From contig OZ218952.1 in assembly GCA_965112735.1 (NCBI GenBank), positions 2,170,001-2,234,000 on the forward strand: a stretch of DNA of 64,000 bases. Direction: 5' to 3'. This document shows positions 1 through 64,000 of this stretch, piece after piece. The stretch comes from Phaeosaccion multiseriatum (lineage: Eukaryota; Protista; Ochrophyta, other classes). The notes beneath the pieces were generated by a model. That model searched no databases. It saw nothing but the letters and a program-made list of their open reading frames with translations, and was not told where the DNA came from. The position numbers were made by a program, and so were the translations under genes. The stretch's first letter is position 1. Every line of letters starts with the position of its first letter.

Positions 1-417
1 AACTTGTTGGTAGGGTAGGCACCGCTGCCGCTTCCCTGCAGCGTGACGCGAATCGTGACGGCGAAGCTTTGGCGTCGTCGGAGAGCTAAGTGCATTGCCT
101 CCCTTTCCGTTCCACAGTTGCACGACCGCACAGCCTCCAGCCAGTATGCTGCCCTCATTCCTCTTGCCACACAGCCCAAAGGAGGGGAGGGATCGAAACA
201 CCCCGCTCTCCCCACATATCCCCGGCTCCGCCTTTCTTACTTTAAAAATTAAATGCGAACAGTTTCTTTCCTTCTTTCCTCTTTATTTATTTCAGCTGAT
301 TTACTTTCTTTTGTACTTTCCCCTTCCCCCCGCCCCTCGGAAGAAGCGGCGGCACGAGGCCATGGCCCAGAGCGGCGAAATGTGAACAATTACACCCTCC
401 CCGCATTGAATGTTGTG

Positions 418-418
<1 letters not shown>

Positions 419-504
<86 letters not shown>

Positions 505-513
505 CATCGTCAT
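419..513. repeat. (CAT)n microsatellite followed by a (CCTT)n tract (~620-785), downstream of the PKA stop
   Basis: Directly visible tandem repeats; they explain the poly-His and poly-Met ORFs. Confidence 0.95.
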
Positions 514-933
514 CGTCTTTTCAAACTCCTTCCCCTCCCACTCAAGAAGCATCCTCTCCTCGCACTCAAGAAGCGAAGCACCCTTTCATCGCTACGACCC
601 TCCAAACTCTCGCGTAGCCTTCCTTCCTTCCTTCCTTCCTTCCCTCTTTCATTCCTTCCTCCCCCCCCCGCCCCCTCCCTCCCTCCTTCCTTCCTTCCTT
701 TCTTCCCTCCTTCCCTCCCTCCTTCCTTCCTTCCTTCCTTCCTTCCTTCCTTCCTTCCTTCTTTCTTTCTTTCTTTCCTTCCTCCTCGCTTCTACGCGCT
801 GGTGCCTTCACCAGCTCTCTCTCTCCCTGACCGATTACTGGAACACTGCCTCCCTGGTAGCCATAAGCAGATACTTCGAAATGTGAAGAAAGGGCTCTTC
901 CCCCCCCCCTCGGGACAGGACAGGCTCCTCTCT

Positions 934-1307
934 TTAGAAGTCATTGAAAGGGTCTTCCCCCTCGGGGAGGTCCGGCAGCCGCGGCCCTTCTACGCTGTCG
1001 GGGTATGCGTCAAACTGACTCGTGTCCGTTGGACCTGGGGGAGGAGTTGGCGATGGCAGCGGATGGCAGCGGATGGCAGTGGACGGGTGGTGGATGGCAG
1101 TGGATGACAGTAGATGGCCGTGGATGGCGGTGGATGGCAGTGGATGGCAGTGGACACGCGTGTGGGTGGAGCAAAGAGGTGGGGGGTGAGAGAGGAAGGG
1201 GGAGGGGGGGGGGGCTGACGGGACGAAGCGACACACATGGCATAGAGTACAGCTTCTCTCATTTCTATGATGTACGTAGTGTGTGTTTGCTTGTGTTTGT
1301 GTGTGTT

Positions 1308-1343
<36 letters not shown>

Positions 1344-1367
1344 TGTGTGTGTTTGTGTGTGTGTGTT

Positions 1368-1422
<55 letters not shown>

Positions 1423-4400
1423 CGTCTCACCTGCAACGGGCGGCTTGATGGGCGAGGTGAGGGTTCTTGCCAGCAGGGATTGGAAGTCGAAGCCCGCGAA
1501 CCACTTGTGCGACATAATGTCCGCCGCACCTGAGGGAGCAGGTATATGGGCAGGCATATGGGCAGGGGGGTGGGCAGGCATATGGGCAGGGAGGTGGGCG
1601 GCAGTGGGGGTGGTTGGGGCACGGAGGTGACGTGAGAAGGGACGTAGCACCAGGACACACACGCGCACGCACACGCACACACACGCACACACGTCTTGAA
1701 AATGAGACCGAAACACTACCATTTCCGCCTATAACTGGAACTCAAACTGCACTCAAACTCACCGCCCTTGAGACAGCCGTATCGCTTGGTGAGGTCTGCC
1801 GTGAGGAGCTTCTTGACAAGGTTCTTGGCGTTACGGTCCACGAAGCGAGGGAACACCAGCTTCCCAGCCAATACCTGAGGGGGGGCGAGGGGTGAGGAGG
1901 AGGGCGAGGAGGAGGAAGAGGAGGAGGAAGAGGAGGAGGAAGAGGAGGAGGAAGAGGAGCGGGGAAAGGGAAAGGCGGGGGCGGTGTAAGAGTTTGAGAG
2001 GAGGGGGGGGGGTGAGCCAAAACAAAACCCTCCTCCTTCAATAGACCCGCTCCACAGCCTAGCGAAGGACCACCATGTCAACGACAAACCGAGCGCCCCC
2101 TGTCCTGCCCGGCCCCTAAGAAGACCGTCTCATCGATGTACCGCTCTGCCGCTCTTTTGCTGTGTACCACCAACTGGCTCTGTTGCTGTGTTCCACCAAC
2201 TGCTCTGTATCACCACTGCTTTGCTGCTCTGGCCGGCCTTGCCTCGCCTGTACTCCGCTATCCTGTCCTCTGCTCTCTGCTCTCTGTCCCCTCTTTGCGA
2301 CAGTGTGGCGCTCGTTGCCTTATATGTATTCTGTAACTGTACTGTACCTGTTGGTAGACTTTGAGTGGGTCGTCGTCGACAAATGGGGGTTGCCCGACCA
2401 GCATCTCATAGACGAGGATCCCCAATGTCCACCAGTCCACTCCCTTGCCGTGACCCTGCGTAAGTGGTCCAGATCAGATCAGATCAGATCAGATCAGATG
2501 AGTCGGAAGACAGGGTATGGAGGAGGGAGGGAGGACGGGAGGGGCAGAGGCGGGAGTCAGTAGGAGTCAGTGGGAGACCGAAACCACTTGGGGCTTGCGC
2601 TTCCGCTTCGCAAAGCAGCCAAGTCTCCACCCCGCCCAGGCGGTTGGCTACTGCTGCTGCTTGGAGCTGCTGCTGCTCCTGCTGCTGCTGCTGCGTTCTC
2701 TCCCTCTCTTTCCTTTTCTTCCCCTCCCTCCCCTCTGTACCACCAACTCCCTCACCTTGTTGAGCAGCACCTCCGGGGCGATGTACTCTGGAGTGCCGCA
2801 AAGTGTGTACGTCTTGAAGCTTACAATCTTCGCAAAGCCGAAGTCCGTGATCTTCAAGTAACCTGCAAATGAGCAAGTGCGTGCGTGAGTGCGTGCGTGA
2901 GTGAGTAATAAGAGTGAGGCAGACAGGGACGGAGCAGCAGAAGGACAGTAGCAAGCCAGCACGACGTAATACTCTTTCCACATTGTTCCAGCAATGCCAT
3001 GTCGACATCGAGTCCTCTCCTCTCCACTCCTCTCGTCATGTACCACAGGGTCTTTCATTCACTCACTCACTCATTCACTCATTCACTCATTAACTTTCTC
3101 ATTTCACTGACTCCTTCACTCACTCACTCACTCATTCCCTTACTCACACCCACACCCACTCCCTCACTCCCTTGCTCCTTCCCTCCCTCACTCACTCCCT
3201 CACTCACTCACCGTCTGAGTCCAGCAGCAAGTTCTCGGGCTTTAAGTCCCGATAAATGATGTCCTGTGAAGGTCAACAGGGGAGGGGAGGAGAGAGGAGA
3301 TGGCAGTGGGTGGAGGAGGGAAGGGGAGGGGCGGATGGCAGTGGATGGAGGAGAGAAGAGAGAGGAGAGAGGAGTGAGAGGGAGAGAAAAGGTTGTGAGC
3401 CCGTTTGTACACAATTGCACAGTCTTGCGGTGGATTACGTCAGAGTAAAGTATGTACGCACGCACCTGCCCGTGGAGGTACTCGAAGATGAGTGCAACGT
3501 GTGCAGCGTAGAACACTCCGACGTGATTCTCGAAGCGATGGGCACGCCTCAAGTGGCTGAAGAACTCACCCCCGACCACTGACGATGGGAGGGTGGGAGG
3601 GAGGGAGAGAGGAAGGAACGGATGAGGAACGGATGAGGAACGGTGGGTGGGGGTGGGGGGAAGTGGGGAGGAAGGGGTGTGGGGAAGGGAGGGGAGGAGA
3701 CGCGAAGGGTCCAGCCAGTGTCTACCATCCCTCCCCTCGCTCACTCACTCACTCACTCCCTCGCATCCTCACTCATTCACGCACTCACTCACGCACTCAC
3801 ATACTAACTCACTCACTTACACGCTCATTCACTCACTCACTCACCCACTCACTCACTTACCCACTCACCCACTCACCCACTCACTCACTCACTCACTCAC
3901 CCACTCACTCACCATACTCTAGTATCATGCAAAGATTTCTGTCGTCCTGAAAGGTGCCGGCAAGCTTGACGATGAATGTGTGCGTGAGCATCATCAACAC
4001 GTTCTTTTCGTTCATCATGTGCTCCAATTGATGCATGCGAAGGATCTCTGACTTTTTCAGGATTTTGATGGCCCACGGCGTCTTCTTCTCCTTGTGTGTG
4101 CAGAACCGCACTCGCCCGAACGATCCTGTCGTGGGCGTGGCGTGGTGTGATGTGATGTGGTGTGATGTGTATGTACAATTTGATTGCGAAACGATACGAT
4201 TGAAGCAGATGGAAGAGGCAACAGGGGGTGCGGTGGGTGGGTGTGGAGGGAAACGGGGGGGGGGGTGGCAGTGGAAGTGAGGACAAGGTTGAGGAAATGG
4301 GCGAAACAATGGCACAAGGGCAGCTGGAGCCGATTCACCACGTATCCAATCATGTAGACTGCCTTCCATCACAAGCACGACATACATCTTGTTGCCACGC

Positions 4401-4490
4401 CCAGGCAGGCCAGTTGCCACTCATTTCCACTGTCTCTCTCTGTGCCAAAGTGTACACACGTCCTCTGTTTTCTGTTCTGCCGCTTGTGAA

Positions 4491-4525
<35 letters not shown>

Positions 4526-4728
4526 GTACCTGTTCCTAGTGTGACTCCCATATCGAACTGGTCCATCGCGAAGGGCCCCTCTCCCAAGGGTCTTGCTGCC
4601 ACCGCACCAGGGGCGGAGGACGGCGTTGACGGTGCTGTTGCTGCCGCTGGTGGCGGCACTCCATCTTCTTTGGTTACGGCGGGTCCCGTAGCCTCCTGAG
4701 CCACCTGTACCGACTCTCCATTCTCCAT
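934..4728 (-). CDS. cAMP-dependent protein kinase (PKA) catalytic subunit, 9 coding exons
   Basis: Exons 4728-4530, 4125-3913, 3578-3466, 3263-3212, 2862-2756, 2455-2348, 1874-1763, 1529-1431 and 1034-934 are joined by GT-AG introns in compatible phase. Motifs: [55 protein letters not shown], and a C-terminal FNDF* (PKA FxxF hydrophobic motif). A probable 5'UTR intron lies at 4731-5122. Confidence 0.95.
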
Positions 4729-5698
4729 GACTATTCCACGAAAGTGTGTGAGCGCGGATGGGAGCAGCAGGAAGGAAGGGTGCGCGATGATGCGACCCAG
4801 GGAGAGGGAGGGGAGGTATGTCTGAGCTATGTGTGGGTGTGAAAGTAAGTGATCAACAATACATAGTATAGAGGGGGAATCTTGAGGTGCTGTTAGGCGG
4901 CATGGCGGGGGGTAGCAGAAACTCTGCTGCGAGACAGAACGGGGAGGAGGAGGAGGAGGAGGAGGAGAAGGACGAGGAGGAGGAGATGGAGGAGGAGCTT
5001 TACTACAATGCACAAACCAGCAGTACTGACGAGGTTGCGGAATATGCACAGCACAGACGATACGCATAATCATGGTAGCGAGCAAGTGCCGGTCTACCTC
5101 TGAACAGACCTTTCTCACTTACTTGCTCGTCAACCGCGCCGCCTCAGCTCCGACCCTCTTTTCCCTGTCTGCCTGCCACTCAGTGCGACAGTAAGCTGTT
5201 TGCGTGTCTCTTGATAGCGAGGCTCTCGATGAACCGACCCCACGTAGCCTCCCTGTTCAGGCCTGAGCAACCGCGGTCTCCTCCCTCTTCACGACGGCTG
5301 CCCCTCTTCTGCGCAAACGTGAAGCGCTGGCTACGGTAGTATGGCTCTCATCTCCGGTAAGGTTCCACCTTATTCTCTGCTCCTACACCTGCTGCTGTTC
5401 CTTTCCTCTGCTGCGCCGTGCGCTTGCTGCTCTGGAATGTTTGTCTCGGCCCTTGCCTAAGGTAACGGCCGCGACCCGAGGGGGTGTTTCCTTGACTTCA
5501 GCGAGTGTACTTGTACCCCAAAGAGCCCAAAGAGGGAAATAAAAGCTGCTGCTCTGCAGCTTTAATTTGAGGAGGTGATCCAGTGAGGGAGTGCTTCAGT
5601 ATGGCGGAGGCGGCTATAAGCATCGAGGTTCGATCTCTGTCCAAGGGGAGAGGGAGGTTTTATTTTTCTTCTCTTCCCCTTTCCTCCCTGCTCTCCAG

Positions 5699-6326
5699 GC
5701 AGAGCGACTGTGTTATGCCATCATAACTGGACCTCTCTCCCTACACCCACTCCCAACTCTTCCCCCACCTCTCCCCCCACCTCTGCCCCCACCTCTCCTC
5801 CCACCTCTCCCCCCACCTCTCCTCCCACCTCTCCCCCACCTCTCCCCTCGGCACTCCCCCCACCTCTCCCCTCCCCTCACCTCTCCTCCCACCTCTCCCC
5901 CCACCTCTCCTCCCGTCGCTATCCCCCCCCCAGCCACATCCACTTCGACCTCTCCGCCTGTGAGTAACCCCACGGAGGTGGACTGCTCTGCCTTAGGGTG
6001 GGCAGACAGCTGCGGCGTATACACCGACTCTTCCTTCGCGTGCTCGTGGACCGATGGCAGCTGCAGCACTGGCGGTGGCGGAGGCAGCGGCCCCGTCCCC
6101 ACTCCCTCCCCCGTGGCCATCGTCAACAGCTGCGAGGGAGTGGCAGCCTGCGGTGTGGGCGAGCAGACCTGCACCTTCGTCCCTGGCTGATGGCTGCCTG
6201 GACATGAGCGGCTGTGTGGCTGAGACCAGCTGTATGTACTGCGGCTTCGGTACCTACGATGCCTGCCCCACACCACCAGCCGACGACATGTTTGCCAATG
6301 CCACAGCCTGCGGCGTGGGTGGGTAG
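5699..6326 (+). pseudogene. Frameshifted Pro/Thr/Ser-rich (PTSP repeat) plus Cys-rich extracellular-type protein fragment
   Basis: Protein-like sequence is split over three frames: PTPNSSPTSPPTSAPTSPP (5710 ORF), ...SPPVSNPTEVDCSALGWADSC...CTFVPG* (5591 ORF) and DGCLDMSGCVAETSCMYCGFGTYDACP (6054 ORF). An acceptor-like ctccag ends at 5698. No clear start codon or signal peptide. Assembly indels are an alternative explanation. Confidence 0.5.
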
Positions 6327-6865
6327 ACGTGTGAAGCCACCGCCTGCCCGGGCCCTGTCGGGTGCATCGAGAACACGTCCTGTATATACATATATATATA
6401 TAGGTACTGTGGCTTCGCCAGGTACGAGGAGTGCAGAAAGAGACGGTTCGGAGTGGCGCGGGAAGGTGTCCGACAGCCCTAAGAGAGGAGTGAGGGGCTC
6501 ATGGCCGTTAGAGATGTGATGGTTTGTCTTGACTTGGGCTGACCTGACCTGACCTGACCCTCACCGAGTGCGTGAAGGGTTTCTTTTGTCTATCACTGGA
6601 CCTTTATACTTCGATTATATCTTACATTTAGCAGCTTGTACGCAAGGATGGTTGTGTACACGCAGTGTACAGCTAGTATACTTTTACAGTTCAGTGTGTC
6701 TTAGAGGAAGGGGAGGATGATTCCACCAAAGGAGCAATTACTTGATAGAGGCAAGATGACATAAAATGAGAAGTCTCTCTCTGAAAAGTCTCTCTTGCTT
6801 GTTGCCGGAAGAGCCTGTGGCTGCCAAGCACGCCCCGCTTTCCTCTCCTCGCTCTTTCGCTGGCC

Positions 6866-7142
6866 TGCCTGCCTGTCTGACTGACTGACTTGCTGACTGA
6901 GTAACTGACTGACTGACTGACTGACTGATTGACTGACTTTCCGACAGACAGACTGACTGACTGACTGACTGACTAACTGACTCACTGACTGACTGACTGA
7001 CGTACTGACTTACTTACTTACTAACTGACTGACTGACTGACTGCCTGACTGACGTACTGACTTACTTACTTACTAACTGACTGACTGACTGACTGCCTGA
7101 CTGACTGACTGACTGACTGACTCACTAACTGACTGACTGACT
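6866..7142. repeat. (GACT)n / (TACT)n compound microsatellite
   Basis: Directly visible tetranucleotide array. Confidence 0.95.
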
Positions 7143-7477
7143 CTCATTTCAACGAGGTCAGCGCTGGGCACTAGCTACACTGGCATCCTCCTGCTCTTCA
7201 TTAGGCTGGCAATCATCAACACTACTGCAGTGGTCGTGGGCGTGGTCTTGAAATGGGCGCTTGCAGGCAAACTCCGCAGGGGGCAGCAAACGGGTGCCAT
7301 GCCCTCCCTCTGTTTTGTTGACTGCGTCCCTTCTCCCAGCAGACGAAAGGGGAGCAATCCCTTTCGTGTAGAAGAGCTGCCAACAGCGGCAGGGTCCTTT
7401 GTGCCTCCTGCTCTGCCCTGTTGACCTTCGGCGCGGTAGATATGAGCACACGGATCACACTCGCCTTAATACACAAG

Positions 7478-10160
7478 CTACTCAAGCTCCTCCTGCACGC
7501 CTGGCGGGAGCCGAGGCCACAGCTTCTGCACCCGAGCATTCGACAGCCTCGGCAGCAAGTCCTTCAGCAAGACTGCGGGCAGCTGAGCCAGCAGTCCATC
7601 GACTTCGGCAGGAGGCAGCGGGCCCAGTAGCCTCCACACTGTTGCAGCAGACTGTGGCGACAACAGCTCCACCGCCCTGCCAGGAGAAAAAACAGTCATA
7701 AGTCGCTGCCCCTGGGGCACTGGAAGTTTCGGCAGCAAGTCCTTCAGCAAGACGGCAGGTAGTTGAGCTAGCAGTCCATCCGCTGTGGCATCAGGCAGCC
7801 CAGCCAAGACCCTGAGCACCTCCTCTGTAGGCAGGGAACACAGTAACTCCCGTACTGTCGCTCCAGGGAGCCGAGGCCACAGCTTCTGCACCCGAGGCTC
7901 TGGCAGGCTTGGCATCAGCCTCTTCAGCAAGACTGCAGGTAGCTGAGCCAGCAGTCCATCCCCTTTGGCAGGAGGCAGCGGGCCCAGTAGCGTCCACACC
8001 GTTGCAGCAGACTGTGGCAACAGCAGCTTCACCGCTCTGCCAGGAGACAAACCAGTAACAAGTCGCTGCCCCTGGGGCACCAACAGCCTCGGCAGCAAGT
8101 CCTTCAGCAAGGCTGCAGGTAGCTGAAGTAGTAGTACATCTGCTGTGGCATCAGGCAGCTCAGGCAAGACCTTCAGTACCTCCTGTGCCGACAGGGGGCG
8201 CAGTAAGTCCCGCAAAGTCGCTACTGGGAGCTTCCGCCACAGTTCCTGCACCCGAGCATTCGGCAGCCTCGGCAGCACGTCCTTCAGTGAGACTGCAGGT
8301 AGCTGAGCGAGCAGTCCATCTGCAGTGACATCAGGCAGCCGAGATAAGACGTGCAGTAGATTCTCTGCCGGCAGGGGGCACAGCAGCTCCCGTACAGTAG
8401 CCCAAGGGAGCCGAGGCCACAGCTCCTGAACCCGATGCTCTGGCAGGCCTTGCATGAGCTGCTTCAGCAAGTGTGCAGGTAGGTGAACCAGCAGATCGTC
8501 CACAGTGGTGGTAGACGTCAGGCAATCGAGCAGAGAATATACCTCCCCCACAGGCAGAGGCCCCAGTAGGCCTCTGAGAGTGGGAGGGGGCATCATTTGG
8601 AGAAGCCCCGCCATTCTGGGACAAGGCCATCTCAGCCGCAGCTCCCTCAACGTGGCCACAGGAAGCCCGACCAAAACCTCATCCACCCCAGGACTAGGCA
8701 GCCAACGCACAAGCGTCAACACTTTGTCAAGGCTTAGTGGAGACAGCAGCTCTGCCGCTCTGGCAGAAGTTATGCCAGCCACCAGCTGCTGCCCCGTGGA
8801 CTCAGGTAGCCTCGGCAGCAAGTCCTTCAGCAGGGCTGTAGGTAGTTGAATCATCAGCCTCATCGCACTAGAAGCAGGATGCATCCCAGTCACCATCCTC
8901 ACCGTCCTGACGACAGGCAGCTGGGGCAGCAGCTTCAACACCGTGCCATCAGACAACCGTGGCAGGAGCTCGAGCAGCCGTCTATCGGCCATCGGAGCCA
9001 GTACCTTCCTCACGGCGTCGGCCGACAGCCTGTCGAGCAGCCCATTCATCTCGCTCACCATGCCGCACTCCGTTTGGCCGAAGAAGTCCACTCCGCGGCG
9101 GAGCGGTCCCCACGCATCGATATCACCATTTCCCCCCATCTGAGCCCCAAAGGCACGTTGGAGAACCTCGTTGCTCTCGTCGAGTACCTTGCTGCGGCCT
9201 TCCAGGCTGTGCTTCATCTCTTGGACCTTTTCCTTGAGCTCACGCTGCTCAGTCAGCACTTTCTTACGGTTTAGCGTGTACTGTGCTGTTTGCTCTACTC
9301 GTAGGGTGATTGCAGCCAGTTCCGCCTCCTTGCCCCTCAACTCCGTAGTCCGCTGTCTCATGTCTTTCCTCACGGCCAAACGGTCCAGCAAGAGCCTGTT
9401 GGCGTCTTCGTAGCTCGACGCAAGCAGCCCCACGTGACTGGTGAGCCCCTCCTTCGCTTGTTGCTGCCTCAACCTCTCCAGGATCATCTTCTCCATCGCC
9501 TCGATGCGATACTTTGCCTGGAGCACGGACACCACCTCCGGCACCAAGTTGCCAGGCGGGACTCCCGTGTTCAAGGCCTTCCCTGCCGTGCTGCCGTCGT
9601 CGTTGGCAAGGCAGAGCTCCGCTAGGCGCAGGCCCTCAGCCCTAATCAAGTGCCTTGAGGGCGCTCCCGTGTCTAGCGTCGTCAGCCGCTCCAGATGGTG
9701 CACGGTCCTGAGGGCAACGCTTCTCCATCGCACGGAGGCCTCCTCTGCCCGCAAGAAGAGAGACAAGTCTTCCCCCACATGACAGGATGACGTCAGCAGT
9801 CTCAACAGGACGAAGGCGTCCGTGCAGCGCGAGTCAGCGGCAAAGAAGGCCCTCATGGGTAGAGTCTCCAGGGCCTCATTAGTCTCCGCTCGATCCCCGC
9901 CATTGTCTTCGTCTCTGCTGCTGCGGCGTGCTCCTTCCTCCTCATCTCGCTCCCTATGAAGGGCCTGGAGTATGTGCCGCGCGCTCGACGAAACGAAGCG
10001 ATGGACAAGGACTCTGCCCTCTGAGTCCCGCTGCAGACGCGCCGGTAGCAGCATGTAGCTCTCCAACACGATGTGGGAGAGGAGTCCGAAAGCGAAGGGC
10101 AAGAAGAAGGAGGAATCGCCCGCGGATACGCCCGATGCGGATGCCTCTGGTGTCTTCGTG

Positions 10161-10199
<39 letters not shown>

Positions 10200-12704
10200 G
10201 CATTCCTTGCCTTCTGCTTGTCCCTCTTCTTCTGGGTCTTGCTCTTTCTGGCCCGCTGCTGCTGTTGCGGCGGCGGCATCTGATTCGCCACCTCTACCGC
10301 AGGCGAGGTCCACCAGCCGTCCAAGAGAGAGCGCAGCTCATGGTACGCAGCGGCACACAAGAGCGGCTCGAGAGAGGCCAGCACCGCTCGGGCATGCTTC
10401 AGCACCACCTTCTGCGCCTCCTTCTCGTTGATCTCGCCGTCTTTCCTCTTCTGCTTACCCAGCGCCGAGGGAGAGGTTTTCCCGTCCTCCATCAAGCCTT
10501 GACCCCCATGCGGTCCAAAATGCGTCTCTGCCATGGCGAGGCGACACTGACGGAGGGAGTGGAGGAGCTCGCTGGTGCTCTTAGCCTTGCCGTCCTCTGC
10601 CGGTGAGCGAGCACAAGAAGCGCGAGTCGCACCCCTCTCCGCGCTGCCCTCCTCCTTCTTGTCCGAGTCAGAGGCAGCGGTGTTACCATTAGCTGTCCAG
10701 CCTGTAGCCACCACGGGGCCGAGCAACCTCTCCAGGCAGCGCCCTTGTCGCTCCTCAATAAACACCGTCGCCCCTCGTTCGTAGGCAGAAAGGCGAGAGT
10801 AGAAGCTCAGCTGGTCTTCCTCTACACGATTGGGCGGCGCAAACACCCACTTGCCACCCGACGCCCTCTTCCTCCGCTGCTGCTGCCTCTCCAGGAAAGA
10901 CAGCACGGCTCCTTGGTGCTCCGTGCTAGCCACCTGGCCCTGCAACACTCCAAAGCACGCCATCTCGAGCGCCTTCCGGCCGCGTTCTTCGTCCTTCTCG
11001 TAGAGGTTGAGACCAAGGTCCAGCCACGTGTTCCTCTGCAGGTCCGGCCCAAAGCGGTTGTGTGCCTGCGGCTTGTGCTCCTCCCTGTCCTCCTCCTCTG
11101 TAGAGAGCCGCAGCATGACGTCATAGAGGGCCGTGTACATGCCGGCTCCTGAGTAACAGTCGACCAAAAGATCCAGACGGTCGATGTTCTCGTACACGCA
11201 AGCCGCCTCGTCGTAGGCCCCCGCATTCTGCATGCGATAGGCCACTTTCCGAGCCTCTTCCGGCTCCTCCAGGCGCAGCCAAATGGCCGCAGCGTCCACG
11301 AGTAGCTGGGTTTTACTCGGCTCTCCTTCGTGCAGCTTGAGTTTGATCATGGCGCTCATCTCATCCACCCGACGTGTGTTGTGCGCGCTCTCGAAGGCCC
11401 CCTTGGCCTGCTCGAACAACCCACGAGAGACAAAGGTCTCTCCACGTGCGTTCCACTCTTCGGCGGAGCTGACTCGGTCGGCAATGGTCTCCTCCTCCGC
11501 AGTGGTCCACTGAATCAGGCCTTGGAACACCCTGGTCACAATCTCCCTCTCTGGCTTGTGTTGCTCCACGAAGAAGAGGCGCATGCGTGATCGAGTCACC
11601 GCCACATAGAGCTCCTTCAGCCAGGGGCACAGATCTGCGTGCTTCTTTGGGTCGAAGTCCGGCAATGCGTCACTCGTGTTGCCCTTGCCTGTGGTGATCT
11701 GCGTTTGCCTCTCAGCGCTCGTATTGACGAGATATCTCAGGAGCACTCGCATGCGGTTAGAGTGGCCCTCAAACGCCGTGGCGCACATGTTCACTGCGAG
11801 AGACGGGAGGGAAGGAAGGAAGGAAGAGATGGGGAAGGACGGGGAGACAGGGCCAATGCGCGAACGTTCCTATCAGCACATACAAGTGTAAAAGGGCAAG
11901 TGCGCTCATTGACTCTCCCTCAACCCCACCACCGGCACTACCCCGCGTGCCCTCTTCCTCTCCTCCTCCTGCCCCTTGTCTGCCAACTCACCCAAGACGC
12001 AGTCGTCAAACTCCAGTCCTTTGGCCTCGAGCACAGTCATGACCATGGCCCTCTTGCCGTGCTTGGAGAGGAGCGCCTCCACTTTGTCCCTCTCCGACCG
12101 ATTGCGAGTAAGGATGACCTGATCGGCTCCAAGAGTGGCCTTGTCGCCGAACACTGTCGAGCAGAGGGGGGGGGGGGGGAGGAAGGGGGGACGAAGGGTG
12201 AGATGAGGGCGCTGTAATTTGCATTGAGGGACCCACATACAAGTGCTTCCCCTATACATTCCATCAGCACGCATTGGTCCCCATGGCGCACACATGACAC
12301 AGCACTCGGCGCTCCTTACCTGGCGCGATGATTTCGCACTCCTTGAACATCTTGGGCAGAGGAGGGAGTGTGATTGCCGCTCCATCCGCTTCCGCTTCCT
12401 CTTCCCCTTTCCCTTCTTCTTGTCCAGTGCCGCTCTGGCGGCCCTCCGAGGAAGACGAGGGCGGCGAAGCAATAGCAACAGCAGAGGCGGCGGCGGCAGA
12501 GGAGGAGGAGGCAGGGCCATTCGCGGAGTGCTCGTCGTACAGGGCCTCGACCTCATCAGGGAAGAAGTCGTTGAGCACTTGGACAATGGCGTTGCTCAGC
12601 CGCAGCACCGGCTCCTGCGTGCGATAGTTCACTCTCAGGCGGAGCTCCACCGGCGCTTCGCAGGTGGCGGAGGAAGCATCCACGCCGTCAACACCGCTGG
12701 CGGC

Positions 12705-12749
<45 letters not shown>

Positions 12750-15700
12750 TCGATACATGAAGGCCTTGAGCTGACTGAAGCGGAAGCGACTGCCCGCCGT
12801 GATGGCCTGAGTCTGGTCCCCACAGGCCACGAATGTGGTGTGCTCGTCTCGCAGGCCGTCGAAGAGGCGCCACTGACAGGAGAGAAGGTCCTGCACCTCG
12901 TCCACGAAGATGGTGTCACAGAGAGAGAGCTTCGCCCCTGTCGGCAGGCGCTGGCTGAGGTTGGTCATGATGCACACGACATCGATGCCGTGCCGCTCTG
13001 CTCGCATGTCCTCATATCGCTCGAACAGCCTGTAGATCTGCATGCGCTCACTCGAGGAGGCCACGTCGTCGCCGAGCTTCCTGTACTCGTCCAGCGATAG
13101 ACGCCCCCCCGTGTTCTGCTTGATGACGGACATGAACTCGGTGAAGATGAAGTGGGCGGAGAAGTCTCTCTTGAGCTTGGAGTGGCCCGTCAGCGGCTCA
13201 AAATACAGCCTTTCAAAGCGCTCAAAGTCGATCACGTCCTCGTCTTGATATCGCCTTCTCCTGCTGCTGGGGCTCTCCTCCTCGTCGCCCTCTCTAACCC
13301 CCTCTGTCTGTGCCCCGGCTTCCACTGCTCCTGCTCCCGCGCCCACCCCCAGGCGCCTCAGCCTATCCTTAACGTCTCTGTCGTCCTCGCTGAGGTCTAC
13401 AAAGAGGCGTGCCTGTGGATCAAAGCGTATCGCCAATTGCTTGTCCAGGAGCTTCGCCAAGTCGAAGAAGGACACAAATCTTGTCCTCGTCTTTGCCACT
13501 CCAGACTGAGCGGTGCCATGCTCCGTCGTCTCTCCGTTAGTACCAGTGCGTATCGCCTCCTCCTCCTCCTCCTCCTCCTCCTCCTCCCCCTGCCGCCGCT
13601 GCCGCTTCTGTGGTTCGGCCTCAGTCAACGCCCCGGCTGGTTTAGTAGCAGCCTCGAAGGTGGCAACAAGTTTGGTAAACTCGTCATCCACAAGGCTGAC
13701 CAACCCGCGGCTCTGGCTCACAAACAGCTGGCGGGGGGGGGGCTGCTCGCTCAGGACGGCCTGCTGGTACGCCTCGAACAGTCTCTGGGCGAGCACGGAG
13801 GTCTTGCCCGTCCCTCCTCTGCCAATCACCACCACATTGCCGCTCTGCTCCACCGCCTTGCGCTGCTGCGCGTCCAGCATGTAGGGGATGTGGAAGGGCA
13901 CAACATGTCGCCTACCCCGTCTTGCGCTGCTGTCGCCGTCCTCATAACAGCTGTCGGTGTCGTCGTGGTCGTCCCTGCAGTGATTGACTAAAGCGCCGAG
14001 GATCGGGTCGTCAGAGATGTCAAACACCTTCCTCGACCCATCCGCAATGAGGGCCAGCAGTCGACGGGCCTGTAAGTCCTCCTTAAGCCCGATGAGTTTG
14101 AGTAGCTCGGCAGGGTTGGGGTGTGTCAGTCTTTTCCCGACACGCATCACACAAGTCCTGGCTCGCAAGTCTGCCTCCTCCTCCGCTCCAACTCCTGTGA
14201 GAAACTTGAGCCACACCTTGTTGATGCTCTCGTTGGACGGCACCAGGTCGAACGCGTATAGTACGTGCTTCGCGTTGTTCACGCCTATAGTGAATACCAC
14301 TAGCGGGGACTTGCCCATACCGCTTCCGCCGCCTCCTCCTCCCCCTCCTTGCCTTCTCTCTGCATCACCCCTTCGGTCCCCACTTAGGCGCGCCACGAAG
14401 AAGAGGTCCCCTGCGAAGACCCGGACTCGGCGTGCCGCATGTCTCTCCGCCGACACGACGTAGGGCTGCGTGATGTAGGTGGAAGGCCACTGGCCCGACC
14501 GCATAGCCTCAAAGGTCTGCAGAAAGTCAGTCCTGAGGCCGTTGGTCTTCCGTACCTTGCCTATGAAGGCCTCCGAGGCGGTGAGGTCCCAGGCATGACG
14601 GCTTGTGCTGGTGTCGATGGAGGCGAAAGCGCCCCTCCCGATAATGTCGGAGCGGCGCATATCGGGTGGGAGATTGGTCGTACTGTACGATAAGGACAAG
14701 TAGCCAGACTCCTTGGCCGTACTGTACGATAAGGACGAGTAGCCAGACTTCCTCGCCGCGAGTACAGCCTCCCTCGCACGGATCCTCACGCTCGCGCTCT
14801 GATGCAGTGAGTCGCATGCCTCCGAAACGAGTGTGTCGAATTGCTGCTCGTCCCATTGCCCGCCCCCCTCCCGGGTGTCGCAGAAGTGCGAGAAGCGACG
14901 CCACCATTTGGATGACGGCGCGTTGCGGCCAGCAGCAGCAGATGAATGAAATGCTTTCCTATCGCCGAAGACGATGAGATTTAGCTTGGCGCGTGTCAGG
15001 GTGACATTCACACGTCGTGCGTCGTTCACAAAGGCCGAGGAGCTGCCCACCGCTACCCGAGAGACGATGATGACTGTGGGGCAGGGGGGGGGGAGCACAG
15101 CAGAAGGAAGGTCAAGGAGGGGGTGGGGTGAGGAGGAGAGGAGGAGCAAAGGGCAAGTGGGGAGGGAACCTGCAGCAGGAAAGACAAGCCAAAGGGGCGT
15201 TCCGGAAGCATGGAGAAGGGTACTTTGGTACAGCTGGATGAATAGCCAAGGTGTGTTCCCGGCCAGTATCATAGCCCCGCGATGCCTGCGAGTGAGTCTC
15301 CGCTCCAACACACTCACCGTCTCGCTCCTGGCCTTGGAACCCATCCACCGAGTTCACGTCGACCTCCACACCGGCGCTGGCGAGAGAGCTCCGTAGCTTG
15401 TGAACCGCGCCTTCGAGGAGCTTCTTCTGGGCGGTATAGGGAGTGATGACACCCACTCGCAAAGCTCGCAAAGCCGCCTTCTGCTTCTTCTTCTTCTTCT
15501 TCTCCTGCTGCCACAGTCCCACACTTCGAGTCAGGGTGAGGAGGTGTGCGCACACGAGAGATGCCTCTTCGATGTTGGACTTGCTGCCGGAGCTGTCCAT
15601 CTCCAATTGCGAGCATGCGTGCTGCACGAACAAGAGGGGCGGGAAACGAGCATACCAGGCCGCCGCTTCCTCCGCGTATTGCTCCACGTTGCTTCCATCC

Positions 15701-17950
15701 GCAATTCTCCCACCATAAAAGTGCGCGGAAGAAAAGGCTGAGATGTGGGGGTGCATGCGGTACTGAGTGGAGAGCAGGTGGTAGTGGGGATGGCCCTGCC
15801 CCTGCAGACGCTCAAAGAGGCTGCGCTGATACCCCGCGTCGACGCACGCTTCGGAGAACACGGTGCCTGGCAGCTGCCGAGGATCGCCCACCAACACCAG
15901 CGTTCGCAGGCCCTCTCTGAGCAGACAAGTCGACTCGGCCTCGACGGCTTGGGCCGCCTCATCCACCACCACCACCCGGGGCGACAACGGCAGACTCTGC
16001 ACCCTCTTGGAGAGGCTCATGTTGAGCGTACAGAAGAGCACTCGGGCCCTGAGCAAGAACTCGTTCGCGAGCCGATTGTACAGGGCTCCGGTGTGCTTGT
16101 GCCCTCGGTCAAGGACCAGTAGCGGTGGCGGCTTTCCCTTTCTCACCTCGTCCACCTTGATGCTCAAGCTCGTGGCCTCCCCAATCACGCCCTCGAGGCC
16201 CCTCAACAGCCCTGCAAACACCTCCGCGCCCACCTCGACGCTCATTCCGTCGCCCTCGCCCTCCTGCTCCTGCCCATCCGCTGTCATGGCGTCACTCAGC
16301 AGCTTCTTCGCCACGTCCACGGATGCCGTGAGTTCACTCAGCGCGGTGGTGGAGTGGCGGCACCCGCTTTCTTCATAGATCTTGAACAGTGCAGGCAAGC
16401 GCCGGTGCATGGTAAAGACATTCCTGCAGCTGCTACTCTCCTCATTCAACACGCCGTCCTTGAGCTTCAAAGCCTCCAAGCGCAGCGTATGGACTGCCAG
16501 CAGGGCCCGTTTCACTCGGCTGTCGAGGTGGCAGGGCTCGAGGCACTCGAATTCGCCCTCCAGCAGCGGGGCCATGGTCTCTGGCCTGCAGATGACCACC
16601 ATGTCTGTGTCTGACACCACACTCGGGTCTCGCTGGAGCCACAGGGCCTTCGCCACCGCGAGCATGGCAATGTTTGTAGTTGTTGTGACCATGATGGCGG
16701 GTCCCCCCCCTCCCCCCTTCTGCTTCTCCTCCTCCTCCTCCTCATTGGTGAAGAGTAGGGTGTTGATGAGCCCAACCGTAGTGGTCGTCTTGCCCGTTCC
16801 AGGTGCTGAATATATATATACGGCATCAAGAGAAAGGATACAACAGCAGCAGCAGCAAAACATTGTGGTTAGCGCCAACGAGTGGCTGGTACCGGTGGGG
16901 GGGGGGGGGGGGGAGAGTGGAAGAAAGGCACAAACAGCTTGGCTTGTGCTCCCGCCGGCCCACTCACGTCCTTGGATGAGGCAGATGCCGCCGTTTCCGC
17001 CTCCCGTCGTGTCCATCCGCACCACCTCGGCCACCGCCTCGGCCTGCGGGGCATTAAGAGGTCTACCTCGCGTGTACCGGAGAGCCTTCTCCACCAACTT
17101 CTGAGCCCATCCCTCCTCCTGCCCGTCATCCTGTCCATATTGCGGGCCCCGTTCCTCCTCGAGGCCGAAGATATGCCTCGCTACGACGCTGTGCGAGAGC
17201 GACGGACGCAGTAGCATCGTGTCCTTTAGCGACCCAAGGAAACGGTCTGTAGACAAGCCATTGGAGAATACAGTCACCTTCAGCTGCTCGCCCGGGTTGG
17301 GCAGCTCCAGGCCCCAATATTGGCAGCAGAAACACTTAATAAGTGGCCCGTCCTCTTGGTGGAACTTGCATGCTCGAACAATGAACCAGCCACAGCACTC
17401 ACGAGGATCAGGCGCATCAGGCGAATGCCGCCGGTAGAGAGCTGGCGCCATACCTCTGCTGAGGAAGCCAATGTCGCCGGGAGAAAGCTCTTGCCCTACC
17501 TCTGCCGCGGTCAGTTTGAGGAAGCCGCTCGTCCCGTCGTCACCGCCTCGTGATGACAGCACGTGCATTGTCTTGACCTTGAGGCCAGTGCTGCCATCCT
17601 CTGAACCTCCCACCGCACACTGGGCATCACGAGCGAGAGTTGCCCGGAAGTTCTCCTGGTAGTCGTTGAGCACAGCAAGCAACAAACAAACAACACAAAC
17701 GAGGGGATAAGCTGGCTTGTCTCACTCTCGCTCATTGCGTCCAGCTAAAAGGGTGCCTGAGCCATTCCGCCTACGTTGCACGCACCTCCATGGGGCACAC
17801 GAAGACCTGCAGACTCCTCCATGATGCCGGCTGAGCGTTGGAGCTGATGTCTAGGCTTTCAAAGGATAGCGCCTCCCGGTTGTTGGCGAAAAGAACACCC
17901 CTCGGGAGATTCAGCACCGCATCTAAGGACCGGAAGGGCTGCTCAGCCAT
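7478..17950 (-). CDS. ~3190-aa multidomain protein: Upf1/Sen1/Dna2-like SF1B helicase + putative RelE/ParE-like domain + UvrD/TRANK1-like SF1 helicase + TPR-like helices + coiled coil + C-terminal 60-aa Leu/Pro repeats
   Basis: Exons 17950-17786, 17655-16968, 16805-15318, 15073-12320, 12153-11992 and 11793-7478 are all GT-AG and total 9573 nt = 3191 codons. Helicase 1 motifs: QGPPGTGKT (formed by splicing), VVVVDEAAQ, LVGDPRQLP, SLFERL, LSTQYRMHP, NSVDGFQGQERD, RRVNVTLTRAK. Helicase 2 motifs: VIGRGGTGKTS, IFVDEVQD, CGDQTQAI, LRVNYRT, TVLEAKGLEFD, LKELYVAVTRSR. TPR-like segment: SSAEEWNARGETFVSRGLFEQAKGAF. Confidence 0.9.
7480..9030 (-). repeat. Coding tandem repeat, 180-nt (60-aa) period, about 8 units, built from 12-aa LLxxLPxxxxxx sub-repeats
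   Basis: The anchor 'cttcagcaagactgcaggtagctgagc' and variants recur at 7561, 7741, 7921, 8101, 8281 and 8461, with more diverged units at ~8641 and ~8823. Confidence 0.9.
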
Positions 17951-18320
17951 CCTTCAGCCCTGTGTTGAAGGGACAGTGCTGGTGCTGCTGCTACTGACGC
18001 GGCCTGGTCACGGCAAGGAGATCCTTCTTCAGAGCTAAACAAATAAACGAAAGATATGTGGAGACAGGTTTTGCCCCCCCCCCCCAAAGGCATTGCCAAA
18101 GGTCACCCACACCTTCGCCAACTGTGAAGTGAATTCCCGCGCAAAAAGAGACAATCGCAACTTTATTACTACAGTTGAAGTACTTCATACAGCGTTACGG
18201 CTTGCTTGCGGCATACAGCTTGCTGCTCTACTGGCGCCGCTGCTGCCGCTATTACCTAGTCCTGCACCCTGCAGACCTGTCTTTTGCGCCTTCCTCCTTC
18301 CTCTGTACTAAATGGCAGCA

Positions 18321-21300
18321 CTAAATGGCATATCCGCCGCCCGCGAACCTCCGACTGGCCGCGGCGTGTGCCCTGACTTGCTGCGTGGCGGGGCCTCTGA
18401 GGGCCTTCTCCTCGTCCGCCATTTCCCGCATGAGCGAGTCCTTGCGCTTCTGCTCGTACAGCTTGCGCTTGGTGTCTTGCAGCTCCCTGACCAACCGCTC
18501 TGCTTCATACTTGAACTCGTTGACTTGCGCCTGGTACATGTTGAGCTCTGCGGCCATGGCCTTCATCTGCCGGGACTTCTCCTTCAGCGACGCCTGCGTG
18601 ATCGACCGACAGATGACGATAGAAGGAGGAGAGTAGAGGACAAAGGGCACGCGGTAGAGGCCACAGAGAGGGTAAGAGAGCAAACGGTACGGGCCACAGA
18701 GCAGGGGGTAGGGAGAGGCCAAAGAGCGCGAGGCAAAACATTGCAACACACGACGTAAGTGGCGCATACCAGTGGGTCGGGGTCTCACTTTGGAGAGCAA
18801 ACGACAACTCGATAAACTCTCGCTGTCCTCTCCGTCTCTCCCTCTCTCTCTCACTCACACACACTATACACACACACTATACACACACACCAACGCACCT
18901 GGTACACGCTGAGCTGCTCCGCCACCTCCGGTCCGGGCTGTCTCGCGAGAATGGCCTTGACCTCCTTGTAGAGGTTCTCCTTCTCCTCGAGCAACAGGTC
19001 CTTCTCCACCACCTCCTCCGTCTTTGCTATGAGCCTCTTTTGCAGGGTCTGTATCTTTTGGATCATCTCGTACGTGGTGGGGTCGGAGCCCTCGAGCTTG
19101 CGCCACCGGTGCACATTCATTGGGTTCTATGGGCAGTTGATGATGATAATGATGGTGATGGTTTCGGTGGTGATGAGGAGGGACGGGCGAGAGAGTGAAA
19201 GAGAAGGCAAGAGAGGAAAGGTGCAAAAGGGCTCAGTGCGAAGTGCTCAATAGATGGCAATAGATGGCGGTGCGGAGTGGCGACGGGGGTTGGGGCGTCC
19301 TCTGAGAGTAGACCTGAGTCTGAGGGGTGGAGAGCGAGAGCAGGAGAGCGGGACACGCAGGCTTCCCCCTCTCGACAACCCATCTGTTCTACACTACACC
19401 TTCCCTTGCTTTGCCTGCCTGCTTGATCGATTGCTGGCTTTCCCTGCTGGCTTGGCCTGCTTACTTCCCTGCTTCCTTCCTTCCTTGCCGACTTGCGTGC
19501 TGGCTCGCTTGCTTGCTTACCTCGAGCTCCTCGCTGAGTGCCTTGACCTTGGTCTTCTCTCGCAGCATGTCCCGCTGCAGCTGGAAGAGCTCCCTCCGCA
19601 TATCCTCCATTTGGTTGTTGGAGCCCCTCGAAATGTTCAAGTCACGCGCCAAGTCGCTCACCTGGGAGGTGTACAAAGGGGAGGGGGGAGAGGAGCGAGC
19701 GAGAGAGAGATAGAGAGGGGGAGAGAGAGAGAGATGGAGGTAGAGAGAGAGTAAGGAGGGAGGGGCGACGTGTGCTTGTCTCAGTCCACGATCATTGCCC
19801 ACTTACTATGCTCGCCTCGATAGATACACGGCTAGCACAATGGTACAGCTCTCATTCAACACAGCCCGAGTTTCTCTCCTCGCCCTGTCTTCGATCCCTC
19901 GCCGTCTCTCTCCCCCTATCCTTCTCCCTCTCCCTCTCCCTCTCCCTCTCCCTCTCCCTCTCCCTCTCTCTCTGCCCTGTCGGATACGCGCTCGTGAAGC
20001 ACTCCAGTTGCTTCTTACCTTGAGCTTGAGTGTGCGGATGTCTTGCAAGCGGTGCGCGTACGAGGCCTCCCCCTTCTTGAGGGTGCTCTGTTGGATCTTG
20101 AGTTTCTCGTACAGGAGAGCTGCGGGAGGGGCGAGAGGGAGGAGCACCAGCAGCAGAAATCGCAACAGCAGCAGCAATAGCATCAGCACGGGAAGAGGAG
20201 AAGGAGGGGCCCACGGGACGACTGGCGACGACGTATGAGCATGTAGGGTAGGGTAGGGTAGGGTAGGGTATGTATGACGACGGACGCACGCAATCAAACC
20301 CGGAGGATGAATGACCCTATAGGCAGTATGCCTGTGAACATGTAAGCCTGTATACCCGTCTGCGTACATGCCCTTACACCGGCCTCGTGAAGGGAAAGAC
20401 GACACACAACTCTACAGGGCCACAGCCTCTGTGGATAGGATGGGGTTCTTCATTCAATGGGAGGGGAAGGGGAGGCAACTCATCTCTTACCAAGCTCGTC
20501 GTTACGTCGAATCAGCTGTGTGCCCAAGATGTCCCTCTCATTGATCACCTTGGGGAGGAGGAGCGAGAGAGCACGCACGCACACACGTACACAGAGAGAA
20601 AGAGAGAGCGTTAGTGCGGAATGCCGCTGATGCGCACATACACACAAGAGGCCTCCGGAGGCCTTCCTACCCTACCTGATCGTACTCCTTCCTCTGCTTG
20701 AGGGCCTCGTCGTCCATGGTGCGGATCATGTTGGCGAGGCGGCGCACCTCAGCGTCCTAAGAGAGGCATATGGGGAGGGAGGGAGGGAGGGAGGGAGGGA
20801 GGGGTGGAGGGAGGGAGGGAGGGAGGGAGGGAGGGAGGGAGGGAGGGAGGGAGGGAGGGAGGGAGGGAGGGAGGGAGGGAGTGAGGGAGGGAGGGAGGGA
20901 GGGAGGGAGGGAGGGAGGGAGGGAGGGAGGGAGGGAGGGAGGGAGGGAGGGAGGGAGGGAGGGAGGGAGGGAGGGAGAGGGTGATTGGCTGTTTGCTTGA
21001 TGGATTCACAAACTCTTTGTTGGTTTGGTTGCTTTCGCTCATATTTGTGGATGGATGATAGGGGTTATGATCGATGGAATGGGCGATTGGCCCATTGCGT
21101 GCGTCAAGGGGAGGGGGGGCTCAGTCAAAGTCGAGCTGCGCAGCGTGTGTGCGTGCGTAACAAAAAGAGAGGGAGGGGGGACGAACCGCAGAACCGAGCA
21201 TGCACGAGCCCTTTTCGACTCAAGAGGCCCCAACAGACGGACGAAGTTGAGCCAAGAGGGTGCTGCAGACAAGAACAAAGAGTTCACACACCTGCTTGTG

Positions 21301-24300
21301 GATGACGTCATCGTTGCTGTCCAGGAGACGCTTCATGCGGTCAATCTCGTTGCGCATCTGCTCGCGCTGCTTCTCCACCCGTTGGTGATCGAAATGCTCC
21401 TGTGAATTGAGAAGCCATCAAGCAAGCCAGCAAGCGTTCCCAGGCATGCAGCAACGCGCGTTAGTTGGAAGAGACGCCCGGTACAAAGGATAGCGTGTTG
21501 ACTCCAGGACCACGGAAGGCGAGTGGTGACCGCCGTTACTTCTGCATCATCGCCCCTTTCTCTCGTCCCATCTCTTTTGTTCTCTACCTCCCCCCCCCCC
21601 CCCGTCCTTGCTTGGGCAGATTCTACTCTACCACCGCCACCGCCACCACTGCCACCACCGCCACCACCGCCACCACCACCACTGTTCCTGCATCTAGAAC
21701 TCTACCCATTGGCGACATTCTTACGTATGTTACGTACCTTGACAAGTGCGTGATCCTTGGCCGCAATCTCCTCCTTGAGCTGCTCGATTTGGTGACTCAT
21801 AATCTTGGACTTGCGCTTCATCTCGGCAATCTCGTCTTGTGCCTCGATGAAGTTCTTGGAGTAGAGGTTTCTGTCGCTCCTCACCCCCTCGTAGAGCTGC
21901 TGCTGCTGCTTGAGTTTGGCCTCCCACTCCGCGGACTTTTTGGAGAGCTCGTTGATGCGCATCTCACGCAGCTTCACGTCCTCAAGCGCCTGTAGAAAGC
22001 AACACACGCATACACACACCAGACATAATCACACACGCACACACACACACACACAGAGGGGTAGATACATTCAGATTCAAAGCAAAGGCACTCGCTAAGT
22101 CGGTGAGTCAGTCGATTCCCTCAGTCATCGGGCCATCCACGCGATTGGGCACGCACGCACGCACGCATGCACGCACAGGTACGGCATACACACATGCACG
22201 CAAGCACGCTCATACACACGCACCTGCAGGTACATGTTCTGTGCCTCCGACAGCTCCACGCCGCCCTTCTCTCTCTCCTTCTCGAGGCGGAATATCTCCT
22301 TCCTCTGCCTGGCCACCTCTGTCTTGTAGCTGCCAAGCTCGGCCTCCAGGCTCTGCACTATGCGCTCCTTCTCGCGCACCGTGTCTTCCACAGACCGCAC
22401 CTGCACACAGACACAAACACACAGACACAAACGAAACGCACACAGAGACACATACACAGCACACGCACACATAAGAAGTGAGCGTTACACACTTGGCGTG
22501 GAGCGTAAGTGTGACATATCGTGGGGCGCCAGGACATGGGGAGCGCCTCTCATCGCCGCTCGCCTATCCTGGGCTGGCTGTTACGCATGTGTGCAGGCGT
22601 CTGTGCCTTCCTTCCTTCCTTCCTTCCTTCCTTCCTTCCTTCCTTCCTTCCTTACCCGGTCTGCTTCTTTCTGTGTGCTCTGCAGGGCCAGTGCGTTGGC
22701 CCTCTCGCTCTTCTCAAAGTCCTTCCTGAAGCTCTCCTCCTTCCGCCGCAGCCGGTCCATCTCCCTCTCCAGCGTCGCCGTCTGTGAAGAGCCCGAGGCG
22801 AGAAGGCGAGGAGGTCATATTAGAATGTGTTGGTGTGTCCAGCTCTCATGGCCCGAGAAGGTGGTGGGGTTAGGTTGGGTATATAAGACTCCTGCCTTTC
22901 TGGCTGGCTGTTCGTCCGTCTCCGGTTGTCTAGCTATGCGAAGGCCTGCCTGACTGTCCTCTCCCATCCCACCTGTCTCTGTGCCTCAAGCAGGGGCTCC
23001 TTGCTATTCTCCAGCAGGTTGCGCAGCCTCTCGGTTTGCGTTCGCTCTCTCTCGAGCTTCCTCTCCCACGTGCCCACCTCCGTGCGCAGGAGGGTGGCCT
23101 CCTCCCCCTTGGCCTTCATCTGCACTCATTCGTTTCGTTCATTCCATCATGCACACATACGTTCACGAGAAGAGGAGTCCGAGACGGGGTTCAGGGTGGA
23201 GAGGGAGTTTGGCAGCAGAGAGGGAGAGAGCAAGCGTGTGGGGGTTAGAGCGAGAGAGCAAGCGTGGCCCGCAGAACAACAGTTCTACAGCACTCGACTA
23301 AGCAAGGGGCACCATCCCGCAGCCTCTCTTTTTGAGACGAGCTCTAGCTACGACGGGCTGCCGAGCCGAGAGGCATGCGCGCACACGCTCAGTAGCATCA
23401 AGGAACCCCCCCCCCCGCCCCCACTCTCGCTGCCTGACCTACCTGCTTCTGCAGGCCTGTGTTGTCGAGCTGCAGCTGATTGTTCTTGGCCATGTGGTCC
23501 TCCAAGTCCGATGTGAGCTTCTCCGTGCGGTTGAAGAGTGTGTCATAGTCTCGGAGGTACTTCTCCATGGTGGCTCTCGCCTCGTTAAGCTGCTTCTCCA
23601 GCGCCGTTGCCGTCATCCTCGCCTGCTGAGATGCCAGGTTCATCTTCTCGCTCTCCTCTGCGCCACGCACGCACGCACACAACACGCGCACACACACGTA
23701 GAGAGAGGGATAGAGTGAGAGTCACGAGACTGAGGCAAAGCTCTGCATACATGCTTGTACAAAGCTCTGCATACATGCTTGTACACCACTTTCTAAAGCA
23801 CGCCCCTCCGCCTCACCCGCGAAAGTAGCACCTTTAGCGAGGGTTTGACCCTGAAACGCACCCGAGACACCTCATTCGCACTTAATCGCAAGGCACACAC
23901 ACACACGCGCGCATGAGAAAGAGAGACGGGGCAAGTCCGAAACGCCCCCCCTCCCCCTCTCACCTATATCCTTCCCTCGGCCTCACCTGTTTTCCCGTCT
24001 AGCTTGAGACGCACGTCCCTGAGCTCCTTGTCGAGTCGCTCTCTGCGCCTCTGCTCTCGCTGGATCTCGTTCTCTTTCACTGAGGATATGGCAAGCGCAA
24101 GCGGGGCGGGGAGCATGGTGATGATGAGGACTGACTGTCGAGCACCGTTTCACACAACTGTGTCAGCAGGGGATATTAAAGGGAGAGGGAAGAGCACAAC
24201 CAGACCCTCTGACAGCCACGGAACCTCCCCTTCCCTCTCCCACTGGCTGTTGACTTACTTTGCACGATCTCTCTACTCTCGAGGAGGAGGCTCTCCTTCT

Positions 24301-25488
24301 CGTTTCTGTCTGTGGTAATGGCCACAGCGCTGTCGTTGAGTTCCTGCAGCTGCGTCTCCAGCATGCTGATGGCCTGGGACTGCTCCTCTGTGCGCCGCAT
24401 AAGATCGTCCCGCACCTGAGGAACGGGTTACGGTCACGGGGAGACGGGGGTGATGGGATGCGGCGGGGGGGAGGAGGGAGGGAGGGAGGAAGGGAGCGGG
24501 CCAAGGGGGGTGAATGGAAGTGAAAGGACGACCCAGAGCTTCGGTAGGAGGCAGAGGACTTCAGCGAAGGCCTGGGCAGATGAGTAGACACGAGGGGCTC
24601 TGAAGCCATTCTTTGGCACCCCTCAGTCCCACTCGTCCCCTCCCCGCAAGCCCGACCCCCTCCCCCCCTCCCTCGGAGGCTCGACCAACCGCACGCATTG
24701 TATTGCATAAGGGCTTCTCGCGTGTCTTGTTTCTCACCCGGACGAGCTCCTTGACCATGTTCTCCTGCCCCACGCTGAGTCCGGCCCCCCTCTCCACCAG
24801 CTTGGAGAGGTTTCCAATCTCGTCCTTGAGCTGTGAGATGGTGTCCTTTGCGCGCACTTCCTTCTCGTGCGCCACGTCCACCATTGTCCACGCCTTTTCA
24901 ATCTCCTTGCGCAGACTGCCGATAGTGTTTTGGTCCTCCTGGGAAAGCTTGAGGGCCGTCTGCACCTTGGCAGCATTGTTGACAATCTCTCCGTTGAGCT
25001 CTCGACACTTCTTGATGAGCCTCTTCTCCTGCTCGTGCGACTTTTTCAGGGCGCGGTGCAGCTTCTCGTACTCGAGTCGGAAACGCTCGAGCGACTTGTC
25101 GCCCACTAGCTCTCCGAGAACGTCCTGAAGAGGGGAAGAAGGAAGGCACAGCCATCCGTGTCAGAATGAGGAGAGGCAGGGAATAGAGGGAAGGGACAAA
25201 GGCTGCGCTGATCTCTTTCTCTCCCTTTCCAACATCATGGTTTTGGTGATACCCCGTATTCCCTGGTGACAGCCCACAAGCAGTGCCCCATTTGGCTCGC
25301 CCTGATCAGTTTACCACCAACCAACGGAGACTCCTGCCAGCGTCCCCTTGCCCGCCCCTCACCTGAAAATCTCTCTCCAGAGCCTCGAAGGCACTGCTAT
25401 TAAAGTCGAGCTCCACATCATCCGCCCGTCCTGGCTTCTTTAGCTCGTCCCCTGCTGCTGAAGGCCCCGCCAGCGTGTCGTCCGCCAT
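18321..25488 (-). CDS. CFAP58: Cilia- and flagella-associated protein 58 (CCDC147/FAP189 family), ~16 exons
   Basis: Spliced coiled-coil protein with family-typical segments: AFEALERDFQ|DVLGELVGDKSLERFRLEYEKLHRALKKSHEQEKRLIKKCRELN, LYEGVRSDRNLYSKN, ENPMNVHRWRKLEGSDP, ILARQPGPEVAEQL. GT-AG junctions were checked at several exons. Confidence 0.92.
20774..20980. repeat. (GGGA)n intronic microsatellite
   Basis: About 200-nt tetranucleotide array in a CFAP58 intron, reading (TCCC)n on the sense strand next to the 3' splice site. Confidence 0.95.
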
Positions 25489-25834
25489 GGCTCACCACTA
25501 CACTTGTGCGCTTTCCCACCTCCTGCTTCTCCCCTCCTCTACTTGTCGAGGCCAGCTCGCATTCAACAGAAGAGATCGACCACTCTTTCTTCCACCAATC
25601 GAGGGTAGCTCCAATCCCGCAAGTATGGGCAGGAAGTACCTCGAGGCCAGCCCCTCGCAAGAGATTGGTATTTCTACGGTTTCGCCAGTTCAAGTTTGTG
25701 AGGGGCACCACCAGTTGTGAGCAACATATCACCAACACGCTCATAATTTGGTACCATTGTTGTACTCGCCCCTCATTTGCTCCTCTCGCTTCCTCCTTCA
25801 GTCTTGCACAGTTTCCGAAAGAGATAAGAGCACG

Positions 25835-27234
25835 ATGAGGGGGCGCGTATTGTCCTGCATAGCTGCGGCGCTGTCGACGTCCTCTCCTGCTCTGCTTCTC
25901 GGAGGGAGCAGTGGCGTGAGGCACGTAAGCGCCTTCGTCCTCACTCCCGCGGCCTCTGGCAAAACGACTCCATTCGGCAGGTGAGGCAGCCTGGCGGTGC
26001 TAGTAATGAACCCGGAGCTGTGGGTCTAAGAGGTGTCGCTGATGTGTGTCGGAGTCGTTGACGTGTACCGGAGCAACTGACGTTATGAGGGCAATAGTGC
26101 CGACCAGTGCCGATAGAGTGAGCTGTGTAGGTGGTTTGACTTACACGCACTCCGCGCTCAGTGCCACCTCGGAGAAAGCCACCACTTGACAGCACCTGTT
26201 TGCCCTCCCAACCTTCATGAATTCGCTGCTCTATTGCAGCAACACATCACGGTCATGGCGTGGGCAGCAGAAGCAAATGCGAGTGCTTCACATGTCGTCA
26301 GAAGCGGGTGAGGCGGAGGAGGGGGAGGCCGAGGCGCCTCCAGGAGCTCTGACTGAGTTGGCTCGCCTAGACATCCGCGTAGGGAAGATAGTGGAGGTAA
26401 GAAAACGCACCAAGGCAGGGGTCCGAAGCCGTTGGAATAGCTCCGACCAGCGCATATCGCGCCGTCCATGGCAGGTACTGCGAGCACTCACGCGCTCCTC
26501 TGCGTTCCCATGTCTTTTCGCATGCTTTGTGTGGCCCTCCTCTTGCCCACGCCGCAGATCGACAACCACCCCGACGCCGACGGGCTCTACGTGGAGAAGG
26601 TTGACGTGGGGGAAGAGGAGCCGCGCACCATTGTCAGTGGCCTCGTCAACTTCTGCGCCAAGGAGGACCTCCTCAACAAGTGCGTAGGCCTTTGGACGGG
26701 GGTGGGCCGTGGGTGGGTGCGCACAGAGGTGAAAGCATGTGAAGGGGTCGGAAGAGGAGCGAGGCAAGGGCTACCACCTATCCTCTGTCGTACGCCGTTG
26801 GGGCTTGGCTTGACCTCACACAATGCGTTGGCTCGGTTGATTCTTCAGCAAGTGGGAGAGAGAGGCTTCGTGCTCGGCTCTCGCTTCTGAGAAACCGCAA
26901 AGATGGTTAACCCCCTTGCTTTGCACCCTCTCTGCCTCTTCGCTTGTTGTCCAGGGACGTGGTCGTGCTGTGCAATCTGAAGCCCGTCAACATGCGAGTA
27001 AGTTGATGAAAAAGCGGAGGACTGAGAGGCGTGTGCAACTCCTGCCCCCATCTCTCTCTCTCTCTCTCTTGCTGCTGCTACCCCTTGTGTTGAGCCTCTC
27101 ACTTGCGTCTGAGTTCTTCCCCGGAGCTCTTCCTTTTGTGCTGTAGCGTCTCTTTCCTGCTTGCTGCTACCCCTCCTTGACCCTGACTCATGTGGCCCCC
27201 TCCCGCTGCTCCTACCTCTCTGACGACCTTCCCT

Positions 27235-27269
<35 letters not shown>

Positions 27270-28084
27270 GCATCTCATCATCGGGCATGCTCCTCTGCTC
27301 CTCCAACGAGGAGCACACCGAAGTTGCCCCTCTGGCGGTACCGAGTGGCTGCCCCGCAGGGGAGGAGGTCACCTTCGAGGGACACCTCAAGGTAGGCTTG
27401 CTACATCATGTCGATTGATTGTCGATTGAGTATGGTGCCCATAGGTCATAGTTGTGTCTACATCACGTCCAGTCGCGGCGGGCCCATGACAGGAGGGCTC
27501 GGGAGTTGGTCTTTCTCTTTGGGCTTGACGACTCAAGAGGAGGCCCTGCTTCTGTGCTTCTCTAATTCTTTTTGTGCCTCTTTCGACACCCTGGGGCTCT
27601 GCTGAAATCGACAACCCAACCCTCTCGCTTGCTTCTCTAATGCTTTTGTGCCTCTTTCGACACCCTGGGGCTCTGCTGAAATCGACAACCCAACCCTCTC
27701 GCCCTCCTCAACGCCTCTCTGCCTCATTAGGGAGGCTCTTTGGATGCGGGCAATCGCGCAGTCAAGGCATGGAAGAAGGTTGCCAAGTGCGTCAAGGTCA
27801 ACGACGACATGCAGGTACGAGTACAGGCGTGAGACTGACCATTGCTACACACGCACCCTCCTCCGTCCCCTACCCGCCCCCCCCTCCTCCCACCCTGCTC
27901 TGACTCCGCTCGCGTCTCGTGCTGTGCCCCCCTTCCCCTCCCCCTCCCTCCTGCTTGCGGTGCTCTTCATTCCCTCTGGGTGTCCGTTCACGCTCAGGCT
28001 TCTTTCGTGGATGAGGCGCTGCCCGCAGTCTTCACCACCTCTAAGGGGCCCATCACTGCCAGCATCAAGGGAAACATCGCCTAA
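25835..28084 (+). CDS. tRNA-binding OB-fold (Myf/Trbp111/EMAP-II/Arc1 C-terminal type) protein with predicted bipartite plastid presequence
   Basis: Exons 25835-25980, 26240-26396, ~26558-26680, ~26955-26997, 27269-27391, 27731-27814 and ~27998-28084. Motifs: [61 protein letters not shown] hydrophobic N-terminal stretch is followed by VSA-FVLTP. Confidence 0.88.
27570..27703. repeat. Intronic direct duplication, ~59-nt unit, 74-nt spacing
   Basis: 'ttttgtgcctctttcgacaccctggggctctgctgaaatcgacaacccaaccctctcgc' occurs twice. Confidence 0.9.
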
Positions 28085-28653
28085 GGAGGTTGGGTGTCCC
28101 TCCAAAGGAGGACAGACCGTACCCCCCGTCGCACGCCGCACCCTTTTGGAAGGAGTACTCACATATTATAGTAAAGAAAAGCTACAAGTTGGAAGTAACA
28201 AGCCAACTGTGAACTACAGGGTTCCGACAGAAAAGGAAAAGGGGGAGAGAATGGTATTAGACTCCTGTTCTGTGGACGCGCCTTCTGCGACCACACTGTG
28301 ATGACATGGCCTGCAACTTGCAGTCAATCATGCCACGCTTATCTTCCCCCCCTCGGGGACTAGGGGCACAACTAGTGCTCACAACCAGATTAACAGACCA
28401 GAATGGACATGCAACATCCCTTTCTGCCGCAAGTTATCATCGACTATGGACTCGAGGTAACGTTACACTATCCAGTGTCGCCCTGCCCTCTTCGGTTCCA
28501 TTGCTTGCCCTCTGTTTGTCATTCGCCTCGTCCACTGGCGTCTCACGAGCCTCAAACTCCCCATTCCTGCACGCTGTCAAGCACGCTGTCAACTGACCGT
28601 AGTCGCATCGTTTTGCCCCAGTCTTTGCTAGTCTCACACGACTGCCGACTGAC

Positions 28654-28747
28654 GCATACACACACTATCTCTACCTATTTACCTCTCCGTCGCTGGATGT
28701 AGATGATGCGAAGGAGAGGTAGGTAGGTAGAGATAGTGTGTGTATGC
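28654..28747 (+). ncRNA. Candidate pre-miRNA-like hairpin (35-bp arms, extendable to ~39 bp)
   Basis: Arm 28654-28688 is the reverse complement of arm 28713-28747 except at two positions, which form U-G pairs on the + strand. Expression is not shown. Confidence 0.45.
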
Positions 28748-28929
28748 CTCGCCCATGGGAGGTCTCGTATTGTCCTTCAGTGCAGTCCACGCGCGTAGGC
28801 CGTCGTTGCGAATGCTGGTGCCATCATTACACACTTTCGCCTTTCCGTTCCGTTCTTCTCATCCGACTTAAAATCATGGGGCACAGAGCACAGAGCTCAC
28901 GTGCCCGACATGTTCGCCTTGCTGCTGTT

Positions 28930-29165
28930 TCCTTGTGGGCTTTCTCTGCCTCCTCCCTGCTCTTGGCCTTGAGGAGGACCTCCTTTACGGGGCGCTTCGG
29001 GTTGTGCTTGCAGGCGAAGCCCTTGCTTGGCAAGAATTCATAAGCCATTCTTAAGCCATTCTTGCCGAGCAAGGGCTTCAAATGCGAGGACAACCCGAAG
29101 TGCCCCGTAAAGGAGGTCCTCCTCAAGGCCAAGAGCAGGGAGGAGGCAGAGAAAGCCCACAAGGA
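28930..29165 (+). repeat. Long inverted repeat (108-bp arms, 20-nt loop), candidate hairpin RNA
   Basis: 28930-29037 pairs with 29058-29165. The outer 64 bp are perfect; the rest has 3 G-U pairs and 4 mismatches. Confidence 0.9.
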
Positions 29166-29656
29166 CTCATTGCATAACGCTGACGGCTTATTCAAACAGA
29201 CCGCCTCCTCCTCCTCCTTCTCCTCCTCCCCCTCCCCCTCCTCCTTCTCCTCCTTCTCCTCTATCTCCTCCTCCTTCTCCTCCTTCTCCTCCTTCTCCTC
29301 TATCTCCTCCTTCTCCTCCTCCTCCGTTGCTGCTGCTCATGACTCCGACGAAGTAAGTACGGAGCTTGTTCCGCCCCTTTTCGGAGCTGGACAGAGACCT
29401 TATCGAGGCACTCGAAGGACGTGCTGCGCCAGCCGTGGTCGACGAGGGAGGGGAGCGTCTCGTGGGCCACGAATAGATCAGATCCCCCTGTTGTTGATGT
29501 TTGGATTATGGCTCTGAGGGGGGGGGGTCCGGGCCAACTATATGTCAAGGAAAGTCGGTGTCGATTTTCTCAAGAAGGCGCCCCCTGCTTGGCACCAACT
29601 CCGCTGTCAAATCCACCACACAACAAGAGCGAGAGGGTAGGTTGTTTGTTGCAGCC

Positions 29657-31438
29657 ATGTCTCTCGCCTTCTTGGCCAAGAAGAGTTGGCACACTGCCAC
29701 GCTCCGCAATCAGGAGAAGGTCTGGATCAATGAGCAGAAGGATGAAGCGGAGCAAGCCCGCATCCGCGAGCTGCAAAAGCAGGTGGCCGAGGAGCGGGAG
29801 GTGGACGAGCTGCGGGAGATGTCGCGCCAGGGGGGTCATGCACCTAAGCGAGCGGAGAAGGTTAACTGGATGTATGAGGTAAGCGGAAGACTCTTTGTTC
29901 CTCTCCTCTCCATTACCTGTGTCTAGCACCCACGCTTACACTAGCACATGCTGCTGCCGTTGCTGTTTCCCGCGTTCCTCTCTTGAACCCCCACTACTAT
30001 ACAGGGTCCCATGCAGCAACAGCAGGAGCTCGAAAAGCAGCTGCAGGACGAACACATGCTGGGCAAAAAATACGAAGCCAAAGCCGAGGGAGTCAATGAC
30101 CTCAAGGCCAGCCAGGAGGCCAACGGCAGCATGCTGGCCCAGAAGAAGGTCACGTCTGCCAATGAGAACTTTCGGCGGTTACACGAAGACCCCATGCTGC
30201 AGATGCGGCAAGCTGAGCTGCAGGCCAGGTCCGCCATTGTCAGCAACCCCATCAAGATGGGCAGGATACACGCGGAGATGAATGCCAAGGTGCAGGAGGG
30301 AGGAGGAGGGTTGAGCGCGAGTAGCAAGAAGAAGAAGGAAGCCAAGAAGGCCAAGAAGGCCGCCAAGAAGGAGAAGAAGAGGGAGAAGAAGGACAAGAAG
30401 AAGAGGAGAAGGAAGGAGAAGGAGAGGGAGAGGGAGGTGGGGGAGACCGACCGGGGGGAAAGTCGAGGGAAGGGTGATGGGCAACGGCACAGGAGAAGCG
30501 GATACTCCAGTAGAGATGGAGGGGGGGAGAGCAAACGACGCGACGACAGGCGAAGGAGACACGACTCCGAGGAAGGGGAGGATGGTGGATATGGGAGGAC
30601 TAACGAAAGCCGCCACTCACTGGACAAGGGCAGTGGTCATGGAAGCGGCAGAGGGCGCGACAGGGGCAGGAAGAGAAGCCGGAGCCGGTCCGAGTCTCGT
30701 TCGTCTTCGTCCTCCTCTGGCGGTGGGGGAAGCGTCAGTGGGAGTAGCAGGAGCAGGAGCAGGAGCAGGGGCAGTGGCAGGGGCAGGCCGAGTAGAAGTG
30801 GGGGTGAGGAAGAAAGGAGCAGGGGAAGGGGTGCAGACGGGCATGGAGGGAAGGGGGGAGACTCAGGCGGCAGCACTAGAAGGCGGCGACGCTTTAGCAG
30901 TAAGAGCCCTTCCGGCAGGAGCTCGAGTGGACACATGGGCGGGGGGGGGGGGGGCAATGGTGGAGCAGCAGACACGACGGCCGCTGGCAATGGCAAGAAG
31001 TACGGCCTGTTGGGTGGTGAGAAGACCTCCCTTGGCGTACAGGACCTGGGGCCCGATAGCAAGCTTCTCCAGGCCAAGGAGCAGGAGGAGAAGGCCCGGG
31101 AGGAAGAGCGGAGGAGGGCGCGCAAGCGGAGTGGGCCCTTGTCGGCAGAAGAGAAGGACCGGAGGCGGAGGGAGATGGAGAAGGATGCGCAGGAGAGGCA
31201 GACGCACCTCAAGGAGATGATCAAGGTTGGCAAGGATAAGATTATCAAGAGTAAAGGGTATTATGATGATGAGGGGGAGGCGGGGGCGGGTGCATCTGGC
31301 AAGGGGAAGGGGGAGGAGGCGGCGTTCCTTACGGACATCAACAAGAAAGTGTATGACGGGGGCATGGGGCTGGAGGAGCGCATGGGAAGGAACAAACACA
31401 CGCGGCAGAGGGGCGCAGACGCCACCAACTTTCTCTGA
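29657..31438 (+). CDS. CWC25: Pre-mRNA splicing factor CWC25
   Basis: N-terminal MSLAFLAKKSWHTATLRNQEKVW, then KVNWMYE|GP across intron 29879-30004, RLHEDPMLQM and IVSNPIKM. The middle is RS-rich and the C-terminus is LEERMGRNKHTRQR. Confidence 0.92.
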
Positions 31439-32559
31439 GTGGCCGGGGAGGGGTTTATTTATTGACTTACTAGGAGTCACCTTAGGCCAGGGAGGGGAGA
31501 AGGGAGAGGAGGCGAAGTGGCGGATGACAGGCGGAAAGCGAGGGTGGGGAGCAGCACGCGTCTACGGGACCGCAGCAGCAGGGGGGGGAGGAAGGCGATG
31601 ATGATTTCATACGTCAGACTACCATGCAATCTCTGGGGCGTAGGTCGAAGGGGGCATGTTAAGAAGCTCGCAGGTTGGATGAAGTGACAGAAAGAAGCTG
31701 AAAGGCGCTCACTATGGAACAATTGTGTGCAACACGATTGATTGGGTGCAGATTGGCGAGCACCTGAGTTAACAGCTGAGATTGAAACGGGAAGGTGTGT
31801 GCCCTCCTCCTCGACCTCGTGATTGCGTATAATATCTCAAAACGCCTCGGCACACTGCAGCAGCCAGCGAGACCCGCGAGGAGCAGCAACCCCCACTACG
31901 CCAACACCCAACTACGACCCCGAGGTATTGCGCCTCACCACCATCGCCATCGAGACCCATGAACGACTCCGCGCACTGGCACAATCCCTCCTACATGCCC
32001 TAGCCGAGCACGGCGTCTCCCCCACCGAGTGCACCGCACCGGCTCTTTCCCCACCAAGGGCCACAGACGGGGCCATGTCCTCTCCACACTTCTCATCAGT
32101 CACATGTGTTCCTGGGACTGTTCAACCACGGCGCCGGACCAGCGCTCCCTCGGTCAGGAGGGAGAGTAAAAAGGGCCCGACGAGGGGGGGGGTCGAAACT
32201 CGAAACACGCACGCACACGCCTGTAGGTCAACGCGTTGGGAAGAAACAGGGCTGTTTTTTCCTAATGGTCAATGAAGCATAAGGATGAACACAGTCTTTA
32301 CCCCAATGAATGAACGGATGACATGATCAACATGCATGAAGTGCCTCGCTCGACGCACCATCGAGCACCAAGCATTCACAATTGGCGACGATGGACACAC
32401 TGAAGAGTATTACCAACGCTTACCCTCTCCTTTCTTTGGATCCGTTCTGTTCCTGTTTTTTCGATATCTTTTTTCCCTGCCCTGTCCCCTGAGACACACA
32501 CACACCCTGAGGTGGCTGTGGTTGCCACGGTGGCACAGACAGCTTGGCTTTTAGCTGAG

Positions 32560-34827
32560 ATGACGGGTTCTCCCCTCTCTGTGCTGCTTGCTACGCCGGC
32601 GACGTTAGTGTGCGCCATTCCTTCGCTGCTGTTTGGTTATGGACTCGGCTGCCTCAACGCTTTCGTGGGCTGTGTGCCAGGGGATAGAGTACAGGAAGGC
32701 GGGGTGGACCAGTCACTCGCATGCCCCTTGGGCTCAGTCTCCATGGACCTTGGCCTCACCACCCACGCGGAGGAGCTGGCAAATGGCGTCTTTCTCCTTG
32801 GTACGATAGACACGGCGCCATGTACACCTGTTTAAACCCCTGTGGCCTTTCCTCCGCTGGAACACACCCGTGTCTTGCTTTCTGTCTCTTTAGGATCTTC
32901 CCCTCTCTTCTCCTCCCCCCCCCGGCCTCTATCCCACCCGTAGGCGCATGGATAGGATCTGCTGTGGGCAATAAACCGGCCGAGAAGTACGGCCGACGCC
33001 TCACGCTACTCGGTGCCGCCGTCGTTGCCGTCTTTGGTGGCCTCATCGCCGCCATGGCCACCTCTTCCCACTTGCTCTACCTGGGCAGGACGCTGTGCGG
33101 GCTGCAGGTGGGGATTGCCTCTGCCGTTGTCCCCATTCTACTCGGAGAAATCGCCCTCCCGGAAAACAGAGGCGTTTTCACCAGTGCGCACCAGCTGGCC
33201 ATCAACCTGGGTGTCCTGCTGTCTGCCATCGTGGGCGGCCTGCTGAGCGACGTGTCACACGGGTGGCGCTACGCTCAGACAGTGACGGTTCTCCCCTGTA
33301 TTATGCAGTTCGCGCTGGCCCAGGCATTGCCCGAGTCCCCGCTATGGTTGGCCACACACGGGCAATTTGAGAGCGCGGAGAAGGTGGTGCGTAAGCTCCG
33401 ACCCGCTGGACAGGATATCGGCCTAGAGCTGGCCGAGTTGAGGAGGGGCGCGGGGGCAGCGGCTGGGGCGGCGGGTGGGGGGGGTGGGGAGGGGGGCCCT
33501 CTTTCGGTAGAGGAGCAAGAGCGAGGACAGGGTGCTGCCGATGTTGCTGCTCCCCCGGTCCGGTGGGTAGAGCTGCTGACCATCTGGCCCACAGTGCTGG
33601 TGGGGTGCGTGCTCATGTCCCTGCAGAGCCTCACGGGCATCAACTCGGTGCGTGCTGACCAAAACAAGAGCGAAAGTGGAGGTGGAAGGCAGGCGGATGG
33701 ACCTCTTGGATCTCACTCCTCTGTCTACTCCGTGCCGTGGTTCGGTCATGCACGCGCACAGAATCAGAACAAAGGGGATGATACCATACACTTACTTTTC
33801 AACTCCCCACACCCCCACCTTGCCTGTCTGCCTGCCGTTGTTCCAACAACTCAAAAATCAATGACCTTGCTTACGTTCACTCACAAAGGTGATTCTGTAC
33901 AGCACCGCCATCTTCGCCATGGCGGGCGTTGAGCGGGAGCTGCTGGCCACCCTCCTTGTGGGCTTGACCAACGTCGTCTCCACCATGGCCATCATGAACA
34001 TCGTAGACCGACTAGGCAGGAAGCAGCTCCTCCTCGCCGGCACCACCCTTATGGGGCTATCTCTGGCCACCCTGTCCGGCAGCCTCTTACTGCTAGATGG
34101 GGGCCAAGAAGAAGAAGGAGGAGGAGGAGGAGGAGACATGGATACGGGGGAGGGGGCCTCGCTGCAAGGCTTCCTAGCAGTGTCTGCCATGCTCAGCTTC
34201 CTCGTGGGCTTTCAGCTGGGCTTTGGGGCGGTGGGGTGGGCGGTTCTCGCCGAGCTCACGTCGTTCCGCCTCCGCTCCAAGGCCTTTTCCATCATATTGT
34301 CGTGCAATTGGGCAAGCAATGTGCTCGTGTCCATGACCACCCTCTCTGCCATCAAGTTCTTGGGTGGGAGCGGAGCGGGGACGGAGGGAGGAGGAGGAGG
34401 AGGAGGAGGAGGAGGAGGAGGAGGAGGAGGGGGCTTATCCGAGGAGGAGAGTGCGAAGGAAGCGATGAAGAAGGGCGTGGCACATTTGTATCTCATATTC
34501 ACGGCGCTGTGCGTGTTGACGGTGGTCTTCATCCACGTGTTCGTCAGGGAGACGAGAGGTCAGAGCTCCGTTGAGCAGGAGCCCTCCTCCGCCTCGGCAA
34601 GCAATCGACAACACCACAAAGGCCGCCATCCCCAGCAGCAGCACCTCGAGCTTGTCCCCACATCAGATGCAGGGACAGTTACTGGGGCAGGAGGAGCAGG
34701 TGAAATTACCATGAGGGCCGTGTCCAGCGAGAGGAAGACCCCCCGAGGAGGAGGAGGAGGAGGAGGAGGAGGAGGAGGCGAGGATGACGCAAAGCAAGCC
34801 TTACTGAGCAAGGCAACCATCACGTAG
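32560..34827 (+). CDS. MFS sugar porter family transporter
   Basis: Exons 32560-32800, 32944-33647 and 33889-34827. Motifs: LLFGYGLG, AEKYGRR, GRTLCGLQVG, EIALPENRG, LPESP, QSLTGINS|VILYS, VDRLGRK, VLAELTSFRLRSKA, VRETRG. The start codon is tentative. Confidence 0.9.
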
Positions 34828-35320
34828 TGAGCCTGGCTTGGGAGGAGTGCGAGTCGGCGAAGCTCGAATCGAAGTACTGGGACTGACTTGGTAGGAGCGC
34901 GAGACCTAGCAGGCAAGCATTCTGTATAAACATATAGAACAAATCAATGTAGAACTACCCTTCCTTGCCTGCAGTGCCATCCATTGACTGCCATCGTCGT
35001 TCCAGCGCACATCGACTTTCCACTAGAGAGGAGGGGAAGCCCAGGGGGCAGATACGACACACCACTTCGGAGAGTTTGGTCGATATCCGACAGATGATCA
35101 AAGGTTTCGCCCGCGAGCCCTCGGGTTTGTGGTTTTTGGAGATCCAACAAGATACACAGAGTTTGACAGTCAGTGATGTCAGTGATAGCAAGCTATCAGT
35201 CTAAATATAGCGAGTTTTAAGTATTTGCGATAGTGAGACATTTGCGATAGTCCCTTCGTATCGACTTCTGACACTGCTGCTGCAGCTGCAGCTGCTGCTG
35301 CTGCTGCTGCTGCTGTGCTA

Positions 35321-35550
35321 CTACCGGAAGCCTGAAGGGTCGAAGCGCGAACCGAGGGTAGATGCAGCAAATGACAGGGAAGGGAAGGGGGGTGGTGAAG
35401 GGGCGTTCGGACTAGCAGCGGACGAGAGCAGAGGCAAAGAGCAGAGAGAGCGCACAGAGGAGGGAGGGTAGACAAAAAAACGCACACAAAAAGGGTCATA
35501 TGACTCTGTGGTGATCGATCGCATGTTGTGGTGAGACACCTCGTGACCTT

Positions 35551-35600
<50 letters not shown>

Positions 35601-38600
35601 GGGCACACAATTGAAGGCCGAGGCGTGGTCGATCCCCTGGACCTGTTCTCTCGCACGTATGCATACGTACGTACGTACGTACTTACCCTTTGTCTTGTCG
35701 CGCCTCTTCATTTGCCACACCTGTTGATTGATTGTTTGATTTGTTCATCGTGGGGGCCGCAAAAGGCGGGGGTCGGGAGGGAATGGAGGGGAGGGGTTGC
35801 CTGAGTCTGTCACTTCCTCTCAATACGCTCGTAGGTAAGAGAGGCCATGTTCCGTGGAACTAGGGAAGAAGAAAAAAGAGGCCATAGTTCCGTAGCAGTC
35901 TGGGAAGAAGAAAAAAACGCCCGTTTCCCCTCCTCACACTTCCACACTCACCTTGACGTAGCCAATGGGTATCTGGAACCCAAAGAAGCCCGCCACTGAG
36001 AAGAGAAGCCTCGGCACCAGCGGGGAGGCCACAGACAGGGCCATAAAGCCTCCGTTGAGGAACAAGCTGCACATGAGGGCGGCACTCAAACTGTATTGGA
36101 TGGCCTCGATCCTTCCAAATGCCTGCTCGGATTCCAACACGCGCACTCGGAGCTTGAGATCCCCCCTCTCGAGTCTTTCTGTAACGTCGTCAATGTGCGC
36201 CACTCGTCTTGGAGACTTGACCACAGACGCAAGGTCCTGGGGTCGGAGGCCTGCCTTCCGCTGCAGGGATTTGAAGAACGTCTTGTAAACGCTACCATCC
36301 TTCACGTCGAGAAGCTTCTTCAGGTAGGGCTGTGTGTGATGATGAGAGGGGAGGGAAAGGGAGGGAAGGAGGGAGGGAGGGAGGGAGGGAGGGAGGGAGG
36401 GGAGGGAAGGGGAGAGGGGCAGGAGGGAGGGGGGACGGGAGGGGACGGGGAGATGGAGAGAGTGAGGAAGGAGAGAGGGGGGAAGGGAGGGATGAAAGGG
36501 GCTTCGAAGAGCGCGCACGTACACACACGTACACACATACGCAAGCACACACAAGCACACAAGCACATACACTCACACTCACACTCACACTCACACGCAC
36601 ACGCACACTCACACGCACACTCTCTCTCTCACACACACACACACACGCACACGCACACTCAAACGCACACTCTCTCTCTCACACACACACGCACACACAA
36701 CTCTTGTGTGACGCAAGACACGTACGTTGGCGATGCGAGTGAGATCGTACTCGGAGTCCAGGCCCTTGCCGATGCCGTCCAGGGTTGTGAACGCGCGAAA
36801 CTGGGGGGGGGGGAGGGGGAGACGAAGAGGAAGACGGAGAGAGGGAGGGAGAGAAAGGAGAGAGAGGAAGGAGAGAGAGACGGAGAGGAAGGGGGAGGAA
36901 GGAGAGAGAGGACCAGGCAAAGGCGTCAGCATCAGCCTTCCCGCCTTTCCACCAGCCAAGCACTGTCGCTTGAAGCTGGCTGTGCTAACCAAACCAATCA
37001 ACCAATTACCCAACCAACCAACCACCTAACCAATCAATCAATTACCCAACCAACCAACCACCTAACCAATCAAAGAAAGAACCAACCAACCAACCAACCA
37101 ACCACCTAACCAATCAATCAATTACCCAACCAACCAACCACCTAACCTATCAATCAATTACCCAACCAACCAACCACCTAAACAGTCAACCAATTACCCA
37201 ATTAACCACCTAACCAATCAATCAATTACCCAACCAACCAACCACCTAACCAATCAATGAAAGAACCAACCAACCAACCAACCAACCAACCAACCACCTA
37301 AACAGTCAACCAATTACCCAACCAACCACCTAACCAATCAATCAATTACCCAACCAACCAACCGACCAACCAACTAGCCAACCGCTCAATCATGGGGATC
37401 CCGGCTTACCACAAAGGTGAAGGATGGAGGGAACTGTGGTGGGAGATAAAGGGGGGTGGGGGGGCAAACGAAAACAGCGAACGAAGTGGAGGTGAGGAGG
37501 AGGTAGACAATGAGTCGAGGGGGGGGGGGGGGGGAGAAGGACTGAGTGAGGGGCGTACACGAAGGAGAGCAAAGGGCTGAGTGACGAGCGTCCGGAGAAG
37601 AGAGGACAACAGGGGGCAGGCAGAGAAGGAATGGAGGAAGGAAGGAAGGAAGGAAGGAAGGCAGTGGAAGGCAAGCAAATACCGAACAAATCGACACATT
37701 ATCGATACTCTGCTTACCTTGATGGGAATGTCTGACTTGGCGGTGAATAAGTCCTGCCCGATCTTGGCTCGCTCCGACCTCCTCAGCATCTTCTCCTCCT
37801 CCTCGTCCATCTGGTTGATCCACTTGCCGCCTTCGCATCACACAGAGAGAGAGAGATGAGGGGTACGATAGCGGGCATGCCGTTACAGAAGTGAGTGAGT
37901 GAGTGAGTGAGTGAGTGAGTGAGTGAGTGAGTGAGTGAGTGAGAAAGTGAACCAATCGGCAGCACCATCGCACCCCACCCCCACTCCCGCTACATTCACC
38001 CCGCCCCACCCAACCCCACCCCACTTTACAACCCACTCCACCCCACCCCATCCCGGTCCCCAAGTGACCCATGGCCCACCCTATGTCCTGACACCACCCA
38101 CCTGACTGCAACGTGCTCTGGAAGGTATCCAGATAGAACCTCGCCACCCTCTCCACCGTCATACGATCCGAGCCCTGCCGAATAATGTCCATGTCTTCCA
38201 TGGCGTCCACCACCTCCTTGGGGTCGTTCTCGTAGATGCCGAAGATCAAGTCGACAAAGTTCCTCTTGAGCTCGGGGGACAGCTCGTCCTGCAGGGGGGA
38301 GGGGAGGGGAGGGGAGGGGGGTGCTCCTGCTTGAGTTCGAGGGTTTCTGCTTCACTTCAAGCTCCCCTGCGATAGAAGGCCTCTCCTCGCCTACTTGGAA
38401 CCCCCTCCCGGCTCTGCACTTGGTCTGGTCTGGTTGGTACACCAACGGCCCCCCCTTGGGCCCTCCCTCCCCCTCACTCACTCACTCACTCACTCACTCA
38501 CGCACTCCTTCCTTTCCTGTCGACTCACTGCCCTTTCCCTCCTTCCCTTCCCTCCCTCCCTCCCTCTCTCCTTCCCTTCCCTTTCCTTTCCTCTACTCAC

Positions 38601-41600
38601 CATCATGCCAAAGTCGTAGAAGATAAGGCGTTGGTTGTCGCCCTGCACGTCGCAAGCCAAGTTTCCGGGCTGGCGTGGGGCCGATGGAAAGATCAAGATG
38701 AAAGGAGTAGCAGGGGCGGGCGGGCGGGTGGAGAGGTGAGGGGGGGGGGTGATATGCAGGTGGGTTGGCGCCGTTGACGGTGCATTCATTTCGGGAGTAT
38801 AAACTGAACAACCAACATGGAAGGGAGAGCCATTTGTGGGGCGCTGCTGTTTGTGGGTTCTTGTCATGCATCGATTGCCATGTCATCCACAACCCCACCC
38901 AACGTACATGAGCTGTAGTGCAATACGTCGAGTGTCATCATCATCCGTCAACACGAGGAACACGAGGCGCGTGTGCGTGTGCGTGCACCGAGCAAGAGTG
39001 CGGGAAGGGGAGCACGTAAGAAACACGTAGAAGGGGGGTTGAAAGTAAGAGGGGGGGTTGAATGTAAAAAAAGCCCCATCTCCTCCTCTGTTCCCTTGTC
39101 TATGTTTGGCCTCCCTCCTCCTCCACCTCCACCTCCACCTCCTCCTCCCCCTCCTGCTCTTCCTCCCGGCATCCTTCGCCGTACAACCAACTTACGATCG
39201 CAGTGAAAGAAGCCGTTCTCAATGAGCTGTCACAGATGGTCACACACGAGGAAGAACAACACAACACACACCACAGAACAGAGGGGAGTAGGGAGGGGAG
39301 CACAAGGGCAGGCACGCATAAGCTTAGCTGTCAAAGGTGAGTGAGCGCATGAGCACAACGATCGAGCAAACATGTTGAGGCTAGCCTCCTGTGCCTGCCT
39401 GTCTGTCTGACTGGCTGAATGACTGACAATTGACTGACGGTCTGACTGACTGACGGACAGACAGACTGACAGACTGACTGACTGACTGACGGAAAGACTG
39501 ACTGACTGAGACTTGGGATGTCCGCTGGTGCCCACGAAGGCGTGACGTGACGCGGCATGAGGACTCCCCTCTTCTCTCTCTCTCTTTCTCCACCCACCCA
39601 CCCCCCCCCACACACACACGCACACACGCACGCACCTGCACCAAGTAGCACTCCGCGATGCGCGTGGCCATCTTCTTTCTGTCAATGCCCGCCTCGTCAA
39701 TCTTCTCGTAGTCGCTAATCTTGATGCCCGGTACATACTCCATGCACAGAATCTTGGCTGTCAAGGACCAGAGGGACAGGCACGAGCACAGCGGAGAGGA
39801 GAGGAGTGAGCGGGGCGGAGACGGAGAGGGCAGTGAATGAGGACAGTCACGGACGGAAAGGGGGTAAAGGCGGACAAGTGGACAAGTGGAGAGCGGCCAA
39901 GTGTAGAGAGGGGCAGGATGGTGGACAGGAGCGTTGCTGCTGAGTTGAGCGGGAGGGTGACAGTCTGGGCCTAGCAAAGAAGGAATGCACACGCAGACAC
40001 GCTACCGCCAGGCCCCTGCGCATAGAGCCATACCCACCCCATTGCGCCGCATCGCTGCCCTCTGCGAGCACACACACGCACCCATACGCCTCTACACGCA
40101 CACGTTCGCCATCCCTCGACCCCGCTTACGTACATGAGGAGCGATCCCATCTGATCTCCGGCACTTTGATCCAATCGCAGTTTTCGAAGCTCTTGGCGAA
40201 CCTCGCCGCGTTCCTGCCCTCCCCTCGGTAGTCCACCTAAGGCAACACAACACAGTAACACGCACAGCACGGCACACGCCACACACACAGCATGTGCACA
40301 ACGCCCCACACGTAACAAGCGAGAGAGACGCAAGAGAGCAAAAGGAATGGGTCAACGTCAACAACAGAAAACACAACACACCACTCGTCCGAGAGAGAGA
40401 AGGAGAGAGGAAGGGAGAGAGAGATGCACACCCAGCACACCAAGTCCCCACTGTCCGTCCGTCCTGCCGTCCGTCCGGGTGGGGCTTCACGGGAGAGTAA
40501 GTAAGCCCCACAAGCCACGCCCGCGCACGCTTCTTGTCGCGCAGCAACCTGAGCTCCGCTTTCGTCCCTCCCACCCACCCCGGTGCCTGCCTCGCCCTTC
40601 AGTGTCCCGTTCCCGTCCCCTCTTCTGTGCCTTTGACCCCTACAAGACGTCCAAAAACATTCAACGAAAGGCCGCTTGCACCGCTGCCGCACCTCCTCGT
40701 ATAGCACTCTCTTGTTCTCCTTGAGGATGCTGGTCCAGTCCCGTGAGGTGCCATCTATCTTGGGGTCGAACATGTCTGCGAGCTTGGCAAACACCGCCAT
40801 GCTCTTGAGATCCACCTCGAAGAGGTCCTTCAAGCCGGGCCGCTGCACCAAAGAGCATAAATACATACATACACACACATACGTACACACATGTACATGC
40901 ATACACACACAGAGAGAGAGACAGAGTGTGTGTGCGCGTGAGAGAGGCAAGGGAGAGAGACAAGAGGGACAGAGAGGGAGAGGAGCATACCCGGACTCCT
41001 TCCACGTTAAGCACGTCGGAGTGTGCGGTCAGCTCGCTTCATCTTGTCGTGCCCACGGAACGGCTCCCAAGCTACGAGATGGCATTGCTGATCCATCATG
41101 AGCCCTCCTCCCCCCCCCTACTCCCCCCCCTAATACTCCTCCTCCTCCCCTCCTCCTTCTCGTCCTCCTCCTCCTCCTCCTCCTCCTCCTCCTCCTCCTC
41201 CTTACTCTGCTCACGACCGACCGACCCTTCGACCGACCTGTACTTTGACGGCATACGTCTTGCCGTCCAGCGTGGCAAGGTGCACCTGCCCCAGAGAAGC
41301 GGCTGCCAGTGGTGTCTCATCAAATGTGTCAAACAGCTCCGAAACAGGGGCGCCCAGCTCCACCTTGATGACCGCCTTGGCTCGCCTGACAAGACACAGC
41401 ACACACGGCAGCAGCGGTAGAGGCAGCAGCAAGTAGCAGCAGTCGAGGTAGCGGTGAGCAGGAGCAGGCACTACATGTGTAGCCCGCAAAGGCGGAGTCC
41501 GTCCTCTTTCCTTCCCTGACTTCAAAGCCCCTTGACTCCTTCCTTTGCCAACCCCCCCCCCCCCCCCACCCCCTCTGCTGACTTACTTTCCCCCAAAGCC

Positions 41601-43133
41601 CTTGACATTGTCCTGCAGCTCGCTCAGTTCCTCAATGTACTCCTTGCTGAGCAAATCGATGCGCGTGGACAGTAGCTGGCCCAGCTTAATGAAGGTGGGG
41701 CCCAGCTTGAGCAGTGCTTTGCACAGATAACGGCCCAGTTTGCGCTTCTCCAGGCTGAGCTTGGCAGGGTCGCGGCTCACGAGACGCTGCTTCGCGAGCA
41801 TGAACACGGCGCGAAAGAGAAAGAACCACACCTGGAAAGTGCGCACCACCGCCTTGCCTCGAAGGCCCCACCGCCGCCGGAAACGAGCAAAGGTCCCCTT
41901 GGACTCTCTAGCCTCTCGGCTCTTCTCGATGGAGGCCATCTCTTTGGCCTCCTCCATGTCCTCGTCACCCTCGCCATCGTCGTCCTTCTCCTCCTTCCCC
42001 TTGTTCTCGTGCAGTACAAGCGCCTTCTGCTGTGTACCTGGTGAATGTGGGCTCGCTTTGCCCTGTTGTGACGATGGCCCCTTCACTTCCTTTCCTCCTT
42101 CCATCCCTGTTACCCGCCTGCTATCTAATTTTGTGTCTAACGCTGTTGCTGCAGCGGCAGAAGACGACAAATAGAGACATACGGTTGGGGAGGGGTGGGA
42201 GGGGGGGGGAGGGGTGCGCTTAGTTAGTACTAATTGAGCCTCAGTGGTGCGAGCGGAGGGGAGTCCACTCAAGACAACATGCCAGGGCAAGGCCAAGCGC
42301 GTGTCGTGTCGCAAAGCCACATCTACACCCGCTGTCTCGGCACCAACACCCATCATGTACACACGCACAAACACGCACTTCCGCCTCCTCCGTCCTTTGA
42401 CTCAAGGCTGGCGTCACAAGAGTGATGCTTCGCACACGAGATCAGGCTACTCTGTGTTGCGTCAGTCACCCTACTCACATGTGCTGTGCTCGGAGGGGAA
42501 ACCCCCGTTTGGCGGGCTAGGAACCACGAGCTGCGGCTGTTGCTTCCCCTTCCCCCCGTGCTGTGGCGCCAGGTGGTGAAGGTGCTGAAACTCTGCCTTG
42601 CTCACTTTGATGGGTGCCTGCTTCTCTGTTGGCGTGACTGTCGCTTCCCCTCGCCCAGCAAGCTTCGCCGTAGAAAACAGAGTAGACAGGATGCGCCTGC
42701 GTCGAGGAGATGCTGCTGTTGCCTCCTCTGTTGTTGTTGTAGATTTCCTTCCCCTCGACAGAGCCCCAAGGATTGACCATGGAGAGCTCCGCAGCGACGG
42801 AGATAAGGATGGGGAGGAAGTCAAGGAGGCGGACGAGAACCACATGGAAGAGAGGGCATCTGCAGTAGCAGCCCTCCGGCCGCTCCGGTTGCCCCTGGTG
42901 CTGGTGGTCGTCCTGGCCGATGATGGGGTAGCCCGATAGGGCATTCTCCGCTGTTGCAAAGGTGATAATGTCAGCTTCAGCCCCGTGCTGAAGCGCGCCA
43001 AGCAGGAGATTAAGAGCAGCAATACTGCGCTCAGCCCCGCTCTGCTGCTGCCCGCCCTGTTGTTCTGCGGCCTCCCCCTCGAACTGCTGACGATACTACT
43101 GCTGCCCCCACTCGCTGACTTTTCACACATCAT
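35321..43133 (-). CDS. ABC1/UbiB atypical kinase (plastid ABC1K7/ABC1K8-like), many exons including micro-exons
   Basis: Motifs: [44 protein letters not shown]|RPGL, EE|[46 protein letters not shown]|[31 protein letters not shown]. The last exons 35720-35687 and 35331-35321 give [14 protein letters not shown]. The N-terminus has a hydrophobic presequence; the start codon is uncertain. Confidence 0.92.
36987..37385. repeat. (AACC)n-based compound minisatellite with ~36-nt higher-order unit, in an ABC1K intron
   Basis: The unit 'aaccaatcaatcaattacccaaccaaccaaccacct' recurs with variants. Confidence 0.9.
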
Positions 43134-44114
43134 GCCCTCCCTCGACCTAACCCGCCTCCTTCTACTACTGCCACATGCACTCAAGCTCCCTCCACTCCTA
43201 ACGGCGCCCCCCATCCCAGGAGAACTGCCCCAGCTTGCGCTCTTGGCTGAGCCATTGTGGCTCCTGACGCACATATTGGCGCTGAAGTCAAGCAACGCCG
43301 ACGCTGCAGCAGCCGCAGCGAAGCAGCCACACGACAGAGCCAGCAGTAGACTACAAAAACGAGGGCCGACAGTAGACTACAAAAGCGAGGAGCATCGCGA
43401 CAGAGGCGACAGCATGACAGAGGCTCCTTCAACAATTCAACAAACAAAAAACGCCAAAAAAGGGGAGCGTGCCAAGTGGACCCACGCAGGGGCGAGGTTG
43501 GCTTGCTCTTCAACAGCCCAATCGGTGGACGCTTCACGTGCTTCGCTGCAGCCCACCAGGTGCCCTCCTCTTGATTGATAATGACTGAATCACTCAGCTG
43601 TGGAAAGGGGTTGGGCATACAAACAACGTCCACCCCTGGATAGCCCTATCGTAGACAATACGGCGGCTGCGGCTGCAGGTAATGAACAATACGGAAAGCA
43701 GGGCATTACATTACAGGTTCGCAGGGGAGTGGGGAGAGGATAGGGAGGCCTCTTGTCGCTGCTTGTCCTTTGTCAACGTCCTGCAGCTTTGCCTCTGTTC
43801 GCTGCTGCAGCCAATGGAGCTACGGATACTATCCCTCTCTTCCCCTCCCCCCTCGTGTTTCTCACGTGGGCCTCTCTCGGCCCTCGCTTTTGTAGTCTTC
43901 TGCTGTCCCCATGATCCTCCTTTCGCTGTCATGTACGAGGTACTGCTCGTATTGGTTTTCTTTTTTTCTCTGAAGTTTTTCTTCTCCTCCTCCTCTTCTC
44001 TCTTCTCCCCTCCCTCCCCCCCCCGCCCTCTCTCTTTCTCTCCTCTTTCCTCCACATGCACACTGGGATTCAGACCTTAAAAGGGGAGAGAAACTAGGCA
44101 ACGAGACAATAGAC

Positions 44115-45417
44115 ATGGAGGCCGCTGCAGACACGAACGGCCAGGTGGGCCCAACAGAGGAGCCTGCTGCGCTTGATGCTACAGAGGAGACTCCTCAAGA
44201 CCCGGAGTCAGTAGCAGCAGCAGCAGCGGCGGACCCCAGCGAGGCTGCTTCAAAGAAGCGCAAGCTGGAAGATGGGGCCGGGGTGACGGACGGCGCGGGA
44301 GAGTTGGCCTTTCATTCAACGGATGAGGCGACGAGGCAGGCCATGGCACAAAAGTGGCTGGCTCCTCTGTCCGAGTTCGACCTTCGAAGGTTGCTCGTCA
44401 AGATGTGAGTAGTACTGCGGACGGTGGTGGTAGTGGTAGTGGTAGTGGTGATGATGGTGGTGGCGTACGTGGGGAGTGGGGAAGAGGTGAGTTACGTCGA
44501 TCCAACTTGGCGGGTGGTGGTTGGTTGTGAGTCTGCTTTGCTCTCTGCTGCTGCATGCACCTTAATTATCTGCTTGTGTTTTCTTCTTCTTCTTTCTTTG
44601 TCTTTCTTCTTCGCTCATCTGACCTGGCAATGATGGTGGTACCGTGCTGCTGCTGGTGGTGCTCCTGTGCACGATACAATGCCTCTGCCTACCTGCCCAC
44701 CCTGCGGATGACAATGTGCTTGGTCTGGGGAATGGCTTTACACGGATGGATCGGATGCTTCTGTGGTGCTCCTGCTGCTGGTGCTCTGCTGCTGGTGCTC
44801 TGCGGGCGTGCTTGATTGCCCTGTTTGGCCGTTTCCGCTGCTGTTGGCGTTGGGTGGATGGAAACATTCGATGGAAAACAAAAACGAAACGAAAATGACT
44901 CGCTTGGACTGGACCGACACATTGCTGAATGAATGGCCATTCTGACTACCATGGTTGCGACTACTGACTACCGTTCATGCGGGTGCTACTGGTGCTGCTC
45001 TGGATTGGACGTGTTTGGTGTGGCGCATTTAATCTGTCCCATGCGATGCGCGAGAGTAGTGCGGTGGCCACGCCCGCCGCCTACGCCGCTATCCACCAAA
45101 CTGCTGCCGAAGATCCGGTACGGGGTCATGGATACTCCCACCACCACTCTTGTCTTCATTCACAAAACACCATCAGCCACTCCCCCGACCCCACCCCTCA
45201 TCTCCCTCTCCTCTTACACTCACACACACACAGCCACACACACGCCTGCTGCCTACCCGCCTTGTCAGGTCCCTTCCCCACACCCCCAACGGCGTCTTGT
45301 CCTTAACCTCGCCCTCCCTCTCTTTCTTGCATCTACCTCTTTGCCTCCTCATCTCGGCGCTCCCTCCCTATCCCGACCTGGTCACCCCCCTCCCCACGCA
45401 CACACATGCACATACAC

Positions 45418-45455
<38 letters not shown>

Positions 45456-46644
45456 CAGGTCCACCGCAAGCTCTTCATCCGGGGCCTGTCCTGGACCACA
45501 ACGAGTGAGATGCTGAAGGAGGCCTTCGTGTGCCACGGAGAGATCTCAGAGGCCGTGGCTGTGCAGGACAAGGTCACCGGCAAGAACAAGGGCTTCGGCT
45601 TTGTCACTTACGAGGTACATTACGGTTACCTACGGTTACCTTACGTGTTTTTTTATAAACCCATCGTTCCACTCGGCTTAATTTCATCCACCCCCATTGA
45701 CGCTCCTCCCTCCCACTTGACTTGACTCGACTCTCCTCAGACCATGGAGGCCGCCTACGCCGCACTGGAGAACCCTTCCAAGGAGCTTGATGGGCGGACG
45801 GTGGAGTGTAACCTTGCCGCCCTCAAGAGCAGTCAATCGAGGTCGGGCTTCCATGGGGCTCCTGTCACAGGCGGTGCGGGAGGAGGCGGGGGTGGAGGGG
45901 CAGGAGGCATACACGGAGGATCAGTGTCGGCCTCAGGGGAGCCTGAGGCCGTGAGAAAGCTTTTCATCAAGGGACTCAATTATGATACCACTACCGAGAC
46001 GGTCAAGAGCTACTTTGGACAGTACGGTGAGATTGAGTTCTGCCAGGTCATTACGCACAAGGATACAGGCAAGAGCAAGGGCTACGGCTTTTGCACCTTC
46101 ACCACCGCGGCAGGCGCTCAGGCCGCACTCGCACAGCCCGAGAAGCACATTGATGTACGTGTTCACGTGTATGGACGTGGTGGGGGGGGGATGATGATGG
46201 TCATGATGATGATGATGATCGATGTTTTTGGTTTGGTTTGTTTGCGGTATCTTATGAATCTCTTTCTCTCTCTCTCTCTCTCTCTCCTCTTATTTTCTCT
46301 TCATACTTTCTGTTTCTCAGGGCCGCAACACGCAATGCAACTTGGCCGAGGCAGGCAAGGCCGCCCAAACCAGCATGGGGGGTGGAGGCTACGGCCAGCA
46401 GATGGGCATGGCGATGGGCTACAACAGAATGGGAGGAGGGGGCTACGGCCAACAGCAGGGCATGTACGGTGGCCAGCAGCAAGGCTATGGCCAGCAGCAG
46501 CAGCAGTGGAGTGGGCAACAGCAGCAGTGGGGGGCTCAACAGCAGCGGATGGCAGGAGGTCAGCAGTACTCGCACCACGCTCAGCTCGGCCAACCCATCC
46601 AGCCCGGGATGGATGCCACGCAGCAGGGCCAGCAGTGGGGATAG
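44115..46644 (+). CDS. Two-RRM hnRNP-like RNA-binding protein (UBP1-associated protein 2 / UBA2-like) with Gly/Gln/Tyr-rich tail
   Basis: Exons 44115-44404, 45060-45117, 45459-45614, 45741-46154 and 46321-46644. Motifs: AEDP|VHRKLFIRGLSW, KGFGFVTY, RKLFIKGLNY, KGYGFCTF. An N-terminal LAPLSEFDLRRLL helix resembles UBA2-like proteins. Confidence 0.88.
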
Positions 46645-47545
46645 AGCTAAGCTAGGGTGATATGAAGTCAGTCAGTAGGGCAAGGCAGGGGCAGGAGAGG
46701 GAGGTGTTCGTTGTGTGTTCCCGCTGCCCGGGGGGGGCGGGGGGAGGAGGGGAAGGCTTAGAAGGGTGCATACTATAGGCATACAGGCATCCTCATACCA
46801 TGCATTCGTGTGTGTGTGCGTACGTGCGTGCGTGCGTGCACGCTTTTCCGCCGTTGGCTGAGAGAAGAGGTGCAAGAAATATGACAATGGAATCCAGAGA
46901 GAGAGAGAGAGAGATGGAGAGAGATATGGAGAGGGGTAAGGCAATGTACGCAGCCCCATCACTCATCACTCTGCGGGGTGGCCGGGACTTGTCTGCACTG
47001 CCACAAGAAAGACTGGCGCGTTTACTCGTGACTCAGTCACAAGAACGACTGAATGACTCACTCGCTTCCTCATTTTCCTTCTCATTTTAATTAATGATAT
47101 GGGCGCTATTAGTTAGAAAGAAATGGCAAGTCGGCTCTTTCTGGGCGGGCAGAGACAGGCACACGTACAACACAGAGCGCTCCAATGAAATGACGCTCCT
47201 TCCCTTCCCTAGCCGCCACCCGCCTTGAGGACAACACCACACACTTCATTTTTTTTTTAAATTAATAACACCACATACTCGGCCGCGACAGGGGAACGGA
47301 CAGACGGCACATTGATTGCGAAAGGAGTGCAGCTGCTGCCTTGTCAGAGCTTGCCTCCTGCTGCGCTTCCCTCCTTCTGCCCCTGCCTGCTGCTTCGCTG
47401 CTTCTCGCTGTCCTCACCTCGCTGGAACCTCTTCCGCCTCTGGCAATAACTAAGTCAACCCTTTCATTGTGTGGGGATGTGGTGGGCTGGTGGCAGGGCA
47501 CGGCCTGGAGTGTGAGAGTGCCATTCCCAAGAAGCGTGCTCAAGC

Positions 47546-50500
47546 TCAAGCTACGTGTGGCGTGGTGCTGTCGAGCGTGTTGACCTCCCGTGCGTCAGGG
47601 TCCATGAGAAGCTCGGAGAAGCCCTGGCGGGACAAGAGAGAAAAGAGAAGGGCAGGGCAGGGCAGAAGGGAAAGGAAAGCGGAGGGGTGGGTGGGTGGGT
47701 TGGCTTCCACACGAGACAACAGCTAGCTTCTACCACCGCTCAATCCGGAAGGATCTTACACACTGCTCCGGACCTCAGTTTCCTGACGCTGTTAATTGTT
47801 GTCGACCCTCCCTCTCCCTCCTCAGTTCACCAGATCTCAAACCAATAATAAAAAGTCGACCCGACAATCCTAAATGTCGATCCTCCCTCTCCCCCCCCCT
47901 CCTCCCCCTCTTACCTCAAGATGCTCCTTGCCTCGAACCTCGTGGTCGAGAAGGGGCATGAGCGTAACGTGAAAGTCCTCGTAAAGATCAAAGATCTGTC
48001 CGATGTACTTGTCCTGCATCCGCTTACGGGCCATAGTCTTGCACACGATACTCCGTGCCTCCGGGCTCAACTTGGGCTCCTCCTCCTTGAACCATTGGTT
48101 GAGCTCGGTAATGTCTTTGCTGGGGAAGAGCACTTGATTCACAACGATGTTGTGCGTGTCTAGACGGGTGGGGTGGGGTGGGGTGAGGGGGGGGGGGGGG
48201 GGCAACGAGCGCAAGGAGGAGCACAGAAGCGGACAGCAGCCATTGAGGGAGAAGACATCTTAATGTACGCACGCACACAGGCACACAGGCACGCATTATG
48301 AGATGATCATTGTCATCGTTGGCCTCTGTTCCCAAAAACGTGTCTGCGCTCCACTCACTCACATGTCCACTCACCCACCCGCCCATCCACCCACCCGTCC
48401 ATCCACCCACCCATTCATTCACTCACTCCTGTACACACCCAAACACCTACCACCCCACCCACCCACCCACCCACCTATTCATACACCCACACATCAACCC
48501 CCCCCACCCACTCCCTCACGCACATACTCACCCACTCACTTACTCACTCACTTACATACCCACCCACCCACTCACCGATCTCAAACTTGGTGAGCTCCTG
48601 CACCAGCCTCTCCGTCTCGTACAGCGACAGGAACTCCGGGATGCACACGCACACGAAGGTCGTCCGGTCGGGGTCCTTGAACTGTTGGTTCACCTGTTTC
48701 GGTTCAGTTTTCCGTTTCAGAGTGTTAGAAGCTATTTGAGACCGATGCTGGTTTGTTTACCTTACAGTTACAGCTGTTTCAGTTCAGTTCAGCTACTTTA
48801 AAAGCCTACCCACAACCCCACAGCCCCACAGCCAGCCAGGCTGTGATTGTCAAGTACCACGTAGTTTGTTTGCTCGCTCACCTTGTTGATAATGTCCCTC
48901 ATCTGCTCGATCTTCTCCATGATGTCATCGGGTGAAGCCTGTATGCAATGTGGAGGGGATGTTCAGCACCCATATGGACAGACGCCGGCCGGACGGCCGG
49001 GGAAGTGCGGGGCAAGGAAGGGAGTAGCGGGAGCAACAACAGATGAAGGAAGGTGGTAGGTGAGAGGGGTGGACAGGTGGAGGGGATGAGAAAGGCCAGC
49101 AGTGGACAAGGACGATGCGCAGGACCCGATCGGAGGATGAATAAACGAATGAACGAGCGAACGTGAAGCTGCCTCCTCCTTCTTTCTCTCCTACTCAACC
49201 ACGACCACTCTACCTCTCCCGCTCCGAGCATGCCTCCGAATTGGTTCAAGATGCCTCCAAAGGTCCCCTTGAGGTTCACAAGCTTGCCAAGCGCCTTGTC
49301 CATGATGGTGGGGAAGGACAGCAGGCGCAGCGTGTGGCCCGTCGGGGCGGTGTCGAAGACGATGCAGCTGAAGTTCATCTTCTGCACCATCTTCATGAGC
49401 TCTGCGAAGGACATGGCCTCGTCCACACCAGGGATGTTGGAGTACATATCCGAGAACATGCTGTGGAGTGTGTGTGTGTGTGTAAGGGGGGGGGGGGGGG
49501 GGGAGTGATGAGTGTGTGTGCGTGTGGAGTGATGAGTGTGTGTGCGTGTGCGTGCGTGCGTGGAATGATTGCGTGTGTGGTGGTGTGTGTTGTGTGTTCA
49601 GGGAGGGGGGGGGGGGGGTTGAGAAAGAAGGACAGACCACCTGCTAACACGGACCCAACAACACCTTCGCCAGCACAGCAAGAAAACAAAGGAGACTAGT
49701 GCACAGCAAGAACGCAAACAAGCAAGCAAGACGACAGGACGACAAGACGGCTGACTGACTTTCACTTCGTGTTGCCTCTGTCTCACCTCTTGATTCCGTC
49801 TGCCACTTCGTCCGACATGCCCTCCGTGCCCGACGCCAGCTCGTCCACATCCATAGTGGGCTCCACTTCCATGCAGTAGAGGTTCTCAAAGCCGTTCACC
49901 AGAGTTGGGTCCTGCCCACAAAGGGTGAGAAGAAGGAAGACGAGACGCACAAACCAAGCGGTGCGGCGGTGTGGGGAGAGCGGATTAAAGAGAGAGGGGA
50001 GAAAGAGGATAAGGAGGAGGGAATGAAGGTCCCAACGCTTGAAGTCGAAGACGGCAAGACACGATACGCCCATCCCCCAAAGCTTGCCGTCTTTTCATTC
50101 TCCTTTGATGTGCACACACGCACCTTGCTGAACTTCTGTGAGAAGGCGTCTGACAAGTTGTGTGCAGGATCAGTGGAGATGACCAGTACGTTCTCCCTGA
50201 CTCTGGCCATCTGAAGAACGAGCAGAGGGGTGGAGGGGGAGGGGGATGCGACAACACACGGGCGAAGGGGGCGGTTGAGGAGGGGGGCGGTGAGCCGTGA
50301 ATCCACTGAGCCGAAGCGACCCACTAGATTCACTTTGGGAGGAATGGGGCGAAAGAAAGGCCGGTGCGGAGGAGTGTGCCGCAAGAAGTCACTTGGCCCT
50401 CCTCAGGCAAGCACCACGCGCCCTTCACTTGCCTGCACTGCCACACAACATGAGGTGGTAGTCTTTCCTACTCCACCCTTGCCCCCCACGAAGATCCACT

Positions 50501-50573
50501 GCAGAGACTCCTGCTCCAAGAGATTCTTGAGCGAGCTGTCCAGCACGTCATCGAGAAGCACCATATCACTCAT
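47546..50573 (-). CDS. GET3: GET3/TRC40/ASNA1 tail-anchored protein insertion ATPase
   Basis: Motifs: [104 protein letters not shown]. The first intron is GC-AG. Confidence 0.95.
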
Positions 50574-51410
50574 GGTTGCCGCGGATCACCCTGTCTGGGC
50601 GGACTTCCTCACCCTCCCTCTCGCACGCAGACTGTGGTATTCCGAGAGACGATAGTATGGAGCGTCTGGCAAGTGTCGGAGGAGGGAGAGAGGAGAGAGG
50701 CGGAGAGAGGCGTGGGAGCAGAAGACGAGATTGAGTGAGGGAGAGGAGGGGGGGAAGACCAGAGGGGGAAGCAAAGGCCTCATTTTTTGGGGGGCTCGAC
50801 AGGCAGACCTTCGCTTCATTAGCTGGTCCCTGACCAGCAAGTGTGCTTCACGTACCAGAACGCCACACTGACCTGAATAAGCTGGTGGAGCCCTATTTGT
50901 GATGTGTGATGTGCAGGGGGAAGAAGAAGTGCCCGCCTATCCTGGCGCGGAAACAGGCCCACAAGATGGTCCCGTCGGCCATACGCGTTCAAGCCACGTT
51001 TTGGAGCTCGTCCAGCGGAATAAAGCGGGTACTACCTCCTACCCCAGCAGCAGTACCAGCGGTGGAAGCAGCAGAGCAGCGGGAGCAGCAGGGCGGCGGC
51101 CGCTTGCAGGTGAACCTTTTACTCTCGCAGGGGGTTGTTCTGTACAGCCCCAGGCATTCCTGTGCAGAGGGAGGCCCTGTTTATGAAGCTTTATGAAGCG
51201 TTCTCTCCTTGAGCTGCAGTAGGAGTCGTAGAAGTAATATTAGCAGCTGGACGTAGCGGCAGCGGCAGCGGCAGCAACAGTAGCAGGTGAAGCGCACCTT
51301 TTTCGGGACGCGAACAGTGAAGATTTTTTTTACCCCACGCAGTCGGTTAAAATGCGGCCCCATTAGACCCACCAGCATCGGCTGAGGCGCGGGAGCGCTT
51401 TGAAGACATC

Positions 51411-53451
51411 ATGGATAAGAGCGGCATCTTTCGGCCGACCCAGAATGCTATGCCATCTAAGCCGGTGAGGGGAGACCATCACCTCTCCACCGGCGACGCG
51501 GCAGCGGCAGGAACAGGAACGCCTGGCAGCAGGCGCAAAAGTCCGCACCCGACCACGCCGCAAGATAGGAAGGCAGGGCGCGCTAGCCCCGTCAATGGAG
51601 CGGGAAAGCGAGAATATAAGAGTGAGTGAGGGGGGGGCGGGGAGGGAAAGGGAGAAAAAAAAAAAAAAAAAAAAAAGGAGAGGGGGAGGAGAAAAGGGAG
51701 AGTAAGGGGGGGGGGTTTGAGGGTGTACACGGCAGCCAAGTGGGGCCGATGGAGATCGCCGATGGCTTCTCCTCTATGGTTTCCCCCCCTGCTCTCGCTC
51801 ATCTGCTCTCGCTCATCATTCGTATTTCGCTTTTACTACTTTCTCTCCCTCTCTTCAAGCCCCTCTCAAACGTCGAGAGAGTGTCTGCCAGTCACTCCTA
51901 CACACGCAAGGAGCTTGTGCATTTCTCTTCCTACACCTCCTCCCGCCTCTGACGGGACCTCCTTTGCCCCCGCCTCCGTCCTTTGACACAGCACTCATCG
52001 CCAATCCTACCGTCTGCCCCTGCCCTTACCCCCCCCCCCTCGTCCCTCCTCTTTGCCACAGGTCCTACGGGGAGTCGCACTCCCAGCCCAAGCGGCTTCC
52101 AGCTTGGCCTTCAGCAGTCGTCCGCACCCCCACACGGCCGTCGCTCTCCCAGCCCAGGGCACAAGACCACACCACGGGCAGCAGCGGCAGCGGCAGCGGC
52201 AGCGGCTGCAGCTGCTGGAGGGGCCTTTTCCACCGCAGGCGGAGGAACAGCAGTAGGAGAAGGAAGCGTTGGGGGAGTGTCATTCGGTAGGGTGTCTTCT
52301 CCGGGACAGAGCAGGGGCCATGGCAGTAAATCGGGTGCCTCGCAGTCCTGTTCCTCTCCGGCAAGGGTGGTGACACAAGGAGGAGGAGGAGGAGGAGGAG
52401 GAGGAGGAGGAGGAGGAGGAGGATCCATAGGAGCGCCGCTCGGCGTCATCTCTGTCGTGAAGGACAGGTCCGCCCGGTCGATTGGGCCACGCTCCCTCTC
52501 GGCGGAAGAGCGGCAGGTGAGACGTGCGGCAGTGGGAAAGGAAGACATCACCGTCGGTTATGGCATTGCCGAGCGCACCCTTTTTCTTCAAAACAAGCGT
52601 GTCTCGGGCACTCACTCACCATACCATGCTGCCTCCTGTTGTTTTTGTTGTTGTTCTTTTTTAATCGCTTCTCCTCCGCGCAACACACACACACACACAT
52701 TCATTTTTCGCTCTGCCCTTTGTTACCCTCCCTTGTGCTTGCCTGTTGGACCCCTCCCTCCCTTGTGCTTGCCTGTTGGACCCCTCCCTCCCTTTGGTCA
52801 CATCGCCAGCTCTCTTCGTCCCTGGGCAGCACACCCTCTAGCTTCGGAGGCCGCTCCTCTCCCGCAGGCGGTCGGTCGTCTCCCTTCGGCGGTCCTTCTC
52901 CTCCCACAGGGGGGCGGTCTTCCTCTGCGGTTGGGGCTGGGTTTCTCACTCCTCCCGTCACGCCGCAAAGGCCCGCTTTCGGACAAGAGCAAAAACAAGA
53001 AGCGGGTGTCACCGATATGGTCATCAACACGGGCTACATGGGCACGGGAGTCATCAACACCACCACCCCCACCCTCCTCCCGCTCACCGACGACTGCGGC
53101 AGCGGCGGTAGCGGCCCTGGAAGCGGCAGCGATGTGACCATCATGTCCGCCAACAAGAGTGTGTGTAGCACCAACACGGGCAACACGGCCACCACCGCCG
53201 CAGGCACCACAGTAAGCGGCACGAGCAACGCCACGGGAACAGGCAGCGGCAGCACCTCCACCAACAACGTCATGAGTGATCTGGACGAGCTGTTCCTGCG
53301 CACCACGGCCATGCAGCACGAGCGGTACGACGTCGAGGACGAGGAGCTCAAGGCTATCCAGCGGCAGGTGCAGCCCCGAGTGCAGAGTCAGATCTACCTG
53401 CACGCCGCCGAGCAGGCCGAGCAGGCGGAGGTGCAGCAACAGTTGGTGGTA

Positions 53452-53484
<33 letters not shown>

Positions 53485-54503
53485 AAGCAGCAACACCAGC
53501 AGCAGCAGGCCTTGCAGTCCTCCGTGTCTGCTGCTCTGAGGACTGGAGCGGTTTCAGGAACGAGTAAGGTGGTCAGCGGCGGCGGGAGGGACAGCGGTGG
53601 TGGGAGAGGAGAGAGCGCTAGTGGCAGCAGCAGTGGCACCAACTCAGGGCGGGCCTCTCGAGAGAAGAGCCGGGGCATGATGGAGCCCATCCGAGACTCG
53701 AGCAGCACAGCAGGCGCCTCCGGAAGGGCGCTGGCCACTCCTCCTCCGCTTCGCCCCCCTGGCCCCCCCGGCGTATTCGTGACGGGCTGGTATGCCCAAC
53801 CATCCCCAACCAAGGGCGTGGCGTCTGAGACCAAATTTAGCCCACCGATGTCCGTCTGCGGCTCCTCAGTGTCTGCAGTGCCTCAGGTTAGTTGTCGTTC
53901 GTCAAGAGCAGGGGAGGGGAGGGGAGGGGAAGGAAGGCGGGACCGCGTTTGCTCATCCACCCACACACCCACAGCCCACCCACCCACCCACCCAGGCAGG
54001 AGAAAAGAGAGACCGATTCATTCATTACCCACACCCTCTGTGCTCTCTGTGCTCAGTCACAGTTTTTAATTTTAGTTTCGCCTTGTTGAGGCGGACAGCA
54101 CAGAACGCCTCTCAGCCAAAATAGAGAGAGAGAGAGAGGCGCTCTGGTCAGTCTTCCCCTCCTTCCCTTCCCTTCCCTTCTCTTCCCTTCCCTTCCCTTC
54201 TCTTCTCTTCTCTTCCCTTCCCTTCCGCCTTGAAAACACCCCACAATACTGACCACGAAGCATTGAGCACCCTGAGCATCATGTGACTGGACTTACTTGC
54301 TTACTGACTTACTAACTGACTGACTTACTGACTTTTTTTGTCTGGTGTGCGCTACGCAGCAGGTGCAGAACATGGACATGCTCGAGTTGCAAATGTTGGA
54401 GACTCAAGTGCAGCAGCGGATGAACGAGCTCAAGCTCAAGCAGCAGCAGGAGCAGCAGCAGCAGATACAGCAGCAGCAGCAAGAACAACAGGCGGTGCAG
54501 CAG

Positions 54504-54536
<33 letters not shown>

Positions 54537-56518
54537 TGGAAGGCCGGAGTGCTGTCTTCAAAGGGAGGAGCGTTCAACGACGTTGGTCGCATGGCTTCCT
54601 CTCCGCCTCAAGGCCAAGATCTCCAGCAACAGCAACAGCAGCAGCAGAAGCAAGCGAACCGCCGCGTCCTGCAGAGAGGCTCAGGCAGCAGCCGCCTCAA
54701 GCGCAGCAGCAGCACGGGCAGCGCCGCAATGGCCCGCCGACTGGGAGCGAGTGGCAATGGCGGTGCCGCGGGGCAGCAGGGAGGGGAAAACTTTGTGCGC
54801 CTCCAGCAGTTGGTGGTACAGCAGCAGCCCCTGCGCGATCCGCATGATGAGAGCATTAAGGAGCTTGAGGATTTCGTGCAGGAGCAGGTCAGTGTGTGTG
54901 CACACACACACATGCGTGCGCGTTATGTATGCCTTACTGCTGTGCCCTTTTTTCACAGAGTAGCTGAGCTGACCCTTCTCGTGCTTTTCTTTTTTTGTTT
55001 TTTTGTGTGTTTGCAGCACCGGCAGTTAATGAACAACATTAACAAAACGGACTCGCATAGAGGAGGGGCCTCCAGAGATCACGGTGCGTGCGTGCGTGCG
55101 TGGGACCGGGAGGGGGCGGGGGAAGTTCGTGGTGCGTGTGCGTTGGAGGATCAGGGAAGGGCCTTTGTTATCTTTTTTTCTGTCTTACTCACTCACTCTC
55201 ACCTTTCTTCAAGTATATGCTCAGACTGATCTTCTTTCCCGCTTGGTTTATTCTCTCTTCTCGTCTATCTGCCCCCCCCCCCCCCCCCGCGCCCCATCCA
55301 CCCTTCCCTGGTGTCAACGTGCCACAGGCAACGCCGTTTCCGGCGACGGTGGCGGCAGCTATTGCAGCAGCAACACGAGCAGCATCAGCACCGGCATCCG
55401 TCCGGGGGCCTACCTTCCGGAAGAGCGCCTATTTTCTTCCGTCTTTAATAACGTAGAGACGCTGGAGAGAGAGGGCATGTTGGGTCAGAGTCAGACCCAA
55501 TCGCAGCAACAAAGTAAGGGGGGTGCGGGCAAGGGCACCACGGCAGTCAGTGTCAGTGGAAACGGAGGTGCTGTAACGGCTGCTCCCGTCCCCATGGTGG
55601 TGGGGGATAGTATTCACGAAGGACTGGAAACCCCGTCCGTGGCGACTTCCGTGGCCAGCGAAGGCGAGCAGAGCAGCAGCTGCTATGGAGGGGGAGGGGG
55701 GGTCATGTCGTCATCCCCGAAGAGCATCATGAGCTCTACAGAGCCCTTCCTGGCCTTTGAGCAGGTTCAGCTGTCGCCGCACCACTCGGTCAATGGGGGC
55801 GGCAATGCGGCGGGTTTCGGGCATCAGCAGCAGCCGGGGCAGCAGGGGCAGCAGCATCAGCCTGCCCCCGGCTTCGTGCCTCGCGTCCGTATAGAGGCGG
55901 TGGCAGCATCGCCCAAACGAGGGTGAGTTTCCCCCCCCCCAAGGGCTTGGAGACACATGGATGGTTGCTTAGAGGGCAAGGTGGGGGGGATGGAGTGTGC
56001 GTTTTTTGTCTCACCTGCCCAGCGGTGCATGGCCGCCCCGCCCCCCTCCCCCACCCCGGCCCGCCCACCCCATGGAAGACGGGTAGACTGGGGAGTAGGA
56101 GGGCGAAGGGCTTTCTGTGGAAAATAAAAGAGGGGGGGGGGGATGTGGGTAGCAGGGACACAACAGACTAAACATGTCTCCTTGCTCAAAGACGTACGAT
56201 TTTGCCCACGATATCTGCTCATCTCTCTCCCCCCCCCCCCCTCTCTCTCCCTCTCTCTCTCTCTCTTTCTCTGTCTCTCTCTCTCTCTCCCCCTCTCTCT
56301 CTCCTCTTGTCCGCAGGAGGGGTGCCGCAGCACCAGGGACCTTCCAGGGGCCACCCATGGGCCAGCAAATCATGTTCACCTCGCCGGACCAGGGCCAGGT
56401 CATGATGAGTCTCTACAGCCCCAGGGGGTCGGCCTTTACCCCTCGGAGCAGCAACGTGTCAAGTGTGGCAGGCAGCATCACTGCAAGTAGCACCCCGAGC
56501 TCCCCCAGGCGTCGGTGA
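51411..56518 (+). CDS. Uncharacterised low-complexity (Ser/Gly/Gln-rich, largely disordered) protein, ~7 exons
   Basis: Long codon-like blocks at ~51411-51622, 52062-52600, 52810-53886, 54360-54887, 55017-55083, 55328-55922 and 56317-56518. The last three junctions are in-phase GT-AG. No recognisable domain; the 5' junctions are uncertain. Confidence 0.65.
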
Positions 56519-56727
56519 CTGATCGAACAAGACTAACAACAGACAAAGAACAAACAGCAAAACAGGACAAAAGGAAGACCAAAGGAGACGAGAGAGAGAG
56601 TGCACCACATATTATTCTTCGCACCCGTACCTAGGCTGCCATCCAAGCAAGTATCACGGTCACCCTCCTGTCGTTACGTTACCTGACATAACTGTTATCC
56701 TGCACCGCGCACACACACACGCACACA

Positions 56728-56764
<37 letters not shown>

Positions 56765-57247
56765 CCGGCACTGTAATTACGTAGTCCAAGGATGTTGAGT
56801 GTGCAATGCAGGATTATAGTTATGTCAGGTAACGTAACGACAGGAGGGTGGACCGGATCCGTCGTCAGCGTCACGGCCGTTATTGTACAAGCAATTTTTG
56901 GGCAGCGTGCCTCCCTCCCTTCCTCATCCCTGATGGACGGGCGGCGCCTCACTCCCCTCACGGGCTGGGGGCCGGGCTGGCTGCTGGCTGCTGCTGGCCG
57001 CTGCTGGCTGCTGCTGGCCGCTGCTGGCTGCTGCTGGCCGCTGCTGGCTGCTGCTGGCTGCTGGCTTCTACACTCTCACCGAGCCCCCCGCTCGAGTGTA
57101 GAGCTGTTTCTATACAGTTTATTTTACTATTTACAATGAAGCACGACATTTTTTTTCTTTTTTTTCCGTGCGGGAGGTGTCTTGAATAGCGAAAGCAGCG
57201 AGACAAATGCATCATTTTTTATTTTTTATTTTTTATTTTTCAAAGTA

Positions 57248-58794
57248 CTATAATTCATCCGACCCACCGACCCGCCCCCCCTCCTCCTCCTCCTGCTCCT
57301 CCTGCTGCTGCTTCTGCTGGTAGAGCTTCTCCAAGCTGACGCCCCCGCTGTGGCTGGTGTCACAGGCTGAAGGGGTTGCCAATACCATGGCGTATGTACA
57401 CATCTCGGGCTCCGACACGGACAGGATCTCCTCCTTCTCTGCACATCGCAGCTCCACTCGCAGGGAGCGGTGCGGCCCGTTCCAGCACTTGCTCCCGCTG
57501 GGTGTGTGGGTGTGTGTGTGTGGGTGTGTGGGTGGGTGTGTGGGTGGGTGTGGGTGCGTGTGTGTACGTGTGTATGTATGCGCGTGTGTGTGAGAGAGAG
57601 AGACAGTGAGTGAGTGAGGGAGGGCGGATAAAACCCCATCCAGACACTGCACTCGACCATCCAACACTGGGGAGGTACTGCGATAGGACCACACAACCCA
57701 CCCTAATTAAGCCAAGCAAACAAGCAGTAAGCAGGCAACAAACAAGGCAAGCAAGGCAAGCAGCAAGCAGGCAAGCAAAGAAGAACAACTCACTTCTCGA
57801 AGAGAAAGTCGTGCGGGCCCCGCAGCAGATTGTCACCGCCGCCGCCGGCAGCAGTTGGTGATACACCAGCAGGAGGCCGCAGCCCCGCCCACTTGCCGAT
57901 GAGGGTGGAGGAGGATGAAGAGGAGTCCCCTTTGCCTTTGCCACCCTCCTTCTGCTTAGCCTCACCGTATGCGCACATTTCGTACGTGTACTTTCCAACC
58001 TGTGCAGCGCACAGGAGTAAACGAGCCAGAGCAAAACAGAGTGAATGGGCAGGTGGGTGGGCTGGAACACATACTTCTCTTTGAATAGACTGCACAGCCC
58101 AAGCTACCGTACTACCCCCCCCCCCCCCCCCCTTCCCCGTCGATTGTACTATGTATGCTGTGCGCACCACTCCGAACTCAATCACTCACTCATTCACTCT
58201 CTCCCTCTCTCACTCGTTCACTCACTCACTCACTCACTCACTCACTCACTCACTCACTCACTCACTCACCTCTTTCTCTAAACACCTGTCTTTGAAGTGC
58301 AAAAACTCCCCCTCCGGTCCAAAGTCCAACCCATGCTCTCTCTGCTGCGCCTTGAGCTTGTCTGTGCTGTCCCGCGCCGCTCGCCGTGCCTTCTCCAGCA
58401 CAGAGCGGCCTTGCCTCACCCCCGGAGACGAGTACCGCCACTCCTTCATCTTCACTGGCTCCTCCTTCACTTGACCTTCAACTTCACCTGGAGGTGATGA
58501 TGTGCCTATTCTGTCGTCCTTTCTGTCTCCCTCGTCGCTTCCCTCGACACCCTCGCTTCTTGCCTCTCCTCCTCCCTCACCTCCTTCACTACTCCCCGCC
58601 CCCACCCCCTCCTCCTCCCCTTCTGCTGTGGGAATGAAGTCATCCCCCTCATGTGGATGGCCAAAGTCAGCGTCATACCCGTAGTAGTCATCATAGTAGT
58701 CGCCATACATGTCTCCAAAACCCCCTTCGTAGGTCAGGCCCTCCTCGCTATCACCCCAGTCCCCGCCCTCCTCCTCCCCCCTCCCGTCACCAAT

Positions 58795-58848
<54 letters not shown>

Positions 58849-60750
58849 AACCCTTAAGGTTCTACTTCACTCGCCTGGGTAATCAATCAGATGAATCACG
58901 CAGAGGCAAAACGGAGGGGTGACGAACCCCGAAAATACACCTTGCTCCTCACTAGAAGAAGACGCGCCAGCTTCACCCGCAATGTCGAAGTCACATCACG
59001 ATGAGTTTTGGCACTATTGGCCAAGGTCAATAAACTGAAATTATCCTATCCTCTCTCCCTGCCCCTGTCGCTGTCCCCTGTTACTGCTCTGTCTCTCTCT
59101 TACCTCTTGGGACTCTTCCTCTGCCCCCTGCGCTTGCCGAGCATCGGCCTTTACCTCCTTGATGCTCTGTTCAAAGTTCGCCACGGCCTCCTGCGTAGCC
59201 TTCCCTTCTTCTAAAGCCTGTACAAGGGCGAGAAGGTGCACCTCCACATCGCCTCCTCCTCCTCCTCCTCCTCCTCCTCCCTCGGCCTCTGCCGGCTTGT
59301 CGGTCGCTGAAGCCGCCACATCCACGGCCAAGTTGTGCAGTACCTCTGCAGGGAGAGAGGCAAGGTGCGTAGCCTGTGAGGAGGAGGGGAGGGAGGGACA
59401 CGGGGGAGCGGGAGGGCCCAGGCACACAGGCACAGACAGACACAGGGGAGAGTGTGTGCATGTGTGTCAGCGCAGCTCACAGGGGGGGGCAGGGCAGGGC
59501 ACATCATCCAAGTCAGTCATACTCACAGGATGGCAGGGGCGTCTATACAATCAACATTATCATCTGCGAGGTACGATGCGAGCTTGACAGGCCCAAAACG
59601 TCCGTCCCTCTCACTCTGACTCCCTCCCTCCATTCATTCATTCATTCACTCACTCACTCACCCCAAGGGCATTCGCCACCACATCCCTCGCAGCCCCAAG
59701 TCTCTTCTCGGTCTCCTCCTCCTCCTTGCCCTCCTCCTCTCTCAGCCATTGCTGCGCCGCCTCTGTCCGCTGCTCGCTCTCCTCAGCCTCCCGTAGCAGG
59801 GCCTGAAGAGTGTCTTCCATGGCGTCTCTCGTGACCCGCCCTGCCTCTAGCAGGAGCTGCTTGGCCTGAGCGCCCTTGGTGAGAGTCCCAAGCATGTGAG
59901 CATTGAGCCGGGCAAACTCCTCCTGCTCTGCTGCACACGTCTTGGGGCAGGCAACGACGGCGCTGTCCTTTAGATGTTCTTGCCCTCCTCCGGACCCCAC
60001 CCTTTCATCCGCCTCGTCGCTCCCGTCGCAGCAATCACACACGCCGTCACGGACCTAGGGAGCGAAGCAATACATGCATGTAATCGGAAGCGACAAAGAG
60101 CAAGAAAGGAAGGATCTTGGTGAGAAAGGAGTGCACAAAAGCCCTCTACACTCTGGTGAGTCATCCCCGTGTGAGAGTGGTGTAGTACGTGGGCAGCATA
60201 ATGGACATATGACACTCACTCACTCACTCACTCACTTACTTTAGAGCTGGGAATCTGCACGGGCTTGGACCCCGTGTTGACGCAATAGAAGCTTCCGGCC
60301 GGGCTGCAAGCCGATGTGCCTGGCTCGTCACTCCCGTCGGCGCAATCGCAATAGTCGTCGTTGACAGAGGACCAGGGTAGTGTCGCTGGCGGCTGACCAC
60401 CTTCACCGCTGATGCATGTGAAGGTGCCACCGACAGCTCCTTCTGCTGCCGAGTAATAGTGGTGGGCCGCCTCCACGCCAACACCCGCCACTGGAGGAAC
60501 AAAGGAGGGCTGCTTCTGCTTCTGCGGCTCCTGCTTCACAAGTTCGTATGTCACAGGGCAGGCAAGGAAGGATGATGAACGAGGAGAGCAGAAAGCGATG
60601 AGGGAGGAGAAATTCTTGTGTGGGTAGTGTGCTCACCTCCTTCGGCCAGCCGAACTTCAGACCTCCTAATTGCGGCACCTCCGCGGCGCCACAAAGACAC
60701 ACCAGCAGCACAACGTTCTTCCGCATCTTCCCTGGGCGTTTGTGCCTCAT
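57248..60750 (-). CDS. PRKCSH: Glucosidase II beta subunit (PRKCSH-like)
   Basis: Signal-like [11 protein letters not shown], then [20 protein letters not shown] and [14 protein letters not shown], an acidic coiled region, the MRH domain (DFGPEGEF...KYTYEMC...[18 protein letters not shown]...[10 protein letters not shown]) and a C-terminal SDEL* ER-retention signal. Confidence 0.93.
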
Positions 60751-60951
60751 GGCTGCACTAAGGCGAGAGAGAGCGGGGGCACACACGCCTTTACTCAGAT
60801 TGGCGAACCGACCCGTTGACTTATTTTTTCATCCTCGGCCTCCGGATCGCCACGGCCTCATCGATCTTGGGGAAGAAAGAGAGGGGACGGAGGCGAGTAG
60901 CAAGAGTAGTCCGCTTAGTGAACTGGTGGCCCATGGGCCGGTCAAGACGCA

Positions 60952-62299
60952 ATGGCGGCGAACAGAAGGTATAGTTGGGTTAAACGGTTAGAGAGAGACG
61001 GGACTTGCGTCCCAGGCCTGGAAATCACCTCTCTTCCCTGTCGCCCCCTTCTGTCCTTCCACAGGTGCATCTGCTGTCTCGAAAGGAGCTGCATCTCTTT
61101 ATTCACTCAGTGTGCTGCCAGGGTGACGCAGGCGCGGCTCCAACCCCGGACGAGGTCCTACTTTACTTTCAGGGATGGGTCGACCCAGGTGATCTGAGCA
61201 ATGTCCAGTCCCGCTGTTCAATTATCATCTCCTCACCTTGCTTTTACTTCGTCGTGCTTCGACAGGTGTGTTGCACATGGTTGTGTCTGACCACAGCGAG
61301 AGAAGGGGTAGGACCGGCAGCATGGAAGGAGCTGTGCGTGCTCTGGCAATGTCTCTACTCATCGACACGGAGACTCTGACAGTGGCCAAGATAGAGGCCG
61401 AGGCAGCACGGGAGGAAGAGGAACAAGAGGAGAAGAGGCGGAAGGAGCGGGAGAAGGAGGAGAAGCAGCGAGAACAAGCCCAGCAAGCCAAAAGAAGTGC
61501 GGCTTTCGCATCTGAAGACGAAGTCACGAGGCTTGCTAGAACAGTGAAAAGCATCGAGGCTCTTGATGCCTCGTATGAGCGGCAACAGGGGGGGGCGAGA
61601 ATAGACAAGACTGAGGCTGCAAAGATGAAGACCACAGGAGACATTGTACAGGGAGGAGGACAAGAGGAGGAAGAGCGGGGGGGCAGCACCCCAACTGCAC
61701 CAGCACCACCGGTAGTGCCAGCAACACTAGCACCAACCGCAGTACCACCACCAGCAGTAGAAACCATCGCAGGGAAAGGCGGCGACGAGGCCAAAGCGGT
61801 GGCCGTGAATTCCTTTATTGAAAAGTATGCCAAGGAGAAGGAAAGCGCCGACAACGATGGCGGGGGGCAGCAAGCAGTGGTCATGGAGACCTTCACGCCC
61901 GCCGAGCGCCTTCCTAAGGGTGTCAAGCCCCCTCCTACGGTGCAGCTGCACAAGGTGATGCTGATGACTGCCTCCAGGGCTGTGGAGTCAAGTAGCTTTG
62001 AGCTGTTTATGAAGCAGAAACACAGCTCCGCGGACTCCGTGTTCCGCTTTCTCCTCACCTCGCACGAGCTGCACCCCTATTACCTCTACCTCAAGCAGCA
62101 GGAGGCCGCCAGGATGTATGAGGTGGGGGAGGAGCAGCAGCAGCAGCAGCAGCAGGGGCAGCCCGCTGGGGCAGGAGGGGGGGATGGCTCTCCTTCTCCT
62201 CCTTCCTCTGCTCCACCACCCCCGCCTCCTTTGTCGAACCCCAACACCGTAGACTTGAGTGTAGTCATGGGGCTCATGGGCGTCAACAAAACTACTTGA
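60952..62299 (+). CDS. SURP/SWAP-domain protein
   Basis: The last exon (~61266-62299) encodes PPPTVQLHKVMLMTASRAVESSSFELFMKQKH...FRFLLTSHELHPYYLYLK, matching the SURP pattern FxFLxxxHxxHxYY. Upstream exons (~60952-60968, 61065-61188) are tentative. Confidence 0.7.
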
Positions 62300-63175
62300 T
62301 TCGAAAGAACAGACTCTACTCTGTTCTTTCTCCAAGTACCCTTGGTGCCAAAGTCTCCACTTGCTGATGTATCTACTACCACTTACTGATTTATGCAGAA
62401 GAATACATGTACATACAATGTATGTACCACACTTCAACATTCATCGTATGTATATATGTATATGTGTGTGTATGTGTGTGTGTGCAGTGAGTGCGGTGCT
62501 CTCATTGATCGCGATTAATATTGGGTCGAAGGGCACAACTTCGCAGACACTAGCGGCCTGTGTTTCTTGCGCATCAAGGGTACGGCATTGTGAAGAAACA
62601 AGACGGCCTCTCTCTGCGGTAGTCCTGGAAATGACCCTGGCCCAGTCACTTCCTCTTTTCACCAGCTCTGAGCAGCAAGGGCGAAGAACACGTGGCTGAT
62701 GGTGTTCTTTCGCTGACGTACTTGCTTCCTTGCGGCTTCACAAAGCAGGTTGATGCACACTTCGGCGTGGCCCTTGGGCCAAGTCAACAAGATGATGAAA
62801 ACAAGCCCTTCCCAAGCTCGTAGTAAGAAGAAGAGACCGAACTAAAAGGAGGGGGGAGTTGGCTGGGCAATCCGATTCTCAGACGGGAGAAGAAGCAAGA
62901 GTAGTCCGCCGCTCCACCCACTACGTACCCAGTGAAGCAACAAACGAAGATGTGTAGGACCAGGCAGCCGGTCCAAGTATCCAACGCGCTGCTGGGCTGA
63001 AGTGGACACTCCCTCATAGGGCTTGGTTGGTTGTCGAGCCGCCATGTGTGTGACAGGGCCTCCATCTATTCAGAGAGCTCAAGCGCCGCCGCCGTCTGTC
63101 GCCCCATGTCTCGGCCTGTCTCTTCATCTCCACCTCTCTCTCCCTCCACACTCTCTCTCTCCGCACATGGCGAGA

Positions 63176-63355
63176 GGTCTCACAACTGGTTGTGGTCTCA
63201 CAACTGGTTGTGGTCTCACAGCTGGTTGTGGTCTCACAGCTGGTTGTGGTCTCACAGCTGGTTGTGGTCTCACAGCTGGTTGTGGTCTCACAGCTGGTTG
63301 TGGTCTCACAACTGGTTGTGGTCTCACGACTGGTTGTGGTCTCACAACTGGTTGT
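63176..63355. repeat. 18-nt minisatellite (GGTCTCACARCTGGTTGT) x10
   Basis: Ten near-identical units are directly visible. Confidence 0.95.
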
Positions 63356-64000
63356 GGGGCTGACAGTGTGGGGGTCGGCTCCTCCCCTCATCAGCTCTGA
63401 ACAGGGGCCTTGGCCCTTCTGACGGTTGGGGGGAGGGGGGAGAGGGATGAGGAGGGGGGAAGGGGTGTGTGGTGTGTGTGTGGTACTCGGCACGTATTGC
63501 ATGCCTGAGCTCCTTTCCCCGTGGCACTGGTGCCGACCACCCTGGAGGCACAGCAGCCTGGCTGCGACAGACCGACAGACCGACCGACAGACCGATCGAC
63601 AGACCGATCGAGAGAGAGCCAAGTGCCGGACTCGTTTGCTCGTGGCTGGACTCCTCCCCCCTCCCCTCCTGCCTCCGACAATCGCGAATCAGGTAAGCGG
63701 CGAACAGCCACCCATCCATCAACCCCTCATCCATCCATCGATCCTTCTGTAGGACAGGCCAGTGCAGGCGAGCATCCATGGACTCAAAAGATCTGCGAGG
63801 AACGCCGCCGCTGACTCATGGACGCTTGCATCGCAAGGCTGGGGGGTGCGGCATACCAGCACGCACACGCACGCACACACGCGCAAACACGGTAGACACC
63901 GAAGAGAGGAGCAGGGAACGGAGGAGCGTAAGGAAGAGAAAGAGGAGCCCGACCAGCAGTAGTACTAGCAATGGCAGCAGCAGTGGCAGCAGCAGGAGGG

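Follow-up and report, generated by a model that had tools for sequence, protein, structure and literature searches.

Based on sequence and predicted structure, we conclude that the gene at 7478..17950 of the window (64,000 nucleotides of Phaeosaccion multiseriatum contig OZ218952.1) encodes a lineage-specific member, with two helicases, of the TRANK1-like RelE-UvrD-TPR family, which is pan-eukaryotic. The predicted protein consists, in this order, of a Sen1-like helicase, a RelE-fold domain, a UvrD-like helicase, a TPR region, a helical and low-complexity region, a coiled coil and an MgtE-N-like solenoid. By comparison with its relatives, the core from the Sen1-like helicase to the TPR region is not new. 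The C-terminal repeat tail, which the first-pass annotation had called unfamiliar, is indeed absent from all fetched relatives.

The single six-exon gene proposed earlier was borne out, as both frame and splice sites check out on the minus strand, on which all features below are located. Translation of the spliced model yields a coding length of 9573 nt, corresponding to an open frame of 3190 aa and one terminal stop. The five predicted introns (130–244 nt) carry GT..AG throughout, and each alternative frame of exons 3, 4 and 6 contains 9–58 stops, compared to none in the coding frame. Introns 2–5 interrupt conserved domains (the Walker A motif of helicase 1, AAA_12 and, twice, UvrD_C); therefore, splicing is required for whole motifs. 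Exon 1 (17786..17950, 55 aa), the start codon of which is predicted, is the least certain exon; its end and the beginning of exon 2 are together similar to the N-terminal part of a relative from Blyttiomyces. Exon 2 (16968..17655; 27% identity to P0003 1–225, E 1e-6) covers the N-terminal part of helicase 1 with the Q motif and the first half of Walker A, and exon 3 (15318..16805) contributes motifs I–V of a Sen1/Upf1-type SF1B helicase (AAA_11, AAA_12). Motif VI of helicase 1, the RelE-like domain and the UvrD-like motifs Q–IV are encoded in one frame by exon 4 (12320..15073), followed by the UvrD motif V region in exon 5 (11992..12153). Exon 6 (7478..11793) comprises 1438 unbroken codons with UvrD motif VI, TPR, linker, coil, repeat array and stop. 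Since exon 4 is unbroken from motif VI of helicase 1 to the UvrD motifs, the two helicases are fused, and an explanation as two separate genes is ruled out.

Three DNA runs of one sample, the only one in which the locus was seen, span 11740–17739 without any substitution or splice joint; a 1-nt deletion in the G run at 14863 occurs in a single run and not in the other two. The gene is present in one copy within the window, and its genomic neighbors are CFAP58 (370 bp away), CWC25 and a sugar transporter. A bipartite-looking leader was observed on a gene neighboring the helicase gene. Contamination was excluded on the basis of the host-type introns, a GC3 resembling that of the neighbors, and the nearby CFAP58 gene.

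Pfam matches were obtained for AAA_11, AAA_12 and UvrD-helicase. The earlier statement that all catalytic motifs are intact holds for both SF1 helicase motif sets, which are complete, but not for the RelE-like domain, in which an Arg and a His are replaced. Helicase 1 is of the proposed Upf1-like type, with motifs Q and I–VI of the AAA_11/AAA_12 kind. It is closest to Sen1 (E 9e-29), followed by Upf1 (1e-23), with ZNFX1 at only 5e-9. No MOV10 chain was found among the helicase 1 matches and no zinc finger in Pfam; the suggested analogy to ZNFX1 and MOV10 is accordingly a loose one. SF1B helicases move 5′–3′ on RNA or RNA:DNA hybrids. The UvrD-like SF1 helicase (11585..13907, exons 4–6; Pfam and motifs) holds the helical insert and the motif variants of its family, and the insert is common to bacterial relatives. 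It probably lacks a full 2B domain, because motifs IV and V are separated by only about 140 aa.

Between the two motors, structure comparison confirmed the fold of the RelE-like domain (14160..14600), which bears a Gly-rich insertion. The top 25 structural matches all have the RelE/ParE fold, the best with a Z of 8.6 and an rmsd of 2.2 over 84 residues. The putative catalytic positions were assigned via alignment to YoeB and to bacterial relatives. Of these three residues, the beta2 Arg is kept, whereas the beta3 Arg and the C-terminal His, retained in bacterial and basidiomycete relatives, are replaced in the alga and throughout its clade, with no invariant polar substitute. As two of three residues are missing, RNase activity of the algal domain is doubtful, and the label of a putative nuclease was not upheld.

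Directly after motif VI, a TPR-like alpha-solenoid (10922..11479) is conserved in the family, and the helices noted there are thus supported through relatives. For the stretch separating the TPR from the coil, a homologue search returned plant matches below threshold and nothing else. The probable coiled coil of about 85 aa (9152..9406) is plausible from its heptad bias. The tail (7481..9055) is the long repeat array described before, made up of about 43 twelve-residue Leu/Pro helices with periods of 12, 60 and 120 aa. Its predicted fold is an MgtE-N/FliG-type superhelix (Pfam MgtE_N, E 2.9e-30; predicted structure with pLDDT 91; Z 12.4 against MgtE; TM about 0.7). A magnesium transporter of the MgtE type is ruled out, since the CBS pair and the membrane domain are missing in Pfam. 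Neither word search, PDB sequence search nor profiles run against 300 fetched proteins retrieved a tail homologue, and comparison with Atlas features gave a low score only. The tail was built by duplication. A still-expanding array is ruled out because the youngest units are already at dS about 0.3. The last two 120-aa units are approximately 20% diverged in DNA (best pair approx. 80% identity), and their dN/dS is about 0.67 (bootstrap 0.41–1.13). Changes are seen at 11 of the 12 repeat positions and no hypervariable position stands out. Diversifying selection, as would befit the "variable repeat sensor" of the first-pass annotation, is not apparent.

Homologues were searched exon by exon using the spliced model, so that relatives detectable only at full length may be missed. 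The UvrD helical insert, the preceding RelE fold, the TPR after motif VI and the tree placement all fit the TRANK1-like core suggested before; in a quick tree, the alga falls inside the eukaryotic TRANK1-like clade among UvrD-type proteins (98 SH-aLRT). Fusions of AAA_11/AAA_12 and UvrD do occur elsewhere: among the fetched proteins, 26 of chytrid, plant or amoeba origin contain both helicases. The RelE-UvrD-TPR part is present in relatives from basidiomycetes and from animals (TRANK1-type). The family has a patchy distribution among plants, fungi, amoebae and animals, and its members have exchanged termini (PhyH, ankyrin, Sen1-like, MgtE-N-like). A tandem copy exists in Blyttiomyces and several clusters in Rhizoctonia solani. 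The nearest relatives are Blyttiomyces KAJ3330548.1, Phlyctochytrium bullatum KAJ3118095.1, proteins of Siphonaria and Rhizoclosmatium, and the SARC_07870 locus of Sphaeroforma arctica. They share the domain order through the TPR, are colinear with exons 2–6 at approximately 30–44% helicase identity, form one clade with the alga in both helicase trees and miss the same RelE residues, but lack the coiled coil and the MgtE-N-like solenoid tail and share no intron position. Plant proteins bearing DUF6469 (Selaginella EFJ34295.1, Hibiscus, Adiantum) and amoebozoan proteins (Pelomyxa, Mastigella) have the same double-helicase layout, RelE-like linker and TPR; they differ from the alga in forming separate clades and in their C-termini.

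In the quick tree, on which this placement rests, the eukaryotic clade has as its sister group (92 SH-aLRT) a bacterial RelE-like, UvrD-like and ankyrin family with at least 4677 matches at E 1e-20, found in Campylobacterota, Bacteroidota, Lentisphaerota and Fusobacteriota. Like the algal protein, its members have a RelE-like domain, here N-terminal (profile probability 89%, E 2.4e-6), the same helical insert in the helicase and the same first helix after motif VI. Unlike it, they are about 900 aa long, with a single helicase and an ankyrin tail, and their Arg-Arg-His residues are 98–99% conserved among the 120 closest members, where the alga keeps one of three. In one of five bacterial neighborhoods, the relative lies immediately upstream of a Zorya-like operon; three of the five are housekeeping. 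No PADLOC or NCBIfam model matched beyond generic helicase domains; likewise, Gabija, Mokosh, Nhi and Hhe gave no full-length model match and only partial, generic helicase matches. Bacterial RelE-SF1 helicase fusions were reportedly described by Anantharaman and Aravind in 2003. Our literature searches found nothing relevant on RelE-helicase fusions and no link between the bacterial and eukaryotic families.

Concerning the origin of the gene, trees place both helicases with those of chytrid fungi and of Sphaeroforma (support 100/99 and 100/95; 100/99 in a further tree), and the AU p value is 0.012 against opisthokont sequences together excluding the alga and one unidentified metagenome sequence. 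The nesting among opisthokonts is thus supported, with stramenopile sampling uncontrolled and two close sequences unidentified. A conserved single-copy orthologue across heterokonts, named earlier as the sign of a housekeeping gene, was not found: no identified stramenopile protein lies in the clade. Together, this suggests either gene transfer or wide loss. Most likely, the donor would have been an early-diverging fungus or one of its relatives, or else the gene would be the survivor of a widely lost ancient paralogue, and it would have gained host-type introns and the tail after arrival or survival. Inheritance of the introns from a fungus is ruled out, as no position is shared and the nearest is one codon off. 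The viral contigs searched gave two weak, generic UvrD matches and no sign of viral origin. Chytrid fungi include parasites of algae.

As to function, our best explanation is an ATP-driven nucleic-acid surveillance protein of the conflict or defence type, in the form of a TRANK1-like double-helicase variant, for which we see an even chance. A role in defence itself is plausible to the same degree, on circumstantial evidence at the level of the family: the patchy spread, the exchanged termini, the tandem copy and clusters, and the Zorya-like neighbor are traits resembling those of conflict systems. The TPR and tail solenoids might form a scaffold, or an arm for ligand binding, by which the UvrD-like ATPase is gated. 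In bacterial and basidiomycete forms, such gating would release an active RelE-type RNase onto mRNA or ribosomes; in the alga, chytrids and plants, the RelE domain would probably only bind RNA, ribosomes or domains of the protein itself, and the added Sen1-like motor would strip or unwind the target RNA. Interferon induces human TRANK1 (PMC6880163 Table 1; PMC8278099), which was included in an siRNA screen of interferon genes against VSV, without being a confirmed hit (PMC6880163). The literature searched contains no paper that mentions TRANK1 together with UvrD or RelE, nor one in which it is meaningfully linked to phage.

Less probable, though the strongest competitor of the surveillance reading, is a housekeeping role in RNA metabolism, in which the Sen1-like/UvrD-like pair resolves R-loops or remodels stalled RNP or ribosome complexes and the dead RelE domain serves as an RNA or ribosome adaptor. 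The proximity of helicase 1 to Sen1, Upf1 and IGHMBP2, the lost RelE residues, the mild purifying selection on the repeats and the ordinary gene neighbors agree with it. However, the clade lacks an identified stramenopile orthologue, and core genes do not typically show such a patchy distribution, such long branches and such variable termini. The single-chain immune receptor-effector of the first-pass annotation, combining an active RelE nuclease with a fast-evolving repeat sensor, appears improbable. The RelE fold was confirmed with one Arg kept, the tail is unique and duplication-built, and BECR-fold RNases can use alternative active-site residues (PMC3710099); nevertheless, the clade-wide replacement of Arg and His and, in the repeats, a dN/dS of about 0.67, youngest units already about 20% diverged and changes at nearly all positions argue against it. 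Slightly weaker still is the reading that the gene is dispensable, came by horizontal acquisition and evolves under relaxed selection, or that the tail or exon 1 lies outside the main transcript. Numerous insertions of low complexity (poly-S, -E, -G, -Q) might indicate this, as might the absence of the locus from the contigs of a run that bears the same species label but stems from another sample. Against it speak an open 9.6-kb frame with all helicase motifs intact, five clean introns, an exon 6 without a break between motif VI and the last repeat, and a neighbor-like GC3.

Returning to the surveillance reading, a broader version of it is speculative and rather unlikely: TRANK1-like proteins may be a bacteria-derived, so far unrecognised family of innate immunity, single chains in which a UvrD-like ATPase and a repeat sensor control a RelE RNase; its bacterial and basidiomycete members would still be armed, and its human member is induced by interferon. 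The alga would have taken a double-helicase version from chytrid fungi and added an MgtE-N-type recognition arm. Taken alone, the algal gene adds one member with an unusual tail to a family that is widespread but unstudied. Its wider value lies in the family as a whole: the RelE-fold domain and the large bacterial sister family provide a concrete, testable hypothesis for TRANK1-type proteins, and the bacterial proteins of about 900 aa are accessible to standard phage assays. Human TRANK1 is a bipolar-disorder risk gene. Further, the chytrid affinity of both helicases makes this 9-kb gene a candidate for fungus-to-alga transfer.

Compared to known systems, the algal protein has the SF1B motifs in common with ZNFX1, MOV10, Upf1 and Sen1, but has no zinc fingers, CH domain or RING; among these helicases, Sen1 is nearest to helicase 1 and ZNFX1 is distant. 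The linker domain shares its fold with the toxins RelE, YoeB, YafQ and HigB and with the CARF-RelE effector Cami1 (Z 6.4–8.6); unlike these, it is located inside a giant protein, has no antitoxin and has its key residues replaced. NLR-type variable-repeat sensors with high internal conservation show near-identical repeats with few diversifying surface sites, which is not the pattern of the algal tail. With the intracellular N domain of MgtE and the armadillo-like superhelix of FliG, the tail shares the 12-residue helical repeat and the right-handed superhelix; in contrast to MgtE, its approximately 43 repeats are near-neutral (9% D/E, 11% K/R) and no CBS or transporter part is attached. Animal TRANK1/LBA1 was compared via a protein of the snail Lymnaea stagnalis, called TRANK1 by inference from its TPR, ankyrin and UvrD domains. 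The algal protein is not an orthologue of animal TRANK1, as it has no ankyrin match in Pfam and belongs to a separate subclade. The snail protein falls with it in one eukaryotic clade (98 support) and shares the core of RelE-like domain, UvrD-like helicase and TPR, but carries N-terminal TPR and ankyrin where the alga has the Sen1-like helicase, and lacks the solenoid tail.

The helicase gene was rebuilt on the minus strand from six exons (17950-17786, 17655-16968, 16805-15318, 15073-12320, 12153-11992 and 11793-7478), which give 3190 codons and a single terminal stop, in agreement with the first-pass annotation. All five introns are of the GT..AG type and 130-244 nt long. Since introns 2-5 interrupt conserved domains (intron 2 the Walker A motif of helicase 1, intron 3 AAA_12, introns 4 and 5 the UvrD C-terminal part), the gene model is fixed by homology; splicing and the start codon are both predicted from the sequence. 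Within exon 4, a single frame runs through the end of helicase 1 and into most of helicase 2, and no stop interrupts exon 6 between UvrD motif VI and the final repeat; two separate genes are therefore ruled out. We conclude that the gene is real. Three DNA runs, all of one sample, matched positions 11740-17739. One of the three lacks a single base of the G run at 14863, which lies between helicase 1 and the RelE-like domain. This deletion is absent from the other two and probably reflects a homopolymer error; the sequencing run concerned also carries an insertion in an intronic G run. Sequencing run X5, with the same species label but from another sample and study, has zero contigs across 11740-17739 and only repeat matches of ≤27 nt, which could be a matter of presence/absence, of a different strain or species behind the label, or of limited assembly size.

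Upstream lies the flagellar gene CFAP58 (18321-20405, minus strand), whose stop is separated from the helicase start codon by approximately 370 bp. The interval that separates the helicase gene from a kinase-like gene contains, at 5591-6326 (plus strand), Pro/Ser/Thr-rich, Cys-containing reading frames that had no match in Pfam and may encode a secreted or wall protein. A many-exon ABC1-type kinase-like gene was read from the sequence at 37386-43295 (minus strand); by eye, its 5′ frame appears to encode a transit peptide preceded by a signal peptide, a leader consistent with a complex-plastid alga.

Homology searches of the protein were run exon by exon. Helicase 1, in which all AAA_11/AAA_12 motifs are present, most resembles Sen1 (E 9e-29), followed by Upf1 and IGHMBP2; ZNFX1, to which it had been likened, is far weaker. 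In helicase 2, which is UvrD-like, motifs Q and I-VI are likewise intact, so that both SF1 motif sets are complete, as initially read. Only about 140 residues separate its motif IV from motif V, and a full 2B domain is therefore probably missing. The region C-terminal of motif VI is indeed TPR-like, judging from relatives, and a probable coiled coil separates it from the repeat array.

The linker between the helicases is, on the predicted model (AlphaFold, pLDDT 76), a RelE-fold domain, as previously suggested. A linker profile of 111 sequences matched only RelE-family toxins in PDB (4/4 rows, weak E-values), and all top 25 structural matches of the model were RelE/ParE-fold chains (best Z 8.6, rmsd 2.2 over 84 residues); Foldseek gave the same ranking, but with E >0.001. 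The domain is present throughout the entire family. Three RNase-residue positions, assigned by alignment to YoeB, are Arg-Arg-His in 98–99% of the 120 closest bacterial relatives and Lys-Arg-His in 25–26 of 26 basidiomycete-type proteins, whereas the algal domain retains the first only. Because two of three putative catalytic residues are gone and the chytrid-type clade to which the alga belongs, like plants, has no conserved polar residue at the second and third positions, the nuclease activity initially supposed is doubtful for the algal protein. These residues are missing from most copies that have the Sen1-like helicase, an apparent trend with exceptions. The basidiomycete-type proteins (P0013, P0016 and about 24 similar), without this helicase and with the near-invariant triad, are the eukaryotic members most likely to have an active RNase domain.

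The tail consists of about 43 twelve-residue Leu/Pro repeats with higher orders of 60 and 120 residues. It matched MgtE_N in Pfam (E 2.9e-30), and the predicted 120-residue unit (pLDDT 91, one helix per repeat) was structurally closest to MgtE cytoplasmic domains (Z 9.6–12.4; next unrelated row 6.7). The youngest 120-aa units share about 80% DNA identity (dS ~0.3), with a dN/dS of 0.67 (bootstrap 0.41–1.13) and replacements at 11 of 12 repeat positions. Thus, there is no sign of a hypervariable binding face, and the variable sensor of the first-pass annotation gives way to an older array under mild constraint. None of the fetched relatives carries the array; the combination is as unfamiliar as first stated, and the tail is what is novel in a protein of otherwise known, though unstudied, kind.

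A full HMMER scan with exon 4 returned 823 representatives, the best from chytrid fungi, Sphaeroforma and an unidentified metagenome eukaryote, and further ones from plants, basidiomycetes, Rozella, Mucoromycota, amoebozoans and a snail. Since both helicases occur together in 26 fetched proteins and, in split gene models, at a Sphaeroforma locus, the core architecture is old and widespread. The UvrD tree placed the alga with Rozella, a fungal-looking contig, Sphaeroforma and Chytridiales (support 100/99, inner 100/95), and a constraint that united these opisthokont rows to the exclusion of the alga and of the unidentified metagenome row was rejected (AU p 0.012). The Sen1-like domain independently grouped with the same chytrids (100/99). 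No identified stramenopile row fell within the algal clade of the UvrD tree, for which stramenopile sampling was uncontrolled. The algal gene shares no intron position with three relatives, its GC3 is similar to that of neighbouring genes, and these are ordinary host genes. An old transfer from an early fungus with subsequent intron gain fits; wide loss of an ancient paralogue fits as well. The nearest relatives of the algal gene include two paralogues of an unidentified eukaryote from one ENA metagenome sample (L001, L046, L047). Beside the Blyttiomyces gene, the UvrD-TPR part occurs a second time in a tandem copy that is not annotated (L049:14783-17157), and an Entophlyctis relative (P0008, residues 1–224) has an N-terminal PhyH-type dioxygenase domain in place of the Sen1-like helicase.

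In place are two intact ATPase motors, the RelE fold and two solenoid regions. The UvrD-like ATPase would be gated by the solenoids through their binding of a partner or ligand; where relatives are armed, such gating would set an RNase free. The algal RelE domain would more likely be autoinhibitory or serve as an RNA/ribosome adaptor, and target RNA would be acted on by the Sen1-like motor. For a defence or surveillance protein with a disarmed RelE domain, we consider the chances about even. The defence context is favoured because of the toxin fold, patchy spread, swapped termini, tandem and multiple copies, and interferon induction of human TRANK1 (PMC6880163; PMC8278099). On the other hand, TRANK1 was not among the confirmed hits of an antiviral screen (PMC6880163), which counts against defence; a housekeeping role in RNA metabolism is a less likely alternative. 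An armed immune receptor-effector, as first proposed, is unlikely: alternative active sites are known for this fold family (PMC3710099), but the loss of two putative RNase residues and the widely spread tail replacements speak against it. Relaxed selection on the gene, or a mis-joined model, seems improbable as well.

Scanning prokaryotic genomes yielded proteins of about 900–1400 aa with an N-terminal RelE-like domain, a UvrD-like helicase sharing a helical insert with the eukaryotic family, and ankyrin repeats (e.g., L002:182-2971, L006:5275-8001, L008:5212-8661, L013:5065-9207 and L034:5878-9021; proteins P0181-P0300). The family comprises at least 4677 matches at E 1e-20. Its N-terminal profile matched the eukaryotic one (probability 89%, E 2.4e-6), and a quick tree made it sister to the eukaryotic clade relative to other UvrD-type proteins (92 SH-aLRT). 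Defence-system models (PADLOC, NCBIfam) gave no specific match to the family. Of five neighbourhoods, three contain housekeeping genes, one has adjoining TPR-CHAT and ATPase genes, and one has a Zorya-like operon (ZorA-like, OmpA, EH signature, SNF2 with Mrr) immediately downstream of the family member and SbcCD and AddAB-like genes upstream (L041:10001-22706). The bacterial protein is a candidate stand-alone defence or toxin protein.

Bacterial RelE-helicase fusions were reportedly noted in 2003, and our literature search found no paper connecting TRANK1 with RelE or UvrD. A eukaryotic metagenome contig (L032:3684-13838, GC 68%) encodes an ankyrin, RelE-like, UvrD and TPR-like protein with the same layout as the animal type. 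Besides the chytrid affinity, the main value of these results is the family-level link between TRANK1-type proteins, the RelE fold and a testable bacterial family.
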